A stretch of DNA of 64,000 nucleotides from an uncultured Chloroflexia bacterium (lineage in GTDB: Bacteria > Chloroflexota > Limnocylindria > Limnocylindrales > CSP1-4): assembly GCA_963731635.1 (NCBI GenBank), contig CAVSWB010000001.1, forward strand, positions 73,679 through 137,678. Direction: 5' to 3'. Within the stretch, counting starts at the first letter, position 1. Every line of letters starts with the position of its first letter. The notes under the pieces are model-generated. The model did not search any database, was not told the origin of the DNA, and saw only the letters and a program-made list of their open reading frames with translations. The position numbers and the translations under genes are program-made. Below, piece by piece: positions 1 through 64,000 of this stretch.

Positions 1-1
1 C

Positions 2-880
2 GAGGCCAGCCTCGAGACGGGCGCCGGCGCGTCCGAGATGGCGCTGCGGGCGCTGGCACTCCTGGATGCTTGCGAGGGCAGTCTTGAACGTGCCCAGGCC
101 GCAGCCGGCGACGGCACCGAGCGCATGGAACGAGAAGGGAGCGGTGTGGTAGCCGCCGCGTGGCTCCAGGTGACGGCGCTCGTAGCCGCCAGCCGAGGCG
201 ACGCCGCAGCGGTTGAAGAGGCGACCGGTCGGGCCCGGCGACACCTTGATCGCGCCGGCTACGTGGAGCCGATGCGGCTGGACCCATCTCCCGAACGCAT
301 AGAGGCGCTGGCAATCCTGGGCAGACTCGACGAGGCTCGCGTGGAACTTGCCGGGCTCGAGGCCCGCCACCGTCGAGTGGCCAAACCGTGGGCCGCGGCA
401 GCCATTGCGCGAGGTCGAGCCCGAGTCGCTATCGCGGACGGCGACACTGAGCCCGCAATAGCCGCTACTTCCATGGTGGCGGCCGGCTCGCCCCCCGGAT
501 GGAGCCGCTTCGATACCGCTCGAGTGCTACTGGTCCGCGGCGAGGCCCTGCGACACGCGCGCAGTCGGCGCGACTCGCATGAAGCGCTCCGTCGAGCGCA
601 AGAGATCTTCGTGGATCTCGGCGCGACCGTCTGGGCGCAGCGCGCGAGTGCTGAGCAGGCTCGCCTGGGCTTGACGCGCTCGTCGGCATTGAGCCTGACT
701 CCGACCGAGGCCCGCGTCGCACGCCTGGCCGGCGATGGCCTTTCGACACGCGACGTGGCGGCAGAATTGGGCATCAGTCCGAGAACGGTGGAGACGCATC
801 TCGCAAGCTTGTACGGCAAGCTCGGTGTGACCTCGCGGGCGGAGCTGGGCCGAGTCATGGCACTGCGCGAGACGATCTGA
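2..880 (+). CDS. LuxR-family transcriptional regulator, C-terminal part (5' end lies outside the window)
   Basis: The frame is open from the window edge. The C-terminal HTH LTPTEARVARLAGDGLSTRDVAAELGISPRTVETHLASLYGKLGV is a classic LuxR/GerE motif. The Ala/Leu/Arg-rich helical region before it resembles the TPR part of large ATP-dependent LuxR regulators. Confidence 0.85.
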   Translation, partial: EASLETGAGASEMALRALALLDACEGSLERAQAAAGDGTERMEREGSGVVAAAWLQVTALVAASRGDAAAVEEATGRARRHLDRAGYVEPMRLDPSPERIEALAILGRLDEARVELAGLEARHRRVAKPWAAAAIARGRARVAIADGDTEPAIAATSMVAAGSPPGWSRFDTARVLLVRGEALRHARSRRDSHEALRRAQEIFVDLGATVWAQRASAEQARLGLTRSSALSLTPTEARVARLAGDGLSTRDVAAELGISPRTVETHLASLYGKLGVTSRAELGRVMALRETI

Positions 881-974
881 CTTCCTCCGGGATTCCACGG
901 ATAACACGGGTGCACGGCGTCGATACGGTCGATCTCGCCACTCAAACCGAGGGCCGACCAAGGAGATCCCCGCG

Positions 975-1535
975 ATGCCAGCTCGTTCGAATCTCGCCGT
1001 CCGTTGCGGCGCAACGATCCTCCTAGCCATGTTCGCCGCGGCCTGCGGCGGCGCGGCAGCCACCCCGCCGGCCGGCGCACAAGGTTCGACAGTCGTCGCC
1101 GGCGCGACGGCTCAGGGGCAGGCGCAGGGTGGAGGCGCCGGCTCCGTGAACGACGGCCTCGGCCACACGGTCAACGTCTGCACCTTGCTGCCCGTAGCCA
1201 CCGTGGCATCGATCACCGGCGAACCGCTCACCGTCGCCACGGAACAAGACACCCTGTCCACCAAGACCTACGTGTGTGACTACACCAGCAGCGACGGCAC
1301 ATTTGCAGTCCTCATCACGGTGGCGGGAATGGCCGCGGCAATCGGTTACGACGCCGACCTGTCGTCCACCAGTCAGGTCACATCCGCCAAGCAGATAAGC
1401 GGGCTCGGCGACAAGGCGTTCTCCGGCCCACTCGGCCTGGAAGCCCTCTTCGGCAACGTCTCTATCACCGTGTCGAACCTTCAGTCCGACGCCGCCGCCG
1501 AAACGTTGATCCGTACCCTGCAGCCAAAGCTCTGA
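975..1535 (+). CDS. Secreted lipoprotein, unknown function
   Basis: AAGGAG RBS lies about 9 nt upstream of the ATG. N-terminal signal peptide with lipobox (LLAMFAAAC-GG). Mature part is Thr/Ser/Ala-rich. Confidence 0.7.
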   Translation: MPARSNLAVRCGATILLAMFAAACGGAAATPPAGAQGSTVVAGATAQGQAQGGGAGSVNDGLGHTVNVCTLLPVATVASITGEPLTVATEQDTLSTKTYVCDYTSSDGTFAVLITVAGMAAAIGYDADLSSTSQVTSAKQISGLGDKAFSGPLGLEALFGNVSITVSNLQSDAAAETLIRTLQPKL

Positions 1536-1617
1536 TCGAGGTCTCGAAAGCAACCCCCGGCAGTTGCGAAAACCGCAACGCTGCCGCGGATTCATGAAAT
1601 TCAAAGTGAGGAATCCG

Positions 1618-2247
1618 ATGTTCAACAGATCCAGTAGAACCACGCTGGGCGCCTTGGCGCTGGCAATGTTGTCAATCGTCGCCGTTGGCTGCTCCGGCAG
1701 CTCTTCCAACTCCCCATTGAGTGGTGGCGGCTTGGATACTTCCCAGCCCCCGGATGCCGGCGTGCTCGGTTCGACCGCGACGCCTGCCGGATCCCCCGGA
1801 GTAGTCACCGGCCACGTCGGAGACAAGCTGACCGTCATCATGCTCGGCGGCGCCAAGGCGGATCTCACGCTCGTCAAAGTGGCAGACCCCCCGACGCTCT
1901 CCGACGCCACAGACGCCGCCCCTGCCGGGGCCCGTTGGGTTGGACTCGAGGTCACGGCCGTCGATCACTCGCCCTTTGCCGCTCAGGAGCAGGTCCTCGT
2001 AGACGGGATCGGGTCCGACGGCAAGATCCTGACCACGGACGCCAAATTCGCGGGCTTCTCCCACGAGATAGGCGCGTTTGCCGAGTGCACGTGGACAGGC
2101 TCGATAGGCCCGGATAAGTCTTACACGATGTGCCCTGCGTTTCTGCTACCCACCGGCGTGACTCTCAAGAGCGTCGGCGCCAAGGTCGGGGGTGCGGAGA
2201 TCGGCGAAACCACGGCGGTGGATCAGGCCGTTTGGATGATCCCATAG
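1618..2247 (+). CDS. Secreted lipoprotein, unknown function (possibly DUF4352-like beta-sandwich)
   Basis: GAGGA RBS precedes the ATG at 1618. Signal peptide MFNRSSRTTLGALALAMLSIVAVGC has a lipobox Cys. The ORF track start at 1564 is less likely. Confidence 0.65.
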   Translation: MFNRSSRTTLGALALAMLSIVAVGCSGSSSNSPLSGGGLDTSQPPDAGVLGSTATPAGSPGVVTGHVGDKLTVIMLGGAKADLTLVKVADPPTLSDATDAAPAGARWVGLEVTAVDHSPFAAQEQVLVDGIGSDGKILTTDAKFAGFSHEIGAFAECTWTGSIGPDKSYTMCPAFLLPTGVTLKSVGAKVGGAEIGETTAVDQAVWMIP

Positions 2248-2390
2248 ACGGTCGGAGCCGCTCCAAGGGCGATCCGCACAGCCGACCTGTCAACCAGCGG
2301 CATGCGTCTGCCGGCGGCGTGTGAACCCGCCCTGTCGCGGAGGTCCGTCCCGTGCCCTCTCCGGCTGCGGCGTCCTTCGCTGGATCCCGG

Positions 2391-2906
2391 TCAGCAGTCG
2401 AAGGCGAGCCAGCACAGCTCGTTTCGCAGCTGCTGGTCGTCGAGCACGAGGGCGCGGATCTCGTCGGGCAGCTGGTCGCGCTGCCACCTGCATTCTCGGC
2501 GACCTGCCCCTTCACGCTCGTCTTCGCTGGCGGCCGCGCGAACTGCCTTGATCGCGTAGGCCGCGGCACCGAGTTCGTGAGCGGCTACATGACCCACAGC
2601 CGCGGCCTGGCCGGCAGCGTACGCGGCGTTCCGTGCCGCCCCAGTCAGGTCTCTGGCCGCCGCGTTGGCGTGGCCGCCCGCCGCGCGCGCGTCCCACCAC
2701 GTGATTTCGCCGCGCGCCCAGGCACGCCCAAGATCGATCGCTCGACGTGGACGGTCGTCCCCCGGCCGCGCCCGCTCGAAAAAGTCCAGCACGTGCTCCG
2801 CGCAATCGGCCGCCCAGACCGCCAGAAGGTGGTGATCGTCGTCCAGGAGGCTGCCGCCCCGACGGACGGTGATGAATCGCGGATCCCGGACTTTGGGGAG
2901 AATCAT
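2391..2906 (-). CDS. All-alpha hypothetical protein resembling the actinobacterial 'putative immunity protein' (Imm5-like) family
   Basis: Internal Met (MILPKVRDPRF...) was chosen because the ORF's upstream extension runs through the non-coding 17-bp repeat array. Ala-rich helical repeats (AAGGHANAAARDLTGAARNAAYAAGQAAAVGHVAAHELGAAAYAIKAV) are typical of that family, from memory. Confidence 0.5.
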   Translation of the reverse strand: MILPKVRDPRFITVRRGGSLLDDDHHLLAVWAADCAEHVLDFFERARPGDDRPRRAIDLGRAWARGEITWWDARAAGGHANAAARDLTGAARNAAYAAGQAAAVGHVAAHELGAAAYAIKAVRAAASEDEREGAGRRECRWQRDQLPDEIRALVLDDQQLRNELCWLAFDC

Positions 2907-2928
2907 TCGCGCCCCCTTGGTCGGTCGA

Positions 2929-3012
2929 TCGTCGGCCACAGCCCCGAGTCGGCTACAGCCCCGAGTCGGCTCCAGCCCCGAGTCGGCAACAGCCCCGAGT
3001 CGGCAACAGCCG
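2929..3012. repeat. Tandem array of a 17-bp unit CAGCCCCGAGTCGGCNN: four full copies (2939-3006) plus partial copies at both ends
   Basis: Read directly from the sequence. Copies lie at 2939-2955, 2956-2972, 2973-2989 and 2990-3006. Each contains the palindrome CCGAnTCGG. The period is not a multiple of 3, and the array sits between divergent genes. Confidence 0.9.
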
Positions 3013-3050
3013 TGCCTATTGTCACCTGGGGCGGCGCGACCTGGCCACTG

Positions 3051-3078
3051 TTGACAGGACGCAGCATCGCGATATATC
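3051..3078 (+). promoter_or_regulatory. Candidate sigma-70-type promoter of the padR-like gene
   Basis: TTGACA at 3051-3056, a 16-nt spacer, then TATATC at 3073-3078. It lies in a locally AT-richer patch about 45 nt upstream of the GTG start. Confidence 0.5.
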
Positions 3079-3123
3079 GTGACGGTGCGCAACATAGCGC
3101 AGCACAACTCAGGAGAGACTAGC

Positions 3124-3831
3124 GTGTTTCATCAGGACAATGGGCGGGGACAAGCCAGAGGCTGGCCGGGCCGCCCAGCAGATTCACCGATCGGGGCAGT
3201 CGGCTTCCGACATCACCACACGGACGAAGAGCGCGGCCCCGGCTTTCGCGGTCCCTGGGGCCCGCACGAAGGCGGTCACGCACATGGACGCGGCGGCCGC
3301 GGCCAGGGTTGGATTCCCAGGGACTTTGGTTTCGGTGCCGGGCGCGGGCCGATGGTGCGCCGCGGCGACGTTCGAACGGCCATCCTGACCCTGCTCGCCG
3401 AAGAGCCGATGCACGGATATCAGATGATCCAGCGGCTCGGCGAGCGCAGCGGGGGCATGTGGCGCCCGAGCGCCGGTTCCGTCTATCCCACCCTCCAGCA
3501 GCTCGAGGACGAGGGGCTGGTCAAAGGCGAGGAGCGCGATGGACGAAAGGTCTTCGCGCTGACCGACGAAGGCCGAAACGTCGCCCGGCAATCCGCCGGC
3601 AGTCCGGCACCGTGGGAGATGCCCGGCGCTGAGGAAACGACGGGTCTGTACGGACAGTTCCGGCCGCTCGCCGCCGCCGTGGCACAGGTATCGCGGGTCG
3701 GTAGTTCCGAGACGCTGGCGAAGGCTCAGGCGATCCTCATGGAGGCGCGGCGATCGCTCTACCGGCTGCTCGCCGAGGACCCCGAACAGGACCCGCCGGC
3801 CGCCGAGCAAGACCGCACGACGGCTCGGTAG
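3124..3831 (+). CDS. PadR-family transcriptional regulator with Gly/His/Arg-rich N-terminal extension
   Basis: Winged-helix core VRTAILTLLAEEPMHGYQMIQRLGERSGGMWRPSAGSVYPTLQQLEDEGLV is the PadR signature. AGGAGAG RBS lies 7 nt before the GTG at 3124. The alternative start at 3079 is possible. Confidence 0.85.
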   Translation: MFHQDNGRGQARGWPGRPADSPIGAVGFRHHHTDEERGPGFRGPWGPHEGGHAHGRGGRGQGWIPRDFGFGAGRGPMVRRGDVRTAILTLLAEEPMHGYQMIQRLGERSGGMWRPSAGSVYPTLQQLEDEGLVKGEERDGRKVFALTDEGRNVARQSAGSPAPWEMPGAEETTGLYGQFRPLAAAVAQVSRVGSSETLAKAQAILMEARRSLYRLLAEDPEQDPPAAEQDRTTAR

Positions 3832-3966
3832 CCGCGCGCCCCAGGCCGCGACCGGCGGAATGCCCGAGCTGAAGCTCGATCCGCCCGGTCGCGGCCTTTC
3901 GAGCTCTTGGTCCGGGAAGGCGTGAGTCATCAAGACCGCGGCACGGGCCGCCCCTCGCACCAGGCA

Positions 3967-3994
3967 TTGCATCGGCTATACGTATATGTATACT
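3967..3994 (+). promoter_or_regulatory. Candidate promoter plus near-palindromic operator upstream of the EXLDI/ABC genes
   Basis: TTGCAT at 3967-3972, a 16-nt spacer, then TATACT at 3989-3994. The 16-bp near-palindrome TATACGTATATGTATA (3977-3992) pairs at 7 of 8 positions. It is also readable as three tandem hexamers, CTATAC-GTATAT-GTATAC. It overlaps the spacer and the -10 element. Confidence 0.5.
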
Positions 3995-4036
3995 GGCACC
4001 GTTACGACTCCGAACACTGGGAGTTAGGATGCTCAG

Positions 4037-4555
4037 GTGCCGAACAAGACGATCTACGTTTCAGATGGCGATCTACCGCTCTACCAGCGGGCTCAGGAGG
4101 TTGCGGGCGGCAACCTCTCTTCCGCCATCACGGCAGCGTTGCGACGCTACGTGGACGCGGAGGAAGGCCGCCTCGAGGGTTTCAAGGAGATCGTCGTTCG
4201 GGTCGGGCCGAAGGGCGACCGCAAGAAGCGCTTCAGCGGCCGGTTACTTGGCGAGTGGGGCAACTCGACCAATAGCCGGATGGAGATGTACCGGGTCTAC
4301 GGAACTCGCTCCGGCAAATTCGTCCTGCACGTCGACAAATCTCCGGAGTGGGCCGGGCGCGACGCGGACGGAAATCCCGCCGGCTTCCGCAGCTGGCTCG
4401 GCCTGGGCAATTACAGCTGGACCTTCTCGTCGGGCGAGTCGACCCTCGAGATCTTCGAATCTGTCGAGCAGATGCGCGACAAGATCCCTCCCCAGCTCTA
4501 CGACATGGTCGTCGGGGCGGTCAGCGAGCCCACAGTCGAAGACCTCGACATCTAG
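4037..4555 (+). CDS. EXLDI-family protein (uncharacterised; C-terminus ...VEDLDI)
   Basis: About 170 aa, ending in E-D-L-D-I. This matches the named 'EXLDI protein' family, which I recall as TIGR04342 (unverified). It sits immediately upstream of an ABC transporter pair. The N-terminus KTIYVSDGDLPLYQRAQEVAGGNLSSAITAALRRYV looks ribbon-helix-helix-like. Confidence 0.75.
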   Translation: MPNKTIYVSDGDLPLYQRAQEVAGGNLSSAITAALRRYVDAEEGRLEGFKEIVVRVGPKGDRKKRFSGRLLGEWGNSTNSRMEMYRVYGTRSGKFVLHVDKSPEWAGRDADGNPAGFRSWLGLGNYSWTFSSGESTLEIFESVEQMRDKIPPQLYDMVVGAVSEPTVEDLDI

Positions 4556-4702
4556 CCCGCGCGCCGGACCCGCTCCGGGCGCCTGAGGCTGCGGCGGCGC
4601 GCCGACACCGATCACGAACAGATCCACGCGAAATCGGGCATCCCTGTAGGGCCGCCACCGGCCTTGCCATGCCCGCTAAGTAAGAGAAGCAAGGAAAAGA
4701 CC

Positions 4703-5695
4703 ATGGCGAACAACCGCTCCCCCGCCGCGATCCAGGTACGCGGATTGCGCAAGTCCTACGGCAGCCAGGTTGTGCTGGACGGCATCGACTTCGACGTAGC
4801 CCAGGGCACCGTCTTCTCGATGCTCGGCCCGAACGGCGCGGGCAAGACGACCATCGTCCAGATCCTGTCGACCCTCATTTCCGCGGACGGCGGGCAGGTC
4901 CTCGTCGGCGGCCACGATTTGAGCCGCGAGCCCGACGGCGTTCGATCGGCGATCGGCGTCACAGGCCAGTTCTCGGCGGTGGACAAGTTCCTCACCGGCG
5001 AGGAGAACCTGGTCCTGATGGCCGACCTGCGTCACATGGGCAAGAGCGCCGGGCGCCGCCGTGCGGCCGAGCTGCTCGATCAATTCGACCTGGCCGAGGC
5101 CGCCCATAAGCCCGTCGCCACGTTCTCCGGCGGGATGCAGCGACGCCTGGACCTGGCCATGACCCTCGTCGGCGACCCGCGGATCATCTTCCTCGACGAG
5201 CCGACCGCCGGCCTCGACCCGCGCAGCCGCCGGACGATGTGGCAGATCGTCCGCAGCCTTGTCGCGAGCGGAGTCACGATCTTTCTCACGACGCAGTACC
5301 TCGAAGAGGCCGATGAACTTGCCGACCGGATCGCCGTGCTCGACCGTGGCCGGCTCGTCGCCCAGGGCACGGCAGCCGAGCTAAAACGGCTCGTGCCCGG
5401 CGGCCACGTCAGCCTGCAATTCGGCGACGCCATCCTGCTCGAGCGAGCGGCTCGGCTGCTGGAGCCTGCCTCGCGGGACGACTACGCCCTGACCCTCCAG
5501 CTTCCCGGACATGGCGACGTTCGATCGCTGCGCTCCGTGCTCGACCGCCTGGATGGCGCCGGCATCGAAGTAGACGGACTGACGATCCACACGCCCGACC
5601 TCGACGACGTCTTCCTCTCCCTCACGGGCCAGGAAACCCGGTCCGAAGCCCTTTCCGAAACTCACCCCGAAGTCGAGGAGGCGATTTCCCGATGA
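4703..5695 (+). CDS. ABC transporter ATP-binding protein (DrrA/daunorubicin-resistance-like)
   Basis: Walker A GPNGAGKTT, ABC signature FSGGMQRRL, Walker B IIFLDEPTAGLD. AAGGAAAAG RBS precedes the ATG at 4703. The 3' end overlaps the permease start by 4 nt. Confidence 0.9.
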   Translation: MANNRSPAAIQVRGLRKSYGSQVVLDGIDFDVAQGTVFSMLGPNGAGKTTIVQILSTLISADGGQVLVGGHDLSREPDGVRSAIGVTGQFSAVDKFLTGEENLVLMADLRHMGKSAGRRRAAELLDQFDLAEAAHKPVATFSGGMQRRLDLAMTLVGDPRIIFLDEPTAGLDPRSRRTMWQIVRSLVASGVTIFLTTQYLEEADELADRIAVLDRGRLVAQGTAAELKRLVPGGHVSLQFGDAILLERAARLLEPASRDDYALTLQLPGHGDVRSLRSVLDRLDGAGIEVDGLTIHTPDLDDVFLSLTGQETRSEALSETHPEVEEAISR

Positions 5696-6516
5696 ACGCG
5701 CTTGCCTACACCATGAGCGACTCCGCAACGATGCTGCGCCGGCAGCTGCGCCACATGCTGCGCTACCCATCCCTGAGCGTGCTCGTGGTCGGGATGCCGG
5801 TGATCTTCCTTCTTCTGTTCGTCTTCGTCTTCGGCGGAACGCTGGGTTCGGGCCTTGGCCCGGCCGGCGCGGCGGGCGTGTCCGGTGCCGTTGCCGCGTC
5901 CGGCGGCCGGTCCGCCTACCTCGAGTACGTGGTTCCGGGAATCCTGGTCATGACGATCGCTGCCGTCGTTCAGGGAACGGCGATCTCGGTTGCGATGGAC
6001 ATGACCGGCGGCATCGTCGCGCGCTTCCGGACCATGTCCATCTCCCGGGCCTCCGTGCTGACGGGCCACGTGCTCGGGAGCATGGTCCAGGCCTTCCTGG
6101 CGATCGGCCTCGTGCTCGTCGTGGCAGTTCTCATCGGCTTCCGGCCGAGCGCCTCGCCGACGGAGTGGCTCGGCGTGATCGGCCTTCTGGCGATAGCCTC
6201 GTTCGCGCTGATCTGGCTGTGCGTGGCGCTCGGGATGGTGACCGACGGCGTCGAGACAGCCAGCAACATCCCGATGCCGCTGGTCCTTCTACCGTTCCTC
6301 GGCAGCGGCTTCGTTCCCACTGACTCCATGCCCGGGCCGCTGCGCCTCTTCGCCGAGTATCAGCCGTTCACGCCGATCATCGAAACCCTGCGCGGCCTGC
6401 TCACGGGCACGTCGTTCGGCAACGAGGGAATCATGGCGGTGGCGTGGTGCGTGGTCATCGCCGCGCTGTCGTACGTCTGGTCGATGAGGCTTTACGAGAA
6501 GCATTCCGTGCATTGA
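5692..6516 (+). CDS. ABC-2 type transporter permease (DrrB-like)
   Basis: Six hydrophobic segments, ATGA start/stop overlap with the ATPase gene, and typical ABC-2 length. Confidence 0.85.
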   Translation: MNALAYTMSDSATMLRRQLRHMLRYPSLSVLVVGMPVIFLLLFVFVFGGTLGSGLGPAGAAGVSGAVAASGGRSAYLEYVVPGILVMTIAAVVQGTAISVAMDMTGGIVARFRTMSISRASVLTGHVLGSMVQAFLAIGLVLVVAVLIGFRPSASPTEWLGVIGLLAIASFALIWLCVALGMVTDGVETASNIPMPLVLLPFLGSGFVPTDSMPGPLRLFAEYQPFTPIIETLRGLLTGTSFGNEGIMAVAWCVVIAALSYVWSMRLYEKHSVH

Positions 6517-6584
6517 ATACGGGTTCTTCCCGCGAGCTAGTCGACAGCTGTACGGGCGACCGCCGGTCGGACCGATCGGCAACG

Positions 6585-6686
6585 CTATCGTTCGAACCCG
6601 AGCTTTCCGGTATAGAACGCCAGGGCGCGATCCTGGTCGTTTACCGGGAAGCCAACGGTTGCGAGCCGGACGATGGTGTCGGGCAA
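6585..6686 (-). pseudogene. Remnant: N-terminal ~32 codons of a VOC/glyoxalase-family gene
   Basis: The translation PDTIVRLATVGFPVNDQDRALAFYTGKLGFE is a typical VOC first beta-alpha-beta unit. It stops abruptly (ER-stop), and I could not find a continuation in any frame. Confidence 0.45.
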
Positions 6687-6754
6687 GCCGAAGAAGGCCG
6701 CGGTGAGGCCGCTCAGCGGCGCGGCTGGGGCGGCGCGAGCGCGGCCAAACGTGA

Positions 6755-7060
6755 GCCGGGGCGGGCGCCAGAGAGGCGAAGCGAAGGCCACCGGCGGGCC
6801 AGGCTGCAGTCTTCGCCGCGGACGGTGGCACGACTCCATTTCCCGGCGTCTACCGCCGGTCGATTCTGCCCATCCTGTCGGCCCAGCTCGACGCGGGGGC
6901 GCTGCGTGTCGGCGACCTGCTGGCCCGGCTGGATGTCCTGGTCGTGACGCCGGATCCGAATGCCTCAGCCGAAGACGCTTTCCTGAACGTCAACACCACC
7001 GACGACCTGGCCCGGGCCGGGGCCCGGTTCGGTCGTACTTGGCCGCCACCGACGCCTTGC
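6755..7060 (+). pseudogene. Remnant: C-terminal part of a MobA-like molybdenum cofactor guanylyltransferase gene
   Basis: The frame-2 translation VFAADGGTTPFPGVYRRSILPILSAQLDAGALRVGDLLARLDVLVVTPDPNASAEDAFLNVNTTDDLARA resembles a MobA C-terminus. An in-frame stop lies just upstream at 6752, and no N-terminal nucleotide-binding half is present. Confidence 0.45.
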
Positions 7061-7134
7061 CGGAGTGATTACGCTCCGGTCCGTCGAGGGGAACAACGTT
7101 TGACACTCGTGCCGATTCCGCATTGGCTGGCCGC

Positions 7135-7641
7135 ATGAACCAGAAGAACCTCGCGGACCTGTACGGCCTCGATCCGATCCCGTGGTCCCGGGCGCTCGAG
7201 GCGCTCGAGTCGGCCGAACCTCGAACCCAGACGCCCTTCCTCGCCACGACACGACCGGACGGCCGGCCTCACGTCGCCGCCGTCGGCGCGATATGGGATG
7301 GCGGCAAGATCTATTTCGTGAGCGGCGCCGCGACACGCAAGAGCCGGAACCTGGCTGCGAACGCCAACTGCGTTATCTCCATGTCCTTGCCGGGCATCGA
7401 TCTCGTCCTGGAGGGCGTCGCCCGCCGCGTGACCGACGCCCCAACGCTCGAACGAATCGCCGGGCGCTATGCCGACCAGGGCTGGCCGGCAACCGTCAAA
7501 GACGGTGCCTTCACTCATTCATTCAGCGCGCCGAGCGCCGGCCCGCCGCCGTGGGACCTCTACTCCCTGACGCCGGCCACGGTCTTCGGCGTGCTGACCG
7601 TCGAACCCGGCGGTGCCACACGGTGGCGCTTCGAGACCTGA
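7135..7641 (+). CDS. Pyridoxamine 5'-phosphate oxidase (PPOX)-fold family protein
   Basis: FLATTRPDGRPHVAAVGAIWDGGKIYFVSGAATRKSRNLAANANCVIS is typical of the PNPOx-like split-barrel family. The start is ATG 7135 or TTG 7123. Confidence 0.75.
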   Translation: MNQKNLADLYGLDPIPWSRALEALESAEPRTQTPFLATTRPDGRPHVAAVGAIWDGGKIYFVSGAATRKSRNLAANANCVISMSLPGIDLVLEGVARRVTDAPTLERIAGRYADQGWPATVKDGAFTHSFSAPSAGPPPWDLYSLTPATVFGVLTVEPGGATRWRFET

Positions 7642-7656
7642 GCCGACGGGGCCGGG

Positions 7657-8562
7657 TCAGGCGGCGGGCACAGGTTCGTTTGTCCCGGCGGTGGCAGGGC
7701 TCGGCTCGGTAGGACCTCCCGCGGCCTCTTCGGGATGGCCTCGCACCCACCAATGACGCACGAAGATGGCGACGATTGCGGCTGCGGCCGCGCTCAGGCC
7801 CACGACCTGGGCGGTGGCGAGCCCGAAGAAGGTCCAGTTCCAGCCGCTGCGTAGCGTCTCGAGAAGACTCCGTTCGAGGCCGTACCAGACGAAGTAGATG
7901 AGGCCGACGTCGCCGGCTATGAGCAGGCGGCGGCGCGACGTGAACCGGCGCCACAGCAGGAGCATCACCCCGACCCCGAGCAGGCTCAGCACCGACTCAT
8001 ACAGGAAGAGCGGGGTGAAATGCTGACCGAGCGTCGCCGTTGGGCTGGAGCCCGCCGGACAGGCGAATTCGGCCACGCGGTACTGGCACTGGATGGCGAT
8101 GCCCCAGGGAAGGTTGGTCGGCGGCCCGTAGAGCTCCTGGTTCATGAAGTTGCCCCACCGGCCGACGGCCTGGGCCAGCAGGACGCACGGCACGACTATG
8201 TCCGCCCAGCGCCAGAACGACAGATGCATCCGTCGCGCGTACCAGACAATCGCGAGCATGCCCGTGAAGAGGCCGCCGTAGACGCCCAGGCCGCTGTAGG
8301 GCGGCAGCACGATCTGCGCCAGGTGGTTCTGGTAGTAGGCCCACTGGTCGATGACGTGATAGGCCCGGCCACCGATCAGGGCCGCGACCGCGACGATGAT
8401 CAGGCCGTCGATGAGCATGTCGGTGCGCTCTCCGCGCTGACGAGCCAGACGGAAGGCGAGCCAGGTGCCGGCGATGATCGCGGCGACGTAGGCGATGCCG
8501 TACCAGCGGATCTCGAGCGGGCCCAGCGCGAGCGCAATTGGATTGGGCGTGAAGTTGATCAT
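7657..8562 (-). CDS. lgt: Prolipoprotein diacylglyceryl transferase
   Basis: N-terminus LGPLEIRWYGIAYVAAIIAG, the motifs GGRAYHV and GRWGNFMNQELYG, and multiple TM helices. Confidence 0.9.
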   Translation of the reverse strand: MINFTPNPIALALGPLEIRWYGIAYVAAIIAGTWLAFRLARQRGERTDMLIDGLIIVAVAALIGGRAYHVIDQWAYYQNHLAQIVLPPYSGLGVYGGLFTGMLAIVWYARRMHLSFWRWADIVVPCVLLAQAVGRWGNFMNQELYGPPTNLPWGIAIQCQYRVAEFACPAGSSPTATLGQHFTPLFLYESVLSLLGVGVMLLLWRRFTSRRRLLIAGDVGLIYFVWYGLERSLLETLRSGWNWTFFGLATAQVVGLSAAAAAIVAIFVRHWWVRGHPEEAAGGPTEPSPATAGTNEPVPAA

Positions 8563-8682
8563 GGCGAACGAAGTCTACAGGTCGGGCCGTTCGGGCCGGT
8601 CGACACGGTCCCGTGAGGGGACTGAGGGCCGTCTGTCGGGTCCGGCGGAATTGAATCGGCCGATCGAGGTCCAAGGTCCGGG

Positions 8683-8746
8683 TTGACAGCGTCTTGGTTC
8701 CGATGTAGATATATCCATGCACCAGATGTATTCATACTGGACGCAT
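8683..8746 (+). promoter_or_regulatory. Candidate promoter and operator of the arsR-led sulfur/Hdr-like operon
   Basis: TTGACA at 8683-8688, a 17-nt spacer, then TAGATA at 8706-8711, inside an AT-rich island. An imperfect inverted repeat follows directly: ATGCACCAG (8717-8725), 11 nt, CTGGACGCAT (8737-8746). Confidence 0.5.
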
Positions 8747-8856
8747 AGATCGCCAGGGTTGCGAGGCACCACGTGCGCAAGCAAGGGTTGGGCATGTCGA
8801 TATTCGAGCGAGCTTTCGCGGAACTGCGGCAGGCCAGCCGGGCGGAGGTCTGAACG

Positions 8857-9273
8857 ATGCTTCGTCAAGCCGACGGCATCTACGGTTTACAGGCTTACAT
8901 TCTCAAGACGATTGCCAGTCCGCGTCGCCTGGAGCTGATCCACTACCTGGCGGAGTCCGGCCCGGTCGAAGTGCGCTGTCTGGCCGAGCAGTTCGGCATG
9001 ACTCAGCCCGCGGCTTCGCAGCATCTATCTGCACTTCGGACGGCCGGCCTGGTCGAGCCGATCCGCGACGGGCGCGAGGTCCGCTATCGGCTCGTCGACC
9101 CCGAAATCGCGGCTGCCTGCAACCTCATGCGACAGGTGCTGATGCGCCGGATTGCCCACATGGGCGACATGGCTGCGTCGTTCTCCACTCCGACGCCCGA
9201 GTCCCAGGAGCTGACGCCATCGATGGCTGCGGGACCGTCACCCACGAACAGCGAGGAAGCATTTCATGGCTGA
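8857..9273 (+). CDS. ArsR/SmtB-family transcriptional regulator
   Basis: Core RRLELIHYLAESGPVEVRCLAEQFGMTQPAASQHLSALRTAGLVEPIRDGREVRYRL. GGAGG RBS. Two Cys residues (Cys41, Cys88). The 3' end overlaps the dsrE-like start by 8 nt. Confidence 0.9.
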   Translation: MLRQADGIYGLQAYILKTIASPRRLELIHYLAESGPVEVRCLAEQFGMTQPAASQHLSALRTAGLVEPIRDGREVRYRLVDPEIAAACNLMRQVLMRRIAHMGDMAASFSTPTPESQELTPSMAAGPSPTNSEEAFHG

Positions 9274-9628
9274 GAAGATCGTGATCATGGTCACACACGG
9301 GCTGGACCACCCGGAGCACGTTTCCATCCCGTTCGTGATGGCCGTTGCCGCGCTGGCCTCCGACGTGGAGGTCGTGATGGGGCTGCAGGCGGACGGCGTG
9401 GAAGTTGCGGTCAAGGGTGCCGCCGACTCCGTCACCGCGGAGGGCTTTCCCCCCTTGACCAAGCTCCTGGCGGACTACGCCGAATTGGGCGGCAGGTTGC
9501 TGCTCTGCGGCCCCTGCGTGAAGTCGCGCCAGATCGACGCGGCAGATCTGCTCGACAACTCCGAGGTCGTCGCTGCAGCCCGCTTCGTCGCCGAAATCAC
9601 CTCCGCCACCAACGCCCTCGTTTACTAG
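9266..9628 (+). CDS. dsrE: DsrE/DsrF-like sulfur-relay family protein
   Basis: About 120 aa. KIVIMVTHGLDHPEHVSIPFVMA...LLLCGPCVKSRQI...ARFV matches the DsrE-fold pattern (Pfam DsrE/DsrF family, from memory). Confidence 0.75.
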   Translation: MAEKIVIMVTHGLDHPEHVSIPFVMAVAALASDVEVVMGLQADGVEVAVKGAADSVTAEGFPPLTKLLADYAELGGRLLLCGPCVKSRQIDAADLLDNSEVVAAARFVAEITSATNALVY

Positions 9629-9639
9629 GAGTCACACCG

Positions 9640-9906
9640 ATGACAACCGCACTGACCAATTCCGAGATCGCCGCCGTCGCTGCAGCGAAGATCGTGGACG
9701 CCCGCGGAAGCGCCTGCCCCGGCCCCCTGCTCGAAGCCAAGAAGGGCATTGCCACCGTCTCGGTCGGCTCCGTGCTCGAGATCTGGTCGAGCGATCCGGT
9801 CACGAAGTCCGATATCGGCGCATGGTCGGGCAAAGTCGGACACGAGTTCCTGGGATTTGCGACCGCCGACGGCTACGACCGAGTCTTCGTGCGCCGCAAG
9901 AAGTAA
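9640..9906 (+). CDS. tusA: TusA/SirA-like sulfur carrier protein
   Basis: 88 aa with the diagnostic DARGSACPGPLLEAKK (Cys-Pro-x-Pro) motif. AGGAG RBS. Confidence 0.85.
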   Translation: MTTALTNSEIAAVAAAKIVDARGSACPGPLLEAKKGIATVSVGSVLEIWSSDPVTKSDIGAWSGKVGHEFLGFATADGYDRVFVRRKK

Positions 9907-9976
9907 CCGCCGATCTGCGGGCGCCCCACCTGCATCGGGTGCCCGCAGACCTTCTGGAATTGGCCCGGGAGAACGA

Positions 9977-10414
9977 ATGACTGGCACTGCGATAGAGGCG
10001 CCGACCACCAGGATGCTGGTGATCGCGACGCTCTTGTGCTCTTACCCGGGGATCGACGCGACGGGGCAGGCCCACATGGAATACCCGCCCAACACCTACG
10101 TCATCCCTACCCCCGACCCGGTCATGTTTCCCGAGTCCTTCTACATGCACTGCTTCGAAAAGGGCATCGACGGCATCCTGATCGCCTCGTGCGGAACTGA
10201 CAGTCCGTACGAAGGCTCGTATGAGCAACTCGCCGCACGCATCCCGAAGGTCTACGCCCAGATGAAGGCGCGGGGCATAAGCATCCGCCGCATCAAACTG
10301 ACGGCGATCTGCAGCGTCTGCACCAAGGCATTCCTCAAGGAAGTCGCCGACATGGAAGCCGTTCTGGCCGAGCTCGGGCCCGTCAGCGGCGAGATCGCGG
10401 CAGCAGGCGCGTGA
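9977..10414 (+). CDS. MvhD/FlpD-like (methyl-viologen-reducing hydrogenase delta subunit fold) protein, apparently Cys-depleted
   Basis: CSYPGIDATGQAHMEYPPNTYVI....GIDGILIASCG....ARGISIRRIKL follows the MvhD pattern. The start was trimmed to ATG 9977 (GGGAGA RBS), because the longer ORF overlaps tusA. The stop overlaps the next start. Confidence 0.65.
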   Translation: MTGTAIEAPTTRMLVIATLLCSYPGIDATGQAHMEYPPNTYVIPTPDPVMFPESFYMHCFEKGIDGILIASCGTDSPYEGSYEQLAARIPKVYAQMKARGISIRRIKLTAICSVCTKAFLKEVADMEAVLAELGPVSGEIAAAGA

Positions 10415-11799
10415 TGGAGCAGCACATGGATACCGACGTCCTCGTCGTCGGCGGCGGCATCGCCGGTCTGCAATCCGCCCTGGATCTGGCCGACCGCGGC
10501 TACAGCGTCCTGCTGGTGGAGCGCGAGGCCAGCATCGGCGGCAAGATGATCGCCCTCTCCAAGGTCTTCCCGACCATGGACTGCGCGAGCTGCATCACCA
10601 CACCGCGCATGTCTTCGGCGGCGCACCACGACAACATCACCACCTGGACCTACACCGACGTCGACCGCATCACGCCCGACGGCGACGCGTTCACGGCAAA
10701 GCTGACGCGCAAGGTCCGCTATGTCATCGAGGACCTGTGCATCGGTTGCCGGCTGTGCGAGTACGCCTGCCCGGTCGAACTGCCCCACGAATTCGAGGGC
10801 AACCTGGGAGCCCGCCGGGCGGTCTACATCCCGTTCGGAACGGCCATCCCGCAGAAGGCCCTGATCGACATCGATGCCTGCGTCTACTGCGGCAAATGCG
10901 AGAAAGCCTGCCCAACCGACGCCATCGACTTCGGTCAGGAACCGATCGAGGTCACAGCGAACGCTCGATCCGTCGTCCTCGCCACGGGCTTCGAGACCAC
11001 GCCCCTGGATGCCAAGAAGGAATACCAGGGCGGCAAGGCGGCCAATGTCATAAGCGCGCTGGACATGGAACGGCTCCTCTCCCCGAACGGCCCATACGGT
11101 CGTGTCCTTCGGCCGTCGGACGGCAAGATTCCCGAGAACGTCGCCTACGTTCAGTGCGCGGGTTCGCGGGACGAGACTCTCGGGGTGCCCTACTGCTCGC
11201 GCGTCTGCTGCATGTACGCCATCAAGCAGACGATGCTGCTCTCGGGCTCGCTGCCGCTCGCGGACATCACCGTCTACTACATGGACATCCGCGCCTTCGG
11301 CAAGGGCTACGAGCAGTTCTATCAGACCGCCCGATCGATGGGCATCAACTTCGTCAAGGCGAAGGTGGCCCGGATCGAGGAGCAGCCGGACGGCGATCTC
11401 AGACTCCGAGTCGAGATCATCGAAGAGGACGGCCGTGTCACCGAGAACGTCCACGACCTCGTCGTCCTGTCGGTCGGACTGAAGCCCGGCGACGATCCGC
11501 GGCGCTTCATCGGCGTCGATCTGGACCAGTACGGGTTCGTCGCCTCGCCGGATCCCAAGCTCGACGCAACGCTTACGAGCCTCCCCGGCGTCGCCGCCGC
11601 AGGCACGGCCATCGGCCCGAAGGACATCGTGGACACGATCATGGAAGCGAGCGCCGCCGCCACGAAAGTGGCGACTTACCTCGGCCCGCCGGCCAACTCC
11701 CCTGCCCCGCCCGACGACGGCCTGGACGTTGAAGTCCGTGAGATCAAGGCCGGCGACGCTCTCGCCGTGGCCGGACACGCGGAGGTGGCCCGTGGCTGA
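10411..11799 (+). CDS. hdrA: HdrA-like / QmoA-like FAD and iron-sulfur oxidoreductase (short paralog)
   Basis: FAD-binding VLVVGGGIAGLQSALDLADRGYSVLLVEREASIGGKM. Inserted 2x[4Fe-4S] ferredoxin motifs CIGCRLCEYACP and CVYCGKCEKACP. HdrA-type YVQCAGSRD...YCSRVCCMYAIK. Confidence 0.85.
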   Translation: MMEQHMDTDVLVVGGGIAGLQSALDLADRGYSVLLVEREASIGGKMIALSKVFPTMDCASCITTPRMSSAAHHDNITTWTYTDVDRITPDGDAFTAKLTRKVRYVIEDLCIGCRLCEYACPVELPHEFEGNLGARRAVYIPFGTAIPQKALIDIDACVYCGKCEKACPTDAIDFGQEPIEVTANARSVVLATGFETTPLDAKKEYQGGKAANVISALDMERLLSPNGPYGRVLRPSDGKIPENVAYVQCAGSRDETLGVPYCSRVCCMYAIKQTMLLSGSLPLADITVYYMDIRAFGKGYEQFYQTARSMGINFVKAKVARIEEQPDGDLRLRVEIIEEDGRVTENVHDLVVLSVGLKPGDDPRRFIGVDLDQYGFVASPDPKLDATLTSLPGVAAAGTAIGPKDIVDTIMEASAAATKVATYLGPPANSPAPPDDGLDVEVREIKAGDALAVAGHAEVARG

Positions 11800-13891
11800 G
11801 CAGCGCGCAAAGTCCGAGGCCGCGGACGAGGTAAGGATCGCGCCGGCGGCGACGCCCGAAGCTTGGCCGGCACTGGCCGAGAAGGTCGGCGTCTACGTCT
11901 GCCACTGCGGCGGCAACATCTCCGACGTCGTGGACGTTGACAGGGTCGCCACGGAGGCCGCCGGCCTCGACGGCGTGGCCGTTGCCCGCCACATCATGTT
12001 CATGTGCTCCGACGAAGGCCAGAAGGCGATCGTCGACGACATCGAGGCGCTCGGCCTGGATCGCGTCGTCGTTGCGGCGTGCACTCCCAAGCTCCACGAA
12101 GCCACTTTCCGTCGAGCGCTGCAGCGCGGCGGCATGAACCCATATCTGTTCCTGCCGGCGAACGTCCGCGAGCAGGCGAGCTGGGCTCATCCGCACAGCC
12201 CCAAGGCCGCGACAGAGAAGGCCAGTGCGCTGGTTCGGGCGGCGGTCGCCAAGGCCCAAATGCTCGAGCCGCTGGAAAAGGTCAGCGTCGCGGCCGTCCA
12301 CCGGTCTCTGGTCATCGGCGGCGGCGTGGCCGGTCTTCGGGCTGCGCTCGATCTCGCCCGTCAGGGCCTCGCGGTCGTGCTGGTGGAGAAATCGCCGTTC
12401 CTCGGCGGCAAGGCCACTCAACTGCACACGGTCTTCCCGACGGAGGATCCGGCACGGCCGCTTGTCCACCGCCTCATCGATCAGGTGAAGGCGGAGCCGA
12501 ATCTGACCGTCCTGACCAATACCGAGGTCGTCGGCCTGACCGGCTACGTCGGCGACTTCTCGATCACGCTGCGGACCACGCCGCGCGGCGTCGGCCCCGA
12601 ACTGGCAAATCCCGCGGCGGCGATGGCCGCCTGTCCGGTTCAGGTTGCCAACGAGTTCGACGACGGCATCAGCCGGCGCCGGGCCATCTACCAGCCATAT
12701 CCCGGCTCCGAGCCGAACCTGCCCGCCATCGACTGGAATTCCTGCACCCGCTGCGGCGAATGCGTCACGGCCGCCGGCGGGCGCGGCATCGATCTGGCGA
12801 GCGAGCCGCACGAAATCAAGATCGAGGCCGGGGCAATCGTCCTCGCCACGGGCTTCGACCACTACGAGCCGCGCGTCGGCGAGTACGGCTACGCCACCTC
12901 GCCGCGCGTCCTGACCCTGCCCCAGGTCCACCGCCTGCTCGATCCGGAAGGCCCGACTGCCGGCCGTCTCGAGATCGAAGGCCGCGTCCCCCGCTCCGTC
13001 GCCTTCATCCACTGTGTCGGCAGCCGCCAGATCGAAGGCGTTGACGAGCCGGGCCCCGACGGCAAGCTCCACGAGTACTGCTCGCGGGTGTGCTGCACGG
13101 CCACTCTCCAGGCCGCCAACGAACTCCGCAGGAAGTACCCCAAGACCGCGGTCTACGACCTCTACCGCGACATCAGGACCTACGGCCGCGATCAGGAGCC
13201 GTACTACGTCAACGCCTCCAAGGCCGGTGTCGTCTTCATGCGCTTCGCCAACGACGCCCGCCCCACGGTCCAACTGGCCGACGGCGGCGACTTTCCGCTC
13301 AAGGTGACTGTCACCGACACGCTCACCTTCGGCGCCGAGATCGAAGTCCCGGTCGATCTGGTCGTCCTGAGCGTCGGCGTGATGCCGCGCGACGTCGCCG
13401 GCTTCATCGACATGACCCATGCCCCCGTCGGCGCCGACGGCTTCCTGCTCGAGGTTCATCCGAAGCTTCGCCCGGTCGAGAGCGCCATCCCGGGTCTGCT
13501 CCTTGCCGGCACGGTCCAGGCGCCGATGGATATCACCGAGAGCACCTCGGCGGCCTCCGCGGCGGCGGCCAAGGTGACGGCCCTTCTCGCCAAAGATCAT
13601 GTCGAGATGGAGCCGTTCGTGGCCAAGGTGGACCCGTCGTTGTGCGACGGCTGCGGCTTATGCCTGGACGCCTGCCACTACGCCGGAGCGATCGCCCTTC
13701 AGGATGTCGAGATCGAGGATGGCGTCATCGAGAAACGGGCGTACGTGAACCCGGTGGCCTGCAAGGGCTGCGGTGCCTGCGTCCCGTCCTGTCCGGTCGC
13801 CGCCCTGGACGTGGCCGGCTGGGAGATCGACCAGTACAAGGCCATGATCGATGCGATCACGGCCCAGCCGCTGACCGCAGGAGCCCGCTGA
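11792..13891 (+). CDS. hdrA: HdrA-like / QmoB-like flavo-iron-sulfur oxidoreductase (long paralog)
   Basis: N-terminal VGVYVCHCGGNISDVVD domain. FAD motif LVIGGGVAGLRAALDLARQGLAVVLVEKSPFLGGK. FIHCVGSR...YCSRVCCTATL. C-terminal ferredoxin motifs CDGCGLCLDACH and CKGCGACVPSCP. The GTG at 11792 has a GGAGG RBS and overlaps the previous stop. Confidence 0.85.
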   Translation: MAEQRAKSEAADEVRIAPAATPEAWPALAEKVGVYVCHCGGNISDVVDVDRVATEAAGLDGVAVARHIMFMCSDEGQKAIVDDIEALGLDRVVVAACTPKLHEATFRRALQRGGMNPYLFLPANVREQASWAHPHSPKAATEKASALVRAAVAKAQMLEPLEKVSVAAVHRSLVIGGGVAGLRAALDLARQGLAVVLVEKSPFLGGKATQLHTVFPTEDPARPLVHRLIDQVKAEPNLTVLTNTEVVGLTGYVGDFSITLRTTPRGVGPELANPAAAMAACPVQVANEFDDGISRRRAIYQPYPGSEPNLPAIDWNSCTRCGECVTAAGGRGIDLASEPHEIKIEAGAIVLATGFDHYEPRVGEYGYATSPRVLTLPQVHRLLDPEGPTAGRLEIEGRVPRSVAFIHCVGSRQIEGVDEPGPDGKLHEYCSRVCCTATLQAANELRRKYPKTAVYDLYRDIRTYGRDQEPYYVNASKAGVVFMRFANDARPTVQLADGGDFPLKVTVTDTLTFGAEIEVPVDLVVLSVGVMPRDVAGFIDMTHAPVGADGFLLEVHPKLRPVESAIPGLLLAGTVQAPMDITESTSAASAAAAKVTALLAKDHVEMEPFVAKVDPSLCDGCGLCLDACHYAGAIALQDVEIEDGVIEKRAYVNPVACKGCGACVPSCPVAALDVAGWEIDQYKAMIDAITAQPLTAGAR

Positions 13892-14184
13892 TGGCCTCCC
13901 CGGAAAAGCCCCGGAGCAAGATGCTCGAGCTCAAAGAGCGGCGCGGCCCGGTGTCCCCGGCGCTCCTGGAGTCCGTTCGCCAGAACAACGCCGCCAAATC
14001 GGCGATCAAGAAGTCGCTTGCCGCGGGGCCGCTCACGGTTCCCGAGCTGGCGGAAGCATCGGGTCTGCCGACCAGGACCATCCTCTGGACCGTCACCGCC
14101 ATGCGCAAGTACGGCTCGGTCGTCGAGGACTCCACGGACGGTTCGTACGTCCGCTACGCCCTTGCCGCAAAGGATCCCCGCTGA
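13891..14184 (+). CDS. Small (97 aa) hypothetical protein, possibly winged-helix
   Basis: ATGA overlaps at both ends embed it in the operon. LTVPELAEASGLPTRTILWTVTAMRKYGSVVEDSTDGSYVRYAL looks like an HTH plus wing. No family was recognised. Confidence 0.55.
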   Translation: MASPEKPRSKMLELKERRGPVSPALLESVRQNNAAKSAIKKSLAAGPLTVPELAEASGLPTRTILWTVTAMRKYGSVVEDSTDGSYVRYALAAKDPR

Positions 14185-15353
14185 TGGCCGTGACCGTAGA
14201 TCCGACCCTTCTCCCCGAGATCCAGCGTTACGGCGCCTTCGATGTGGCCGCCTGCTTCAATTGCGGCAACTGCACAGCCGTCTGCCCGCTCAGCGATGAC
14301 AATGCCACGTTCCCGCGGCGGATCATCCGTTACGCCCAGGTGGGCATGAAGGCGGAGCTGCTCGCATCCAAGGAGCTGTGGACCTGCTACTACTGCGGCG
14401 AGTGCTCCGAGACGTGCCCGCGCCAGGCGGAGCCGGGTGAGTTCATGGCCGCGGCGCGCCGCTATGCCATCGCCAGCTACGACAAAACCCGGCTGGCACG
14501 AACGATGTACCTCCAGCCCGTCCTCGGCACCGCGATGGCCGTCATCCTCGCGGCCGTCTTCGCCCTGTTCATGTACGGCGCCCACGGCCCGCAGGACGGC
14601 ACGACGCTGGCGCTCTTCCAGTTCATTCCCTCCGAGTTCATCCACCTCCTCGGACTGGCGGTGATGATCATCGTCGGAGTCGCCGGGCTGGCCGGTCTGG
14701 CGATCATGTCGAGGCGCATTGCCCGCTCCGAAGGCGTCGGATTACGAACCATCTTCGGCGGACGCGCGGCGCTCCGGCGAAGCGGGCGCGCCCTCTGGGT
14801 CGCGCTCGGCATCGAGTCCATCGGTCAGCGACGCTATCGGAAGGACTGCGAAGCGGCGCAGGAGCCGACCGTCTGGTACCGGCGGCGCTGGCTTCTGCAT
14901 GCGCTAACGATGTGGGGTTTCCTGGGTCTCTTCGGTGCGACCATCGCCGACTACGGCCTGGAACTGCTCGGCATCAAGGCAACCGGCACCGCCGTCCCGA
15001 TCTGGTATCCGGTCCGCCTCCTCGGCACAGTCGCCGGCGCCATGCTCGTCTTCGGCGTGACGATGCTGATCCTCAATCGCCTCCAGAAGGCCAATCGGTC
15101 GGTCCGCGAGTCCAAGGCGGCGGATTGGACGCTCCTCTCGCTGCTGTGGCTCACCGGCGTAAGCGGCTTCGTCCTGGAGCTGGCTCTTTACCTGCCGCAA
15201 GCCCCGGCCGGGGGCTACTGGATGTTCCTCTTCCACGTTGCCGTGGCGATGGAACTGGTCCTGCTGGCCCCGTTCATGAAGCTCGCCCACGTGATCTACC
15301 GGCCGGTTGCGCTGTTCTTCTACGCCCTCAAGCCCGCGGCCGACGCCGGCTGA
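14184..15353 (+). CDS. QmoC / HdrC-HdrE-like membrane iron-sulfur protein (N-terminal 2x[4Fe-4S] domain fused to six TM helices with conserved His)
   Basis: CFNCGNCTAVCP and CYYCGECSETCP motifs, followed by six hydrophobic helices. These carry His residues (FIHLLG, LLHALTMWG, FLFHVAV, KLAHVIY) as in NarI/HdrE/DsrM-type cytochrome b subunits. Confidence 0.75.
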   Translation: MAVTVDPTLLPEIQRYGAFDVAACFNCGNCTAVCPLSDDNATFPRRIIRYAQVGMKAELLASKELWTCYYCGECSETCPRQAEPGEFMAAARRYAIASYDKTRLARTMYLQPVLGTAMAVILAAVFALFMYGAHGPQDGTTLALFQFIPSEFIHLLGLAVMIIVGVAGLAGLAIMSRRIARSEGVGLRTIFGGRAALRRSGRALWVALGIESIGQRRYRKDCEAAQEPTVWYRRRWLLHALTMWGFLGLFGATIADYGLELLGIKATGTAVPIWYPVRLLGTVAGAMLVFGVTMLILNRLQKANRSVRESKAADWTLLSLLWLTGVSGFVLELALYLPQAPAGGYWMFLFHVAVAMELVLLAPFMKLAHVIYRPVALFFYALKPAADAG

Positions 15354-15420
15354 CGCCGCTCGACGCAACCGAACGCTCGGCCGGCGTTCAGAATGGGCTT
15401 CCACGCACCCAGGAGAACGA

Positions 15421-15822
15421 ATGCGACTGCTCATCCCGACCAACGACGCCAACGGCGCCAGCGCCGAACTCTCCGGCCACTTCGGCCGCGCGCCGTTCTA
15501 TGCGATTGCCGACACCGAGGCCGACACGGTCGTCGTGGTGGAGAACCCGTCGGTCTCCCACGGACACGGTGGGTGCGTCCCCGCATCGCAGGCCTTCGGC
15601 GAGGGCGGCTACGACGCGGTCGTATGCCAGGGCATCGGCAGAGGTGCGATGGACCGGCTTGCCGAGGCCGGCGTTCCGGTGTACATGTCCGACGGACCCG
15701 ACGTGGCCTCGGCGATCGCGGCCTTCCGCCGCAGCTCGCTGCGCGTCGTCGCCTCTGAGGACGGCTGCTCCGGTTCGGGATCCAGATCCGGTTCGTGCGG
15801 CGGGCACGGACACGACAATTAG
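15421..15822 (+). CDS. NifB/NifX-family (dinitrogenase iron-molybdenum cofactor biosynthesis domain) protein with Cys/Gly/His-rich tail
   Basis: LSGHFGRAPFYAIADTE...VVVVEN...AVVCQGIGRGAMDRLAEAGVPVY matches the NifX/NifB-C domain pattern. The tail is CSGSGSRSGSCGGHGHDN. AGGAGAA RBS. Confidence 0.75.
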   Translation: MRLLIPTNDANGASAELSGHFGRAPFYAIADTEADTVVVVENPSVSHGHGGCVPASQAFGEGGYDAVVCQGIGRGAMDRLAEAGVPVYMSDGPDVASAIAAFRRSSLRVVASEDGCSGSGSRSGSCGGHGHDN

Positions 15823-15848
15823 CAACTGAGGATCGGAGAGGGCGGGAA

Positions 15849-16403
15849 ATGGCGACTAAGCGACGGAACAGAGGCGCGGGCCAGAGCGCCGCACCGGCAA
15901 CGCGCAGCAAGGCGGCGCCGGCCGCGCCGAACCGAGGCAGGCTCTATCTGGCGGTCGGCGGAGCGGTGGTCGCACTCGTGGCCGTGCTCGCGATTAGCTT
16001 CGTTGCTCTCGGCGGCGGCGGCTCCGGTCCCGCGCCGAGCACGGCGTCCGGTGAATCGATCGTTCAGGGCCAGGGCGGCCACTGGACCAGCGTGACCCCC
16101 GACCGGCTCGCCGAGATGCTGACGCACAAGGACTTCACGTTCGTGAACGTCAAGACGCCCTACATCGGCGAGATCGACGGCACGGACCTCTACATTCCTT
16201 ACGATCAGCTGTCAGCCCGGGCGAGTCAGCTTCCGGCCGACAAGTCGGCCAGGATCCTGGTCTATTGCCGCAGCGGGGTCGAAAGCGCCCAGGCCGCCCA
16301 GACGCTACTGAACCTCGGCTATACGAACGTCTGGAATCTCGACGGCGGCATGAACGCCTGGCAATCGTCGGGGCGGACTCTCGTCCAGAAGAACCGGACC
16401 TGA
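15849..16403 (+). CDS. Membrane-anchored rhodanese-domain sulfurtransferase
   Basis: Basic N-terminus, one TM helix (LYLAVGGAVVALVAVLAISFVAL), then a rhodanese domain with active-site loop YCRSGVES and the ending GGMNAW. Confidence 0.85.
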   Translation: MATKRRNRGAGQSAAPATRSKAAPAAPNRGRLYLAVGGAVVALVAVLAISFVALGGGGSGPAPSTASGESIVQGQGGHWTSVTPDRLAEMLTHKDFTFVNVKTPYIGEIDGTDLYIPYDQLSARASQLPADKSARILVYCRSGVESAQAAQTLLNLGYTNVWNLDGGMNAWQSSGRTLVQKNRT

Positions 16404-16471
16404 CCACCCGGACGTCGAGGGGCTATCTCGCCTGCCAGCGCCGGCCGGCTCGACTGGCGCATCATTAGCGC

Positions 16472-18325
16472 ATGCCAGAACTCAGATCGCGAACCGTCAC
16501 CCACGGACGAAACATGGCCGGCGCTCGGGCCCTGCTCCGAGCGACAGGCGTTGCCAGGGAGGACTTCGGCAAGCCAATCGTCGCCGTCGTCAACAGCTTT
16601 ACCGAGTTCGTGCCGGGCCATACGCACCTGGGGCAGGTCGGCCGGATCGTCGCCGAGGCCGTCAAGGCCGAGGGCGGCATCCCGCTCGAGTTCAACACGA
16701 TCGCCATCGACGACGGCATCGCCATGGGCCACGGCGGGATGCTGTACTCCCTGCCGTCTCGCGACCTCATCGCCGACTCGGTCGAGTACATGGTCAATGC
16801 GCACTGCGCCGACGCGATGATCTGCATCTCCGGCTGCGACAAGATCACCCCCGGCATGCTGATGGCCGCGATGCGCCTCAACATCCCCGCCGTGTTCGTC
16901 GCCGGCGGCCCGATGGAGGGCGGCACGGCCGTCCTGGCCGACGGCTCGGTACGCCAGAGCCTCAACCTGATCTCCGCGATGACCGACGCGATCGACGGCG
17001 AGATGTCCGACGAGGATCTCACTCGCATCGAAGAAGCGGCCTGTCCCACCTGCGGTTCGTGCTCGGGGTTGTTCACCGCCAACTCGATGAACTGCCTGGT
17101 GGAGGCCCTCGGCCTCGCCCTGCCGGGTAGCGGCACGACCGTCGCCACTCATACCGCACGCAAGGCACTGTACGAGCAGTCGGGCCGCGCCATCGTGAAA
17201 CTGGCCCGCCGATACTACGACCAGAACGACGCAAGTGTTCTGCCGCGCGCCATCGCATCGCACGCCGCTTTCGAGAACGCAATGTCAGTCGACATCGCCA
17301 TGGGCGGATCGACCAACACCGTCCTCCATCTGCTGGCCGTCGCGCGGGAGGCCGAACTCGACTACACCCTCCGGGACATCGACGCTCTTTCTCGCGATGT
17401 GCCGTGCATCTGCAAGGTGGCGCCGAGCGCCAGATACCTGATGGAAGACGTCCATCGCGCCGGCGGCATGCCGGCGATCCTCGGCGAGCTGGACCGCACC
17501 GGGCTGCTCCGAAAGGACGTTCACGCCATCCACGCCGGGTCCCTGGACGAGTGGCTGAACACCTGGGACGTCCGCGGCGACTCGCCCTCGGCCGAGGCCG
17601 CAGAGTTGTATCGCGCGGCCCCCGGAGGAGTTCGCTCCGCGGCCGCCTTCTCCCAGTCCGAGCTATGGGAAAACCTGGACACGGACGCCGAGGAAGGCTG
17701 CATTCGCGACGCCGCTCATGCCTACTCGCCCGACGGCGGCCTGGCCATTCTGCGAGGCAACCTGTCCGAGGACGGCTGTGTCGTGAAGACCGCCGGAGTC
17801 GACAAGTCCGTCCTGGCCTTCTCCGGACCCGCCGTGGTGGTCGAGTCGCAGGAAGAGGCAGTCGACGTCATTCTCTCCGGACGCATCGTGCCCGGCGACG
17901 TGGTCGTGATCCGGTACGAGGGTCCGCGGGGCGGTCCCGGCATGCAGGAGATGCTCTACCCCACGACATACCTGAAGGGCCGTGGCCTGGGCAAGACCTG
18001 CGCCCTCGTCACCGACGGCCGTTTCTCAGGCGGCACTTCGGGCCTGTCGATCGGGCACGTTTCGCCCGAAGCCGCCGCGGGCGGCGCCATCGCCCTGGTC
18101 GAGGACGGCGACACCATCGTCATCGATATCCCGAACCGCTCGATCCGATTGGACGTCTCCGAGACGGTGCTGGCCGAGCGTCGCGAGCGCCTGGAAGCGA
18201 CCGGCGGCTACACGCCTCGACATCGCGATCGGACCGTTTCGCCCGCCCTGCGCGCCTACGCCCTGATGGCACTGTCCGCGGACAAAGGCGCGGCACGGGA
18301 CCTGAGCCGACTCGAAGCCCAATAG
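16472..18325 (+). CDS. ilvD: Dihydroxy-acid dehydratase
   Basis: 617 aa. [56 protein letters not shown] are IlvD signatures. Confidence 0.95.
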
Positions 18326-18366
18326 CGCCGGTTGTCGCCGCCCCGCGCGGCCGAAACCGCTTCCGC

Positions 18367-18588
18367 TCAGCGTCCGCCAGCGATGATCAGCTGCGCCCGC
18401 TCGTTTCTGTTCGGGAAGAGATCGGGCGGCACGGCGTCTTTGCCGAGCGCCACGACGACCTGATGTCGGGCGCATGACGTGTAGTCCGCCAGGCAGTAGC
18501 GCTTCTTGAACAGCGTGGCACTGCCTTCCATGCCCTTCAATCGGTCGTTGAAGAAGGGACAGCCAGGCAAGCAATCGCAGTCAGCCAT
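18367..18588 (-). CDS. Small conserved Cys-rich protein, unknown function
   Basis: 73 aa: MADCDCLPGCPFFNDRLKGMEGSATLFKKRYCLADYTSCARHQVVVALGKDAVPPDLFPN. I recall this pattern (C..GCPFFND ... KKRYC ... CAR ... VPPDLFPN) from unannotated small proteins of diverse bacteria. Confidence 0.6.
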   Translation of the reverse strand: MADCDCLPGCPFFNDRLKGMEGSATLFKKRYCLADYTSCARHQVVVALGKDAVPPDLFPNRNERAQLIIAGGR

Positions 18589-18775
18589 TTGTCTCCTCCC
18601 GTGCCGGGCCCTTGCAATCGAGCACGGCCCTCAGGAGGTATCGGCAGGAGGCGGCCAGGCACGGAGCGACTCGAGCGATCTGTGCAGAGGAAGCTGCCGG
18701 CCCGGCCATGCGGCCTGCATGGACGGCGCGATCGTCGCCTGGCCCTACGCCCGCGAGGGGTGACGTCGCCGGTCG

Positions 18776-19387
18776 CTACTTGACGCGTCGAGCGACCAGT
18801 TCGACAAGGTGGAAGTGGTGCGGCTCACCGAGGGCCGTTTGGGTGTCCTCTTCGTTGTCGAGCCAGTGCTCGATCTCGAAAGACGACAGGCTCTCGCGGA
18901 TCCTTTGCGGCGGTGGGCATGTCATCGTTGGGTCCGTGGCTGAGCCGTCGTGATCGCCGAAGAGCTTGGCCGCCACACGGCCACCGACCGGGAGCGATGA
19001 GAGGACGCGTTCCCAGGTCGGCCAGAACAGATCCGCCGCCAGAAACGGGAGGCTCAGACTGGCGTTCACGAGATCGCAGCCCGGTACGTCGAAGATGGCC
19101 AGGTCCGCAACGCGGGTCTGGAGCGAGGGACGCAGTTCGGGCGGCGTGGCCGCCTCGAGCACCTCGATTGCGCCGGGCTCTCGATCGACCGCCAGAACTC
19201 GCCATCCCGCGCCGAGGAGTTCACGAGCATCGCGGCCCGCGCCGCAGCCGAGGTCCACGGCAAATCGCGGGCGCGGCGCATCCGGGCCGTCGGCAGCGAA
19301 TAGCTCGATGGCGAGTCTGACCGTTTCCCACGATGGGCGATCGACCGTCACCTCGTAGTAGCGAGCCCAATACTCGGAGTCAGTCAT
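18776..19387 (-). CDS. Class I SAM-dependent methyltransferase
   Basis: Motif I AVDLGCGAGRDARELL, followed by VLAVDREP. The start was trimmed to MTDSEYWARYYE at 19387. Confidence 0.8.
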   Translation of the reverse strand: MTDSEYWARYYEVTVDRPSWETVRLAIELFAADGPDAPRPRFAVDLGCGAGRDARELLGAGWRVLAVDREPGAIEVLEAATPPELRPSLQTRVADLAIFDVPGCDLVNASLSLPFLAADLFWPTWERVLSSLPVGGRVAAKLFGDHDGSATDPTMTCPPPQRIRESLSSFEIEHWLDNEEDTQTALGEPHHFHLVELVARRVK

Positions 19388-19515
19388 GCCCCGACGATAG
19401 CAGGTCGCGATGGCGCTATGAGGCGATGGGCGCCGCGGTCGACCGGCGAGCGACCGGCGAGCGACCGCCGGCTGCGGCCCACCGCCTGCCTTGCCGGCCG
19501 CGGTCGGTCGAGTCT

Positions 19516-19992
19516 TCAGCTCACCGCTTTCTTCACGAGCGTGGCGATCTGGGCCTCGCCGGCCGCGTTCAGCTCCGGAAGGGCGTAGGAGACCGGCCAC
19601 ATGGCGCCTTCGTCCAGGCGCGCCCTGTCGGTGAATTCGAAGGTTGCGTACCGCGTCTTGAACTTGCTCGCGTTCCTGAACCAGCAGATGACCTTGCCGT
19701 CCCTGGCATACGCGGGCATCCCGTAGTAAGTCGTGGGCGCGAGCTCCGGCGCGGCCGCCATGACGATGCCGTAGACCCGTTCGGCCATGGAGCGGTCCGG
19801 CTCGGGCATCCTGGCGATGCATTCCTGCAGTGCCCGCTGGCCCTCGGCCCGTTCGTCTTCGGCCGAGCCCCGGCGGGAGGCAGCCTTGCGCTCGCGGCCG
19901 CTCGACTGCATCGCAGCTCGCTCTTCATCGGTCCAAATCTGAACGGAGCGCGCCTGGCCGGCGCGTTTGGTCGGTGCCTTCGTAGCGGCCAT
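19516..19992 (-). CDS. YdhG-like / DUF1801 domain protein
   Basis: The C-terminal part YGMPAYARDGKVICWFRNASKFKTRYATFEF is typical of DUF1801. It has a basic N-terminal extension. Confidence 0.6.
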   Translation of the reverse strand: MAATKAPTKRAGQARSVQIWTDEERAAMQSSGRERKAASRRGSAEDERAEGQRALQECIARMPEPDRSMAERVYGIVMAAAPELAPTTYYGMPAYARDGKVICWFRNASKFKTRYATFEFTDRARLDEGAMWPVSYALPELNAAGEAQIATLVKKAVS

Positions 19993-20034
19993 TTCTCGTG
20001 TCCTTTCGGTAGGGATTTGCGCGGCCCGGATCGC

Positions 20035-20466
20035 TCAGGCCGAGGGGGCCGCGCCGACCTTGCCCTGCTGGAGGATCCGAATCGGGTTCCCGAATGGGTC
20101 GCGAATACCCATGTCGATGCCGTAGAAGTGCTCGGTCGGCTCCATCGTGAAGTCGGTGACACCGCGGGCCTTCAGCGTTTCGTAGAGACCGCGCGCGTCA
20201 TCGGTGATGAAAACGAGACCGCCCAGGGCACCCTTGGTGATGAGCGCGCGCAGCTGTTCGGCGGTCGCGTCATCGTGCAGCGGCGGACCCGGCTGCTCCA
20301 GCGAAACCTCGGTCCCCTGCTGGCCCGGCACGCGGATGGTCAGCCAGCGGTATTCGCCCTGGCGGACGTCGTTTGCCTTCTCGAGCCCGAGCTTGTTGAC
20401 GTAGAAGTCGAGCGCCTCTTCCTTGTCGAGGACGTAGATCGATGCGACGCTGAGCATGGTGATCAT
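20035..20466 (-). CDS. VOC (glyoxalase/bleomycin-resistance/dioxygenase) family protein
   Basis: LSVASIYVLDKEEALDFYVNKLGLE ... FYGIDMGIRDPFGNPIRILQ. The start was trimmed to MITML at 20466. Confidence 0.85.
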   Translation of the reverse strand: MITMLSVASIYVLDKEEALDFYVNKLGLEKANDVRQGEYRWLTIRVPGQQGTEVSLEQPGPPLHDDATAEQLRALITKGALGGLVFITDDARGLYETLKARGVTDFTMEPTEHFYGIDMGIRDPFGNPIRILQQGKVGAAPSA

Positions 20467-20509
20467 CGGGATCGTTCTCCTATGCGCGTTGCCTGCCGAC
20501 CCGGTCACG

Positions 20510-20962
20510 CTACGGTCCCGCGGCCGGAACCGCTTCTCTAAAACTGCTCCGTTGCAAGACCTCCGCGGCTGTCCATCGCGGCCGCATCGCCGCGAGCTGG
20601 ACGCAGTGAGGGGCGACGATCGGCCCGTGTCCCTGGCGGTAGGCGGACGGCGTCTCGCCGACGACCTCCCGGAAAGTGCGGCTGAAGGTCCCGAGGCTGT
20701 TGAAGCCGACGTCGAAGCTGATGTCGGTGACGCTGCGCTGGGTCTCGCGCAGCAGGAACATCGAGCGTTCCACCCGCCGCCGCTGCAGGTAACGGTGGGG
20801 CGTCTCGCCAAAGACGGCGCGGAAGGTCCGGATGAAGTGCGCCTCGGAGACAAAAGCCACCGCGGCCACGGCGCGAATGTTCAGCGGTTCGGCGTAGGCA
20901 CGGTCCATCGCGTCGCGGGCGCGCAGCAGGCGCCGGTTCAAGTCCTCTACCTCGCGGCTCAC
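20510..20962 (-). CDS. AraC-family transcriptional regulator (HTH domain only)
   Basis: VSEAHFIRTFRAVFGETPHRYLQRRRVERSMFLL...VTDISFDVGFNSLGTFSRTFREVVGETPSAYR is a double HTH_AraC. Confidence 0.85.
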   Translation of the reverse strand: MSREVEDLNRRLLRARDAMDRAYAEPLNIRAVAAVAFVSEAHFIRTFRAVFGETPHRYLQRRRVERSMFLLRETQRSVTDISFDVGFNSLGTFSRTFREVVGETPSAYRQGHGPIVAPHCVQLAAMRPRWTAAEVLQRSSFREAVPAAGP

Positions 20963-21222
20963 GGCTCAACGCTACGCCGTCGGCGCGGCATTCTCGTTCC
21001 GGCCCGCGGACGTTCCGCTGGACAACGCGTGCCCACCTGGTGGATCGGCCGTCCTTCAGGGTGGGCGGCGGCCCCGCCGAGCCGACAGGACCGAGCCACA
21101 GGAGCATATTCGCGCAGAAGCGGAGGCCCTCGGCCGGTCGACCTGCCGAAATGCCCCCGCATTCGCGAACTTCCCTGAGGCAATCAGGTTGCTGGCAGGG
21201 CGGGTCCAGGACGGAGGATCCG

Positions 21223-22167
21223 ATGAGCTCTCGCCCGACCGGCGCCTACCGGGCCACAAGCGCGGGCCTCGCCTCGTTGTCGACCAGGAGCAAGCGCCTG
21301 CTCGCCTTGGGCGCCGTCACCCTTGTACTGGCCGGCGCCCTGGCGCCGGGTCTTGGTGCGGTCGCCGCTCTCGAGGTGGACCTTCTGGTACTCGCGGTCA
21401 TCCTCACCATCTCCGTGGGTTTGCACGAGTTCGGTCACCTCCTGATGGCTCGGCTCCTGCACCTGCGCGTCCGTTCGTATGGTCTTTTCATGGGCCCGCG
21501 GGTCGCGTCGAGGCGTTGGTCCGGGATCGAGTGGCGCCTCAACTTGCTGCCGATCGGCGGCTACGTGAGCCTCCAGGGTGAGGACCGCGACGAAGGGCCG
21601 GGTTCCTTCCGCACCGCCCCGGCCTGGAAAAAGGTGCTTGTCTATGTCGTCGGCTCACTTGTGAACCTTGTACTCGCCTACTTGGCGCTCATCGCCATCG
21701 CGGCGCCGGTCTACTGGTCCATGTTCTCGGGAAACCTGGCCAAAACCGTCCAGGGTTCGTGGATGTTCGCCAACGTCATGGTCGGCACCATCGCATCCTC
21801 CACGTCGGCGGCTTTCGCCGGCTTCGCGCCCCACGCGGCGACCAATCCGCTCGATAGCCCGTTCGTCGGATTGCCGGGAATGGTCCGTGCCTCGGGTCTG
21901 TTCGCCGCCCAGGGCGTCGACGGGTTGCTGCTGTTCTTCGCCGCGATCAACCTGTCGCTCTTCCTAGTGAACCTGATGCCGATCCCGCCCCTCGACGGCG
22001 GCCAGACCGTCCTCGCGATACTCCGCAGGTTCCTGGGTCGGCTCGTGACCGAGCGCGTCGCCCGCGGCATGGCGACCGTCGGCCTGGGCGCGCTGATCAC
22101 GTTCGTGGTCTTCGTCAACCTGGTCGATGTCGTGAGGATGGTCTCCGGCATTCCGTTCCAGAAGTAG
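21223..22167 (+). CDS. Site-2 protease family (M50) membrane zinc metalloprotease
   Basis: HEFGHLLMA zinc motif and the second motif NLMPIPPLDGG, with multiple TM helices. GGAGG RBS precedes the ATG at 21223. Confidence 0.85.
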   Translation: MSSRPTGAYRATSAGLASLSTRSKRLLALGAVTLVLAGALAPGLGAVAALEVDLLVLAVILTISVGLHEFGHLLMARLLHLRVRSYGLFMGPRVASRRWSGIEWRLNLLPIGGYVSLQGEDRDEGPGSFRTAPAWKKVLVYVVGSLVNLVLAYLALIAIAAPVYWSMFSGNLAKTVQGSWMFANVMVGTIASSTSAAFAGFAPHAATNPLDSPFVGLPGMVRASGLFAAQGVDGLLLFFAAINLSLFLVNLMPIPPLDGGQTVLAILRRFLGRLVTERVARGMATVGLGALITFVVFVNLVDVVRMVSGIPFQK

Positions 22168-22345
22168 CTCGGAACGGAGCCGGCCGACTCGCGTTCGTGC
22201 AGCGTCAAGGCCCGCCGTCCCTGCCGCACCCTTTTGGCGAGCTGCGGCCACATGCCTAGACTTGAGCCCAGCGGCCTTGCCGCCGGAGCCGGCCTTGAGT
22301 AAGGCGGCGACCCGGGCCCAGCCTCAAATCCGCAGGAGAAGTCAG

Positions 22346-23089
22346 ATGGAGCTCGGCGGCTCGGTTGTCATCGTCACGGGGGCATCGTCGGGGATCGGCG
22401 CGGCTACCGCTCGCATGGCGGCCGGACTCGGGGCCAGGGTCGTGCTCGCCGCTCGACGCGGCGACCGGATCAGGGGCCTGGCCGGCGATCTGCCCGACGC
22501 GCTCGCCGTGGAGACCGACCTGCGGGACCCGGTTCAAATCGTTCGGCTCGTCGATGCGACCCTGGCTCGTTTCGGCCGGGTGGACGTGCTCGTCAACAAC
22601 GCCGGCCAGGGTCTTCACGTGCCGGTGGAGGAGATCCGACTCGACGATCTTCGAGTCGTCGCCGAACTGAACTTCTACGCGCCGCTGCTCGCCATGCAAG
22701 CCGTGATCCCGGCGATGCGCCGGCAGGGTGCCGGCGCGATCGTGAACGTCAGCTCGATGACCTCGCGGATGGTGCTGCCGGGCGTCGGCGGATACTCTGC
22801 CACGAAGTCGGCGCTGAATATGCTCTCGCAGGTCGCTCGTCGAGAGCTCGCGCCCGACGGCATCGTGGTGTCGATCGTGTACCCGTCAGTTACCGCCACG
22901 GAATTCCACCAATCGCTGGCGGCGGGCGGTCGCGTGGGCGGCGGTTCGGGGGCGCCGAAACCCCATTCCGCGGAGTCGGTGGCCCAGGCCATCGTGGACG
23001 TGATCCAGTCTGGCGACGAGGAGATCCTGCTGACGCAGGGCTGGAACCCCGACGCGCCCGATCCCCGAGACGCGCGGCCGGGACGCTAG
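22346..23089 (+). CDS. SDR-family short-chain oxidoreductase
   Basis: [19 protein letters not shown], and [11 protein letters not shown] (YxxxK). Confidence 0.9.
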
Positions 23090-23114
23090 ACGCGACGCAG
23101 CTATCGCTACAACT

Positions 23115-23966
23115 TTGGAGGAACGCGCCTTGGCAGATGGTCCCGCGGGCGGGGTATCGTCGGCTCACAACCCGGTGTTGAGTCCGGATTGTGCGAAATG
23201 CTGCGGGTTGTGTTGCGTGGCGCCGGCGTTTCTTGCCTCCGCGGACTTCGCCATCGACAAACCCGCCGGTCGTCCGTGTCCGAACCTTCAGCCGGACTTC
23301 CGGTGCGGGATCCATTCCGAGCTGCGAGATCGCGGGTTCCCGGGTTGCGTCGCTTACGACTGCTTCGGCGCGGGCCAGCGCGTGACCCAGGAGATATTCG
23401 CCGGGGCCGACTGGCGTACGGATCCCGAGACGGCGCCGCGGATGTTCGCGGTCTTCTTTGTGGTGCGGCAGCTCCACGAATTGCTGTGGTATCTGACGGA
23501 GGCACTGGCTCTCCCGGCGGCGAGTCCGATTCGAGCCCAACTGCAGGCGGCGCGCGACGAAACCGACGATCTAGCTCGAATGGGACCGGAGGCGCTGGGC
23601 GCGCTCGATCTGGCGGGCCATCGAGTGCGGGTGAACGCCCTCCTGAGGGCGGCCGGCGCCCTTGCCCGCGAAAGCTCCCCGGGACCGGCTCTTGACCGGC
23701 GCGGCACGGACCTGATCGGCGCCGACCTCCGAGCCGTCGACCTTCGAGGTTCCGATCTGCGCGGCGCGAACCTGATCGGTGCCGACCTCCGCGGCGCCAG
23801 CCTCGCCCTGGCCGACCTGACCGGAGCCGATCTCCGGGGCGCCGACCTGGCCGGTGCGGATCTCACGAGCGCCCTCTTCCTGATGCAATCCCAGGTCGAG
23901 TCTGCGCGTGGCGATCGCGCCACCGGACTGCCGGCGAACCTGCTTCGCCCTGCCCACTGGGTGTGA
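23115..23966 (+). CDS. Pentapeptide-repeat protein with N-terminal Cys-cluster (YkgJ/CxxCxxCC-like) domain
   Basis: N-terminus [12 protein letters not shown]...CPNL...CGIH...CVAYDCFG. C-terminus [52 protein letters not shown]. The start is uncertain (TTG 23115 or GTG 23175). Confidence 0.75.
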
Positions 23967-24072
23967 TACCGGCTCGCCGGTGGCGCGCCTCTTGGGCCAA
24001 ACACGCGGCGATTTGCAGTTCCGAGCGCGACCCAGGACGATACGTTGCGACCACCAAACGAGGAGCCGAACC

Positions 24073-24690
24073 GTGCGCAAGGTCATCGTGAGCAACTTCG
24101 TGACGCTGGACGGCCTCTACGAGGGCACGAGCAAGAGCATGGACTCTCTGTTCGACTACCTCCATCAGGACTACTCGGGCGAGCATGCCTTTGACCACTA
24201 CAACGCCGAACTGCTGCGTGCCGCCGACTTCCTGCTTCTGAGCCGTAACTCGTTTCTGGCCAACAAGGCGTACTGGCCCGGCGTCCCGAGCGACCCCGAA
24301 TCCACGCCGATCCGGCGCGAGACTTCCGGCCTCATGAGCTCGATCCAGAAGATCGTCATCTCGGACAATCTGACCGATGCCGAGCTTGCGCCCTGGCAGA
24401 ACACGCAAATCATCAAACGCGCCGACGCCTACCGCGAAATCGCCGCCCTCAAGGCGCAAACGGGCAGGGACATCCTGGTGATCATGAGCCGTCTGCTCTG
24501 GAACGACCTGCTCGCCCACGACCTGGTGGACGAGCTGCATCTGACCTTCTTTCCGATAGTCGGCGGCGCAGGCACACCGATATTCGCAACTCGCCCGGCC
24601 GTCTCGTTCAAGCTCATCGAAGCCCGGACATTCGAGGGCTCCGGCAACCTCCTGGCCCGCTATCAAGTCAGTCCCGCCCGGCGAGCTTAG
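24073..24690 (+). CDS. Dihydrofolate reductase-like (RibD C-terminal domain) family protein
   Basis: [18 protein letters not shown] ... [46 protein letters not shown] precedes the GTG at 24073. Confidence 0.8.
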
Positions 24691-24696
24691 GGTCGT

Positions 24697-25233
24697 TCAG
24701 CCGGCAGTGAGCCCGTCCCGGCGGTGCCGGAGGAGAGTCCAGGCGATATCGGGGTCGTCGACGTCGCGGAGGAGGGACTCCGTCCGGCAGGCGATCGCCG
24801 GTACCAGTTCGCCGCCGCCCAGGCTTGCGCCGTGGGCCGCGAACACCGACATCGCACCATTGCTGACGACGTCGGCCCAGGCGTTGCGGATGCCGGCGCG
24901 CAGGATCAGGAACGCCGCACCTCGCCCGATGACGCGGTCCCGCAAGAAGAGTTCGCCGGCCGCGGCGAGTGCGGCGCGTTCCTCATCGCTTTCCGGGTCC
25001 GGGGACGAAAGCAATGCCAGGAGACCGAACAACGGATGCAGCCACTTGCCGGCGCTGACGTGCAGCGGCAGCCCCGGGTCCGTGCCGGCCTGTACGGCTG
25101 CGAGGGGCCAGAGCGCCATCGTGGCGCCCGACGGCAGCGGCGGGACAACGGCGGGCATTGCAATTCCCGCCGCAACGACCAACGGCTCTGCGATGGGCCG
25201 CGAGCCCGCAACCTGTTCCGATCGCGTGCTCAT
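24697..25233 (-). CDS. Hypothetical protein (178 aa), translationally coupled to the upstream AKR-ferredoxin gene
   Basis: ATGA overlap with the stop of the 25230-26351 gene. Ala/Leu-rich, with no recognisable motif. Confidence 0.5.
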   Translation of the reverse strand: MSTRSEQVAGSRPIAEPLVVAAGIAMPAVVPPLPSGATMALWPLAAVQAGTDPGLPLHVSAGKWLHPLFGLLALLSSPDPESDEERAALAAAGELFLRDRVIGRGAAFLILRAGIRNAWADVVSNGAMSVFAAHGASLGGGELVPAIACRTESLLRDVDDPDIAWTLLRHRRDGLTAG

Positions 25234-26351
25234 GTCCCGGCGAAAGCGGCCGTGACCGCCTTGAGGTGCTCCTTGATCGGGAGCTGCTGGGGGCAGAGTT
25301 CCTCGCAGTTGCCGCACTCGGTACAGGCAGTCGATCGCTCGTCCGGGGCGATCAGGCCGTAGTCGGATTTGACGAGCGCGTCCTGCATGAACATGAAGTA
25401 CGAGTTGTACATGGCGAAGTTGCGCGGAATGTCCACGCCCGAAGGGCAGGGCATGCAGTATCGGCAAGCCGTGCAGTCGATCATGGTCTCGCCCTTGTAG
25501 GCGACGTCCACCGCGTCGACCAGAGCGCGTTCGGCCGGCGTCAGGCTGTCGGCCGGTGCGCTCGAGGCCGTCCGGATGTTCTCCTCGACCTGCTCGATCG
25601 CGCCCATTCCGGAAAGGATCAGCGATACCTCGGGCTGATCCCAGATCCAGCGCAATGCCCATTCAGCCGGCGTCCGCTGCGCCTCGGCGCCGTCCCAGAG
25701 TGCCTGCACCTTCGGCGGAACGCTCCGGGCAAGGCTCCCGCCTCGCAGGGGCTCCATGACGATGACGTCGAGGCCGTGGGCCTTGGCGTAATGGAGACCC
25801 GCACGCCCCGCCTGGAATTCACGATCCAGGTAGTTGTACTGGATCTGGCAGAACTCCCACGAGCCTTCGTCGACGATCCCCTTGAAGACAGGCAAATCGT
25901 CGTGGAAGGAGAAGCCGGCGTGCCGGATCTTGCCAGCCTTCCTGGCCCGTTCCAGGAATTCGAGGGCGTCGTGGCGCCGGGAGTTCTCCCAGTTGCCGGT
26001 GTTGAGGGCGTGAAGCAGATAGAAATCGATCCGGTCGGTATCGAGCCGGGCGAGCTGAGCGTCGAGGTATCGATCGAAGTCGGCCGGCTCCTTCATCAGC
26101 CAGACCGGCGACTTGGTCGCGATGAAGGTGCGATCTCGATAGCCGTCCTTGAGCGCCCTGCCGACGATGCCTTCGCTCTCGCCGTCGTGATAGACCCAGG
26201 CCGTGTCAAGGTAGTTGACGCCGCTGTCGATGGCGTAGCGCAGCATCCGGATCGCCTGGGGCAGATCCACCGCGCCATCCACGACGGGCAGGCGCATCGC
26301 GCCGAAGCCGAGTTGCGAGACCTTCTCTCCTGCCAGTGAGCGGTAGAGCAT
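25230..26351 (-). CDS. Aldo/keto reductase fused to a C-terminal 4Fe-4S ferredoxin-type domain
   Basis: AKR core (LGFGAMRLP, NYLDTAWVYHDGESE, FYLLHAL, IQYNYLD), then CTACRYCMPCP and CTECGNCEELCP. The start was trimmed to MLYRSL at 26351. Confidence 0.85.
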   Translation of the reverse strand: MLYRSLAGEKVSQLGFGAMRLPVVDGAVDLPQAIRMLRYAIDSGVNYLDTAWVYHDGESEGIVGRALKDGYRDRTFIATKSPVWLMKEPADFDRYLDAQLARLDTDRIDFYLLHALNTGNWENSRRHDALEFLERARKAGKIRHAGFSFHDDLPVFKGIVDEGSWEFCQIQYNYLDREFQAGRAGLHYAKAHGLDVIVMEPLRGGSLARSVPPKVQALWDGAEAQRTPAEWALRWIWDQPEVSLILSGMGAIEQVEENIRTASSAPADSLTPAERALVDAVDVAYKGETMIDCTACRYCMPCPSGVDIPRNFAMYNSYFMFMQDALVKSDYGLIAPDERSTACTECGNCEELCPQQLPIKEHLKAVTAAFAGT

Positions 26352-26911
26352 CAGGCTTCGAGCCCGCCCTCGTCGCGTCCGCCGATTCCGGCACCATCCA
26401 GCAGCCGCAGGATCGCGTAGCCGCCCAGACCCATTATGGCGACGCCCGGGATCCCGAGGCGAAGCGCGTCGAGGCCGGCCGCGACGCTGCCGCCACGGAC
26501 GAGGTCGAACCCGAAACCGGCCAGCTGCATCGAGGCCGCGGCCAGAAGAAGCAGCCACAGATTGAGGCGACCGGCCCTGCGAGCGAGGAGACCGGCGATT
26601 GCCGCGATCAGGACCGACTTGGCCAGGACCGTGAGCAGCATTTCCGCGGATGGCATGCCGGTCAGGGCGTAGTTGAGGACCGGCGAGGCCACGGCCGTCA
26701 GAGCGCCCGCGGCAAAACCGAAGCGATAGCCCGCGACGAGGGTGAAGAAGAAGATCGGCAGGAAGATCAATCCGCCTTGCGGGATCGAGTGGACGGCCAT
26801 TGGCGCGACGACATTTCCGGCGGTGAAGACGGCGACAAAGCCGTACAGGCGCAGGTCGCGCAGGCTCAGAACGGATCGCCCGACGGGAACGGAAGACGCG
26901 GTGACGGTCAC
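26351..26911 (-). CDS. Small integral membrane protein, probably an ECF-transporter S-component-like substrate binder
   Basis: 186 aa with five or six TM segments. GGAG RBS and a GTG start. The stop shares 1 nt with the next start. The family call is tentative. Confidence 0.5.
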   Translation of the reverse strand: MTVTASSVPVGRSVLSLRDLRLYGFVAVFTAGNVVAPMAVHSIPQGGLIFLPIFFFTLVAGYRFGFAAGALTAVASPVLNYALTGMPSAEMLLTVLAKSVLIAAIAGLLARRAGRLNLWLLLLAAASMQLAGFGFDLVRGGSVAAGLDALRLGIPGVAIMGLGGYAILRLLDGAGIGGRDEGGLEA

Positions 26912-26990
26912 GTGAGACTCCTGACAGGGATGTCACATTGTATTCGGCGCGCCGGGGTCAAGCCGGGACCGTGGGACAAACCCGCGGGCG

Positions 26991-28061
26991 TCAGGCCGCC
27001 GTCGCCTCATCGTCGAGGCACGGCGCCGAGCCCAGCTCGTCGTAACGCTTCCAGCGGTAGACGAGCGTCGATACGAGCCAGCTGACGAGGAAGAGGCCGA
27101 CGATCGCGCCCCCGAGCAGACCCATGTCGAGCCTCCCGGCAAAACCCCAGATGCCGCCCGACAGACCCAGCTCGGAGCCGATCACGTTCAACGCCTCGAT
27201 GCCGCCGATCACGAAGGCGATCAGGACGGACACCAGGGTGATGTTCAGGTTGTAGTAGAGCTTCCGGATCGGCTTTACGTAGGCCCAGCCGTAAGCCCCC
27301 AGCATCAGCACGCCGTCGGTCGCATCCACGAGGGACATGCCTGCGGCGAACACGGCCGGGAGCAGCAGGATGTACCAGACCGGCACGTGCGAGGCTCCCG
27401 AGGTGGCCGCCAGCCCGAGCAAGGCGACCTCGGAGGCGGTGTCGAAGCCCAGCCCGAACAGAACGCCGAGCGGGTACATGTGCCAGCTCTTGCTGATCAT
27501 CCGGAGTGCGGGGCGGAAGAATTGCGCCAGCAGCCCGCGGTTGGACAGGTAGTCCTCGAGCGACTGCTCGTCGTACGCGCCGCCCGCCGAGACCTTGCGG
27601 AACATCTTGTAGATGTCGAACAGCACCACCAGGTTGATCACGCCGATCATGAGCAGGAAGCTCGCGGACACGGCCGTCCCGATCAGCCCACCGGCGGATC
27701 GGAGCGTGGGCACGTCGCTCACCAGAGCCGCCGAGGCGGCGATGACGACCGACAGGGCCACTACGATCGTGGAGTGGCCGAGCGAGAAAAAGAGGCCGAC
27801 TGCCACAGGCCGGCGACCGTCCTGCATCAGCTTGCGCGTGGAGTTGTCGATGGCCGCGATGTGATCCGCATCGACCGCATGTCGAAGCCCGAACGTGTAG
27901 GCGAGGAACGCGGTCGGAAGCAGGATCGGATACGACGACGAAGCAAGAAGGACGAGACCCCAGGCCGCCACATTGAACACGAGCAGGAAGCCATAGAGTC
28001 GAACGAGCCGATGCCTCAGGTCCGGCGAACCGCGTGAGAGCCGATGTGCCGTGAAGATCAA
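26991..28061 (-). CDS. NiCoT (HoxN/HupN/NixA) family nickel/cobalt transporter
   Basis: Signature RHAVDADHIAAIDN, FFSLGHSTIV and LGFDTASEVALL, with 8 TM-like segments. Confidence 0.9.
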   Translation of the reverse strand: MIFTAHRLSRGSPDLRHRLVRLYGFLLVFNVAAWGLVLLASSSYPILLPTAFLAYTFGLRHAVDADHIAAIDNSTRKLMQDGRRPVAVGLFFSLGHSTIVVALSVVIAASAALVSDVPTLRSAGGLIGTAVSASFLLMIGVINLVVLFDIYKMFRKVSAGGAYDEQSLEDYLSNRGLLAQFFRPALRMISKSWHMYPLGVLFGLGFDTASEVALLGLAATSGASHVPVWYILLLPAVFAAGMSLVDATDGVLMLGAYGWAYVKPIRKLYYNLNITLVSVLIAFVIGGIEALNVIGSELGLSGGIWGFAGRLDMGLLGGAIVGLFLVSWLVSTLVYRWKRYDELGSAPCLDDEATAA

Positions 28062-28142
28062 GGTTCTTTCGCCATAGCAGGTGCGGACGGCGAGACCGTT
28101 GGGGCCGGCCTCGGCTCCAATCTATACTGCGTCCGTGAGTAT

Positions 28143-28162
28143 TTGCCACACATTGCAGTTGC
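28143..28162. promoter_or_regulatory. Candidate Fur/Nur-type operator in the divergent NiCoT-fur intergenic region
   Basis: TTGCCACACATTGCAGTTGC has repeated TTGC(C/A)A-like half-sites in the most AT-rich part of the 125-bp spacer. It resembles, but does not match exactly, the TTGCAA-N5-TTGCAA Nur-box I remember. Confidence 0.3.
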
Positions 28163-28186
28163 GTTCCGCATCGTGAGAAGCCGGAC

Positions 28187-28657
28187 ATGACCTCCGTCAA
28201 GCGCGCACCCGCCGACCGGCCGTCGGATCCATGGTCGGGCGTGCCCGAGTGGCTTCGCGCGCGCGGCCTTCGATGGACCCCGCAGCGGCGCCTCCTGATC
28301 GAGGTCCTCTCCGGCATCGACGGTCACGTTACCGGCGCGGATCTGATCGAACGCTGCCGCAAGCTGGATCCGGAGACCATCCCCTCGACGGTCTATCGCA
28401 CCCTTGACGTTCTCGAGGAAATCGGCCTGGTCCGCCATGGCCACGGAGCCGACGGCCGAGAGGAATACCACATCCTGCCGGTAGTCGAGCACGGTCACCT
28501 CTACTGCGGCAGCTGCGGGGCAGTGGAAGAAATCTCCGAAGATGAGGTGGCCTCGGTAGGCGAGCTGTTCGGTTCGCGCCATGGCTTCGCCGTCGACGGG
28601 TCTCATATCACCATTGTGGGCCGCTGCCGGGCTTGCCGGGACGTGGCGCAGGCATAG
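28187..28657 (+). CDS. Fur-family metalloregulator (Nur-like by context)
   Basis: RWTPQRRLLIEVLSGIDGHVTGADLIERC...STVYRTLDVLEEIGLV...HGH..., then CGSCG ... CRAC zinc-site pairs. Confidence 0.85.
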   Translation: MTSVKRAPADRPSDPWSGVPEWLRARGLRWTPQRRLLIEVLSGIDGHVTGADLIERCRKLDPETIPSTVYRTLDVLEEIGLVRHGHGADGREEYHILPVVEHGHLYCGSCGAVEEISEDEVASVGELFGSRHGFAVDGSHITIVGRCRACRDVAQA

Positions 28658-28677
28658 AGGCCGCTCTCCGGATAGTG

Positions 28678-29628
28678 CTAGCGCAATCCCCGGAACCGAT
28701 TGGTTGCCTCTATCAGTCGATCCGCGATCCCCGGTTCGAACGCGGCGTGGCCGGCGTCCGGCACCACCTCGAATGCCGCGTCGGGCCAGGCGCGATGGAG
28801 GTCCCACGCGCTGGTCATCGGACAGCACATGTCGTAGCGCCCCTGGACGATGACCGCAGGGATGTGCCGGATCGAGTCGACGCCGTCGAGCAACTGATCG
28901 GGCCGGCGGAAGAAACCGCCGTTCACGAAGTAGTGGGATTCGATCCGAGCCAGGTTGTCGGCATGCGCGGGGCCGCCCAAATCGGCGATCGTCTCTGTGT
29001 CGGGGAGCAGCGTGATGGTGGTCGCTTCCCAGGTAGACCAGGCCTGGCCGGCAGCGCGGCGAACCTCGGCGTCGTCACCGGTCAGCCGGCGGTAGTAGGC
29101 GTGCAGCAGGTCGGCCCGCTCGTTCTGCGGGATCGGGGACAGGAAGGACTCCCAGGCGTCCGGGAAGACGAAATTCGCGCCTTCCTGATAGAACCACCGC
29201 AGCTCGTGTTGCCGGAGCAGGAAGATGCCGCGCAGGACGAGCGCAGACACCCGGTCCGGGTGCGCCTCGGCACAGGAGAGAGCGAGGGTGCTGCCCCAGG
29301 AGCCGCCGAAGACGACCCAGCGTTCGATGCCAAGATGGATCCGGATCTTCTCGATGTCCTCGACGAGGTCCCAGGTCGTGTTCTGCTCGAGAGCTGCGGC
29401 GGGCGTGCTCCGGCCACAGCCGCGCTGGTCGAACAGGACGATCCGGTACGTTTCGGGGTCGAAGAACTGCCGATGCTTCGGCGTCGTGCCGGCACCCGGC
29501 CCACCGTGTAGGAAGACGACCGGCTGGCCGTCGGGTCGACCGCTCTGCTCGAGATGAAGCTCGTGCAGATTGGAGACTTTCAGGCGCTCTGTTCGAAACG
29601 GTTCGATCGGGGGGTAGAGGTCATGCAT
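28678..29628 (-). CDS. pip: Prolyl aminopeptidase (proline iminopeptidase)
   Basis: YPPIEPF...LHGGPGAG...FDQRGCGRSTP...GGSWGSTLAL. The start was trimmed to MHDLYP at 29628. Confidence 0.9.
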   Translation of the reverse strand: MHDLYPPIEPFRTERLKVSNLHELHLEQSGRPDGQPVVFLHGGPGAGTTPKHRQFFDPETYRIVLFDQRGCGRSTPAAALEQNTTWDLVEDIEKIRIHLGIERWVVFGGSWGSTLALSCAEAHPDRVSALVLRGIFLLRQHELRWFYQEGANFVFPDAWESFLSPIPQNERADLLHAYYRRLTGDDAEVRRAAGQAWSTWEATTITLLPDTETIADLGGPAHADNLARIESHYFVNGGFFRRPDQLLDGVDSIRHIPAVIVQGRYDMCCPMTSAWDLHRAWPDAAFEVVPDAGHAAFEPGIADRLIEATNRFRGLR

Positions 29629-29740
29629 GGTCACCAAGTCTAGCCGCCGGCGTGCGAGCGACGCCGCGGGGCTGCATCTCCGCCCCCGGCGCCGGCTCCC
29701 GCGCCGCTCCCCCGGCAGCGCCCCCACCTCTCCCTCGCGA

Positions 29741-31324
<1,584 letters not shown>

Positions 31325-31559
31325 TCAGCTCCTCCTCATGCGGATGCGGCGCGCAGCCATAACAAGACGGCGCCACTCAGCTCGGGGAGGGTACGGATCG
31401 CAGCTTCTGCGCGGTAGGGTCGCGCGTTGTATGAGGTCGGGCCGAATCGATCTTGCAAATTCGAAACTGCGGCTGGTTCAATACATTCAACGCGAAACGC
31501 TCCCGGCGCCCGGCCAAATGGTCGGGCGTTTCTGTTTGGCCGCGGCCTAGACTTCGCGA

Positions 31560-32153
31560 ATGGACGATAGAGAACGCATACGGCGGGGGCTGCTGTTCAC
31601 CGACATGACCGGCGGATTGCCCGAGGAACGTCTTCGCGGCAAAGAGCTGGCTGCCGACTTCAATCTCACTCGGCCGTCGGAGGTTCGGCGACGTGCGGAG
31701 TTGATGAGTCGGATGTTCGGCGCCATCGGTGAACGATGCTGGATAGAGCCGCCGATCCACTTCGCCTACGGCTCAAACATCTTCTTCGGCAGCGGCTGCT
31801 ACGTGAACTTCAACCTGACCGTCCTCGACGACACCACCGTGACCTTCGGCGACAACGTCTTGATCGCGCCCAACGTCACGATTTCGTCGGTGGGGCACCC
31901 GGTCCATCCCGAGCTTCGTCCGCACGGCGAAATGTATGCGTTTTCCGTGACGATATGCAGCGGCGTGTGGCTCGGAGTCGGCGTTATCGTCAACCCGGGA
32001 GTCACGATCGGCGAGAACAGCGTGATCGGCGCCGGCAGCGTGGTCACGAAGGACATCCCCGCCAATGTGGTCGCGGTGGGCAATCCGTGCCGGGTCCTGC
32101 GCGCAATCACCGAGCACGACCGGGAGTTCTACTACCGCGACCTGCACGTCTGA
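31560..32153 (+). CDS. Maltose/galactoside O-acetyltransferase-like hexapeptide-repeat acetyltransferase
   Basis: N-terminal Mac domain (RIRRGLLFTD...) followed by left-handed beta-helix hexapeptides ending VIGAGSVVTKDIPANVVAVGNPCRVLR. Confidence 0.85.
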   Translation: MDDRERIRRGLLFTDMTGGLPEERLRGKELAADFNLTRPSEVRRRAELMSRMFGAIGERCWIEPPIHFAYGSNIFFGSGCYVNFNLTVLDDTTVTFGDNVLIAPNVTISSVGHPVHPELRPHGEMYAFSVTICSGVWLGVGVIVNPGVTIGENSVIGAGSVVTKDIPANVVAVGNPCRVLRAITEHDREFYYRDLHV

Positions 32154-32367
32154 AACCTCGGTTTCGTTCCCGAATCCGACTCGCCCCGGGCGCGACGATC
32201 GGGTGGCTGCGTGGGAGTTGCGCGAGGAGCGCCTCGATGGCGAGCCGGCGAGCCCAGGCCAACCCCGCAGGTAGACTCGCGGCGTCTCGTGCGGCCCGAG
32301 TGGCTACCTGGTCGAGTATCGGCCGGCTGCTTCGCGCAGGAGAACGATCCGGATCGGACACAGCGGC

Positions 32368-33024
32368 GTGGGCAAACGGGCCCGGAACAGTTCAAAGGTC
32401 GGCACAAGGGTCGGCGCGGCGGCGAAGCCGACTCAGCCGCGCAATGCGGCCGTCGGCAGACGCTGGAGGCTGGGCATCGTCGCCGGCGCCGTGATCCTCG
32501 TGGCTTCCGCACTGGCCGTCGCGGCGATCGCTTTTGCCGCCGCCTTCACGTCGGTCGGCACCGGCGGACTTCCCCCCGGCACTCAGGTCTTCGCCGAGAA
32601 CGACCACACCCACGTAACCGGACCGGTCACCTACGACCGGGTGCCGCCGGCCGGCGGGCCGCACAATCCCGTTCAGTTGAACTGCGGCGTTTACACCCAG
32701 GCGGTCCCGAACGAGAACGCCGTCCACTCACTCGAGCACGGCGCGGTCTGGATCACGTACCAGCCGACGCTGCCGCCCGACCAGCTCGCCAGCCTCCAGC
32801 AGCTTGTCGTCTCCTCATACGTTGGAACCCAGCGATACCTGATTTTGAGCCCGTACGCGGGCATCCGGTCGCCGATCGTTGCCAGCGCCTGGGGCGCCCA
32901 GCTGAACGTCAGCTCGCCTTCGGATCCGGGCCTGCTCGAGTTCATCCAGCATTACGCGGGCGGCGCGCAGGGAGGCGAGCCGGGTGGGCCCTGTACCGGA
33001 GGAGTGGGCAGCCCCGTAGAGTGA
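32368..33024 (+). CDS. DUF3105-domain membrane-anchored protein
   Basis: TM anchor, then YDRVPPAGGPHNP...NAVHSLEHGAVWITYQP...ASAWG is typical of DUF3105. Confidence 0.75.
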   Translation: MGKRARNSSKVGTRVGAAAKPTQPRNAAVGRRWRLGIVAGAVILVASALAVAAIAFAAAFTSVGTGGLPPGTQVFAENDHTHVTGPVTYDRVPPAGGPHNPVQLNCGVYTQAVPNENAVHSLEHGAVWITYQPTLPPDQLASLQQLVVSSYVGTQRYLILSPYAGIRSPIVASAWGAQLNVSSPSDPGLLEFIQHYAGGAQGGEPGGPCTGGVGSPVE

Positions 33025-33030
33025 TCGCGA

Positions 33031-33345
33031 TCAGTCCCCAGGCGAGGGAGGCGTTGCAGCCTGGGGCGGACCGACCAGCTCGTAGGTCACTTTGAGATAG
33101 CGGACGCCGAAGGCCGGGTGCTCGTACTCGCGGGTCGAGACGATCCGGTAGCCCTGTTTCGCCATCTCGACGGCGTCCTTCTCCATGTGCTCGACGACAC
33201 GCGCCTGCGAGGCAAGCTCGCCCTTCACGCCCTGACCGCCCAGCAGGAAGAATGACGCTATCGGGCTCGCCAAGCCCAGCATGCTGTCGCGCCCGTACTG
33301 CTTGACGACGATCCGCTTCGGCTGGGTTTTCCGCAGGAATCTCAT
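33031..33345 (-). CDS. Hypothetical small protein (104 aa)
   Basis: ORF with a plausible start, MRFLRKTQPK. No recognised motif. Coding status is moderately supported by composition only. Confidence 0.4.
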   Translation of the reverse strand: MRFLRKTQPKRIVVKQYGRDSMLGLASPIASFFLLGGQGVKGELASQARVVEHMEKDAVEMAKQGYRIVSTREYEHPAFGVRYLKVTYELVGPPQAATPPSPGD

Positions 33346-33438
33346 CGCGCACCAGGTTCTGTCATTGCCGCAACGCGTTGGCCAGATTATCGTCGCTTGG
33401 ATGCGAAACTGGGTCGAATCTAACAATCGAGGCACAAG

Positions 33439-33930
33439 ATGACCACGACCGACATCCTGCGCGAGCAGCTGCTTGCCGTCCTCGAGGGACACGGCGCCCA
33501 CATGCCGTTCGATGCCGCCGTGGCCGACTTTCCGGACGAGGCGATCAACCGCCGACCGCCCAACGTTTCGTACACCCCCTGGCACCTGCTCGAGCACATC
33601 CGGATCGCCCAATACGACATGCTCGACTACATCCGGAACCGGGAATACCTCGCTCCGGCGTGGCCCGAGGAATACTGGCCGGCACCCAACGCCACGGCCA
33701 CGCCAGAGCAGTTCGCTGCGAGCGTCGCCGCTTTCCGGGCCGACCGGGCGGCGCTCCACGCCCTGGTGGCCGATCCCCTGACCGACCTGCTCGCGACCAT
33801 CGCCAACACTCCGGGCCACACCATCCTGCGCGAGGTCCGACTGATCGGCGACCACAACGCCTATCACGTGGGCGAGTTCGCGATCCTCCGGCAGGTCATG
33901 GGAACCTGGCCGCCGGACCGTCAGCAATAG
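33439..33930 (+). CDS. DinB-family (DinB_2) protein
   Basis: Four-helix-bundle pattern with His residues: WHLLEHIRIAQ ... GDHNAYHVGEFAILRQ. Confidence 0.8.
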   Translation: MTTTDILREQLLAVLEGHGAHMPFDAAVADFPDEAINRRPPNVSYTPWHLLEHIRIAQYDMLDYIRNREYLAPAWPEEYWPAPNATATPEQFAASVAAFRADRAALHALVADPLTDLLATIANTPGHTILREVRLIGDHNAYHVGEFAILRQVMGTWPPDRQQ

Positions 33931-33980
33931 GCTGGCAGGCGGTCCTCGCGCGAGCCGTCGGGACGAGCGACGCGAAGGTA

Positions 33981-34787
33981 CTAGGCCTCGTCAAGGAACG
34001 ACGCCACGGTCGCCGCCAGCGCGGGTGCAACGTCGATGTCGTAGTGAGTCAGCCGGGGCAGGATCGCGAGGGCGTGCCTGGTCATTCCCGAGCGATCCCA
34101 GACTGCATCTCGCCTGCCACCGCCGAGGAGTTCGAAGAACTCCACCGCATGGCTGGGCGGGAGGCCGTCGGCGTCTCCGACGACGATCATCACCGGCATC
34201 GGCAGCCGTCGAACTTCGTCGGCCCAGTCGTAGTCGAGCTTTAGCATCGTCGTCACCTGGGTGATCAGTGTCGGCCAGTCTTCGACCTGCGGCGCAATCG
34301 TGCGATACGTCTGGTACATCGGCGTCTGCTTGAACGGCTCCGCGATCTCCGGGCCCATCTGATCGAAGCCCGCCACCATCTCGGGATGCCAGCCGCTGCG
34401 TTTGAACGGAGTCGAGACGACGACGAGCCGGCGAACGGACTCCGGATGCTGGATCGCGGTCCGGAGCGCCACTCCCCCGCCGAGCGAGAAGCCCATGACG
34501 TCGGCTCGTTCGTGCCCGAGATGGCGAATCAGGGCCGCCACGTCGTCGGCCATCGTCTCGAACTGCATCGGACGATCGACCGCCGGCGTCCGCCCATGCG
34601 ATTGCAGGTCGACGCCGATCACCTGCCGGCCTGCGGCCAGAGCGTCCGTATTCGGGCCGAACATCTCGTACGAACCGAACCCGCCATGCAGCAAGACGAG
34701 CGGTTTGCCGCTGCCGGAAATGCGGTAGGCCAGGTCGATCCCGTTCACGTGGGCGAGGCCCGAACTGGTGCCTGCGATCGCGGCCAT
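33981..34787 (-). CDS. Alpha/beta hydrolase
   Basis: LVLLHGGFGS, the nucleophile elbow GFSLGG, and a C-terminal His region. The start was trimmed to MAAIAG at 34787. Confidence 0.85.
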   Translation of the reverse strand: MAAIAGTSSGLAHVNGIDLAYRISGSGKPLVLLHGGFGSYEMFGPNTDALAAGRQVIGVDLQSHGRTPAVDRPMQFETMADDVAALIRHLGHERADVMGFSLGGGVALRTAIQHPESVRRLVVVSTPFKRSGWHPEMVAGFDQMGPEIAEPFKQTPMYQTYRTIAPQVEDWPTLITQVTTMLKLDYDWADEVRRLPMPVMIVVGDADGLPPSHAVEFFELLGGGRRDAVWDRSGMTRHALAILPRLTHYDIDVAPALAATVASFLDEA

Positions 34788-34914
34788 GAACGCTCCTTTG
34801 CTGGGGCTTCGGAATGTGGCACCGCGAGCATCGGACGCCGGGCGCCTTCCGGCCGGCAGGCATCGCGCTCGGCCCACGCAGGAGAACGATCAACGAGCGT
34901 GAACGGCGGCGAGA

Positions 34915-35148
34915 TCAATGCCCCGGTGCCCAGTGGGACGGCGGGACGGTGTGCCTGAAGCCGCTCAGGCCGCGCTCGCCTTCGGGCATTTCGGCGGCGT
35001 CCAGCCCGGCCGGCCGGCCGTTTTTGCGGTCGCCGATCCATTCGTACTTGTTCCAGTGAGGCAGGCCGTCACGGTCCGTCTTGCGGTTCTCGGACGCCCA
35101 TTCCACGCCGATCCAATCCTGATATCTCGTTCTCGTTTCGCCGTACAT
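34915..35148 (-). CDS. Hypothetical small protein (77 aa)
   Basis: AGGAG RBS lies 7 nt upstream of the ATG at 35148. The sequence is Trp-rich (YQDWIGVEWASENRKTDRDGLPHWNKYEWIGDRK). No family was recognised. Confidence 0.45.
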   Translation of the reverse strand: MYGETRTRYQDWIGVEWASENRKTDRDGLPHWNKYEWIGDRKNGRPAGLDAAEMPEGERGLSGFRHTVPPSHWAPGH

Positions 35149-35262
35149 CGTGCGGCTCCTTTCTCCGACCGGGGAGGCCGCCCGCTTCCTTGAACCAGGC
35201 CCCGGCACTCTCCAAGAATGCCGCCGGAGTCCTAACACGTCAGCGACTTATGAGGCGCCGGC

Positions 35263-35280
35263 ATGTGACTCTCGTCACAT
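35263..35280. promoter_or_regulatory. Perfect 7-bp-arm inverted repeat ATGTGAC-TCTC-GTCACAT in a 450-bp non-coding stretch
   Basis: Read directly from the sequence. It lies about 115 nt upstream of the small ORF at 34915-35148 (minus strand). Confidence 0.35.
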
Positions 35281-35601
35281 CGGGCCGCCACTAGCTGCCG
35301 CGCTCCTACCCCGCCGAAAAGCCGCCGAGCGCGAAGGCGCCGAACCGCGGTGCCGCCAAAGTCGCCACCGTCGACTCGCCGCACGGATCGGCCCCGACCG
35401 GTCCGCGAACAGATTCCCGCGGGCAACGAAACTGGCGCCATGCCGAGCCGGGCCCAGCCCCGGACAGCCCGACGATCGGCCTGAGGCCGGCCACGGTCAG
35501 CCCTTCCGGTGACCCACCGGCGGAAGGCCACCGCCCAGGACGACCCCGCGACCAATTCGATCCCGCATGAAGCTCGGGCTTGGACTGGAAAGGATCGCGA
35601 C

Positions 35602-36393
35602 ATGAATGTGACCACGTCAAAGGACGGAACGCGAATTGCCTACGAGCTGACCGGCAAGGGCCCCGCGCTGGTTGTCGTCAACGGCGCGCTCGGGGATCGG
35701 AGCGTGACGGCGACGCTGGCCGATGCTCTCGCCTCGAAGTTCGCCGTCTTCGCCTACGACCGGCGCGGTCGAGGCGACAGCGGCGACACCCAGCCGTATG
35801 CGGTCGAGCGTGAGATCGAAGACCTCCAGGCCGTCATCGGCGCGGCCGGTGGGGGCGCCTTCGTGTTCGGCCACTCCTCGGGAGCGGCGCTCGCGCTCGA
35901 GGCGGCCGTTCGCGGCCTCGATGTCACGAGACTCGCGCTCTACGAGCCGCCCTACGTCGTGGACGACAGCCGGTCGCCCCTGCCCGACGATTACATCCCG
36001 ACGCTCCGTGGACTCGTCGCCGCGGGCCACCTCGGCGATGCGGTCGAATACTTCTGGCGAGTCGCGGTCGAGCTTCCACCCGACGTGATCGCCCAGATGC
36101 GGCTCGGGCCGATGTGGCCGGGGGTGGAAGCATTGGGCCACACGGTGCTATACGACAGTCTGATCTTGGACGGCCACATGGCCGGCAAGCCGCTCCCCGC
36201 CGAGTGGGCTCGCCTGACAATCCCGACCCTGGTCATGGACGGCGGCGCGAGCCCCGACTCGATGCGCAATGCCGTCGCGGCCGTGGCAGCGCTCCTTCCC
36301 GGCGCCGAGCGGCGAACGCTGGAGGGTCAGGGCCACGGCGCACCGGCAGAAGTGCTCGCCCCGTTGCTCGAGGCCTTCTTCCTCGGTCGCTGA
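35602..36393 (+). CDS. Alpha/beta hydrolase
   Basis: DGTRIAYELTG, YDRRGRGDS and the nucleophile motif GHSSGA. The start was trimmed to MNVTTSKDG at 35602. Confidence 0.85.
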   Translation: MNVTTSKDGTRIAYELTGKGPALVVVNGALGDRSVTATLADALASKFAVFAYDRRGRGDSGDTQPYAVEREIEDLQAVIGAAGGGAFVFGHSSGAALALEAAVRGLDVTRLALYEPPYVVDDSRSPLPDDYIPTLRGLVAAGHLGDAVEYFWRVAVELPPDVIAQMRLGPMWPGVEALGHTVLYDSLILDGHMAGKPLPAEWARLTIPTLVMDGGASPDSMRNAVAAVAALLPGAERRTLEGQGHGAPAEVLAPLLEAFFLGR

Positions 36394-36532
36394 TTTCTTC
36401 CTCGATCGCCGATTCTCGGCCTCGTCCTGCTGGGCCTGGAGTTCGGTGGATGGCGCTGCGCGGCCAGGAATTCGTCGGCGCGCCGCATCAGCTGCGCGGC
36501 CGCCGCCGGATTGCTGGTCGGCGCGAATCCGG

Positions 36533-37999
<1,467 letters not shown>

Positions 38000-38100
38000 T
38001 GGCATCCTTCGCACACTGTTCGCTGGCAGTCTAACCTCGGAGCGCCTGATCGCAGCCGGCCCGTCACCCTTGGTGATATCGAGCCGCTTGCGCCGATCGT

Positions 38101-38454
38101 TCAGCAGGTGACGTGGAGTATCGCGAAGACGTCGGCCGGGTCGACGTCGCCCAGCAGCCGGCACGCCTCCTCCGTCGGCAGCGCCTCGATCGAGATCCCG
38201 CGGCGCCCGGCTTCCTCGCTCAATTCGGTCGAGATAGGTAGTTGCCCCTTGGCGCCGGTCCCCACGATGAGCCGCCGGCCGCCCCACGGGATCTCTTCTG
38301 CGGCGGTCAGCGGCGTGTGCCGGCCGCGGTGCGGCAAGGCCTTGGACGGGGCCTTGTCCCGCTTACGTATGCGGCCGGCTTCGATCACGACGTCGCGGCG
38401 GTAGGTCTGGCCCTCGATCTCGAGTTGTCCGAAGGCAACCAGCTCGGCTTTCAT
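38101..38454 (-). CDS. Mth938-like (DUF498) domain protein
   Basis: 117 aa. FGQLEIEGQTYRRDVVI ... LIVGTGAKGQLPI ... ILHVTC. Confidence 0.7.
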   Translation of the reverse strand: MKAELVAFGQLEIEGQTYRRDVVIEAGRIRKRDKAPSKALPHRGRHTPLTAAEEIPWGGRRLIVGTGAKGQLPISTELSEEAGRRGISIEALPTEEACRLLGDVDPADVFAILHVTC

Positions 38455-38628
38455 CGGCTCATCCTAGCGCGACTCGTGCCTGCCGCCCGGCTGCGGCGCG
38501 GCCGGTTCCGCGGACCCGAGGCGCCGTGTAACGCGTCTGTCGCGAGGCAGTCATAGCCGCGTCACGAAAGCTCATCAGCGTGTCCCGCGGCTCGGCAAGC
38601 ACCGCCGAGAAGACAGGAGGAACAGCTG

Positions 38629-39717
38629 ATGCATCGACGATTGATCGGCGCGGCCGGACTGGTGACGGTTCTGGCGCTTGCCGTTCCCGGATTGGCGACC
38701 GCGCACGACGGGGCCGCCGGCTACGTCTACACCGAGACGAACGCGTCCACCGGTAATTCGATCCTGGCCTTCGCCCGGAGCAGCGCCGGAGACCTGAACT
38801 GGATCGGCACGTTCTCCACACACGGCGCCGGGACTGGCGGCGGCCTCGCTACCCAGGGTGAAGTCATCCTCGCCGGCGGCGGCAAGTGGCTGCTCGCTGT
38901 GAATGCGGGGAGCGACGACATTTCGGTCTTTCGGGTGGCCGACGATGGGCGCCTGGTCCTGACCGATCGCGAGGGCGCGCGGGGCACGGACCCGGTGAGC
39001 ATCACCGTTAGCCGCGACATCGCCTACGTCCTCGACGCCGGCGGCAGCAGCAACATCGTGGGCTTCCGGCTCGACGGCGGCAAGCTGCACTACCTGCCCG
39101 GATCCACGCGGCCGCTCTCCGGGGCCGCCACCAACCCCGCCGAGGTGGCCTTCAGCACCGACGGCCGCTTCCTCGTCGTAACCGAGCGCGCCACCAACTT
39201 GCTCGACACGTACAAGGTGAGCGCCTCGGGGTGGGCCGGCTCGCCGGTCACCACGGCATCGGCCGGTCCCACGCCGTACGGCTTCGCCTTCGGCCTGCGC
39301 AACCACCCGATCGTGTCCGAAGCGGCGAATAGCGCGCTGTCGTCCTACCGGCTCAGCTCGGGCGGCGCGACGGTGATCTCCGCAAGCGTCCCGACCGGCG
39401 GCATAGCAGCTTGCTGGGTAACGGTCACGCCGAACGGCCGCTGGGCCTTCGACACGAACGCCCACGGCGGAACGATCTCGTCGTTCGAAGTCCACGCCAG
39501 CGGCGCAATCGAGCTGGTCCACTCCGTCGCCGCCGATACCGGCACCGGCAGTGCGCCACTCGATCTGCAGACCAGCTCCGACGGCAGGTTCCTTTACGTC
39601 AACGAATCCGGCGCCAACCGGATCGGCGGCTACCGGATCGGCCTGGGGGGAACGCTCGTTCCGATTTCCGGAGCGCCCGTCCTGCCGGCCGGCGCAAGCG
39701 GGCTGGCCGTCTCCTGA
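38629..39717 (+). CDS. Secreted beta-propeller-fold lactonase-family protein
   Basis: Signal peptide (LALAVPGLATA-HD). Repeated blade motifs (YVYTETNAS.GNSILAF, LLAVNAGSDDISVF, YVLDAGGSSNIVGF, FLYVNESGANRIGGY). Confidence 0.75.
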   Translation: MHRRLIGAAGLVTVLALAVPGLATAHDGAAGYVYTETNASTGNSILAFARSSAGDLNWIGTFSTHGAGTGGGLATQGEVILAGGGKWLLAVNAGSDDISVFRVADDGRLVLTDREGARGTDPVSITVSRDIAYVLDAGGSSNIVGFRLDGGKLHYLPGSTRPLSGAATNPAEVAFSTDGRFLVVTERATNLLDTYKVSASGWAGSPVTTASAGPTPYGFAFGLRNHPIVSEAANSALSSYRLSSGGATVISASVPTGGIAACWVTVTPNGRWAFDTNAHGGTISSFEVHASGAIELVHSVAADTGTGSAPLDLQTSSDGRFLYVNESGANRIGGYRIGLGGTLVPISGAPVLPAGASGLAVS

Positions 39718-39812
39718 CGCGGAATTTCGCGGACCTGGGCCGGGCGGCGCAACGCGTCTCCCGGCCTTCCGCGTGGAGCAACGATTTGGACCGATCCACC
39801 TACGATCCGCTC

Positions 39813-40532
39813 ATGAGCAACCCGAAGCCGCCCATTCTGGTCGTCGACGACGACGCCAAGATCGTTCGGCTCGTTCGGATGTACCTGGAGCGAGAAGGAT
39901 TCCGCGTGGTCGAAGCCTCCGACGGTCGTTCCGCGCTGGCGGCGATCGCCCTGGAGGCGCCGGCGCTGGTCGTGCTCGACATGATGCTCCCCGAGGTCGA
40001 TGGGCTCTCGATCATCCGGGCGGTCCGGCGAACCGACCGAACGCCGATCGTCGTCCTCTCGGCCCGGGGCTCGACCTCGGACCGGATCGCAGGTTTGACG
40101 GAAGGCGCCGACGACTACGTGCCCAAGCCTTTCTCACCGGCGGAGCTGGTGGTCCGGATCAAGCGAGTCCTGGAGCGATCCAGCAGCCGGGATGCGGCGC
40201 GGCCGGCGGCCGGGATCGTCGTCCACCGCGACCTGGTGCTCGACCGCGACCGGCACGAGGCGAGCGTTGCGGGACGGCCGATCGAGCTGACCGCCCTGGA
40301 GTTCCGGCTGCTCGCCGCCCTTATCGAGGCCGGCGGCCGAGTCCTGACGCGCGACCAGCTGATGGATGCGGTCTACGGCGACGGCGAGACCTACGTCCTG
40401 GACCGGACGATCGACGCGCTGATCAAGCGCCTCCGCGACAAGCTCGACGACGACGCGGATCGACCGCGGTACGTGGCCACGGTCAGAGGCGTCGGCTACC
40501 GGGCGGCGCGCATCGAAGCGGGTGCGGCATGA
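39813..40532 (+). CDS. OmpR-family response regulator
   Basis: ILVVDDD...VLDMMLPEVDG...ADDYVPKPF receiver domain plus a winged-helix C-terminus (LTALEFRLLAAL...VATVRGVGYR). Confidence 0.9.
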   Translation: MSNPKPPILVVDDDAKIVRLVRMYLEREGFRVVEASDGRSALAAIALEAPALVVLDMMLPEVDGLSIIRAVRRTDRTPIVVLSARGSTSDRIAGLTEGADDYVPKPFSPAELVVRIKRVLERSSSRDAARPAAGIVVHRDLVLDRDRHEASVAGRPIELTALEFRLLAALIEAGGRVLTRDQLMDAVYGDGETYVLDRTIDALIKRLRDKLDDDADRPRYVATVRGVGYRAARIEAGAA

Positions 40533-41689
40533 CTCGGCCCGGGCTGCCCCGGGGCATTGCGGCGCGGATCGCCGCGGCGGCGATATTCGTGGCCACGATC
40601 GCCGTCGGGATCGTTGCCGCCGGCACGCTCGTGCTCGGCGCCGACTCCTTCGTCCATCTTATGACGGCCGACGGCCACACCGCCGCATCGGCTCAGGCGA
40701 TGTTCGACGAGTCCGTGGGGCGGATCGTCGGCCTGGCGCTGGTCGTCGCGATCGGAGCCGGAGCGGCACTCTCCGCATTGCTGGGGTACCGGATTGCCCG
40801 GCCGCTTCGCGAGGTGAGGCGGGCGGCACGCAGGATTGCCGAGGGCGATTACGAGGCTCGCGTCCCGCGAGAGGGGCCGGAGGAGTTGACGAGCCTGGCC
40901 GACTCGTTCAACGACATGGCCCAGTCGCTCCAGGAGCAGGAACGGCTCCGACGCGAGTTCATCGCCAATGCGGCCCACGAGCTGCGAACTCCGCTGACCA
41001 ATCTCCAGGGCTATCTCGAGGCCTTGCGCGATGAGGTAATACCGGCGGATCGAGCCACGTTCGAGTCTCTCTGGGACGAGGCCGAGCGGCTCGTCCGGCT
41101 GTCGACTTCGCTGCAGCTGCTCGCCGAAGGAGACTCCATGGCCGGCGGACGGGATCTTGTCGTGCTCAACGTCGCGGCAGCCGTGCGGTCGGCGGCCGAG
41201 CTGGTCGCCCCCTCGATGGCCCAGGCGGATCTGGCCTTCGACGTCCGCGTGGAACACTCGCTCGAAGCCCTCGCGGATTCGGACGGGCTCGCGCAGGTCC
41301 TGGCGAACCTGCTCCAGAATGCCGCGCGCTATACGCCCCGTGGCGGCTCGGTGACGCTCACTGGCGAACGGCGGCCGGGGAGAGTGGTCGTTTCGGTGTC
41401 GAACACGGGGCCGGGCATACCGCCCGCGGACCTGCCCTACGTCTTCGAGCGGTTCTACCGCGTCGAGAAGTCCCGCGACGCTGCCCGCGGCGGGGCAGGC
41501 ATCGGCCTCGCGATCGTCCGCCAGATCGTGGAATCGCTCGGCGGCAGCGTGGGCGCCGAATCCGACGAGCGCCTGACTCGGTTCTGGTTCAGCCTGCCGG
41601 CGGCCGGCCGCCACATCGCCGAGCCGATCGCCGAGCCGATCGGCGAGGTCCCGGGTCTGCGCCGCGTCGGATCGTCCGATCGCCGATAG
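40529..41689 (+). CDS. Sensor histidine kinase (two TM helices, HAMP, HisKA, HATPase_c)
   Basis: ATGA overlap with the response regulator gene. H-box FIANAAHELRTPLT, N-box LLQNAARYTP, and G-boxes NTGPGIP and GGAGIGLAIV. Confidence 0.9.
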   Translation: MTRPGLPRGIAARIAAAAIFVATIAVGIVAAGTLVLGADSFVHLMTADGHTAASAQAMFDESVGRIVGLALVVAIGAGAALSALLGYRIARPLREVRRAARRIAEGDYEARVPREGPEELTSLADSFNDMAQSLQEQERLRREFIANAAHELRTPLTNLQGYLEALRDEVIPADRATFESLWDEAERLVRLSTSLQLLAEGDSMAGGRDLVVLNVAAAVRSAAELVAPSMAQADLAFDVRVEHSLEALADSDGLAQVLANLLQNAARYTPRGGSVTLTGERRPGRVVVSVSNTGPGIPPADLPYVFERFYRVEKSRDAARGGAGIGLAIVRQIVESLGGSVGAESDERLTRFWFSLPAAGRHIAEPIAEPIGEVPGLRRVGSSDRR

Positions 41690-41694
41690 AGAAA

Positions 41695-41723
41695 GAGCCG
41701 GCGGCTCGAAGAACCGCCGGCTC
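41695..41723. terminator. Bidirectional stem-loop between convergent genes
   Basis: Perfect 10-bp stem GAGCCGGCGG / CCGCCGGCTC with a 9-nt loop, placed between the kinase stop (41689) and the beta-helix gene stop (41741). No clear U-tract. Confidence 0.55.
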
Positions 41724-41740
41724 CGCTGCTCACCAATGAG

Positions 41741-42919
41741 CTAGTTGGTGTGGTGGGCCACCGAAGACGAGTAGTGGTTGCTCGACAGGCCGTGGACCGT
41801 GAGCGGCCCGGCGATGAAGATGCCCCAGAACTCGTTCGAAACGTGGTTGTCGACCACGGCAACGCTCACCGGGACCACGGCGCTGAAGAGCGCGATGCCC
41901 GTGGGATGGCCGCTGCCCGAGTCGGGGTCGATGCCGTTGCCCGAAATCCAGTTACCGATGATGGAGTTGCCCGAAACGTTCTGGCCCGGCGCGTGAGCGT
42001 GGATGCCCACCCCGGCCTCGCCGTTGTTGCGGAGCACGTTCCCGACGACTCGGTTGTTGTAGGAAGCCGTGCCCGGGAACGGGGCGAACATGCCGACGCC
42101 GGCGCCGCCGTTGCCCTCGGAGATGTTGCCGAGGATCAGGTTGTCGTAGACGCCGCCCATGGTCGGGTCGGTCATCGCCTTCGCGTTGTGGGACGGCAGG
42201 GTGATCCCGCAATCCTGGGCGTTGTTCTTCGAAACGTTGCCGACTATGTAGTTGTGCGCGCTCGGTCCGACCTCGTCGGTGACGAGGAGGCCGCCGACGT
42301 TGTTCTCGATGACGTTGTCGACGACTCGAGACCAGGTCACGCTGAGCAGGTGGAGGCCTTCTCCGCAGTCGCCGGGGACGTTGCCCTGAGCCTGGCATTC
42401 CAGGGTGAGCGTGGTATTGAAGCCCGCGTCATTCAGGCGGATCGTGTTGTCCTGGATGCGAACCTTGGTCGTTCCCGCCACGAGGATGCCCTCACCGGTG
42501 GCGTGCTCCACCGTGAAGCCCTCGACTACTGTTCCGGCCGCGCCGGGGCCGAACACCAGCAGCCCGTAACCCACGACGCCCATTCCGGCCAGCGGCTGGA
42601 TCCCGCCGTTCTGCCCGGTGGCGTCGATGGTGGCGTCGTCGCCGACGAGTGTCAGCTGCTTGGTGATCGATACCTGTTCGGCATACGTGCCGTCCGCGAC
42701 ATGTATCACGGACCCGGCAGGCGCTACCGAAACCGCGTGGCCGATGGTCAGGCACGGCTGAAGCTTCGAGCACGAATTGGCGTCGTTGCCGTTGTGCGCC
42801 GAGACGTATAGCCCGGGCGACGCGGCCGTGGCGACGGGGGCGCCGAGCAGTGTCACGGCCATTGCGGCTGCAAGCCCGCCCGCGGCAATTCGAGCGAGCC
42901 GGTGGGACGAAACGATCAT
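41741..42919 (-). CDS. Secreted right-handed parallel beta-helix repeat protein (NosD/pectate-lyase-fold)
   Basis: Signal peptide ...APVATAAS. The opening NGNDANSCSKLQPCLTIGHAV...GSVIHVADGTYAE is typical of this fold. Repeated N.I..N..G motifs. GGAGGAG RBS. Confidence 0.8.
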   Translation of the reverse strand: MIVSSHRLARIAAGGLAAAMAVTLLGAPVATAASPGLYVSAHNGNDANSCSKLQPCLTIGHAVSVAPAGSVIHVADGTYAEQVSITKQLTLVGDDATIDATGQNGGIQPLAGMGVVGYGLLVFGPGAAGTVVEGFTVEHATGEGILVAGTTKVRIQDNTIRLNDAGFNTTLTLECQAQGNVPGDCGEGLHLLSVTWSRVVDNVIENNVGGLLVTDEVGPSAHNYIVGNVSKNNAQDCGITLPSHNAKAMTDPTMGGVYDNLILGNISEGNGGAGVGMFAPFPGTASYNNRVVGNVLRNNGEAGVGIHAHAPGQNVSGNSIIGNWISGNGIDPDSGSGHPTGIALFSAVVPVSVAVVDNHVSNEFWGIFIAGPLTVHGLSSNHYSSSVAHHTN

Positions 42920-43322
42920 GAGGCTCCTCCAAGCCTGCGCCCGAGTCCGCGCGCGCCGCCGAACCGATGCGCAGCTTTCGACTGCAGGGTTTGACCTCCA
43001 GGGACCGTCGCGGTGGCGCGCGAAACCGCGACAAGACGGGTCCGTGGCGGGCAGAGTCTGGCGGCTTGGGAGCGGCCCGCGACAGTCCCGTCGCGGTCCA
43101 TGACGCCCGCGGGGCATGTCGTCCCACGCACCGGCCCGTACCACCCGGAAGCTCAGCCGGGTCCCATCCGGCTGAGGCTCTCGATCCCCACCCGCGCCGG
43201 AGCCGATCTCTGGGCTTGGTACCACCTGACCCCTCCCGGCAGGACGAGAGGGCTAGTCCGGCCGCGCCCTCCCGAGACCTACGGTGGGACGGTCAAAGCC
43301 CAGACAGGTCGGACTGCCGAAC

Positions 43323-44234
43323 ATGCCCAGCTCTGGAACGCTCCAAGACGCCGCGCCGCGCCGCTCCGCGCATCGAATTCGGATAGCCGCCGCGGCATTC
43401 GCCCTTGCGATCGTAACGATTGCCTCGACCGCAGGGACGGCATTCGCCTGGAACAGCTCGGCGTTCAGCCCGAGTGACGAGCAACTCCTGCTCTCGCTGA
43501 CCAATCAAGACCGAAGTCAGGCCGGGCTCGGCGCGCTCGTGAACGACCCCTACCTTCACAAGGAAGCCGAGTGGCGCGCCAAGGACATGGGCGACAACGG
43601 CTACTTCAGCCACAACATCCCGCCCACCAACAACCTGGTCTTCGCTTACATGCAGACCGACGGCTACTGCTTCAAGACCGCCGGCGAGAACATCGGCTAC
43701 AGCACCTACGGCGACGACGTCGTGACCGCGAACATCGAGGTCGCGTTCATGGCCTCCCCGGGCCACCGCGCCAACATCCTGGGCGCCTGGGCCCACATCG
43801 GCGTCGGCGCGTATAAGGCGGCCGACGGCAAGAAGCTTTACGCGGTCCTGTTCTCGATTCCGTGCGGCGCGACCGTCACGACGGCCGCACCCGTGGCGAC
43901 CGCGAAGGTGGTCCGCGCAGCGACTCCGGCACCCACGCGCAAGCCGACCACGAAGCCCGCGACCGCCCGCCCGGTCGTAGCGCCTACGGCGAGCCCCACA
44001 GCGAGCCCAACGCCGAGCCCGACGCCGAGCCTCGAACCGACTCCGACCGCTTCCCCGAGCCCGAGTCCGAGCCCGACGCCGAGCGCCAGCCCGACCGAGC
44101 AGTCGCAGGGCGCTCCTTCGGCAACGACGCCAACCGACCGGCCTGCGAGCTTGCGAGTCCATACGGACACCGCCTCCCGCGGCCTCCTCGACTCGCTCTT
44201 CAGCACGCTCTTCGGAGGCCTATTCGGCTCGTAG
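43323..44234 (+). CDS. Secreted CAP/SCP-domain protein with Pro/Thr/Ser-rich C-terminal linker
   Basis: Signal/TM segment, then the CAP motifs NQDRSQAGLGAL, GENIGY and SPGHRANIL. The tail is PTASPTASPTPSPTPSLEPTPTASPSPSPSPTPSASP. Confidence 0.8.
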   Translation: MPSSGTLQDAAPRRSAHRIRIAAAAFALAIVTIASTAGTAFAWNSSAFSPSDEQLLLSLTNQDRSQAGLGALVNDPYLHKEAEWRAKDMGDNGYFSHNIPPTNNLVFAYMQTDGYCFKTAGENIGYSTYGDDVVTANIEVAFMASPGHRANILGAWAHIGVGAYKAADGKKLYAVLFSIPCGATVTTAAPVATAKVVRAATPAPTRKPTTKPATARPVVAPTASPTASPTPSPTPSLEPTPTASPSPSPSPTPSASPTEQSQGAPSATTPTDRPASLRVHTDTASRGLLDSLFSTLFGGLFGS

Positions 44235-44254
44235 ACCGCGTCAGCGCGCCGCGA

Positions 44255-45205
44255 CTACGCGGCCGGTTCCTCCGCCTCGGCCCGGGGCGGCCGACCTTCC
44301 TCCATCACCGGACGCGCGCCCGAGCCGCGTGCGGCTCCCGGCCGCGTGGCCAGCGTCGAGCCCAGGATGACTAGCCCGAACCCGATGGCCATGCCCGGCG
44401 TGAACGTCTCGCTCAGGACCACGACGCCGAGGACGGCCGCGACCGCCGGGTTTATGTAGGTGATCACGGTGGCACGCACCGGACCGATCTCGTCGATGAG
44501 CGCCGAGAACAACACGAACGCGAGCGCCGTGCACACCAGACCCAGGATCGCGACGGCCGCGATTGCGTCCGCGGATGGGAGCACCGCGGGTCGCTGAAGC
44601 AGGGCGACCGGCGCATAGACGAGCGCGCACAGCGAGAGGGAAAGAGCCATGACACCCACGCTGGGCAACCCGGCCAGGCGCCGTGCGAGGATCGCGGGGC
44701 CCAGCGCATAGCCGAGTACGACGACGCCCATCTCGAGGAACGCGGTGGTGTCGGACGAGCCGAGATTGACCCCGATGATCGCGACGACGCCGCACAGGCC
44801 GAGCAGCAGGCCGAAGAGGCCGCGGGCGCCCGTGCGCTCCCGGCTTCCGGAGCTGAGGGCGATCACCGTGCCGACCAGCGGCACTCCAGCGACCAGCAGG
44901 CCGGCGAGCGAGCTCGTCACGTGCTGCTCGGCCGAACCGAGGAGCACCCACGGAACGCCGACTTCTACGACGGCGAACGCGACGACCCAGCGCCAGCGCG
45001 CCAGGACCGCACGGAAATCGGTACGCAGCAGGGCGATCGGCAGCAGCACCAGGCTCGCGACGGCGGTTCGGGCGAAGACGAGCGTCGCGGGCGAAATCTC
45101 CTTCACGGCGACCCGGATCAGCAGGTACGGGATGCCCCAGATAACAGACATCGCGACGAACAGGATCAAGGCGCGCCGAGCTTGCACGTAGGTCGGAGCA
45201 TTCAT
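44255..45205 (-). CDS. EamA/DMT-superfamily transporter
   Basis: Ten TM-like segments in a duplicated EamA pattern (VIWGIPYLLIRVAV...). The start was trimmed to MNAPTY at 45205. Confidence 0.85.
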   Translation of the reverse strand: MNAPTYVQARRALILFVAMSVIWGIPYLLIRVAVKEISPATLVFARTAVASLVLLPIALLRTDFRAVLARWRWVVAFAVVEVGVPWVLLGSAEQHVTSSLAGLLVAGVPLVGTVIALSSGSRERTGARGLFGLLLGLCGVVAIIGVNLGSSDTTAFLEMGVVVLGYALGPAILARRLAGLPSVGVMALSLSLCALVYAPVALLQRPAVLPSADAIAAVAILGLVCTALAFVLFSALIDEIGPVRATVITYINPAVAAVLGVVVLSETFTPGMAIGFGLVILGSTLATRPGAARGSGARPVMEEGRPPRAEAEEPAA

Positions 45206-45507
45206 CGGTCGATCTTCGCAGAAGTCGCGTCTCGTCGCGGCCGTGGGGCCGGCCAACCAGTTCGCGGGACGGGACGCGGTTGGGACGCGAACCGGGCCGT
45301 GCGACGATCGGACCGACACCGCTTGGCGGGACGTATTCGCAACCGCGTCGCGGCGCGCCGCCGGCTCCGCAACAATCCGGCCGTGAGCAGCGCAGCGGTG
45401 TCCTGGGGTCGCGGGTTCGATCCGGATCGACTCGCCCGCCTCGAGCTCCGGATGTGGAACGCCTATTACCGCCGCCGGCAATTCGTGCTGCCGGCTGCCC
45501 CTCCCCG

Positions 45508-46518
45508 ATGAGATCGCGCGGTCTCGGGTCGAGCGGCATTCCCGTCAGCGAGATCGGACTTGGACTCGCCGCCATCGGGCGGCCCGGCTACATAACCCTT
45601 GGGCGAGACCGGGATCTCGGGACCGACCGGGCCCCGGAGGCACTCCGGCAGCGGGCTCATGAAGTGCTCGATGCGGCCTACGCCCTGGGCGTCCGCTATG
45701 TCGATGCCGCGCGCTCGTACGGCCGGGCCGAGGAATTCCTGGCCACCTGGCTCGCGGAGCGCTCCTTCGCGCCGGGCCACGTGACCGTTGGCTCGAAATG
45801 GGGCTATCGCTACACCGCGGACTGGCGCGTGGGCGCCGAGGTCAACGAGGTGAAGGACCACTCCCTCGCGAATCTGCGGTGGCAATTGGCCGAGTCCCGC
45901 GCGCTGCTCGGCGACAATCTGCGGCTCTACCAGATCCACTCCGCCACCCTCGAGAGCGGTGTCCTGGCGGACCGCGCGGTGCTCGGCAAGCTGGCTCGAC
46001 TCGGGCAGGACGGCCTCGCGATCGGCCTGACGGTCAGCGGCCCGAACCAGGCCGTGGTCATTCGCACCGCGCTCGAGGTTCGGGTGGACGGCATTTCGCC
46101 TTTTGCCTCGGTTCAGGCGACCTGGAACCTTCTCGAGACTTCTGCAGGCGATGCGCTGGCCGAAGCGAAATCGGCGGGCTGGGGCGTGCTGGTCAAGGAA
46201 GCGCTGGCGAACGGTCGGCTGGCGCGAGCGCCGGCGGTTACGGGCGGGGGCGGTGGCGGGCCCTCGCGGAACGCCGGCCCGCTCGCGTCGGTCGCGGCGA
46301 GGCACGGCTGCCCGGTCGATACGATCGCGATGGCCGCGGTTCTCGCCCAGCCGTGGGCGGACGTCGTGCTGTCGGGCGCGGTCACCGCCGGCCAGCTGGC
46401 GAGCAACATCGCTGCAGTGGACGTGGCTCTCTCCCCCGACGATCTGGCCGAACTCGCCGCCCTGGCCGAACAACCCGCGCGCTACTGGGCGACACGAGCG
46501 GCGCTGCCCTGGACCTGA
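45508..46518 (+). CDS. Aldo/keto reductase
   Basis: LGLAAIGRPGY, YVDAARSYGRAEEFL and LYQIHSAT. The start was trimmed to MRSRGLGSSG at 45508. Confidence 0.85.
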   Translation: MRSRGLGSSGIPVSEIGLGLAAIGRPGYITLGRDRDLGTDRAPEALRQRAHEVLDAAYALGVRYVDAARSYGRAEEFLATWLAERSFAPGHVTVGSKWGYRYTADWRVGAEVNEVKDHSLANLRWQLAESRALLGDNLRLYQIHSATLESGVLADRAVLGKLARLGQDGLAIGLTVSGPNQAVVIRTALEVRVDGISPFASVQATWNLLETSAGDALAEAKSAGWGVLVKEALANGRLARAPAVTGGGGGGPSRNAGPLASVAARHGCPVDTIAMAAVLAQPWADVVLSGAVTAGQLASNIAAVDVALSPDDLAELAALAEQPARYWATRAALPWT

Positions 46519-46589
46519 TCCGAGGCAGGTCCGAAGGCGCCGCGCGCAACGTGGTGGCCCGGCCGACCCTGGAGCAATAGGCTTAACCG

Positions 46590-48038
46590 ATGGATACCGC
46601 CGCCGAACGAACCGAGTCCGCCCACCCAACTGACGTCGGCCTGCCGGCCGAACCCTTCCTGTCGTACCGCAAGCCTCTGGAGCGCGCCGCGGAGCTGGCG
46701 CTCTCGTACATCGAAAGCCTGCCGGAGCGTCGCGTCGGCGTAGACGCGGCCGCCGCCGAGAAAGCCCGCGCGCGGCTGACGCGACCCCTGGCCGAGGATG
46801 GCGAAGACCCGGAGGCAGTCGTCGCGGAACTCGCTGCCGCCGCCGACCCGGGTCTCACGGCGATGAACGGGCCGCGCTACTTCGGGTTCGTCATCGGCGG
46901 CACGCTGCCGGCCGCGCTCGCCGCGGATTGGCTGACCAGCGCCTGGGACCAGAACGCGGTCATGTACGGGCCCTCGCCGGCTGCGGCGGCCGTCGAGGCG
47001 GCCGCGGGTGGGTGGCTCGTCGACGTCCTGGGCCTGCCGGCCGAGACCGGCGTCGGCTTCACAACGGGTGCCACGACGGCGAACCTGACGTGCCTGGTCG
47101 CTGCTCGCCACGAGGTGTTGCGGCGGGCGGGTTGGGACGTCGAAGCCGACGGCCTCCAGGGCGCCCCACAGATCACGGTCGTGGCCGGCGAGGAAGTCCA
47201 TCCGAGCATGCTCAAGGCACTCAGGCTGGTCGGACTGGGCCAGCGATCGGGGTTACGTGTCGCGGTGGACGACCAGGGACGGATGCGGCCCGATGCCCTG
47301 GCCCTGGCGCTGGACTCCACGGACGGGCCGGTCATCGTCGCGGCCCAGATCGGCAACGTGAACAGCGGCGCCTCCGATCCGCTCGAGGAGATCCTGTCGC
47401 ATGTACGACGCCTGCCGAACGCCTGGCTGCACGTGGACGGAGCATTCGGCCTGTGGGCGGCGGCTTCGCCCCGGCTGAGAGCCAAGGTCGCCGGCCTGGC
47501 CGACGCCAATTCGGTCGCGACCGACGCGCACAAGTGGCTCAACACGCCCTACGACTCGGGTCTCGCCTTCATCCGCAACGTGGACGCCGTGAGGGCCGCG
47601 ATGAGCATGAGCGCGGCGTATCTGCCGGCTTCGGCGACCGAGCGGGAGCCGCTGGAATACGTACCCGAGATGTCACGGCGCGCCAGGGGCTTTCCGGTCT
47701 ACGCCGCTCTCCGATCGCTCGGCAAGCGCGGCCTGGCCGAGATGGTCGAGCGGAGCTGCGCAGTCGCGACATACCTGGCGGAGCAGCTGGCCACGGATCC
47801 GGGCGTACGCATTCTCAACGACGTGGTTCTGAACCAGGTCCTCGTCCGCTTCGGCGACGACGACGAGCAGACCCGGGAAGTGGTGCGGCGCGTTCAGGCC
47901 GACGGAACGCTCTGGGCCGGAGGTACGGTGTGGCACGGCCACGCCGCAATGCGGCTGTCCGTTTCCGGCTGGGCGACGACCCGGGCGGACGCGCAGCGCA
48001 CCGTCGATTCGATCCTCCGGGCGAGCCACGGCCGCTGA
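46590..48038 (+). CDS. Pyridoxal-phosphate-dependent group II decarboxylase family protein
   Basis: GATTANLTCLVAAR and the PLP-lysine motif SVATDAHKWLNTPYDSG. Confidence 0.8.
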   Translation: MDTAAERTESAHPTDVGLPAEPFLSYRKPLERAAELALSYIESLPERRVGVDAAAAEKARARLTRPLAEDGEDPEAVVAELAAAADPGLTAMNGPRYFGFVIGGTLPAALAADWLTSAWDQNAVMYGPSPAAAAVEAAAGGWLVDVLGLPAETGVGFTTGATTANLTCLVAARHEVLRRAGWDVEADGLQGAPQITVVAGEEVHPSMLKALRLVGLGQRSGLRVAVDDQGRMRPDALALALDSTDGPVIVAAQIGNVNSGASDPLEEILSHVRRLPNAWLHVDGAFGLWAAASPRLRAKVAGLADANSVATDAHKWLNTPYDSGLAFIRNVDAVRAAMSMSAAYLPASATEREPLEYVPEMSRRARGFPVYAALRSLGKRGLAEMVERSCAVATYLAEQLATDPGVRILNDVVLNQVLVRFGDDDEQTREVVRRVQADGTLWAGGTVWHGHAAMRLSVSGWATTRADAQRTVDSILRASHGR

Positions 48039-48050
48039 CAGGCCCCCCGG

Positions 48051-49790
48051 TCAGCAGGGCACGGTCGGACAGGGCTCGTTCTCGGGAGGCCGGCGCCGCG
48101 TCAGCCTCGAGCCGCTGTACGAGGGTTCGGTCTGCGGCCGCGGGCGCACCGGAGCCGGCGCCGCCAAGGGCCCTTCTGAGATCGTCTCGGGCTGCTCGAA
48201 CGTCACTCGCATCGGCGCCTCGGGCAGGAAGACGACCAGTACGGCGCCGATAACCGCGCCGACGGCGCCGACCCAGAAAGTCGATGCCAGGGCAATCGAG
48301 AAAGCCTGGTGGATGGCGGAGACGATGTTGGGTATCAGCGGCGCCACAGTGTCGCGAGCCCCAGCCGGCACGCTGGCCAGGATTCGCTGGCCGAGATCGC
48401 CGGTACCGGTCAGGTCGACCGCACTTCCGCCGGCCGCGAATTGTGTGACGAGCGGCTTCGGAACTCCGGCGCCCAGAAGCTGAGCCGGGACTTCGGTGGA
48501 CATGCGCCCGGCGAACACGGTTCCGGCGATCGTCAGCCCCACGGTGCCGCCGATCTGCTGGAAGAACGTCAGGCTGGCTGTCGCGACGCCGACCAGCTCG
48601 GGCTTCACGGTGTTCTGCACCACCAGCGCGAAGACCGCGAACGACGGGCCGATGCCGAGTCCGGCGATGACCATCCAGAACCACAGCACGGGCTGGGGAG
48701 TGTCGGCGCGAAGGCTGGTCAGCAGGAAGAGGCCTGCAGCGAGAAGGACGAAGGAGCCGAGCACCAGGATCCTGTAGTGCCCGGTGCGCGCCACGATCTG
48801 GCCGGACAGAGTGGCGCTCAAGATGAGCGCGGCCAGGAGCGGCAGAAGGTCGTAGCCCGAGACCGTCGCGCTCGAGCCCTGAACCGACTGGAACCAGCGG
48901 GGCAGGAAGATGACCGCGCCGAAGAACCCGAACGCCGCCAGGAACATGGCACTGACGGAAATCGTAAAGGCTCGGATCCTGAAGAGCCCGAGGGGCAAAA
49001 TCGGGTCGGACACGCGAGATTCGATGAAGACGAATAGCGCCGCGAACGCCAGACCGACCAGCATCAGACCGCCGACCGCGGCATCGGTCCAGTTGCCCGT
49101 CTGCTCGTTCGTGAGGCCGATCAGGAACGGCGCGATGGCAAGGGCAAACACGCCGGCGCCGAGGAAGTCGATATGAGTCGCCGCTTCGGGCCGCTTGATG
49201 GCGGGCAGGAGCCGCCACATGATCACGAGCGACACCAGACCCAGCGGCACGTTGATGAAGAAGATCCAGTGCCAGGTGATGGTGTCGGTGATGAAGCCGC
49301 CGATGCCGGGACCGAGCAGCGAGGACAGCCCGAAGACCGCTCCGAACAGGCCGAGGTACTTGCCGCGTTCCGCAGGCGTATAGAGGTCGGCCACTACCGC
49401 GAGCGAGATCGGGAAGATGGCGCCGCCGCCGAGGCCCTGGAGTCCTCGGAACAGGATCAGCTGCCACATCTGCTGGCTGAGGCCCGACCCTACCGAACTC
49501 AGCAGGAACAGGCTCACCGCGAAGATCACGATCGGCCGTCGGCCGAAGAGGTCGGACAGCTTGCCGTAGATCGGACCGCTGATCGTCGCGGTCAGCAGGT
49601 AGACCGTGACCACCCAGGTGTACAAGTTGTCGCCCTTGAGGTCGGTGACGATCCTCGGCAGGGCGGTGCCGACGACGGTCTGGTCCAGAGCGAACAGGAA
49701 CAGCGCGAGCAGAATCGCTCCCAGGATCTCGAGCCGAGCGCGGGGGCTGAGCTCGACGGCCGGGACGGCGGCTGCAGGGGCGGAGCTCAT
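48051..49790 (-). CDS. MFS transporter, DHA2 (EmrB/QacA, 14-TMS) type
   Basis: ALDQTVVGTALPRIV, GKLSDLFGRRP, and about 14 hydrophobic segments. GGAGGGAG RBS precedes the ATG at 49790. Confidence 0.9.
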   Translation of the reverse strand: MSSAPAAAVPAVELSPRARLEILGAILLALFLFALDQTVVGTALPRIVTDLKGDNLYTWVVTVYLLTATISGPIYGKLSDLFGRRPIVIFAVSLFLLSSVGSGLSQQMWQLILFRGLQGLGGGAIFPISLAVVADLYTPAERGKYLGLFGAVFGLSSLLGPGIGGFITDTITWHWIFFINVPLGLVSLVIMWRLLPAIKRPEAATHIDFLGAGVFALAIAPFLIGLTNEQTGNWTDAAVGGLMLVGLAFAALFVFIESRVSDPILPLGLFRIRAFTISVSAMFLAAFGFFGAVIFLPRWFQSVQGSSATVSGYDLLPLLAALILSATLSGQIVARTGHYRILVLGSFVLLAAGLFLLTSLRADTPQPVLWFWMVIAGLGIGPSFAVFALVVQNTVKPELVGVATASLTFFQQIGGTVGLTIAGTVFAGRMSTEVPAQLLGAGVPKPLVTQFAAGGSAVDLTGTGDLGQRILASVPAGARDTVAPLIPNIVSAIHQAFSIALASTFWVGAVGAVIGAVLVVFLPEAPMRVTFEQPETISEGPLAAPAPVRPRPQTEPSYSGSRLTRRRPPENEPCPTVPC

Positions 49791-50078
49791 GACACTCCCT
49801 CCGTAGGGTTGCAGATGGAATGGCTGCGGGCGGCGAAGACCTGTACGACGGCACGTTCGCCGGCACCAAGGGCCGTCCCAATTCTGCGCCCACATCGCGT
49901 CCCGGCGATAGCCATGGCCCGCAGAGTGGGATCGGTTTCGGTCTCGCCGCTCGGCCGGATGCGGGGCGTGAGCTAAGTTCCAACTCGATTGGGCTGGCTC
50001 GCTTTCCTGACCAATGTGTCCGCGTCACGGACTTACAGGTGAGATGCGGTCGCCCTTACGCTCGGTAGGCTTGCGTGA

Positions 50079-51791
50079 ATGCGCCTGGGAATCTCTCGCA
50101 ACAACAAGTACCTGATTGCGATCGGAGGCGTGACGGTCCTCGCGATCCTGCTTGTCGCGTTCGCCTACGCCTGGACGGAGTCGGAGCGGATCGACATCCA
50201 GGTCGACAGCCGCCAGGCCAGCGACCTGTGGGCGGAGTCGGCCGCTCTCATGGGCGACGTCGACGCCCAGCAGTCGGCCGTAGACGATTACCTCCTCTCG
50301 GCCGATCCACTTCTCCTGAGCAAGTACCAGGTTGCCGTCGCCGATGAGACATCCGTGGCATCGACGATGCGCGCTGGAGCGATCGAGCTGCCGGGTCTGG
50401 ACCGCGCCGTCGTAGATCTCGAGGCCGCGACGACGTCGTGGCGCTCGGCATTCGCCCGGCCGGCCATCGCCGCCGTCGGGATCGGGGGCGCAGCCCTCTC
50501 GGCCCATTCCCTTGGACTGGGGTCCGAGGAGGATGCAGTTCAGGCGGCGCTCACAGCGATGACCGCCCAGCTCAATCTCGCCGAAGACGGCCTCAGAAAG
50601 CGCGAGGATGCGCTTGCGGCGACCCGGACCGCGGCGACAGTGTTCGGTCTGGGCGCCCTGGTGATCTCCGCCGCGCTGAGCCTGTGGCTCATCCGCAAAT
50701 TCGGATACGCGCTCGAGAAGGACGCGGTGCGGGCGGGCATCTTGAACAGGTTCACGGAGACGACTTCCTTCGCCAGTGATGACTCCGGCATCGCGAGGGC
50801 GAACCTCGAGGCCCTGACGCTGCTCGTTCATCCGGACGCCGGCGTGACCCACATCCTCAACGCGTCACGGGATCGGGGCATCCCCGAAGCGACAATGGGC
50901 GGGGTGGAGGCGAAGGTCCTGGCCCTCCAGGCTGTCTCGACCTGCGCGGGAATGATCCGCGGCGCGATGTACGTGTCGTCGGATCTGGCAGCACCCCTGA
51001 GCGTCCATTGCCCGATCTATCCGGCCGAGCACGGCACGCTGGCCTGCGTCCCCCTCGTGAGCGGCGAGTCGATCGGCGTGGTGCACTTGTATTGGGACCG
51101 TCCTCGGGCGCTCCCAATCGAAATCCGGCGGAGCGTGGCCCAGATTGCCGCCCACGCCGCTCTGACGATCGGCAACCGCCACCTTCTCGACGCCCTCCGC
51201 GACCAGGCGAGCACCGACGCGCGAACCGGCCTCGCCAACAGCCGCGCCTTCGATCTCGGCCTCGAGTACGCGCTCGCCGCGCGGAGTGCCGACGAGTCGA
51301 TTTCGGTGCTGATGCTCGACCTCGATCATTTCAAGAAGTTCAACGACCGCCATGGACACCCTGCCGGCGACGAAGCCCTTCGGACATTCGCCGAAGTCCT
51401 GCGGTCGTGCATGCGCGACGGCGACCTCGCAGCGCGCTACGGCGGCGAGGAGTTCGCGGTCATGCTGCCCAAGGTCGATCCGGCGGCGGCGATGACGATC
51501 GCGCAGCGCATCCGGGAGAGGACCGAGTCCACGATCGTTTCTCTTTCCCCAGGGATTACCGGCAGGATCACGGTCTCGATCGGCATCGCTGCGGCGCCAA
51601 TCCAGGCGCTCGAACAGCTTAGCCTCCTGCGGCTCGCCGACGAAGCCCTCTACCAGGCCAAGGCGACGGGCCGGAACCGCGTGGTATATCTCGGCCAGGC
51701 GGCTCCGGACCACAAGGTCGCCGAAATGGTGGAATCGGCCAAGCCTGCCGCCGTGCCCGACCCAGAACCGGCCGACGGCTCAGCTGCCTAG
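50079..51791 (+). CDS. Membrane sensor diguanylate cyclase (N-terminal extracytoplasmic helical sensor, TM, GAF-like, GGDEF)
   Basis: The GGDEF domain has DARTGLANSRAF, LDLDHFKKFNDRHGHPAGD and the active site RYGGEEFAVML. Confidence 0.85.
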   Translation: MRLGISRNNKYLIAIGGVTVLAILLVAFAYAWTESERIDIQVDSRQASDLWAESAALMGDVDAQQSAVDDYLLSADPLLLSKYQVAVADETSVASTMRAGAIELPGLDRAVVDLEAATTSWRSAFARPAIAAVGIGGAALSAHSLGLGSEEDAVQAALTAMTAQLNLAEDGLRKREDALAATRTAATVFGLGALVISAALSLWLIRKFGYALEKDAVRAGILNRFTETTSFASDDSGIARANLEALTLLVHPDAGVTHILNASRDRGIPEATMGGVEAKVLALQAVSTCAGMIRGAMYVSSDLAAPLSVHCPIYPAEHGTLACVPLVSGESIGVVHLYWDRPRALPIEIRRSVAQIAAHAALTIGNRHLLDALRDQASTDARTGLANSRAFDLGLEYALAARSADESISVLMLDLDHFKKFNDRHGHPAGDEALRTFAEVLRSCMRDGDLAARYGGEEFAVMLPKVDPAAAMTIAQRIRERTESTIVSLSPGITGRITVSIGIAAAPIQALEQLSLLRLADEALYQAKATGRNRVVYLGQAAPDHKVAEMVESAKPAAVPDPEPADGSAA

Positions 51792-51907
51792 CTGCGTAGC
51801 CGCTTAGCTCGCTGCCGACCGTTCGGCGCAACTGGGCCGGCCGCCGGAACTGCTCGGGGCCGCCCCATCCCGCTGAACGTTTGCGCCGTCTATACCGTCA
51901 GGTGGAC

Positions 51908-52495
51908 ATGGCGGTCAAGGAGAGCGAAATCCCACAGCTGCGGCGCACATCGGCGGCACTCGAAATCGGCCGATCCCTGGCCTTCGCGCAGTTCGTTGAC
52001 CGGGCCGCCCTCGACAAGGCGTACCGCTACGCGACGCTGATCCTGGGCGACCCGACCGAAGCAGAGGACGCGACCCACGACGCCGCGCTCCGCGCCTGGC
52101 ATCGGTTCGGCGAATTGCGCGAACCAAGCCGTTTCGAGGCGTGGTTTGGGCGGATCCTGGTCAACGCCTGTCGCGATCGGCAGCGCGGACGCCGGCACAA
52201 CACGCTGAGCCTGGATGACCCCACCTTCCCGACCGAGGGGCCGTGGCTGCGAAGCGCCGGCGACCCTGCGGAGGCTTTCGGCCGGCGGGACGCGATGGCC
52301 GGGGCGCTTGGCGCGCTCCGCTCCGAACACCTCGAAGTTGTGGTCCTGCGTTTCTACCTCGACCTGACGATCGACCAGATCGCGGAACGGACGGGTACGC
52401 GGGCCGGCACGGTGAAGTCGCGTCTCCACTACGCCCTGCGCGAGTTGCGCAGGACCCTCGACGAGGACTCGCTAAAGGAGCATGGAAATGGCTGA
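51908..52495 (+). CDS. ECF-type sigma-70 family sigma factor
   Basis: Region 2 (DATHDAALRAWHRF...FEAWFGRILVNACRD) and region 4 (VVVLRFYLDLTIDQIAERTGTRAGTVKSRLHYALRELR). Confidence 0.85.
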   Translation: MAVKESEIPQLRRTSAALEIGRSLAFAQFVDRAALDKAYRYATLILGDPTEAEDATHDAALRAWHRFGELREPSRFEAWFGRILVNACRDRQRGRRHNTLSLDDPTFPTEGPWLRSAGDPAEAFGRRDAMAGALGALRSEHLEVVVLRFYLDLTIDQIAERTGTRAGTVKSRLHYALRELRRTLDEDSLKEHGNG

Positions 52496-53915
52496 CGAGC
52501 GGGACCTCGACGCGGAGATCCGCAAGACACTCGAAAACATGGCCGCTCGACCGGCGCCCGACCGGCTCCTGGACAAGGTGGCCGCAATTCCGGCAGCCGA
52601 GCCGACGTCGGAGCCGCTTCGCGCACTTCAGCGATCGAACCCTTCGCGGCTGCGCCTTGGCTTCAGCCTGGCCTCGGCCGCGATCGTGGCAATCGTCATC
52701 GGCGGGGCCTTGTACTTCCGCGGCGGCATCCAGGGCGCCGCCAGCGAGAGCACGCCCCCGGCGAGCGCCTCGTCGATTGCCGCGGAGACCGCCAGCCCGA
52801 CACCCGCCTCGTCCACGTCGGCGATCGCCTCGACGCCATTGCCCAGCCTCGTGGCCGTGGCGCCGTCGTCGTCACCCAATGCATCCCCGACAGCGCCGGA
52901 CGCGATCCCGCCCGACTTCCAGCCTCTGTCGGTCACGTTCGTCTCGGCCGACATGGGCTGGGCCCTCGGTAGCGCGGGCTGCGGCGCGAACACCTGCCCG
53001 GTCATCGTCCGGACTCTCGACGGCGGCCGGACCTGGACCCGCATCACGGCGCCCCCGGCACCGCTGGATTACGCCGGCGACTACCAGGCCGGAAGCGGCG
53101 TGAGCGGATTGCGTTTCGCCGACCCGCTTGACGGCTGGGCCTTTGGGCCGGGCCTGTGGGCTACCCACGACGGCGGCAAGACATGGAAGCAGATCTCGAT
53201 CCCCGGCCTGCCGAACGGAGCTGTGGCCGCTCTCGAAGCATCCTCAGGGGCCGTCCAGGTCGTCGCCTACGACGGAAACACGGACTACCGAATTGCCTCG
53301 AGTCCGGTCTCCTCCGACGCCTTGACGCTCGCCAAGCTGAGCGTGCCCGTTGGCGCCGGCCCGGTGCCCGAAGTACAACTCGTGCTCCAGGGTCAGGCCG
53401 GCTGGGTGCTCGAGAACGATCGAGTGGTCACGGCCGGGGCGCGGCTCGTCAATGGGACGTGGCAGACCTGGCAGCCGCCCTGCCTGGATGTACTGGGCCC
53501 CGCGACGCTGGCCGCGGCAAACGCGCAAGAGCTGAACGCCGTCTGCAACGAGGGGATCTGGGGCCCGGCGCCCGGAGGCCAGCAGGGCGACCATCTCTAT
53601 CGCTCGTCCGACGGGGGCCAGACCTTCGTGGAAACGGGACCACAACTCGCCGTGTCCGGGCCGATCGGAGCTCCGTCGGCCTCGACGATAGTCGCCAGCA
53701 GCGGCGGGTCCCAGCTGGTCATGACCATCGACGGCGGGCTCACATGGAGCGCCGCCTCCCTCCCGGTCCAGTCTGCCAGCCCCTACGTCAGCTACCTCGG
53801 GTTTACCACACCGACCCAGGGCGTGCTGATCGCCTCCGACAGCGGCAACCGTAGCCAGCTACTGATGACCCGCGACGGCGGGCGCACCTGGTTTTCCGTC
53901 CAGTTCGGCGGGTAG
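52482..53915 (+). CDS. Single-pass membrane protein with extracytoplasmic BNR/Ycf48-like beta-propeller; putative anti-sigma or sensor partner of the ECF sigma
   Basis: The start overlaps the sigma gene stop by 14 nt. One TM helix (FSLASAAIVAIVIGGALYF). Repeated D-G-G-x-T-W motifs (TLDGGRTWTRI, THDGGKTWKQI, SSDGGQTFVE, TIDGGLTWSA, TRDGGRTWFSV). Confidence 0.7.
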   Translation: MEMADERDLDAEIRKTLENMAARPAPDRLLDKVAAIPAAEPTSEPLRALQRSNPSRLRLGFSLASAAIVAIVIGGALYFRGGIQGAASESTPPASASSIAAETASPTPASSTSAIASTPLPSLVAVAPSSSPNASPTAPDAIPPDFQPLSVTFVSADMGWALGSAGCGANTCPVIVRTLDGGRTWTRITAPPAPLDYAGDYQAGSGVSGLRFADPLDGWAFGPGLWATHDGGKTWKQISIPGLPNGAVAALEASSGAVQVVAYDGNTDYRIASSPVSSDALTLAKLSVPVGAGPVPEVQLVLQGQAGWVLENDRVVTAGARLVNGTWQTWQPPCLDVLGPATLAAANAQELNAVCNEGIWGPAPGGQQGDHLYRSSDGGQTFVETGPQLAVSGPIGAPSASTIVASSGGSQLVMTIDGGLTWSAASLPVQSASPYVSYLGFTTPTQGVLIASDSGNRSQLLMTRDGGRTWFSVQFGG

Positions 53916-54039
53916 CCTCGGGCTCGCCTCGACCCATCCCGCGAAACCGGACCTGCGCCGGAGCGCGGGCTACGGCGCGGCGCGGCACGGTAGTCGGACC
54001 CAGCCACCCGAACGACCCCGACCGGATTGGAGCGTCGAA

Positions 54040-54708
54040 ATGACCACCACCCACCGCGCCGAGACAGCCGCCCGGTCCGCCGAAATCCGCCTGCCGCACG
54101 AAGAACGGGAGGTCCAGCGTTTCGGCGCCATGCGCCTGCTCCCCATCGCCCTGGCCGCCGAAGCGAGGCAGGAAAGCTGCCAGCTGCTCAACGGCATCCT
54201 CGCCGACAGCATGATCCTGTACGCCATGTACAAGAAACATCATTGGCTCGTCGCCGGGCCGACCTTCTATCAGCTTCATCTGCTCTTCGACAAGCACGCG
54301 GGCGAGCAACTCGAGCTGATCGACCTGCTGGCGGAACGCGTTCAGACCCTGGGCGGCGTGGCGGTCGGCGACCCGCGACATGCCGCCGAACTGACGTCGA
54401 TCGAGCGACCGCCCGACGGCGCCGAAGACGTGCCTTCCATGATTCACCGGCTGCTCGACGCCCACGAAATCGTGATCACCAATGTCCGGCATGCCATCGA
54501 CCGGACCGAGGCATCCGAGGATTGGGGCACGAACGACCTGCTCATGAGCGACGTCCTGCGCCGCAACGAGCTGCAGGTCTGGTTCGTGGCCGCTCACCTC
54601 GTCGACATCCCGCTCGATGCGTCGCGCGACCGGGCCGCCGGCGAGCCCGGCGCACGAGAGCGGGTGGCCGTTGGTCCCGGTCACCCGCGGAGGTCCGGGC
54701 GGGCGTAG
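54040..54708 (+). CDS. dps: Dps-family DNA-binding ferritin-like protein
   Basis: LYAMYKKHHWLVAGPTFYQLHLLFDKHAGEQLELIDLLAERV....LLMSDVLRRNELQVWF, with N- and C-terminal extensions. Confidence 0.85.
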   Translation: MTTTHRAETAARSAEIRLPHEEREVQRFGAMRLLPIALAAEARQESCQLLNGILADSMILYAMYKKHHWLVAGPTFYQLHLLFDKHAGEQLELIDLLAERVQTLGGVAVGDPRHAAELTSIERPPDGAEDVPSMIHRLLDAHEIVITNVRHAIDRTEASEDWGTNDLLMSDVLRRNELQVWFVAAHLVDIPLDASRDRAAGEPGARERVAVGPGHPRRSGRA

Positions 54709-54894
54709 CGTCGCGGTAGCGGCTCGCGGGGCTGGTCAAGCAGGCACACCCGCCCCACGCGCCAGTCGGCCTGAATAGGAGGCTTTCAGGCAGGACTCAG
54801 CCCGAGCGGCGAACCTGCCCGACGAATACCCCAGGCGGACACGAAGACGGACGATCTGGTCGCGACATCATCACCGAAAGAGCCGCGCCCCCGG

Positions 54895-55752
54895 TTGCGG
54901 CCGTGGACGCGGCTGCGCCGGCGACTCCAAACCAGGCGGCGCCTTCGTTCTGCTGCGCCCTTCGCCGCGACGGCGCTGATCGCCGTCCTGGCCGTTGAGG
55001 CCTACGGCGCGGCCACGCCGGGTCCGCGCCCCTTGACCCAGCAGGACGTCGCCACGAGCGTGGCTCACGCGCTCGCATCCGTTACACCGCCGCCGGCCTT
55101 CTCGGAAGCTGCCTATGCGGCCGTCCGTCCCTCGGTTGTCGTGATTCAAACGCAGGGGACGACCGCCTCGGCGTCGCCGAGCTCCGGCGGCCAGCCGGCA
55201 AGCTCCCCGACCGCCGGCGGATCCCTCGGCAGCGGCGTCGTGATCGACACCAGCGGCGACATCCTGACCGCCCTGCACGTTGTCGCGAACGCCACCTCGA
55301 TCACGGTCACGTTCGCCGATGGAACCCAATCGCCGGCCCAGGTCCAGACCTCGCAGGCGCAGAACGACATCGCGGTCCTGAAGGCCAGCCAGCCGCCGGC
55401 GAATCTCCAGCCCGCCACGCTCGGCAACCCGCGCAGCGTCCAGGTCGGCAGCGAGGCTTTCGTGATCGGCAATCCGTTCGGCCTGCCCGGCTCGATCAGC
55501 GCCGGCGTCGTATCGGGGCTCGATCGGTCGTTCCAGCTTCCCAACAACGGTCCGACGCTGCAGGGCCTCATCCAGGTCGATGCCGCGGTCAACCCGGGCA
55601 ACTCGGGCGGTCCGCTGGTCAACCGGGATGGCCAGGTCATCGGCATCGTCGCCGGCTTGATCAATCCCACCAACCAGGACGTGTTCATCGGCATCGGGCT
55701 TGCGGTTCCCATCGACGTGGCGGGCGGCGCGGCTGGTTTGCCGCTCGACTAG
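54895..55752 (+). CDS. Trypsin-like serine protease (S1C/HtrA-like, no PDZ domain)
   Basis: TM anchor. Catalytic His (ILTALHVV), Asp (NDIAVLKA) and Ser (GNSGGPLVN). Confidence 0.85.
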
Positions 55753-55776
55753 CCTCGACAGGCAGGAGGTCAACAG

Positions 55777-56790
55777 GTGCGTACACTGGCGGTTTCGGAG
55801 CCCACGGCGCCGATGGAGCGCCTGCTCTACGAGGTCAAGAAGGTCATCGTCGGCCAGGACCACCTCCTGGAGCGGCTGGCCGTGGCATTGCTCGCGCGCG
55901 GCCACTTGCTGGTCGAAGGCGTTCCGGGGCTGGCCAAGACGATGGCCATCAAGACGCTCGCGGAAGCCATCGGCGGCGAGTTCAAGCGGATCCAGTTCAC
56001 GCCGGACCTGGTGCCGGCCGACCTGATCGGGACGCGCATCTACAACCAGAAGACCGGCGAGTTCAACACGTCGCTTCGGGCCGGTCTTCACGAACCTGCT
56101 GCTCGCCGACGAGATCAACCGCGCCCCGGCCAAGGTCCAGAGCGCGCTTGCTCGAGGTCATGCAGGAGCGCCAGGTCACGATCGGTCGCGAGACCCACGC
56201 GGTGCCCGACCCGTTCCTCGTGCTGGCCACCCAGAACCCGATCGAGACCGAGGGCACCTACGCCCTGCCCGAGGCCCAGGTCGACCGGTTCATGCTCAAG
56301 GTGCTGGTCGGCTACCCGAGCGCCAACGAGGAGTTCGTCATCGTCGAGCGCATGACCGGGCGCCTCGAGCCGGTGCAGGAGGTGCTCTCGACCACGGAAG
56401 CTGCTCGACCTGCAGCAGCAGGCCGATCGCGTCTACGTCGACCCGGCGCTGATGGAGTACGCCGTGCGACTCGCGACGGCCACGCGGGCGCCCCGAGCGC
56501 ACGGCATGCCGGACCTGGAGCGTTACATCACTTACGGCGCCAGCCCGCGAGCCTCGATCAACCTGATCCTCACCGCCCGTGCCCTGGCCTTCGTCCGTGG
56601 CCGCGACTACGCGCTGCCGCAGGACGTGCTCGACATGGCTCGCGACGTGATGCGCCACCGCCTGGTGCTCTCGTTCGAGGCGCTGTCGGACAACGTGACC
56701 GCCGACGACGTCCTGACCATGATCCTCAAGCGGATTCCGGTGCCGGTGGTGCCGCTCCGAGAGCGCTCCGATGCTCGTCCCAGAGCCTGA
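55777..56790 (+). pseudogene. MoxR-family AAA+ ATPase gene interrupted by three +1 frameshifts (near 56077, 56149 and 56400)
   Basis: Conserved MoxR sequence is split over three frames. The pieces are ...[15 protein letters not shown]...GEFNTSL (frame 1), [23 protein letters not shown] (frame 2), [50 protein letters not shown] (frame 0), and [25 protein letters not shown]...[11 protein letters not shown] (frame 1). Confidence 0.7.
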
Positions 56791-57842
56791 AGCCGTGGTC
56801 TGGACGCCGGCCACTCCAGCGGGACGATGCGAATCCCGGCCCGGAGAAGCGGCGCGGCCCCAGGCGGCTGGCGTCGGCGTCGTTCCGTCCACTCGGGCCG
56901 CGGCGCCTTCCCCGCGCCCGTCTCGACGCCGCGGGGACGGCCCGCGTCCGCTCGCCCGAGCAGATCCTCCAGCGCCTCGACTGGAAGGTCATCCGGCGCC
57001 TCGACGGCCTGCTCCAGGGCGACTACCGCAGCCTGTTCTGCGGCAACGGCATCGATCTCGTCGACCTGCGCGAGTACCAGCCGGGCGACGACGTTCGATA
57101 CATCGACTGGAACGTCACGGCTCGCATGGACACGCCGTACGTTCGCGAATACGTCGAAGATCGCGAGATCACGGCCTGGTTCCTGCTCGATCTCAGCCCG
57201 TCGGTGGATTTCGGCACCGTGGAGACCGAGCGGGTCAAGCGGACCGTCCTGATCGATTTCGTGGCGACGCTGGCACGGCTTCTGACCCGGCGCGGCAATC
57301 GCGTCGGTGCGATGTTCTACGGCAGCTCCGTGGAACTCACCGATGCCGGCCCGCGGCGGCCGCGATCCAGGTCCTGCGGCTGATCGACGAGCTGCTTCAC
57401 CAGCCGAGCCCCGAACAGGCTCCGTTCACGGATCTGTCGCCGCTCCTTGCCGCCGGCCAGAGCGTCATCAAGCGGCGCTCGCTGGTATTCATCGTCTCGG
57501 ACTTCATCAGCGTGCCGGGCTGGGAGCGGCCGCTGAGCCTGCTCAACCGGCGCCACGAGGTCGTCGCGGTCCGGCTGACCGATCCGCGCGAGATCGAACT
57601 GCCGGACGTTGGGCCGGTGATCATGGAGGACGCCGAGACGGGCGAGCAGCTCTACGTGGACACCCACGACGCGGGATTCCGGCGCCGCTTCGAGGAGGCG
57701 GCCCGCCGCCGCGGACGCCGAGATGTCCGCGGCGTTCAAGCGATGCCGGCGTCGAGGCGCTGTCGCTGTCCACCGACGAGGACCTCGTGCGCTCCATCGT
57801 CCGGATGGCCACGACCCGCCGCCGGCCAGGCGCAGGTAGCCC
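56771..57842 (+). pseudogene. DUF58-family gene (MoxR partner) interrupted by at least five frameshifts
   Basis: The DUF58 core [51 protein letters not shown] is in frame 0. It continues as MPARGGR (frame 1), [11 protein letters not shown]...VFIVSDF (frame 2), DAEMSAAFKR (frame 0) and AGVEALSLSTDEDLVRSIVRMA (frame 1). The ATG at 56771 is in frame 2. The exact end is uncertain. Confidence 0.65.
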
Positions 57843-58862
57843 ATGTCGTTCATCTGGCCCCCACTGCTTCTATCGCTGCTCCTGATCCCGGTCGGGGATA
57901 CTGCTCTACCGATTCCTCGATACGCGACGGCGCCGACGGTTGACGGACGTACGGCGGTCCGAGCGCTGGCGCAGGGCGGTCAGGCTCGACGCCGCGTCCG
58001 CGATCGGGCGCCGGCGGCGCTGCTGCTCGGCGGCCTGGCGGTGCTTTCCGTGGCGATGGCGCGACCACAGGCCGTGGTCAGCCTGCCGCAGGAGCAAGGC
58101 ACGGTCATCCTCGCCTTCGACGTGTCCGCGAGCATGGCGGCCACCGACCTCCAGCCGACGCGGATGGCCGCCGCCAAGGCCGCGGCCAGGGACTTCGTCG
58201 CGCGCCAGCCGGCCGGCGTCACGATCGGCGTCGTGGCCTTCAGCGACTCGGGCGTGTCGGTCCAGACGCCCACGACCGACCAGGCAACCGTGCTGGCCGC
58301 GATCGACAGGCTGACTCCGCAACGCGGCACGTCACTGGCGGAGGGCATCCTCGCTTCGCTCAAGGTCATAACCGTCGCCGAGGCCGGCCCGTACGCCAAC
58401 AACTACTACACCAAGCCCGCGGCCGGCGCAACACCGTCGCCGTCGCCTACGCCCGTGCCAGCCGGGAACCCACGCGCCGGCGGCCATCGTCCTGTTCAGC
58501 GACGGGGAGAACAACGAATCCCCGGATCCGCAGACGGCTGCCCAGGCGCCGCCGACCAGGGCGTGCGGATCTACACGGTCGGCATCGGGAGCACCGCCGG
58601 CGCGACCGTGACCGTCAGCGGCTTCCAGCTCCACACGCAGCTCGACGCTGCCACCCTCCAGCAGATCTCCCAGACGACCGGCGGCACCTACTTCGCCGCG
58701 ACCGACGTCGCTCAGCTGCACGCGGTCTACGACAACCTCGACACGGCGGTCGTCATCCAGCCACAGCTGACGGAGATCACGGCGATCTTCGCCGGCGTGG
58801 GCCTGGTACTGCTGATCGGGGGCGCCTTGACTTCGCTCCTGTGGCTCGGGCGACCGACATGA
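57843..58862 (+). pseudogene. VWA-domain (BatA-like) membrane protein gene with locally out-of-frame patches
   Basis: The ORF stays open in frame 0, but two conserved stretches sit in frame 1. These are GILLYRFLDTRRRRR (about 57897-57945) and THAPAAIVLFSDGENNESPDPQTAAQA (about 58468-58548). The MIDAS motif DVSASM and the C-terminal TM are in frame 0. Confidence 0.6.
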
Positions 58863-58876
58863 CCGGACGGCAATAG

Positions 58877-59982
58877 ATGGACTTCCTGTGGTCTGACTTC
58901 CTGGTGCTTCTCCTGCTGCTGCCGGCGATGGCGGCGCTGTACGTCTGGGCGATGCGGCGGCGCCGGCCGGCGGGACTGCGCTACTCGAGCCTAGCGCTGG
59001 TCCGCGAAGCGGCGCCGGGATCCTCTCGCCTGCGGCGCCACCTGCCCTTCGTGCTCCTCCTGGCGGCGTTCGGCGGCCTGGTGGTGGCGCTTGCGCGGCC
59101 GGTGGTGGTCGCTGAGCGTGCCCACCAATCAGACCACGATCATCCTCACCATCGACGTGTCCGGCAGCATGTGCTCGACCGACATCCCGCCGAGCCGGAT
59201 CCAGGCGGCGGAGTCGGCGGCCGCGGCATTCATCAAGAGCCAGCCGGCCGCGGACGCGGATCGGGATCGTCGCCTTCAGCAGCTTCGCCGAAGTGGTCCA
59301 GGCGCCCACGGCCGACAGGACGGTCCTTCTCGACGCGCTGGGCAGCCTCGCCACGGGCCAGCGAACGGCCATCGGCGATGGCATCCTGGCCTCCATCGAC
59401 GCCATATCCGAGGTCGATCCCGCCGTCGCGAAGAGCCAGACCGACACCTCGACCGGGCCCGCCCCGACGCCGGTGCCGCCGGGCGACTACGCCCCCGACA
59501 TCGTCGTCCTGCTCACCGACGGCGTGAACAACACCGGCACGGCGCCGCTGGACGCTGCTCAGCAAGCTGCCGATCGTGGTGTCCGCGTCTACACGATCGG
59601 CTTCGGGACCGCCAACGGCGGCGCCCTCGATCCGACCTGCGCGTCGCAGCTCATCGGCCGCGAGCCTGGCGGCGGCGCGGGTGCCTTCGGCGGTGGTTTC
59701 GGCGGCGGTGGCGGGTTCGGTGGCGGGTTCGGCCAGGGCGGCGGTGGCGGGTTCCCGAGAGGGATCGACGAGGCGACCCTGCAGCAGATCGCCGCCAAGA
59801 CCGGCGCCAAGTACTACCCGGCGGAGAACGCGGCCCAGCTGAACGGCGTCTTCCAGAGCCTCCCGACCAACTTGATCACCAAGCATGAGACCACGGAGGT
59901 CAGCGTCGTCTTCGTCGGGATCGGCGCGTTGCTGGCTGCGCTGGCAGCGCTGCTCGGCAAAGCCTGGCGCCCGCTGCCGTAA
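58877..59982 (+). pseudogene. VWA-domain (BatB-like) membrane protein gene with two +1 frameshifts (near 59111 and 59255) and a Gly/Phe-rich insert
   Basis: N-terminus MDFLWSDFLVLLLLLPA...ALARPVVV (frame 2); LSVPTNQTTIILTIDVSGSM...FIKSQPAA (frame 0); RIGIVAFSS...VVLLTDGVNNTG...VRVYTIGFG...C-terminal TM (frame 1). Confidence 0.65.
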
Positions 59983-59991
59983 GAACCGGGC

Positions 59992-60453
59992 CTACCGCCG
60001 GGCGGGGCCGGACTTCCAGGACGTGTATCTCGGCGGCCATTCGTCCGGACCGCCTCGAACTCCCAGGACGGCCGCCTCTATGTCGAATTCGAGGAGCCGG
60101 TAGGTCTCGTCGACCTCGAAATACCAGCCCGAGGCCACCCGATCGTAGACCGCCCCGGCCGCCACTGGCGCGGCCCGGCCCCGCACGGAGAATTCGCTCG
60201 GGGCCGCAGGATCCCGATGGGAGTGGAGGGCGTAGCGGCCGTCCTGTTCCAGGTCGGTGCGCTTCGCCGACTTCAGGATGAACGCGTACAGCACCCCGTC
60301 GACCACGCGTATCCAGATTGGATGGATGCGAGGCGGATCGTCGCCGCGGACGGTCGCCAGGAAGCCCTCGTCGATCTCTCCCCGATGGAGAAGCCGCGCG
60401 CCTCCGGCCGCCAGATCCGGCGCCGCAGCGGCGAATTCGGCCCATGTCGCCAT
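59992..60453 (-). CDS. Pyridoxamine 5'-phosphate oxidase (PPOX)-fold family protein
   Basis: FLATVRGDDPPRIHPIWIRVVDGVLYAFILKSAKRTDLEQDGRYALH. GAGGAG RBS precedes the ATG at 60453. Confidence 0.7.
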   Translation of the reverse strand: MATWAEFAAAAPDLAAGGARLLHRGEIDEGFLATVRGDDPPRIHPIWIRVVDGVLYAFILKSAKRTDLEQDGRYALHSHRDPAAPSEFSVRGRAAPVAAGAVYDRVASGWYFEVDETYRLLEFDIEAAVLGVRGGPDEWPPRYTSWKSGPARR

Positions 60454-60619
60454 GTTCCGCTCCTCGAATGCCCGCGGCGGGCTACCGGCAGCGTCCGGCA
60501 CGAGATTCGCGAGTCCGTTTCGGGACAAGGCCGCGAGCCGCTCAACCTCGCCAGTATCGCCTGTTCGTCGGGTCCCTCCGAGCGGCCGGGCAGGCTCGCT
60601 CGTTCGGTGCGCCGCCCGG

Positions 60620-61732
60620 TCAGCCCCCGGCGGCGAGGCCGCGGGCCAGGAGCTCTTCGTACCGCTCCGGATCCACATTGCCGCCGCTCAGGATGGCCAC
60701 GACACGGCCCGTCGCCGGCAGCTCGTCCTCGTGGAATAGCCACGCGGCCAGGGTGGTGGCGCCCGAGGGCTCAAGTACCAGGCGCGCTTCGCGCGAGGCG
60801 CGAACCATGGCTCGAGCTATCTCGTCCTCGGTCACGGTCACGATGCCGTCGAGATGGCGGCGCATCAGCTCGAACGGGATCTGCCCAACGTGAGTTGCTC
60901 GCTGGCCGTCGGCGATCGTTCGGCCGACCACGTCGGCGGGCCAGGTGACGATATGACCGCTGGCGAGGGACTCGCGAGCGTCGGCGGCGAGTACCGGCTC
61001 GACGCCGAGCACGACCGCGTCGGGCCTGAGCGACTTGACCGCCACCGCTACACCGGCGGCGATCCCGCCGCCCCCGACCGGCACCAGGACGGTGAGCGGC
61101 GGAGTGGCGCGCTCTGCGCCGGCCGGCGGCGCACCGCTTGTGTCGATGGCGGCGATCTGTTCGACGATTTCGAGTCCCACGGTGCCCTGGCCCGTGATCG
61201 TCGCGGCATCGTCGTACGGCGCCACGATCGACAGGCCCTCGCTCGCCGCCAGCTCGGTCGCCCGCACGGCACGCTCTTCGCTCGAAGGTCCGACGAAGAC
61301 GATTTCGGCGCCGTCCGCCCGGACCCGATCGACCTTGATCCGCGGCGCGTTCGATGGCATCACGATGACGGCCCGGACCCCCAGCAGCCGGGCCGCCCGG
61401 GCGACGCCCTGGGCGTGGTTCCCGCTGGAGTAGGCGGCGACCCCGACGGCGCGGCGTTCGGCCGGCAAGGTGGCGATGTTGTAGTAGGCGCCGCGCAGTT
61501 TGAAGGCGCCAATCGGCTGCAAAGACTCGGGCTTCAGCCAGGCCCGAGTTCGGCCGGTGCTGTCGCCGTCCAGCGGAGAGCCGAACGGAAGCAACGGCGT
61601 GCGCACCGTCACACCGCGCAGGAGCTCGGCGGCCGCGCGGATCCGGACAAGCGTCACCGGGACCGGTGGGTCGAGCCGCGCATCTGATCGAGAGCCGGAC
61701 GAGGTCCCCGGCTCTGTTTGTCGTGGGTCCAT
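60620..61732 (-). CDS. PLP-dependent threonine/serine dehydratase (threonine ammonia-lyase family, no obvious ACT domain)
   Basis: PLP-lysine motif QPIGAFKLRGA, SSGNHAQGVA, and the glycine loop VPVGGGGIAAG. Confidence 0.85.
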   Translation of the reverse strand: MDPRQTEPGTSSGSRSDARLDPPVPVTLVRIRAAAELLRGVTVRTPLLPFGSPLDGDSTGRTRAWLKPESLQPIGAFKLRGAYYNIATLPAERRAVGVAAYSSGNHAQGVARAARLLGVRAVIVMPSNAPRIKVDRVRADGAEIVFVGPSSEERAVRATELAASEGLSIVAPYDDAATITGQGTVGLEIVEQIAAIDTSGAPPAGAERATPPLTVLVPVGGGGIAAGVAVAVKSLRPDAVVLGVEPVLAADARESLASGHIVTWPADVVGRTIADGQRATHVGQIPFELMRRHLDGIVTVTEDEIARAMVRASREARLVLEPSGATTLAAWLFHEDELPATGRVVAILSGGNVDPERYEELLARGLAAGG

Positions 61733-61866
61733 GTCGCCGACTATAAGGCTCCTTCATCAGCCGGTCGGATCGGACCGCGGGAAGCAAGTCCGACAGGCGG
61801 CACAACGCTCATTCGGGCGAGGCACGGTGCCAGAATGCCGTCTCCGCAACTACCAGGAGGAGACGT

Positions 61867-62643
61867 GTGATGGTGGATGCCGTCATTTCAGTGCTCAACA
61901 AGCCGGCGTGGGTGGACCTCTCGAGCGCAGACCCCGCGGCCTCCCGGGACTTCTACTCGAAGCTGTTCGGATGGCAGGTCGAGGTCAACCCCGACCCGGT
62001 ATACGGCGGATACGCCATGGCCAAGGTCGATGGCAAGGATGTCGCCGGTATCGGGCCCAAGATGATGCCCGACGCTCCCACGGCATGGACGGTCTACATC
62101 GGCACTGACGACGCGGATGCGCTCGCGGCCAGAGTGACCGCAGCGGGCGGCGCGGTCATCGCCCCGCCGATGGAAGTCGGGGATCAGGGCCGGATGGCAG
62201 TGTTCCAGGATCCCTCGGGCGCTTACATCGCCGCCTGGCAGCCTATGGCAATGGGCGGTTTCGCGACCGGAGCGAACGCCTTCGGTTGGGCTGAGTTGAA
62301 CGCGCGGGGCGCCGACAAGACCCTGCCGTTCTACAACGCGATCTTCGGCTGGGCGTCGAAGTCGAGCCCGATGGGCGAAGGTCAGCCCCCCTACATCGAG
62401 TTCCTGCTCGGCGACGACAGCATCGCCGGCGCCACGGAAATGAACGCCATGGTCCCGCCGGAAGTACCGAGCTACTGGATCGTCTACTTCAACGTCGGTG
62501 ACGTCGACGGCGCGTTCCGCAAGGCCCTCGACGCCGGCGCACGGGAAATGCTTGCCCCGATGGACTTCTCCGGCGGGCGTTTCGCAATCATGGCCGACCC
62601 CCAGGGCGCCGTATTCGGCGTGCTCAAGACGATCCCCCGCTGA
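61867..62643 (+). CDS. Two-domain VOC (glyoxalase-fold) family protein
   Basis: Duplicated pattern WVDLSSADPAASRDFYSKLFGW / WAELNARGADKTLPFYNAIFGW, with FQDPSGA and MADPQGAVFG. AGGAGGAG RBS. Confidence 0.8.
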   Translation: MMVDAVISVLNKPAWVDLSSADPAASRDFYSKLFGWQVEVNPDPVYGGYAMAKVDGKDVAGIGPKMMPDAPTAWTVYIGTDDADALAARVTAAGGAVIAPPMEVGDQGRMAVFQDPSGAYIAAWQPMAMGGFATGANAFGWAELNARGADKTLPFYNAIFGWASKSSPMGEGQPPYIEFLLGDDSIAGATEMNAMVPPEVPSYWIVYFNVGDVDGAFRKALDAGAREMLAPMDFSGGRFAIMADPQGAVFGVLKTIPR

Positions 62644-62704
62644 CACCGGGCGCTTCGCCGACGATCAGTCGGTGCGTGGCCGGCGGCGCCATGTCGCCGG
62701 AGCG

Positions 62705-62740
62705 AATGCCGGGCCGAGCTTCACTGCTCGGCCCGGCATT
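62705..62740. terminator. Perfect 15-bp-stem hairpin downstream of the VOC gene
   Basis: AATGCCGGGCCGAGC, loop ttcact, GCTCGGCCCGGCATT, starting 62 nt after the stop at 62643. No U-tract. Confidence 0.5.
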
Positions 62741-63091
62741 ACCGTCACTAACGGCCGGGAAGGGCCCGGCTCCAGATCGCGAGGCGGCTCCCCGGGGGGG
62801 CAGCTGCGTGGGCACCGCGGGCGCCGCGGCGAGGTTCCTGTGCGCCCTGAGCGGCAAATAGCCGGCGACCCCTCCGGGCCACGACCTCGCAGGGCCGGTG
62901 GTCGTGCTCCGCCTCTGGGCGGGCCCACGCGACAGGGGAGATACGGCCCCCACAGTCGGGAAGTGCGGCCCGCGGACCGGACGTGCCGGCTTCGTACCAT
63001 CTGGAACAAGTCCCATCAGATCGCGCCGGTCGAACGCGACCTGACCACCGTCTGCGCTTCGTTCTTCATTACGGATTTGGAGAGAGGGCAC

Positions 63092-63583
63092 ATGCCCGTC
63101 CTGCACGCCAAGCCACCCGCGCCCAGCGACGACAAGCGCTGGAAGATCGTCGAGACCCGTATGCGCCGCATCGGCGATCGACCTGCCGCGTTGATCGAGG
63201 CCCTGCACGCCGCTCAGGAGGCCTTCGGCTACATCGACAACGACGCCCTCCACTATGTCGGCGACACGCTCGGCGTACCCCATTCGCGGGTCTACGGCGT
63301 CGCAACGTTCTACTCGTTCTTCACCCTCAAGCCCGAGGGCGAGCACACCTGCGTGGTCTGCACCGGGACCGCCTGCTATATCAACGGGGCCAAGGACATC
63401 ATCGCGGGCCTCGAAAGCGGGCTCCACGTCAAGCCGAAGCACACCACCGCCGACGGCAAGGTCTCCGTCCTGACTGCACGCTGCCTGGGCGCTTGCAGCC
63501 TGGCGCCGGCCGTCGTCGTGGATGGCGAGGTCAAGGGCAAAGTCACCCCTTCGGAGCTCGTCGCTCAGCTGGAGGCCTTGTGA
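63092..63583 (+). CDS. NuoE/HoxE-like thioredoxin-fold [2Fe-2S] subunit of an NAD(P)-linked oxidoreductase
   Basis: ALIEALHAAQEAFGYI...VYGVATFYSFF...HTCVVCTGTACYINGA...TARCLGACSLAPAVVVDG. GGAGAGAGGG RBS precedes the ATG at 63092. Confidence 0.85.
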   Translation: MPVLHAKPPAPSDDKRWKIVETRMRRIGDRPAALIEALHAAQEAFGYIDNDALHYVGDTLGVPHSRVYGVATFYSFFTLKPEGEHTCVVCTGTACYINGAKDIIAGLESGLHVKPKHTTADGKVSVLTARCLGACSLAPAVVVDGEVKGKVTPSELVAQLEAL

Positions 63584-64000
63584 GCGAGATGACCTCGGCG
63601 GCCCGGCCCAATCACCGCCGGACCGATGACACTTCCCACGAGCCGCAGCGCGCGACGGCGTATGTCTGCGAAGCCGCCAGTTGCATGTCAGCTCGGGCTC
63701 ACGAGATCACCATGCGCCTCGGCGAGCGCACGGCCGAAGACGGCCTGACCGACGTCACCGTCAAGCGTGTGGGCTGCCTCGGCCTGTGTGCCGCCGGTCC
63801 GCTCGTCGAGATCGCGGAAACGGGCGAGCTCTTCTCCCACGTCACCCCCGAGAACGTCGAGGGCATCGTCAGCGCCCTCGAGGCCGTGAAGCCGACCGAC
63901 ACGCGCCGGCCGCAGGGGCCGTTCTTCGAGAAGCAGCTGCGGGTCGCAACCGAGAACCTCGGCCGCATCGACCCGGAAAGCCTCGACGACTACATCGAGC
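63580..64000 (+). CDS. NuoF/HoxF-like flavoprotein subunit, N-terminal part (3' end outside window)
   Basis: The start (GTG 63580 or ATG 63589) overlaps or abuts the previous stop. It opens with an N-terminal [2Fe-2S] thioredoxin-like domain (YVCEAASCMSA...RVGCLGLCAAGPLVEI). Then comes FFEKQLRVATENLGRIDPESLDDYIE, as seen before the NADH/FMN domain. The frame is open to the window edge. Confidence 0.8.
   Translation, partial: MSEMTSAARPNHRRTDDTSHEPQRATAYVCEAASCMSARAHEITMRLGERTAEDGLTDVTVKRVGCLGLCAAGPLVEIAETGELFSHVTPENVEGIVSALEAVKPTDTRRPQGPFFEKQLRVATENLGRIDPESLDDYIE

Follow-up and report, generated by a model that had tools for sequence, protein, structure and literature searches.

NikR, a ribbon-helix-helix (RHH) protein, represses the nikABCDE ABC transporter in response to nickel, and PadR-family proteins such as LmrR repress efflux pumps, the typical PadR box having the layout ATGT-N8-ACAT. 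In Anabaena PCC 7120, TrcR (All0854) was experimentally shown to be an RHH autorepressor, whose own gene has a conserved motif, ATACTACACTTGTATTAC, overlapping both the transcription start and the −10 box (TACACT) (PMC10272220). According to the authors, TrcR is confined to cyanobacteria and governs a multi-gene translational-stress regulon, to which an efflux (DMT) operon and an ABC ATPase belong (PMC10272220).

Here, we analyzed a locus within a stretch of 64,000 nucleotides (the window) in which a protein of the EXLDI family is encoded between a PadR-family regulator and an ABC exporter. We consider it likely, on comparative sequence grounds, that the EXLDI protein is a one-component autorepressor of its own promoter and of the DrrA/DrrB export operon. 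It is EXLDI rather than PadR that is the probable autorepressor, because the operator and the cassette track the EXLDI gene and PadR is unlinked.

Gene content and boundaries of the cassette

Four co-directional genes lie head to tail on the + strand, and a check by open reading frames and profiles placed them where an earlier note on this DNA had put them. The first (3124–3831) encodes the PadR-family regulator (PF03551, 80.1 bits, cut-off 27) and is preceded by a promoter-like site of its own, TTGACA-18-TATCGT, at 3051–3080. The longest PadR open reading frame starts at 3079. On the same strand, 3′ of the stop codon, a GC-rich inverted repeat (3843–3897; 13-nt perfect arms, 29-nt loop, then TTTCG) forms a terminator-like hairpin that would stand between PadR and the EXLDI promoter. 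The second gene (4037–4555, GTG start) encodes the EXLDI protein of 172 aa, ending in VEDLDI, and is followed by genes for an ABC ATPase (4703–5695) and an ABC-2 type permease (5692–6516).

The exporter had been described as a DrrA-like ATPase with a DrrB-like permease, and profile searches agreed. The ATPase matched the TIGR01188 drrA model over its full length (322.2 bits, cut-off 312.45), placing it in the DrrA subfamily, and PF00005 with 104.7 bits; DrrA1-3_C scored 22.8 bits, under its cut-off of 27.4. Its ATG at 4703 is preceded by AAGGAAAAG, and the longest open reading frame runs from a TTG at 4664. The permease matched PF01061 (77.9 bits, cut-off 26.9) and stayed below the TIGR01247 drrB cut-off (47 bits vs 223), and for this reason we call it DrrB-like without assigning it to DrrB. 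The start of the permease gene and the stop of the ATPase gene overlap in 4 nt (ATGA), an arrangement pointing to translational coupling. Among the PADLOC defence-system models, neither the EXLDI protein nor the permease had a match, and the ATPase gave generic ABC/AAA matches only.

Comparison by blastn with the four closest relatives (L001–L004) revealed a block of 78–88% identity that starts at 3955–3977 and ends at 6511–6516, thus running from the operator to the permease stop codon. The hairpin is outside this block, and across the first 12 kb of the window no similarity to the four loci was found beyond it. Judged by this conservation, the true unit is a cassette of promoter/operator, EXLDI, DrrA-like ATPase and ABC-2 permease at about 3955–6516 (+ strand). 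Within the genus the cassette is patchily distributed, with sharp boundaries.

We then compared 80 related loci from Chloroflexota and Actinomycetota. The DrrA-type ATPase gene directly follows EXLDI in 72 of them and DrrB is kept in 71, so that the linkage of EXLDI to a DrrAB-like exporter is conserved. A gene for PadR adjoins EXLDI at a single locus, with a weak match. The PadR–EXLDI–exporter module proposed earlier therefore stands for the co-occurrence of EXLDI and DrrAB (72/80) and falls for PadR (1/80). The related loci examined had no toxin-like partner gene conserved beside EXLDI.

A putative operator over the EXLDI promoter

The gap between the PadR and EXLDI genes (3832–4036, 205 bp) contains the promoter that had been read from the sequence, TTGCAT-16 nt-TATACT (3967–3994, + strand), with the −35 hexamer at 3967–3972 and the −10 hexamer at 3989–3994; we infer a transcription start near 4001. 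A generic promoter scanner missed this site because the −35 hexamer matches at just 3/6 positions. As claimed, the promoter is overlapped by TATACGTATATGTATA, a putative, strand-neutral operator (3977–3992) made up of two adjacent palindromic boxes, TACGTA (3979–3984) and TATGTA (3985–3990), which fill the −35/−10 spacer and overlap the −10 box. The description of this element as 7/8 palindromic was correct, and it is the sole AT-rich 16-mer of the window with ≥7/8 palindromic pairs; its rank as the most AT-rich element is shared, TATACGTATATGTATA being tied for the highest AT content of any 16-mer in the 64-kb window (68% GC). The + strand has two GTATAY hexamers, not the three that had been counted, and TATACG / TATATG / TATACT gives a better reading of the 6-bp register. 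A box-to-box distance of 6 bp, as seen in the clade of the window, would leave little room for two RHH dimers.

The density of the TAYRTA consensus is 20.1 per kb within 100 nt upstream of the 80 homologous genes and 0.030 per kb over the other 792 kb of the same loci, an upstream enrichment of ∼670-fold that is far beyond chance. Each of the 82 type-1 loci examined had it, placed over the transcription start or the −10 box. The −35/−10 layout is common to the 80 relatives, several of which are leaderless; the position of TAYRTA is fixed relative to it, and at leaderless promoters the element abuts the ATG. The operator-like palindrome over the promoter was thus borne out, and it is conserved at every related locus. 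It was also retained in eight loci without DrrAB, as exemplified by L009, where an MFS transporter is encoded 3′ of EXLDI. These distributions show the putative operator to be linked to the EXLDI gene, and not to PadR or the pump. The assembly of the window carries one EXLDI gene (95.5 bits in a genome search) and one exact operator, the exact 10-mer TATACGTATA occurring once in 3.25 Mb.

Could the upstream-encoded PadR nevertheless bind the palindrome and repress the EXLDI–ABC operon, with EXLDI as an accessory protein? Its gene is adjacent and co-directional in the window, and PadR-family repressors of efflux pumps such as LmrR exist. Against this, PadR is missing beside EXLDI in 79/80 loci, all of which have the operator. 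The operator, but not PadR, is shared by the closest relatives, whose similarity to the window starts 3′ of the PadR gene. In 18 genomes of the same genus, EXLDI genes are found independently of PadR orthologues, the two lying on different contigs and never side by side. Furthermore, the hairpin parts the PadR unit from the EXLDI unit, and the TATACGTATATGTATA site does not have the ATGT-N8-ACAT layout. Repression by PadR is thus highly improbable. We rejected PadR as the cassette regulator on synteny, the blastn boundary and the genus survey; it is most likely an unrelated bystander adjoining the EXLDI cassette.

Domain organization of the EXLDI protein

Assignment of the 172-aa protein to the EXLDI family was confirmed by the NCBIfam model TIGR04342 (95 bits, E = 3.9e-27, cut-off 32), and its end, VEDLDI, carries the E-x-L-D-I motif. 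Model positions 1–124 match residues 49–172 only. The family comprises about 200 clusters at 50% identity, mostly from Actinomycetota and Chloroflexota. Its role next to exporters had been called undescribed, and our literature search likewise found no work on the family; a look for transcript data turned up DNA sequencing runs only.

The part outside the model, residues 1–48 (MPNKTIYVSDGDLPLYQRAQEVAGGNLSSAITAALRRYV...; 4037–4180, + strand), is a putative RHH DNA-binding domain. Such a fold had been suspected from the sequence, and several observations support it. A single-sequence structure model placed a strand at residues 5–8 and helices at 13–23 and 27–42, and an alignment-based model placed helices at 10–22 and 27–46, leaving residues 1–9 extended or coil; a monomer would be expected to show this, but the coil also counts against the fold. 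The pattern of a strand and two helices with a G-x-S/T/N turn is present, and the turn itself, G24-G25-N26-L27-S28 (GGNLS), is nearly invariant. By hhalign, the segment aligned with CopG over 39 columns in register (P = 1.1e-4, probability 57%), with TIYVSD opposite TITLSE and GGNLSSAITAAL opposite G-LSKSAMISVAL; the comparison with Arc was not significant. Searching 38 N-termini against Pfam gave sub-threshold matches, mostly to RHH families (CcdA 18, VapB 10, DUF6290 4, RHH_1 2 and PSK_trans_fac 2), and no Pfam RHH model reached its gathering score (best E about 0.005–0.1). The N-terminus is also the most conserved part of the protein, with P2–V8 invariant in 62 sequences and a mean column identity of 81% for residues 1–48 vs 53% for the whole protein. 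We therefore regard residues 1–48 as most likely a CopG/Arc-type RHH. This predicted DNA-binding head is missing from the TIGR04342 model and from at least one RefSeq gene call, an annotation habit that our analysis corrects.

The EXLDI domain itself (residues 49–172; 4181–4555, + strand) was delimited by TIGR04342 and a structure model, in which pLDDT was ∼90 for residues 50–163 and <50 for the tail. Most likely, residues 49–163 form a beta-rich domain of no known fold and residues 164–172 a flexible, invariant EDLDI tail, disordered in the model; among 62 sequences D169, L170 and D171 never vary and conservation of I172 is ≥90%. Foldseek with the EXLDI domain returned no significant match in the PDB (best E = 0.077; 1.3e-3 in BFVD), and we flag it as a presumed sensor domain without a structural relative, one that would sense the signal or bind a partner.

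Co-variation of strand residues and promoter boxes

A second EXLDI subfamily, from Microbacteriaceae, has the strand [TS][RK]N[VI]YV where type 1 has NKTIYV, the difference falling on strand positions 3 and 5, which are predicted to face the DNA. Promoters of this subfamily have ATGNNCAT boxes (ATGYRCAT) in 5/5 loci and TAYRTA in none of the five; among type-1 loci, ATGNNCAT was found in 2/82. Two boxes 12 bp apart that bracket the −10 box are a layout common to both subfamilies. The box sequence was thereby shown to co-vary with the EXLDI strand residues at these loci, in what is essentially one evolutionary event, because there is a single second subfamily with five related loci. That the code linking strand to box is not simple is seen in L076, where a divergent paralogue with the strand EKTITI has kept TATACGTA in its upstream region. 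The palindrome had earlier been taken for a PadR site; that it follows EXLDI where there is no pump, and changes when the EXLDI strand residues change, speaks against this.

These data also bear on whether the TACGTA boxes are instead bound by an unlinked regulator, or are a mere AT-rich promoter feature, the RHH-like head then being antitoxin-like or serving protein interaction. The sub-threshold Pfam scores of the RHH assignment and the box kept by the L076 paralogue would fit such a reading, which we nonetheless hold to be unlikely. The boxes follow EXLDI across two phyla whatever the flanks, pump-less loci included, and it is precisely the subfamily with altered strand residues that has ATGYRCAT in their place. 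No conserved toxin-like partner speaks for an antitoxin, and the single exact site in the assembly counts against a global regulator.

Proposed mechanism

For autorepression by EXLDI, we infer the following scheme, including binding to DNA, repression as its effect, the nature of the inducer and what the pump exports. RHH dimers would insert their paired N-terminal strands, with N3, T5 and Y7 toward the DNA, into palindromic TACGTA-type boxes. For such a two-stranded antiparallel ribbon in the major groove, the co-variation of strand positions 3 and 5 with the box sequence is indirect evidence. At the locus in the window these boxes fill the −35/−10 spacer and overlap the −10 box, and in other lineages they bracket the −10 box and cover the transcription start, so bound EXLDI may keep RNA polymerase off the promoter and hold exldi-drrA-drrB repressed. 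With the repressor encoded at the head of the operon, regulation would be negative autoregulation. A signal received by the C-terminal domain, most likely the pump substrate or an envelope or antibiotic stress, would release the DNA and turn the pump on.

It is conceivable, if improbable, that the signal comes from the transporter, the EDLDI tail of the EXLDI repressor docking the ATPase or another partner and pump activity or regulated proteolysis controlling repression (flux sensing). A tail that is disordered (pLDDT <50) and yet invariant at D169, L170 and D171 is typical of a docking peptide, and the link between EXLDI and a DrrA-type ATPase is tight (72/80). The tail is, however, equally conserved in members without an ABC transporter nearby (type 2; L009 and L076), which makes a transporter-specific partner unlikely; self-association or a universal partner fits better. 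Flux sensing would refine the main explanation and is compatible with it.

Going beyond autorepression by EXLDI as set out above, a wider and rather doubtful proposal is that the family constitutes an unrecognised, cross-phylum class of one-component regulators. Its members would combine an RHH head with a readable code (N-x-T-x-Y with ATACGTAT; T-x-N-x-Y with ATGCGCAT), a sensor fold absent from the PDB and an EDLDI tail docking a universal partner (protease, RNA polymerase or another EXLDI subunit), with induction by regulated sequestration or degradation instead of simple ligand release. The whole would be a portable regulator-plus-exporter resistance cassette moving between genomes.

With autorepression by EXLDI as the likely reading, TIGR04342, a named family with no function attached, would gain a concrete role as autorepressor of export operons, with predicted operator and contact residues. 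A compact regulator–pump cassette, sharply bounded and patchy within its genus, also bears on how exporter-based resistance or self-protection modules spread.

Comparison with known systems

CopG (pMV158), Arc and Mnt share with EXLDI an N-terminal strand-helix-helix with a G-x-S turn, CopG aligning in register, as well as short palindromic boxes over the −10 of their own promoters that lead to autorepression, as predicted for EXLDI. They are proteins of 45–83 aa without a sensor domain, whereas EXLDI adds a 124-aa domain with the EDLDI tail, and they control plasmid copy number or phage lysogeny, in contrast to the chromosomal exporter operon predicted here. NikR matches what is predicted for EXLDI in its RHH head, its C-terminal signal domain, its target (an ABC transporter operon) and its operator over the promoter. 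The C-terminal domain of NikR is ACT-like and serves tetramerisation and metal binding, whereas that of EXLDI has no significant PDB match; moreover, NikR regulates an importer from a separate gene and EXLDI comes first in the exporter operon that it appears to control. The operator layout of TrcR is very similar to that of EXLDI (ATAC...−10...GTAT), a likeness that is functional and architectural only. TetR/TetA, LmrR/LmrCD and DrrAB-type pairs follow the logic proposed here of a dedicated repressor beside its pump, presumably freed by the pump substrate, and in the DrrAB-type pairs the pump is a DrrA/DrrB-like ABC-2 exporter, as in the EXLDI cassette. TetR/TetA and LmrR/LmrCD use helix-turn-helix regulators, whereas EXLDI is predicted to be an RHH protein with an unrelated sensor domain, and regulators of their type are divergently encoded, whereas EXLDI is predicted to be co-transcribed with its pump as the first cistron.

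Composition of the EXLDI cassette

The window has a GC content of 68% and belongs to a metagenome-assembled genome (MAG) of a member of the Chloroflexota; the nearest loci carry Chloroflexi or Chloroflexia labels. Four co-directional genes on the + strand were seen at 3124–6516, as the earlier note had described: a PadR-family regulator (3124–3831; PF03551, 80 bits), the EXLDI protein (4037–4555; 172 aa, ending in VEDLDI), a DrrA-type ABC ATPase (4664 or 4703–5695; TIGR01188, 322 bits, cut-off 312) and an ABC-2 permease (5692–6516; PF01061), whose start overlaps the stop of the ATPase gene. Assignment to the EXLDI family was confirmed by TIGR04342 (95 bits, cut-off 32). The 147-nt gap separating EXLDI from DrrA was considered as a site of RNA structure or attenuation, and this reading was rejected, since the fold z-score of −0.19 was not significant, and neither a terminator nor a second operator was found in this gap. 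The sequence matched DNA metagenome runs only and no RNA-seq runs.

We compared the window with 80 related loci drawn from Chloroflexota and from numerous actinomycete genera, among them Nonomuraea, Streptosporangium, Glycomyces, Kribbella, Actinoplanes, Micromonospora and Microlunatus. A same-strand DrrA homologue followed the EXLDI gene in 72 of them and a DrrB-like permease was present in 71, which bears out the proposed linkage of EXLDI to an ABC exporter. The inclusion of PadR in this module, also claimed in the earlier note, was not borne out: tblastn detected PadR in 0 of the 80 loci and phmmer in one, weakly (L071, E 0.003). The four closest relatives shared 78–88% nucleotide identity with the window, and blastn aligned them only from 3955 or 3977 to 6511 or 6516, that is, from just upstream of the −35 element to the permease stop, with both flanks unrelated; their homology begins downstream of PadR, whose stop is followed by a perfect 13-bp hairpin (3843–3897). 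Within the genus, genomes of 18 other species were surveyed: five carried the EXLDI gene and six a PadR orthologue, and the two were on separate contigs in every genome having both. Judged by these comparisons, PadR is an accidental neighbour, and the cassette is made up of the operator, EXLDI, the ATPase and the permease.

Just upstream of PadR, on the − strand, lies a gene for an Imm-5-like putative immunity protein (2391–3107; PF21805, 129 bits), close to a promoter-like site of PadR at 3051–3080. This neighbourhood may contain the true partner or target of PadR. EXLDI proteins of like divergence (53–59%) were paired with two clearly distinct permease lineages, DrrB identity being ∼30% for Streptosporangiales versus ∼55–60% for Glycomyces and Chloroflexota, and the regulator may have recombined with different ABC-2 pumps. 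In one close relative (L004 5001–5552; G007:C17:775555–776074), a frameshift splits the EXLDI gene into two tblastn pieces and the EDLDI end is lost; the gene is either a pseudogene or was broken by an error in long-read assembly. A complete cassette is present in a type-collection strain, Nocardia farcinica NCTC11134 (L087 3440–6000), in the order leaderless promoter with CTACGTATACATCTACATATAGT, EXLDI, DrrA and ABC-2 permease; the sequence record, NZ_LN868939.1, is labelled 'plasmid 2' yet measures 2.66 Mb and has just two annotated features.

Operator boxes over the EXLDI promoter

PadR and EXLDI are separated by a 205-bp gap that contains the AT-rich near-palindrome of the earlier note, TATACGTATATGTATA (3977–3992), which covers the spacer and −10 element of a TTGCAT-16-TATACT promoter (3967–3994). 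It is the joint most AT-rich 16-mer in the window and its only AT-rich near-palindrome of that size. TACGTA-type boxes were present in all 80 upstream regions, and TAYRTA reached 20.1 occurrences per kb in upstream-100 sequence (161 in 8 kb) compared with 0.030 per kb elsewhere in these loci (24 in 792 kb). Successive TAYRTA boxes were spaced 6, 12 or 13 bp apart. Position-weight alignment revealed a fixed layout, in which a TTGnnn −35 element is followed by box 1, TATACGTA, running into the −10 element (for example TAGACT, TATACT or TATAGT), and by box 2 over the expected transcription start. Adjacent boxes fill the spacer and −10 element in the window clade, Glycomyces, Kribbella, Actinoplanes and Nocardia, and several promoters are leaderless, with the −10 element seven nt before the ATG.

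The boxes were also kept in 8/8 loci without DrrAB, as exemplified by L009, where an MFS exporter replaces DrrAB after EXLDI, and by L076, where a Spo0M gene follows; L015 and related loci have a DUF1707/LiaF-like gene between EXLDI and DrrA. From this distribution across loci, we conclude that the operator accompanies EXLDI. A single EXLDI gene is present in the assembly containing the window (3.25 Mb, 69% complete), and exact TATACGTATA occurred at its promoter only; no further double boxes indicating a wider regulon were found in this 69%-complete assembly. Elsewhere in the window, an AT-rich 30-mer, ATGTAGATATATCCATGCACCAGATGTATTCATACT (8703–8740), which is among its most AT-rich, lies ∼120 nt upstream of the gene for an ArsR-family regulator (PF01022, 8857–9273) and is possibly the promoter or operator of that gene.

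The N-terminal head resembles a ribbon-helix-helix

The TIGR04342 model spans residues 49–172 only, leaving the first 48 residues of EXLDI without a family assignment. Conservation within EXLDI is highest in these 48 residues (mean column identity 81% versus 53% overall), and P2–V8 is invariant. Predicted without an alignment, AlphaFold placed a strand at 5–8 and helices at 13–23 and 27–42; given 62 aligned sequences (mean pLDDT 83), it returned helices at 10–22 and 27–46 after an extended segment, as expected when an RHH is modelled as a monomer. A profile built from 38 N-termini aligned to CopG with 39 columns in register (P 1.1e-4, probability 57%), pairing TIYVSD with TITLSE and GGNLSSAITAALRRY with G-LSKSAMISVALENY; no alignment of this profile to Arc was obtained. 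None of the Pfam RHH models exceeded threshold for the 38 N-termini, and the sub-threshold matches were mostly to RHH families (CcdA 18, VapB 10, DUF6290 4, RHH_1 2 and PSK_trans_fac 2). The RHH-like N-terminus suspected earlier is thus supported by the predicted strand-helix-helix, the CopG alignment and the sub-threshold matches, and we regard an RHH at residues 1–48 as well supported, not proven.

Strand and box vary together

A second EXLDI subfamily (type 2), from Microbacteriaceae, comprises a Leifsonia plasmid and four metagenomic loci. Its strand reads M-[APV]-[TS]-[RK]-N-[VI]-Y-V versus M-P-N-K-T-I-Y-V in type 1, and of the DNA-facing positions predicted by the CopG alignment (3, 5 and 7), positions 3 and 5 are exactly those changed. 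Type 2 promoters have the same design and are leaderless, with two 8-mers reading ATGYRCAT, 12 bp apart, around a TATAGT or CATACT −10 element. In type 2, ATGNNCAT was found in 5/5 and TAYRTA in 0/5 loci; in type 1, TAYRTA was found in 82/82 and ATGNNCAT in 2/82. The change from ATACGTAT to ATGCGCAT is symmetric, which a symmetric dimer would lead one to expect. The co-variation amounts in practice to a single evolutionary event among few, related loci; even so, no other finding speaks as strongly for reading of the boxes by the EXLDI head as opposed to an unlinked factor. As a counter-case, a divergent paralogue in L076 has the strand EKTITI and still carries TATACGTA upstream.

The C-terminal domain and the extent of the family

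AlphaFold predicted residues 50–163 with high confidence as a beta-rich domain with short helices. Foldseek gave no significant match to the PDB (best E 0.077), the Pur-alpha matches reaching a TM-score of ∼0.5 when target-normalised and only ∼0.25 on the query, nor to BFVD (best E 1.3e-3, to an unnamed protein). Among PDB sequences, profile searches with this domain returned only noise, and a fold assignment was dropped. The last residues, V-E-D-L-D-I, are disordered in the prediction yet invariant, which suggests a docking or self-association peptide.

A library-wide search recovered only ∼200 EXLDI clusters at 50% identity. In most, the EXLDI domain begins at residue ∼49, indicating a fused RHH; a minority have an unrelated N-terminal extension or none, and by this architecture the EXLDI domain is modular. 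Some 'short' forms are probably mis-called starts. On the Leifsonia sp. ZF2019 plasmid (NZ_CP065038.1; L086 4001–4522), the RefSeq start is an internal Met (locus 4148) that yields 124 aa, and the 49 upstream codons left out encode the RHH-like head and begin inside the operator/promoter palindrome. Since the 124-aa C-terminal domain is all that TIGR04342 covers, many 122–124-aa members may be start-codon artefacts.

In the window, a +1 ORF of 185 codons (4029–4586) spans the entire EXLDI gene; its ATG, which is out of frame with EXLDI, precedes the GTG start of that gene by 8 nt and has GGGAG 5 nt upstream. The same GGAG(G)TTAnGATG arrangement also occurs in Glycomyces loci, where the +1 frame is shut by 1–3 stops. 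Synonymous shuffling explained the openness of the +1 frame by chance (P 0.21 for the window; 0.27–0.80 in six relatives with an open +1 frame), and both the +1 and +2 frames were stop-free in ∼17/81 loci; a functional +1 ORF was therefore rejected. A defence-system or toxin-antitoxin reading was likewise set aside, as PADLOC had no EXLDI match and there was no conserved partner toxin.

A proposed repressor and its known counterparts

We propose that EXLDI is a one-component repressor that joins an RHH to a sensor domain of a novel kind. Its dimers would occupy the palindromic boxes across the spacer, −10 element and transcription start and thereby block RNA polymerase; where the boxes lie favours repression over activation. 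With the EXLDI gene as first cistron, the operon would be negatively autoregulated, and a signal received by the C-terminal domain would lift repression, so that the exporter rises. Recurrent exporters (DrrAB-like, sometimes MFS), DUF1707/LiaF-like genes and one beta-lactamase-like insert give no more than hints of an antibiotic or envelope-stress role. Such additional genes were noted in L012, L015, L019 and L028 (∼5480–6200), L076 (4141–4947) and L017 (1687–3291): in some actinomycete loci a DUF1707 (SHOCT-like)/LiaF-like_C gene lies between EXLDI and DrrA, and the insert of L017 was called beta-lactamase-family-like from an SVTK motif spotted by eye.

We found no paper on EXLDI as a protein family. 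By analogy, its head would work like CopG, Arc and Mnt, and NikR would offer a parallel for a head-plus-sensor protein in control of a transporter. Among experimentally studied systems, the closest analogue we found, likened here by description, is TrcR of Anabaena, an RHH autorepressor that its authors consider cyanobacteria-specific, whose motif overlaps the −10 element and transcription start and whose regulon includes an efflux operon (PMC10272220).

Follow-up and report, generated by a model that had tools for sequence, protein, structure and literature searches.

A conserved ArsR-led gene cluster of Limnocylindria-type Chloroflexota that may link TusA/DsrE sulfur carriers to a quinone-linked HdrA complex

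Introduction

In Vulcanisaeta and Ammonifex, type II Qmo complexes operate with Apr, and HdrA-like complexes of the same type have been mentioned, in one sentence that assigns them no function, in organisms lacking Dsr and Apr (PMC10504309). In sulfur oxidizers, tusA-dsrE genes are characteristically joined to hdr-like clusters (PMC4175335; PMC11094781).

The 64-kb window analyzed here (the whole stretch of DNA under study) carries a gene cluster that a first-pass annotation took for an undescribed module connecting protein-bound persulfide sulfur to the quinone pool or to a bifurcating pair of HdrA flavoproteins. The cluster as first described is real, and the interpretation placed on it is partly supported. 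No published description of the cluster was found in the literature; the nearest is the brief mention of type II Qmo in Dsr/Apr-less organisms (PMC10504309). As to the persulfide-to-quinone or bifurcation function, it is something we infer.

Gene organization and regulation

Ten genes, all on the + strand, to which every coordinate below refers, span positions 8857-16403 of the window. From 5' to 3', their junctions comprise an overlap of 8 nt, gaps of 11 and 70 nt, overlaps of 4, 8, 1, and 1 nt, and gaps of 67 and 26 nt, which reproduces the arrangement reported in the first-pass annotation. Of nine products compared with public gene calls on a 1.42-Mb contig, eight are identical, and all domain calls pass Pfam/NCBIfam profile searches, in line with the families originally assigned. 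One boundary was wrong: arsR had been placed from 8683, which is not its start because of an in-frame TAG at 8746. The true start is the ATG at 8857, and this form is the exact public gene call. The 70-nt gap lies between tusA and mvhD and would allow for two transcription units. No terminator is detectable downstream of the rhodanese gene, so that the transcript's 3' end is not fixed.

Position 8683 is the TTG within a TTGACA hexamer. Read directly from the sequence, the region 5' of arsR (8683..8750) contains a candidate promoter and operator, consisting of TTGACA (8683-8688), a 17-nt spacer, TAGATA, and then the motif ATGTATTCATAC...GCATAGAT. TTGACA is kept in related locus L001, and the TATTCAT...GCATA motif in L001, L002, and L004. 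A simple promoter scan did not flag the candidate arsR promoter. The ArsR/SmtB-family regulator itself (138 aa; 8857..9273) matches Pfam HTH_5 (E 1.7e-12) and NCBIfam HTH_metalloreg (79.7 bits, cut-off 55). Its C88, in helix alpha-5, is invariant in 55/55 orthologues, and a second cysteine, at position 37 or 41, occurs in just 24 of these. Proven sulfane-sulfur sensors carry a two-cysteine signature, whereas the ArsR of this operon does not. An ArsR-type repressor with one invariant cysteine probably controls the operon through the conserved upstream site; the identity of its effector would be a matter of inference.

Conservation and distribution

QmoC-like relatives occur in 354 species genomes, mostly of Limnocylindria-type Chloroflexota, with some in Actinomycetota and one locus (L041) in Dormibacteraeota. 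The carriers, which number hundreds of species, are soil and freshwater bacteria, and some members of the family are labeled QmoC in IMG. Whether the synteny recurs, a question raised with the original description, can be answered in the affirmative: the gene order repeats at related loci of other genomes and defines a conserved core of eight genes, namely arsR, dsrE, tusA, mvhD, short hdrA, long hdrA, the winged-helix gene, and the qmoC-like gene. What had been regarded as a ten-gene unit is therefore this core plus two lineage-specific accessories; all ten genes are present here, but NifX-like and rhodanese genes stand 3' of qmoC in just 4/67 related loci.

The association of TusA and DsrE with the HdrA-QmoC complex proved firmer than first claimed, and it extends to all represented phyla. 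Among related loci with at least 7 kb of upstream DNA, tusA, mvhD, and a DsrE-family gene each accompany the complex in 63/63; these include the Chloroflexota loci, five Actinomycetota loci, and L041. The position of the DsrE-family gene differs between Actinomycetota loci, being in the mvhD-hdrA interval in L066 and 3' of qmoC in L078. Other neighbors comprise a hemerythrin gene (48 of 67 relatives), a cysteine-desulfurase-like gene adjoining tusA in L066, and, no more than 5 kb away in nine loci, a second ArsR paired with a TauE-like membrane protein, the latter assigned by sequence and not by an HMM test.

The HdrA pair and its membrane anchor

The MvhD/FlpD-like iron-sulfur subunit (145 aa; 9977..10414) is encoded by its own, unfused gene (Pfam FlpD, 61.8 bits, E 8.5e-17) and matches solved MvhD chains (E 1.8e-9). 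Its C112-x-x-C115 pair, invariant in 69/69 orthologues, is absent from methanogen MvhD. Two HdrA paralogs, which are 35% identical, follow. The long one (699 aa; 11792..13891) is a near full-length, methanogen-type HdrA: it covers positions 1-643 of the NCBIfam HdrA2 model (628 bits, E 1.9e-188), and its residues 30-694 align with solved HdrA structures 8rvu (517 bits) and 5odc (507 bits). With this likeness and no fused MvhD domain, the QmoB-like label given to it earlier is a loose one. It keeps both the N-terminal cluster domain and the C-terminal 2x[4Fe-4S] domain intact; lost are the DCxxC pair and, within the inserted domain, one of the clusters.

Both of these features are retained only in the short paralog (461-462 aa; 10411..11799), which matches positions 137-560 of the HdrA2 model (465.9 bits, E 2.1e-139) and comprises the FAD domain and, in complete form, the inserted 2x[4Fe-4S] ferredoxin domain; the cysteines of DCxxC and CxGSRD...CSRVCC are present, and the N-terminal and C-terminal domains are missing. 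In 55/63 relatives, a GltD-like NAD(P)-binding module is present within short HdrA, inserted in that same ferredoxin domain, which marks the domain as the branch toward a low-potential partner. The window's short HdrA, which has no such module, represents the minority architecture (8/63 loci). A comparison of cysteine conservation found no extra conserved cysteine pair in either HdrA.

Between long hdrA and qmoC, and overlapping each by 1 nt at its start and stop codons, lies the gene for a cysteine-free protein of 97 aa (13891..14184). A Pfam search returned no match for it. Its AF2 model is confident (pLDDT 87) and best resembles the ArsR/SmtB-type folds of SmtB, NolR, and SqrR in the PDB (TM about 0.5), and the model thus favors the winged-helix assignment proposed at first. 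The gene is immediately 5' of qmoC in 76/77 loci.

The QmoC-like anchor (389 aa; 14184..15353) matches NCBIfam qmoC over its full length (195 bits, E 2e-57), below the curated equivalog cut-off of 300, and Pfam Nitrate_red_gam (29.4 bits); its N-terminus matches solved HdrC chains. The features noted in the first-pass annotation, a pair of CX2CX2CX3CP motifs and six hydrophobic helices with histidines, are all there, and the protein combines an HdrC-like 2x[4Fe-4S] domain with a six-TM di-haem b domain. Invariant residues are the eight iron-sulfur cysteines, C222, H154, H239, H351, and H369. In the predicted topology, the pair H154/H351 lies toward the outer and the pair H239/H369 toward the inner side of the membrane, the same transmembrane di-haem layout as in NarI-type quinol oxidases.

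Sulfur carriers, accessory proteins, and missing partners

The DsrE-family sulfur carrier (120 aa; 9266..9628; Pfam DsrE, 48.1 bits, cut-off 22.7, E 1.5e-12) has an invariant C81-x-P-C84 motif, both cysteines being found in 45/45 orthologues. C81 aligns with the cysteine of the solved DsrE-like protein 3MC3, and C84 with a serine there; the second cysteine, three residues on, provides the first with a resolving or redox-active partner. In the TusA carrier (88 aa; 9640..9906; Pfam TusA, 63.5 bits, cut-off 28.6, E 1.6e-17), each residue of the active-site motif C26-P-G-P is conserved in 95% or more of the 68 orthologues.

The NifX/NifB-like protein (15421..15822; Pfam Nitro_FeMo-Co, 70.5 bits, E 1.5e-19) has a Cys/His-rich tail. 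The rhodanese (15849..16403; Pfam Rhodanese, 48.2 bits, E 1.5e-12), 184 aa long in the public gene call, has the active-site loop CRSGVES and a K/R-rich N-terminus followed by a single TM helix (residues 34-52). Under the positive-inside rule, the catalytic domain probably faces the cell exterior and is hence not part of a cytoplasmic relay. Of the TusA/DsrE/rhodanese relay envisaged earlier, the TusA/DsrE part is tied to the complex, but the rhodanese part is not upheld.

Apr, Sat, Dsr, Sox, SQR, HdrB/CCG, and LbpA are absent from the scanned ORFs of the 64-kb window, and no gene for any of them recurs within 10 kb of 80 related loci. The CCG-domain pattern was found in none of the 1459 called proteins of these loci and the window, and no alternative acceptor or donor is present in the window's scanned ORFs or recurrent at the 80 loci. 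The reported lack of AprBA, HdrB, and LbpA thus stands, and this is neither a canonical Qmo/Apr nor an sHdr/LbpA locus.

Discussion

We propose, with a probability of about 0.4, that the cluster encodes a quinone-linked HdrA complex whose redox partner is DsrE/TusA-bound sulfur, and that menaquinol drives the reduction of this sulfur. A heterodimer of the two HdrA flavoproteins would join MvhD on the QmoC-type anchor in a single membrane-bound complex, which would exchange electrons among the menaquinone pool, a low-potential carrier, and sulfur bound at DsrE Cys81-x-Pro-Cys84 and TusA Cys26. The low-potential carrier would be ferredoxin in the window's form and NAD(P)H, via the GltD-like module, in the commoner one. 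The haem b subunit would oxidize menaquinol, as do NarI, HdrE, DsrM, and the QmoC of sulfate reducers; menaquinol and low-potential electrons would join at the HdrA flavins (confurcation), and carrier sulfane sulfur, or a DsrE di- or trisulfide, would be reduced to free thiols and H2S.

Consistent with this proposal, the HdrA, MvhD, and HdrC-like parts all match solved chains, the di-haem layout is NarI-like, and the HdrA pair is asymmetric, with the GltD-like module placed in the short paralog's ferredoxin domain. That DsrE and TusA would be the redox partner is suggested by their strict linkage, by the DsrE CxPC pair, by the lack of any encoded or recurrent alternative, and by the precedent of tusA-dsrE beside hdr-like clusters (PMC4175335; PMC11094781). 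Against it, no subunit has a known site for S-S conversion, both CCG domains and extra HdrA cysteine pairs being absent; ArsR lacks the signature of sulfane-sulfur sensors; the tusA/mvhD gap permits separate transcription; and the direction of electron flow is suggested by analogy only. Moreover, by established midpoint potentials, the mean of menaquinol and NAD(P)H (about -200 mV) is marginal for sulfur or disulfides near -270 mV, and the hosts, as far as known, are mainly aerobic heterotrophs with no obvious need for a large oxygen-sensitive reductase.

The same potentials lend some credit to the opposite direction, although we consider it rather unlikely. Sulfide, or the thiols of DsrE and TusA, would be oxidized to carrier sulfane sulfur or disulfide, and the HdrA flavin would split the two electrons, sending one to menaquinone, via QmoC, and the other to ferredoxin (window) or NAD(P)+ (GltD form). 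Menaquinone (about -74 mV) is more positive, and ferredoxin or NAD(P) (about -320 mV or lower) more negative, than the sulfur/sulfide or thiol couples (near -270 mV), so that electron splitting is thermodynamically downhill in this direction, and in architecture the complex matches a bifurcating HdrA/MvhD unit; if true, it would offer an energy-conserving route in place of sulfide:quinone oxidoreductase. Yet single-protein SQR already fills that role, characterized di-haem subunits of the NarI/HdrE type are quinol oxidases, and a sulfide- or thiol-oxidation site is not evident. Also in favor of oxidation are the ArsR and TauE-like pairs near nine loci, the strong induction of the Hdr-like system of Thermomicrobium roseum in persistence, and the Hdr-like sulfur oxidation known in Chloroflexota and Actinobacteriota (PMC11094781). 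The TauE-like genes, the ArsR-type regulator, and the linkage of tusA/dsrE to hdrA also recall shdr clusters, in which carrier-bound sulfane sulfur would be converted to sulfite; a divergent system of this type is nevertheless scarcely credible, given that neither the sHdrB/CCG subunits nor the LbpA that define such systems occur here or in any of the related loci and that the HdrA proteins are methanogen-like.

The carriers need not be substrates at all, a doubtful alternative. HdrA-MvhD-QmoC might be a general ferredoxin or NAD(P)H:menaquinone oxidoreductase, possibly bifurcating with a further third partner, and TusA/DsrE, together with NifX-like or hemerythrin proteins, might build, repair, or regulate its iron-sulfur clusters. 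Many such clusters, besides two haems, are predicted in the complex, its accessories are cluster-handling or oxygen/iron-related, a cysteine-desulfurase-like gene adjoins tusA in L066, E. coli TusA has pleiotropic roles in cofactor metabolism, and the search for a catalytic site of sulfur chemistry was negative. On the other hand, we know of no dedicated TusA and DsrE pairs that act as Fe-S assembly factors, the 63/63 linkage and the invariant CxPC suggest a direct partner, and NAD(P)H:quinone activity is not the common function because the minority form has no NAD(P) module. An ordinary Qmo, serving AprBA/Sat encoded elsewhere with TusA/DsrE genes as mere neighbors, is very improbable in our opinion. 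The IMG labels, the full-length qmoC match, and the Apr-linked type II Qmo of Vulcanisaeta and Ammonifex (PMC10504309) speak for it. The score below the equivalog cut-off, a long HdrA with no fused MvhD, the lack of apr/sat genes in the window's scanned ORFs or recurrently within 10 kb of the 80 loci, and the invariant carrier linkage speak against it, and to our knowledge the hosts are neither sulfate reducers nor Apr-type sulfur oxidizers.

The cluster thus probably ties sulfur handling inside the cell to the respiratory chain by an undescribed route. It differs from sHdr systems in its HdrA, since solved methanogen HdrA is matched at 517 bits and solved sHdrA (6TJR) at 104. The pairing of a quinone-linked HdrA complex with DsrE/TusA-bound sulfur, as proposed here, would parallel those of Qmo with AprAB, DsrMK with DsrC, and HdrDE with the heterodisulfide.

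Results

The ten ORFs of the operon lie head to tail on the + strand and have high third-position G+C, in a window whose G+C is about 68%. They encode ArsR (8857–9273), DsrE (9266–9628), TusA (9640–9906), MvhD/FlpD (9977–10414), a short HdrA (10411–11799), a long HdrA (11792–13891), a 97-residue protein (13891–14184), a QmoC-like protein (14184–15353), a NifX-like protein (15421–15822), and a rhodanese (15849–16403). Successive junctions are an overlap of 8 nt, gaps of 11 and 70 nt, overlaps of 4, 8, 1, and 1 nt, and gaps of 67 and 26 nt, the same lengths as in the first-pass annotation. The families that it had predicted are all borne out by Pfam and NCBIfam: ArsR (HTH_5), DsrE, TusA, FlpD, two HdrA-type proteins, a qmoC-type subunit, Nitro_FeMo-Co, and Rhodanese. 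Public gene calls on a 1.42-Mb contig are identical for 8 of the 9 products compared. The operon is flanked by lgt (7657–8562, minus strand) and ilvD (16472–18325).

The operon had been taken to start at 8683. This position is no ArsR start: the TTG found there belongs to a perfect TTGACA hexamer. Because an in-frame TAG at 8746 lies downstream of it, the start of ArsR is assigned to the ATG at 8857. In 8683–8750 the hexamer is followed by a 17-nt spacer, TAGATA, and the motif ATGTATTCATAC...GCATAGAT, which is kept upstream of arsR in three related loci of other genomes (L001, L002, and L004). This stretch is a candidate promoter and ArsR operator. The promoter scans flagged no sigma-70 consensus promoter, a repeat finder returned no inverted repeat upstream of arsR, and signal scans gave no convincing terminator 3′ of the rhodanese gene.

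Several other genes of the window may be mentioned. Just beyond ilvD, on the minus strand, is a 73-residue Cys-rich ORF (MADCDCLPGCPFF...; 18367–18588) of coding-like composition. An aldo/keto reductase fused to a 4Fe-4S dicluster domain (25233–26936, minus strand) adjoins a NicO nickel/cobalt transporter (26994–28061), beside which lies a Fur-family regulator (28187–28654). A PadR gene is located upstream of the operon (3079–3831).

When a single genome of each species was scanned with a pattern, relatives of the QmoC-like protein appeared in 354 species-level genomes; a separate search at E ≤ 1e-10 gave more than 2600 clusters at 90%, from soils, peat, permafrost, and lakes. A tblastn search for QmoC on plasmids gave no match. 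Synteny was scored on the best 80 loci, mostly MAGs labelled Chloroflexia, Chloroflexota, or Limnocylindria/Limnocylindrales, together with eight Actinomycetota (Dermatophilaceae, Micrococcales, and others) and one Dormibacteraeota; a few with other labels may reflect binning. The closest relative among these loci, L001, has a QmoC-like protein of 93% identity. Public labels of family members are inconsistent and include "ferredoxin", "nitrate reductase gamma subunit", "QmoC", "coenzyme F420-reducing hydrogenase delta subunit", "predicted transcriptional regulator", and "heterodisulfide reductase", among others.

Upstream genes were scored only in loci with at least 7 kb upstream (n = 63), and downstream genes only in loci with at least 5 kb downstream (n = 67). 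The first-pass annotation had raised the question of whether the ten-gene synteny recurs. It does so for tusA, mvhD, and a DsrE-family gene, each found in 63/63 loci, and for the winged-helix gene, which stands directly upstream of qmoC in 76/77, but not for the last two genes: a NifX-like gene and a rhodanese are each present downstream of qmoC in 4/67 loci. The arsR gene is found in 54/63 loci and is missing from those of Actinomycetota. In the latter, a DrsE_2-type gene is located between mvhD and hdrA (L066) or after qmoC (L078, 11237–11719), and in L066 (1858–5051) a gene for a class V, cysteine-desulfurase-like aminotransferase adjoins tusA. In nine loci, a second ArsR-family gene lies beside a gene for a TauE/SafE-like membrane protein within 5 kb of the operon (e.g., L001, 14772–16118; L002, 15356–16696; L030, 982–4116); this protein, judged TauE-like from its sequence, is a possible sulfite exporter.

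The related loci have two architectures. In the commoner form (55/63 loci), a GltD/NfnB-like NAD(P)-binding flavoprotein module is inserted within the inserted-ferredoxin domain of the short HdrA (e.g., L083, 5210–7981; L042, 5114–8020), and the inserted-ferredoxin domain is wholly gone from the long HdrA. Genes for hemerythrin and PadR, present downstream of qmoC in 48/67 and 37/67 of the scored loci, usually follow qmoC in this form (e.g., L083, 11299–12986; L031, 11238–13944), at the place occupied in the window by the NifX-like and rhodanese genes. The architecture of the window, without the GltD-like module, is the rarer form (8/63 loci).

HdrA2/HdrA are the best models for both flavoprotein subunits. 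Residues 30–694 of the long HdrA align with the solved methanogen HdrA at 517 bits, compared with only 104 bits for the solved sHdrA. In the long HdrA, the N-terminal domain with its four Cys and the CxGSR...CSRVCC cysteines are retained, as are the two clusters of the C-terminal ferredoxin domain, after which the protein ends (HdrA2 model positions 1–643); the FPTxDCxxC pair and one cluster of the inserted-ferredoxin domain are missing from it. The short HdrA, which corresponds to HdrA2 model positions 137–560, retains the DCxxC pair and both inserted clusters. By their cysteine inventory, the two paralogs thus amount to an asymmetric counterpart of the homodimer that HdrA forms in methanogens. 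MvhD matches solved MvhD chains and contains an invariant C112-x-x-C115 (69/69) that methanogen MvhD lacks, while its remaining cysteines are not the same in the two architectures. Because the scores lie under the NCBIfam equivalog cut-offs (for HdrA, 628 against 1100), HdrA and MvhD are regarded as homologues, not orthologues, of the methanogenic set.

The QmoC-like protein has two CX2CX2CX3CP motifs, an N-terminus matching solved HdrC, a match to Pfam Nitrate_red_gam, and six hydrophobic helices with four invariant His, two of them (H154 and H351) close to the outer face of the membrane and two (H239 and H369) close to the inner one. The predicted arrangement is the NarI/HdrE-type transmembrane di-haem layout. 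A further invariant residue, Cys222 (79/80), is in the K/R-rich cytoplasmic TM2–TM3 loop. The AF2 model of this protein, built from a shallow alignment of 14 sequences, has a pLDDT of 48.5 and is unusable.

Both sulfur carriers have the features of their families. TusA (Pfam, 63.5 bits) has the TusA fold with Cys-Pro-x-Pro, and its CPGP active site is invariant in 68 orthologues. DsrE scores above the Pfam DsrE cut-off and combines the fold with the active-site Cys of DsrE-family sulfurtransferases. Its C81-x-P-C84 motif is invariant; in an alignment with 3MC3, a DsrE-like protein of solved structure, C81 falls on the Cys of that protein, and C84 is an addition. A single-sequence search of the PDB with DsrE was empty, and a profile search returned 3MC3 only. 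The loop of the rhodanese, CRSGVES, is normal. The N-terminus of this protein is rich in K/R and precedes one TM helix, an order that, under the positive-inside rule, probably puts the catalytic domain on the outer side of the membrane.

Proven sulfane-sulfur-sensing ArsR repressors have two Cys in common, and in the SqrR/BigR/SoxR/sHdrR group the equivalents of sHdrR Cys50 and Cys116 make an intraprotomer sulfur bridge (PMC12423496). In the ArsR of the operon, C88 is the sole invariant Cys, half of the orthologues have no other Cys, and the first BigR Cys aligns with a Tyr. A sensor of the SqrR/BigR type was therefore rejected, since the two-Cys signature is missing and the invariant Cys is at a different position. 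The 97-residue protein, which has no Pfam match and no Cys, gave a confident model (pLDDT 87) of an ArsR/SmtB-like winged helix. It was also considered as a DsrD-like protein, and this assignment was discarded, the fold search having returned only generic ArsR/MarR-type winged helices.

Discussion

The operon thus combines a methanogen-type HdrA2–MvhD unit with an HdrC fused to a di-haem cytochrome b, has no HdrB, and carries sulfur-carrier genes that are attached in every scored locus (63/63). We propose that QmoC would dock on the HdrA pair in the manner of HdrC, so that one electron branch would end at menaquinone. The low-potential branch would be the inserted-ferredoxin domain of the short HdrA, leading to ferredoxin in the window and, in most relatives, to NAD(P) via the GltD-like module inserted at that exact point. 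Apart from these, the conserved genes offer just DsrE and TusA as a possible third partner. Like DsrC, DsrE could pass through dithiol, persulfide, and di- or trisulfide states in a cycle, by means of its CxPC pair.

Subunits of the NarI/HdrE/DsrM/QmoC type are quinol oxidases in characterised systems, and for this reason a confurcating reductase is favoured, in which menaquinol and the low-potential donor would together supply the electrons to reduce sulfane sulfur on the carriers, or a di- or trisulfide of DsrE, with release of H2S. In our opinion, the probability of this whole mechanism, including its reductive direction, is roughly 0.4, while the weaker claim that DsrE and TusA are redox partners of the complex is rather probable. 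The reductive mechanism has to contend with three observations: no S–S-converting site is recognisable, the energetics of this direction are marginal, and ArsR does not have the known sulfane-sulfur sensor signature. In the opposite direction, sulfide or carrier thiols would be oxidised and electrons bifurcated to menaquinone and to ferredoxin or NAD(P)+. Thermodynamics makes this direction attractive, and it agrees with the Hdr-like sulfur oxidation known from Chloroflexota and Actinomycetota; against it stands the quinol-oxidising role of related subunits, and we judge it unlikely. Chloroflexota and Actinobacteriota commonly have type II sHdr (PMC4175335, PMC11094781, PMC6776052). Improbable, too, is a role of the sulfur carriers in maturation or repair of the complex, which would then be a ferredoxin or NAD(P)H:menaquinone oxidoreductase of a generic kind. 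Such a role is in keeping with the neighbours of NifX-like, hemerythrin, and cysteine-desulfurase-like type; the strict linkage of tusA and dsrE, the invariant CxPC of DsrE, and the absence of the NAD(P) module from the minority form (8/63 loci) argue against it.

Two further readings would assign the operon to established sulfur pathways. Scans of about 40 further ORFs across the 64-kb window gave no match to Apr, Sat, Dsr, Sox, SQR, persulfide dioxygenase, HdrB/HdrD, LbpA, or hydrogenase, which upholds the earlier claim that AprBA, HdrB, and LbpA are missing in and near the operon. Nor did Apr, Sat, and the others appear as recurrent neighbours when 1459 proteins from the best 80 loci and the window were clustered (up to 10 kb away); HdrB, MvhAG hydrogenase, and formate dehydrogenase were likewise found neither in the window ORFs scanned nor among recurrent neighbours of the 80 loci. 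The ten operon products have no CCG-domain match, and the CCG-domain cysteine pattern is absent from all 1459 proteins called. No lipoyl/GcvH-type match was obtained among the operon products or the approximately 40 flanking ORFs scanned. An ordinary Qmo serving a distant AprBA shares the gene logic of the operon and is, given these results for the window and the 80 loci and a qmoC score under the cut-off, very improbable; a divergent sHdr that makes sulfite would share the tusA–dsrE linkage and, with HdrB and LbpA missing from the ORFs scanned, is scarcely credible.

The module is widespread and clearly delimited. It may be, though this is less likely than not, an HdrA-based bifurcating or confurcating respiratory enzyme that is anchored to menaquinone by a QmoC-type cytochrome b, has no CCG subunit, and uses as its third partner a persulfide, disulfide, or trisulfide on DsrE/TusA. 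If this is true, it would be a widespread yet previously unrecognised type of respiratory enzyme that needs no HdrB/DsrK-type CCG catalytic subunit, and the abundant, aerobic Chloroflexota and Actinomycetota of soil and fresh water would have in it a sulfur-linked reaction for energy or redox balance that lies outside the Dsr, Sox, sHdr, SQR, and Psr schemes. To our knowledge, the Limnocylindria and Actinomycetota hosts are not regarded as sulfur metabolisers. An exchange between carrier-bound sulfur and menaquinone, if real, would be a new junction of cytoplasmic sulfur trafficking and respiration, and use of the HdrA flavin pair without the HdrB active site would bear on the re-use of flavin-based bifurcation modules. 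The inconsistent public labels could skew metabolic predictions from metagenomes; in particular, "QmoC", "heterodisulfide reductase", and "F420-reducing hydrogenase delta subunit" could mislead by suggesting a potential for sulfate reduction or methanogenesis. Since some of the carrier Actinomycetota orders include culturable strains, the finding is directly testable.

Comparison with known systems

Methanogenic HdrABC–MvhAGD (5ODC, 8RVU, 7BKB) resembles the operon in having an HdrA with N-terminal, flavin, inserted-ferredoxin, and C-terminal ferredoxin domains, an MvhD subunit, and an HdrC-like 2x[4Fe-4S] domain; full-length HdrA and MvhD are both found in the operon. In the latter, however, two unequal paralogs replace the HdrA homodimer, and HdrC is fused to a membrane cytochrome b, which would place the end of the high-potential branch at quinone. 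There is no HdrB catalytic subunit and no MvhAG hydrogenase, and the operon is therefore not assigned to this class.

Canonical QmoABC of sulfate reducers and Chlorobi, for which the PDB holds no structure, has the same gene logic (short HdrA, long HdrA, membrane QmoC) and is likewise a quinone-linked assembly of FAD, Fe-S clusters, and two haems b. The operon protein has the HdrC-like 2x[4Fe-4S] domain fused to a multi-TM di-haem b that is characteristic of QmoC, and covers positions 7–360 of the 360 in the NCBIfam qmoC model (NF038018), but scores 195.3 bits against the curated cut-off of 300. In canonical Qmo, the long HdrA-like subunit, QmoB, bears an MvhD-like domain at its C-terminus as part of the same chain, whereas in the operon the long subunit is methanogen-like and MvhD is a separate upstream gene. 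An AprBA/Sat partner is absent nearby, both from the ORFs scanned across the 64-kb window and from the recurrent neighbours of the 80 loci. Because three defining features that were tested are lacking, the operon is not a canonical QmoABC.

The sHdr-LbpA systems of types I and II share with the operon the tight linkage of tusA and dsrE-family genes to hdrA clusters, and they are known with TusA/DsrE3/rhodanese and with ArsR-type regulators nearby (PMC11094781, PMC4175335). That tusA–dsrE genes accompany hdr-like clusters is well established in the case of sHdr, whose systems invariably include HdrB-type subunits and LbpA (PMC4175335, PMC11094781, PMC6776052). The DsrE of the operon has CxPC in place of the Cys-X7-Cys of DsrE3A (PMC4175335). 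Moreover, the operon has no sHdrB1/B2/B3 (CCG), no sHdrC pair, no LbpA, and no EtfAB; its HdrA is not of the sHdrA type, and it is anchored to the membrane via a cytochrome b. The absence of HdrB and LbpA from the ORFs scanned excludes it from this class.

In DsrMK(JOP)–DsrC and HdrDE, a NarI-type di-haem b passes electrons from quinol or methanophenazine to a cytoplasmic Fe-S protein, which reduces protein- or cofactor-bound S–S or S–S–S species. The two-Cys DsrE of the operon would take the part of DsrC, although the cytoplasmic partner is an HdrA pair with MvhD, not a CCG-domain DsrK/HdrD. By analogy, the operon would act as a quinone-linked module of the Qmo, DsrMK, or HdrDE type coupled to an HdrA flavin pair.

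The likeness is probably closest to type II Qmo. This type, with A and B subunits nearer HdrA than those of bacterial Qmo, is known from Vulcanisaeta moutnovskia and Ammonifex degensii (PMC10504309, PMC8477390); it also occurs in organisms without Dsr or Apr, where its role has been called unknown (PMC10504309). Both have two HdrA-like flavoproteins, for which the best models in the operon are HdrA2/HdrA, and a QmoC-type anchor of HdrC and cytochrome b. Compared by description only, the operon differs in having no apr/sat linkage, a separate mvhD placed first, an extra winged-helix gene between hdrA and qmoC, an invariant link to tusA and dsrE (63/63 loci) with arsR linked in 54/63, and, in most members of the family, the GltD-like NAD(P) module. 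Full-text literature searches (Qmo-like; combinations of HdrA, TusA, DsrE, QmoC, and taxon) yielded no description of the cluster; its modules are all known, and what is without a description found in the literature is their combination, conservation, and host range. Going by description, the most plausible placement of the operon would be within type II Qmo, itself poorly defined, as a branch linked to sulfur carriers, or beside it as a sister group.

What the first reader, a model, noticed from the sequence alone, without database searches (positions are those of the whole stretch)
55777..59982. MoxR-DUF58-VWA-VWA operon carries at least a dozen single-base frameshifts, almost all insertions, and I noticed none elsewhere in the window
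Reading the conserved motifs across frames places shifts at about these positions:
- MoxR: 56077, 56149, 56400.
- DUF58: at least one between 56771 and 56950, then 57342, 57361-57364, 57713, 57744.
- First VWA gene: 57897, about 57945-57965, 58467, 58548.
- Second VWA gene: 59111, 59250-59257.

Where I could resolve them, each shift is a single extra nucleotide. The clearest exception is near 58548, which looks like a one-base loss. The second event of the first VWA patch (about 57945-57965) is unresolved: it is either one deletion or two further insertions. The three MoxR insertions sum to +3, so that gene starts and ends in the same frame. In the first VWA gene the out-of-frame patches are compensated.

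Between the shifts the protein sequence is almost perfectly family-typical and has no in-frame stops. That is unexpected for an old pseudogene and is more typical of insertion-biased read errors in a poorly polished stretch. If the shifts are real, the whole aerotolerance-type operon was inactivated very recently, or it is expressed only through unusual recoding. Either way, automated annotation of this region will be wrong.
Basis: seen in the sequence. Interest (0 to 1): 0.6.

Follow-up and report, generated by a model that had tools for sequence, protein, structure and literature searches.

The report
Frameshift cluster, probable assembly error
A four-gene MoxR-DUF58-VWA-VWA operon in this uncultured soil bacterium's contig carries at least 16 tiny frame-breaking insertions in 3.2 kb; they look like a local sequencing-consensus error, not biology, so the public gene calls here are wrong.

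Summary
Between 56,075 and 59,253 the MoxR, DUF58 and two VWA/BatA genes carry at least 16 frame-shifting events: 14 single-base insertions, one 2-nt insertion before the DUF58 stop, at least one net +1 in the DUF58 N-terminus, and one single-base deletion at 58,546. I found none in the other ~60 kb.

The closest relative is L081, 86% DNA identity and syntenic over 18 kb. It and ten more distant relatives have all four genes intact. Reading through the shifts restores full-length proteins (336/351/338/367 aa) with complete Pfam domains and no stop codons.

The repaired genes show no relaxed constraint. dN/dS against L081 is 0.07-0.12, against 0.04-0.26 for the intact flanking genes. The window lineage has 24 amino-acid changes and the L081 lineage 27.

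The indel spectrum (at least 15 insertions to 1 deletion, all 1-2 nt, not at homopolymers) is unlike real bacterial pseudogenes. The window comes from a single 1.42-Mb metagenome contig, which implies a long-read assembly, and its broken ORFs occur nowhere else in the protein collection.

Best explanation: a local consensus or polishing failure (about 0.88). Genuine very recent decay is about 0.07 and recoding about 0.01. Raw reads could not be found, so this is inferred, not proven.

The parts
54895..55752 (+). Trypsin-like serine protease gene. It is intact and sits directly upstream of the operon in all relatives.
   Evidence: 285-aa ORF. It is syntenic and 91% identical to the L081 gene that carries PF00089/PF13365. 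It has no frame-breaking indel against L081.
55777..56790 (+). MoxR-family AAA+ ATPase gene, broken by three +1 insertions (~56075-77, 56147-50, 56392-95). It starts and ends in the same frame.
   Evidence: Searches place the shifts. The raw ORFs carry AAA_3 profile positions 1-56 and 82-131 separately. The read-through is 336 aa with AAA_3 1-131/131 at 215 bits plus AAA_lid_2. It is 95.5% identical to L081 and the same length as the top database hits.
56771..57839 (+). DUF58 gene. Net +1 in the variable N-terminus (56809-56953), +1 at 57343, 57366-68, 57712-14 and 57745, and +2 at ~57823-28 just before its stop (TAG 57837-39).
   Evidence: The raw ORFs carry DUF58 profile positions 1-90 and 94-214 in different frames. 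The read-through is 351 aa with DUF58 1-215/216 at 226 bits.
57843..58862 (+). First BatA/VWA gene. +1 at 57891-98, 57945-46, 57967-69 and 58462-68, and -1 at 58546. The shifts cancel, so a 339-aa ORF stays open but holds two out-of-frame patches (about 57894-57968 and 58464-58546).
   Evidence: The raw ORF matches only VWA positions 2-98/174. The read-through matches VWA 2-173/174 plus BatA_N. The chimeric ORF is deposited as a protein (P0121).
58877..59982 (+). Second BatA/VWA gene, with +1 at 59110-11 and 59251-54. The last ~730 nt are clean.
   Evidence: BatA_N and the VWA pieces fall in separate raw ORFs. The read-through is 367 aa and 91% identical to L081.
56075..59254 (.). The affected interval: about 3.2 kb holding every frame-shifting event in the 64-kb window.
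   Evidence: for the events. for their absence elsewhere.

Best explanation
The extra bases are most likely errors in the deposited consensus sequence, not mutations in the organism. The window belongs to a 1.42-Mb contig of an uncultured Chloroflexota-like bacterium from a soil or peat type metagenome, and a contig that long implies a long-read assembly. In one ~3.2-kb stretch the consensus or polishing step failed. Possible causes are a local drop in usable coverage, a patch built from very few reads, or reads from co-occurring relatives or strains piled onto this conserved operon. The failure left about 20 spurious 1-2-nt insertions and one deletion. The organism itself most likely has an intact, functional MoxR-DUF58-BatA/VWA-BatA/VWA operon like all its relatives.

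Shown: the indels exist in the sequence, they are confined to this stretch, and the underlying genes look fully constrained.

Inferred: that the indels are technical, and which step produced them.
For: 1. Clustering. At least 16 events lie in 3.2 kb and none breaks a gene in ~55 kb of other coding DNA (P about 1e-20).
2. No decay. The read-through proteins are full length, have no stops and carry complete domains.
3. No relaxed constraint. dN/dS against L081 is 0.066-0.124 for the operon and 0.035-0.263 for nine intact flanking genes. A relative-rate count gives 24 amino-acid changes on the window lineage and 27 on the L081 lineage; at sites invariant in the outgroups the counts are 2 and 5.
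4. Spectrum. At least 15 insertions to 1 deletion, all 1-2 nt. Real bacterial pseudogenes show an insertion-to-deletion ratio of 0.76-0.94 and a broad length range (PMC6054270). Binomial P is 3e-5 to 2e-4.
5. Provenance. Four exact ORF products from the window were found in the protein collection (two from the broken operon, plus Dps and GGDEF). All map to a single contig of 1,419,204 bp held by NCBI and ENA, and the two broken ORFs are singleton clusters. Several of the related genomes found are Nanopore-only MAGs from Microflora Danica (MFD) with contigs of similar size. That pipeline uses metaFlye plus one round of Medaka (PMC12313526).
6. Known artefact class. Indel-driven false pseudogenes are documented for Nanopore-only MAGs and get worse at low coverage (PMC8103633).
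7. Relatives are in frame. L001-L006, L081/L082, short contigs in four peat, bog or soil metagenome runs, and 118 of 118 metagenome contigs with identical flanks at site 56148.
Against: No raw reads of the source assembly could be found, and the window's own record is masked. There is therefore no direct evidence on depth or on read support for the extra bases.

The insertions are not at homopolymers. The longest run near a site is 2 bases or fewer for 10 of 13 sites, which matches background. An insertion-dominated residue is also not the textbook error profile of polished Nanopore or PacBio assemblies.

Why the failure is confined to this operon is not explained. Identity to L081 is not unusual across the interval.

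My specific idea that both alleles of strain SNPs were kept side by side is not statistically supported: 9 of 14 sites fit, against a null of 0.45, P = 0.12.

The closest relative is only 86% identical, so a real and very recent event in this species cannot be excluded by comparison.
Confidence: 0.88

Rival explanations
1. Genuine, very recent inactivation. The whole operon became dispensable in this population and picked up about 20 real small insertions before any substitutions or stop codons accumulated.
For: The indels are in the deposited sequence. They hit all four genes of one functional unit and spare the flanking genes, as expected if one operon lost its function. No same-species sequence is available to contradict this.
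Against: Neutral decay long enough to give about 20 indels should also give many more substitutions, since true prokaryotic mutations are mostly substitutions (PMC12424758). None are seen: dN/dS and lineage-specific changes are normal and there are no stops. The insertion-to-deletion ratio of at least 15:1, with only 1-2-nt events, contradicts the deletion-leaning spectrum of real pseudogenes (PMC6054270; P about 3e-5). The affected interval (56075-59254) starts 300 nt inside MoxR and ends 730 nt before the end of VWA2, so it tracks a stretch of DNA and not gene boundaries.
Confidence: 0.07
2. The operon is expressed through recoding. This would mean repeated +1 ribosomal frameshifting, transcriptional slippage, or another correction at each site.
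For: The frames stay open between shifts. In MoxR and VWA1 the shifts cancel, so start and stop are in the same frame.
Against: The 13 resolvable sites share no slippery motif, no in-frame stop or rare codon, and no homopolymer tract for slippage. None of the shifts is conserved in any relative: and 118 of 118 contigs are in frame at site 56148. At least 16 sequential low-efficiency events would yield essentially no protein (inference).
Confidence: 0.01
3. Sub-mechanism of the artefact. The consensus was built from two co-occurring haplotypes or related species. At some SNP sites it kept both alleles in tandem, which reads as a +1 insertion.
For: Many sites read as two alternative, often synonymous, bases side by side: CT[T/C], GA[A/G], GA[T/C], GG[G/A], [G/A]TG, [G/C]TG. 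At site 56148 the window has GCTTG, where relatives have GCTG, GCTC, GTTG or GCTT. Several related Chloroflexota MAGs come from single samples. This operon is the only one of the two window stretches tested that shares 31-mers with other metagenomes.
Against: Random insertions give the same appearance 45% of the time. The observed 9 of 14 gives P = 0.12. Event density does not follow the conservation level of the four genes. Reads are not available.
Confidence: 0.3

Closest known systems
Indel-induced false pseudogenes in long-read (especially Nanopore-only) metagenome-assembled genomes
   Same: Small indels break otherwise well-conserved genes. They are absent from relatives and come with no accompanying substitutions. 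The source is a megabase-scale metagenome contig. The phenomenon and its dependence on coverage are described in PMC8103633 and PMC9262707.
   Different: The usual residue is spread along the genome and concentrated in homopolymers. Here it is confined to 3.2 kb, is almost entirely insertions, and is not at homopolymers.
MoxR-DUF58-VWA (BatA/BatB-like) 'aerotolerance-type' gene clusters
   Same: The gene order is MoxR AAA+ ATPase, DUF58, then two membrane-anchored BatA_N+VWA proteins. After read-through all domains are full length. The DxSxS metal-site motifs are visible (DVSASM, DVSGSM). The same four genes follow a trypsin-like protease in every relative examined.
   Different: No TPR-type BatC/D/E genes follow the operon; the next gene is a PALP enzyme on the other strand. 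The function in Chloroflexota has not been tested.
Genuine bacterial pseudogene clusters, as in reductive genomes
   Same: There are multiple frameshifts per gene, and several adjacent genes are affected.
   Different: Real pseudogenes show more deletions than insertions, a broad range of indel lengths, and raised non-synonymous change (PMC6054270). None of these is seen here.

Membership tests
Assembly/consensus artefact (long-read MAG indel errors) | The extra or missing bases are not supported by the raw reads of the source sample. | not testable with these tools
   No public run holds the window. The runs found for the operon share only 5-8% of words and come from relatives. The window's record is masked.
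Assembly/consensus artefact (long-read MAG indel errors) | The affected genes are otherwise intact: full length, no stops, normal constraint. | tested here: met
Assembly/consensus artefact (long-read MAG indel errors) | The sequence comes from a long-read assembly. | tested here: inconclusive
   The contig is 1,419,204 bp, from an uncultured soil or peat lineage, held by NCBI and ENA. Several related genomes are Nanopore MFD MAGs. The platform itself is not on record here.
Assembly/consensus artefact (long-read MAG indel errors) | The errors are concentrated in homopolymers. | tested here: not met
   The longest run near the sites matches background; only one site lies in a 4-base run.
Genuine pseudogene | Raised dN/dS, excess lineage-specific substitutions, or premature stops in the original frame. 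| tested here: not met
   dN/dS is 0.066-0.124 against 0.035-0.263 in the flanking genes. Lineage changes are 24 against 27. There are no stops.
Genuine pseudogene | An indel spectrum typical of bacterial mutation: deletions at least as common as insertions, and mixed lengths. | tested here: not met
   At least 15 insertions to 1 deletion, all 1-2 nt. P about 3e-5 against the ratio in PMC6054270.
Programmed frameshifting / recoding | A shift site with a slippery or stimulatory motif, conserved among relatives. | tested here: not met
   No common motif. All relatives are in frame.
MoxR AAA+ ATPase (AAA_3 / AAA_lid_2) | A complete AAA_3 domain with Walker A and B motifs, plus the lid domain. | tested here: met
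   The read-through matches AAA_3 1-131/131 at 215.6 bits and AAA_lid_2 7-72/74. GVPGLAKT and LLADEINR are visible. The sequence as deposited does not meet this.
DUF58 | A full-length PF01882 match. | tested here: met
   The read-through matches 1-215/216 at 225.7 bits. In the raw sequence the match is split across two frames.
BatA/BatB-type VWA membrane proteins | An N-terminal BatA_N segment plus a VWA domain with a DxSxS metal site. | tested here: met
   Both read-through proteins match BatA_N 1-77/77 and VWA. DVSASM and DVSGSM are present.

The most novel reading that the evidence does not exclude
The insertions are real. Either a localised, insertion-only mutational burst very recently hit a 3.2-kb tract spanning one operon in this Chloroflexota population, or the operon is decoded across many +1 sites by an unknown correction mechanism.
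Probability: 0.04. Interest if true: 0.7.

Novelty: not a real feature. Interest (0 to 1): 0.1.

Why it matters
As biology it most likely does not matter: the organism probably has an ordinary, intact MoxR-DUF58-VWA-VWA operon.

It matters as a data-quality flag. The public protein collection already holds a truncated 192-aa MoxR fragment and a 339-aa VWA protein with two out-of-frame patches from this contig. Four genes of this genome would also be scored as missing or as pseudogenes.

It also shows that long-read metagenome contigs can contain short, dense patches of non-homopolymer insertion errors inside otherwise clean sequence. Genome-wide quality scores would not reveal such patches.

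Tried and rejected
- **Raw reads.** Two searches of public runs found only distant relatives for the operon and nothing for 40-50 kb. Looking up the window's own protein returned nothing because the record is masked.
- **A same-species relative.** The best MoxR hits in 5.8 billion protein clusters are 95% identical. The closest contig, L081, is 86% identical in DNA. No same-species comparison was possible.
- **The 'both SNP alleles kept' mechanism.** I tested it against a random-insertion simulation. It fitted 9 of 14 sites against a null of 0.45 (P = 0.12), so it is not supported as stated.
- **Homopolymer or motif-specific error.** There is no enrichment of runs and no shared motif.
- **An unusual identity profile.** I checked whether the interval looked like a recombinant or chimeric patch against L081. 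It does not; mismatch is 7-16% throughout, apart from the variable DUF58 N-terminus.
- **A crude GC3 hidden-Markov frame scan of the whole window.** It was too noisy to call frameshifts. I replaced it with ORF tiling plus Pfam scans and the L081 comparison.
- **Chen et al. 2009 on substitution-to-indel ratios.** The paper is not held in the library.
Full report
**What is in the sequence.** The window has about 68% G+C. In 55,777-59,982 the three forward frames each carry pieces of four recognisable genes. I aligned intact orthologues to the window with a frameshift-aware protein-to-DNA alignment (L004, L081). I also aligned the DNA with 11 relatives and pairwise with the closest one. These agree on the following events:

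| Gene | Events |
|---|---|
| MoxR (55777-56790) | +1 at ~56075-77, 56147-50, 56392-95 |
| DUF58 (56771-57839) | net +1 within 56809-56953; +1 at 57343, 57366-68, 57712-14, 57745; +2 at ~57823-28 |
| VWA1 (57843-58862) | +1 at 57891-98, 57945-46, 57967-69, 58462-68; -1 at 58546 |
| VWA2 (58877-59982) | +1 at 59110-11, 59251-54 |

- The DUF58 N-terminus is variable and aligns poorly, so the net +1 there could be 1 to 5 events totalling 7 nt.
- The +2 in DUF58 lies just before its stop codon (TAG 57837-39).
- The minimum is 16 events; about 20 if the N-terminal ones are counted separately.
Its unresolved event is two insertions, and it missed the 2-nt insertion at ~57825.
- The raw ORFs carry only halves of domains: AAA_3 positions 1-56 and 82-131, and DUF58 positions 1-90 and 94-214, each in different ORFs.

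**Is it confined to the operon?** Yes.
- I tiled the window with its best ORFs and scanned 50 stop-to-stop ORFs from 1-45.5 kb against Pfam. No domain is split between ORFs, and single-domain families match over nearly their whole profile.
- For 45.5-64 kb there is a syntenic relative, L081, a 118.5-kb peat-metagenome scaffold with 86% DNA identity.
- In the pairwise alignment with L081, no indel of a length not divisible by three breaks a conserved gene of the window outside the operon:
  - The one at 54254 lies in the window's intact 222-aa Dps gene, and there L081 is the broken copy.
  - Three lie in the N-terminal part of ORF 59992-60678 (-), where L081 has no called gene.
  - One lies upstream of the start codon L081 uses for NuoE.
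  - The rest are intergenic.
- With 16 events in 3.2 kb and none in about 52 kb of other coding DNA, a uniform rate is excluded (about 1e-20).

**What the genes are.** Reading through the shifts gives four proteins:
- A 336-aa MoxR AAA+ ATPase, with AAA_3 matched 1-131/131 and AAA_lid_2.
- A 351-aa DUF58 protein, matched 1-215/216.
- Two BatA_N+VWA membrane proteins of 338 and 367 aa, with DVSASM and DVSGSM metal-site motifs.

The lengths match the orthologues (336/351/338/363 aa in L081). Identity to L081 is 95.5%, 85.5%, 89% and 91%, with no stop codon in the restored frames. The same order, trypsin-like protease then MoxR, DUF58, VWA and VWA, is intact in L001-L006 and in L081/L082. This is an ordinary 'aerotolerance-type' MoxR-VWA cluster.

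**Is there any sign of decay?** No.
- Pairwise dN/dS against L081 is 0.066 for MoxR, 0.098 for the DUF58 core, 0.124 for VWA1 and 0.095 for VWA2. Nine intact flanking genes range from 0.035 to 0.263.
- Using ten outgroups to polarise the differences, 24 amino-acid changes fall on the window lineage and 27 on the L081 lineage. At sites invariant in the outgroups the counts are 2 and 5.
- True prokaryotic mutations are mostly substitutions (stated in PMC12424758). A tract that had drifted long enough to gain about 20 indels should therefore show many extra substitutions and some stops. It shows none.

**Is the indel spectrum biological?** It does not look so.
- Curated bacterial pseudogenes show 300 insertions to 396 deletions with a wide length range. 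A mutation-accumulation experiment cited there shows 16 to 17 (PMC6054270).
- Here there are at least 15 insertions to 1 deletion, all of 1-2 nt. Binomial P is 3e-5 to 2e-4.
- The sites are not at homopolymers. Only one lies in a 4-base run and the rest match background. Slipped-strand mutation is therefore also an unlikely source.

**Where the sequence comes from.**
- Four exact ORF products from the window were found in the protein collection: two from the broken operon, plus Dps and GGDEF. All map to one contig of 1,419,204 bp held by NCBI and ENA, and the two broken ORFs are singleton clusters.
- Megabase contigs from uncultured soil or peat Chloroflexota imply long-read assembly.
- Several of the related genomes found are Nanopore-only Microflora Danica (MFD) MAGs with contigs of similar size. 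That pipeline uses metaFlye and a single round of Medaka (PMC12313526). I could not confirm that the window belongs to that project.
- False pseudogenes caused by indels are a documented property of Nanopore-only MAGs and depend on coverage (PMC8103633; PMC9262707).

**Relatives.**
- Contigs of related populations in four peat, bog or soil runs all 'leave out' the extra base wherever they cross sites 56075-77, 56147-50, 56400 and 59252.
- A scan of public metagenome contigs for the exact flanks of site 56148, allowing either spacing, returned 118 contigs. All have the in-frame 4-nt spacing; only the window has 5 nt.
- These are other species, since the best MoxR hit is 95% identical. They show that the shifts are not a conserved recoding feature, but they cannot by themselves prove an artefact.

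**Mechanism.** The best-supported reading is a local failure of consensus or polishing in a long-read metagenome contig. I could not determine the cause.
- Many sites look like two alternative alleles kept side by side, for example CT[T/C], GA[A/G], GA[T/C], GG[G/A] and [G/A]TG. This suggests a consensus built from mixed haplotypes.
- A simulation of random insertions produces the same appearance 45% of the time. The observed 9 of 14 is not significant (P = 0.12), so I keep this only as a hypothesis.
- The interval has no unusual identity profile against L081.
- The affected stretch starts 300 nt inside MoxR and ends 730 nt before the end of VWA2. It follows a stretch of DNA and not gene boundaries, which fits a technical patch better than selection acting on an operon.

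**Rivals.**
- Genuine, very recent inactivation (about 0.07) would need an insertion-only burst with no substitutions.
- Recoding (about 0.01) would need at least 16 non-conserved, motif-less shift sites to be decoded in series.

Both would be refuted by reads that lack the extra bases. Both would be revived by unanimous read support.

**Limits.**
- No reads of the source sample were available.
- The nearest relative is a different species.
- The number of events in the DUF58 N-terminus is uncertain.
- Substitution-type errors in the same stretch cannot be detected at this divergence.

**Verdict.** This is most likely not a real biological feature, and its value is as an annotation and assembly-quality flag.

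Noticed in passing
L081:7486-8153 versus window 54040-54708: The relative's Dps/ferritin-like gene is split into two called ORFs of 92 and 116 aa by a 1-nt difference at window 54254. The window's copy is an intact 222-aa ORF. In this case the short-read scaffold, not the window, carries the frameshift.
   Followed up: partly
L081:8173-8997; window junction ~54711-54747: L081 has an extra SMP-30/gluconolactonase-like (SGL) gene between Dps and the protease. The window lacks it.
   Followed up: no
window 8854-16403 (+): A long same-strand cluster: ArsR regulator, DsrE-like, TusA, MvhD/FlpD-like, two HdrA-like flavo-iron-sulfur proteins (462 and 699 aa), a small ORF with no Pfam match that looks like a winged-helix protein by eye, an Fe-S/NarI-like membrane protein, a NifX-like protein and a rhodanese. 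It looks like a heterodisulfide-reductase-type sulfur or electron-transfer module. All ORFs are intact.
   Followed up: partly
window 59640-59760: The second VWA protein has a glycine-rich low-complexity insert (GGGFGGGG repeats). It is 15 nt longer than in L081, and the difference is in frame.
   Followed up: no
window 57843-58862 and 55777-56355: The chimeric 339-aa VWA ORF and the truncated 192-aa MoxR ORF are present as protein entries (P0121, P0122) in the public collection. The mis-annotation has already propagated.
   Followed up: yes
window 2394-3128 (-): An ORF with a full-length Imm5-like putative immunity-protein domain (PF21805, 1e-37). No obvious toxin partner was examined.
   Followed up: no
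window 59992-60678 (-) versus L081:14173-14655: The window has a 228-aa ORF here that is not called in L081. The aligned part differs by several 1-2-nt indels, so the gene may be degenerate or absent in the relative.
   Followed up: no
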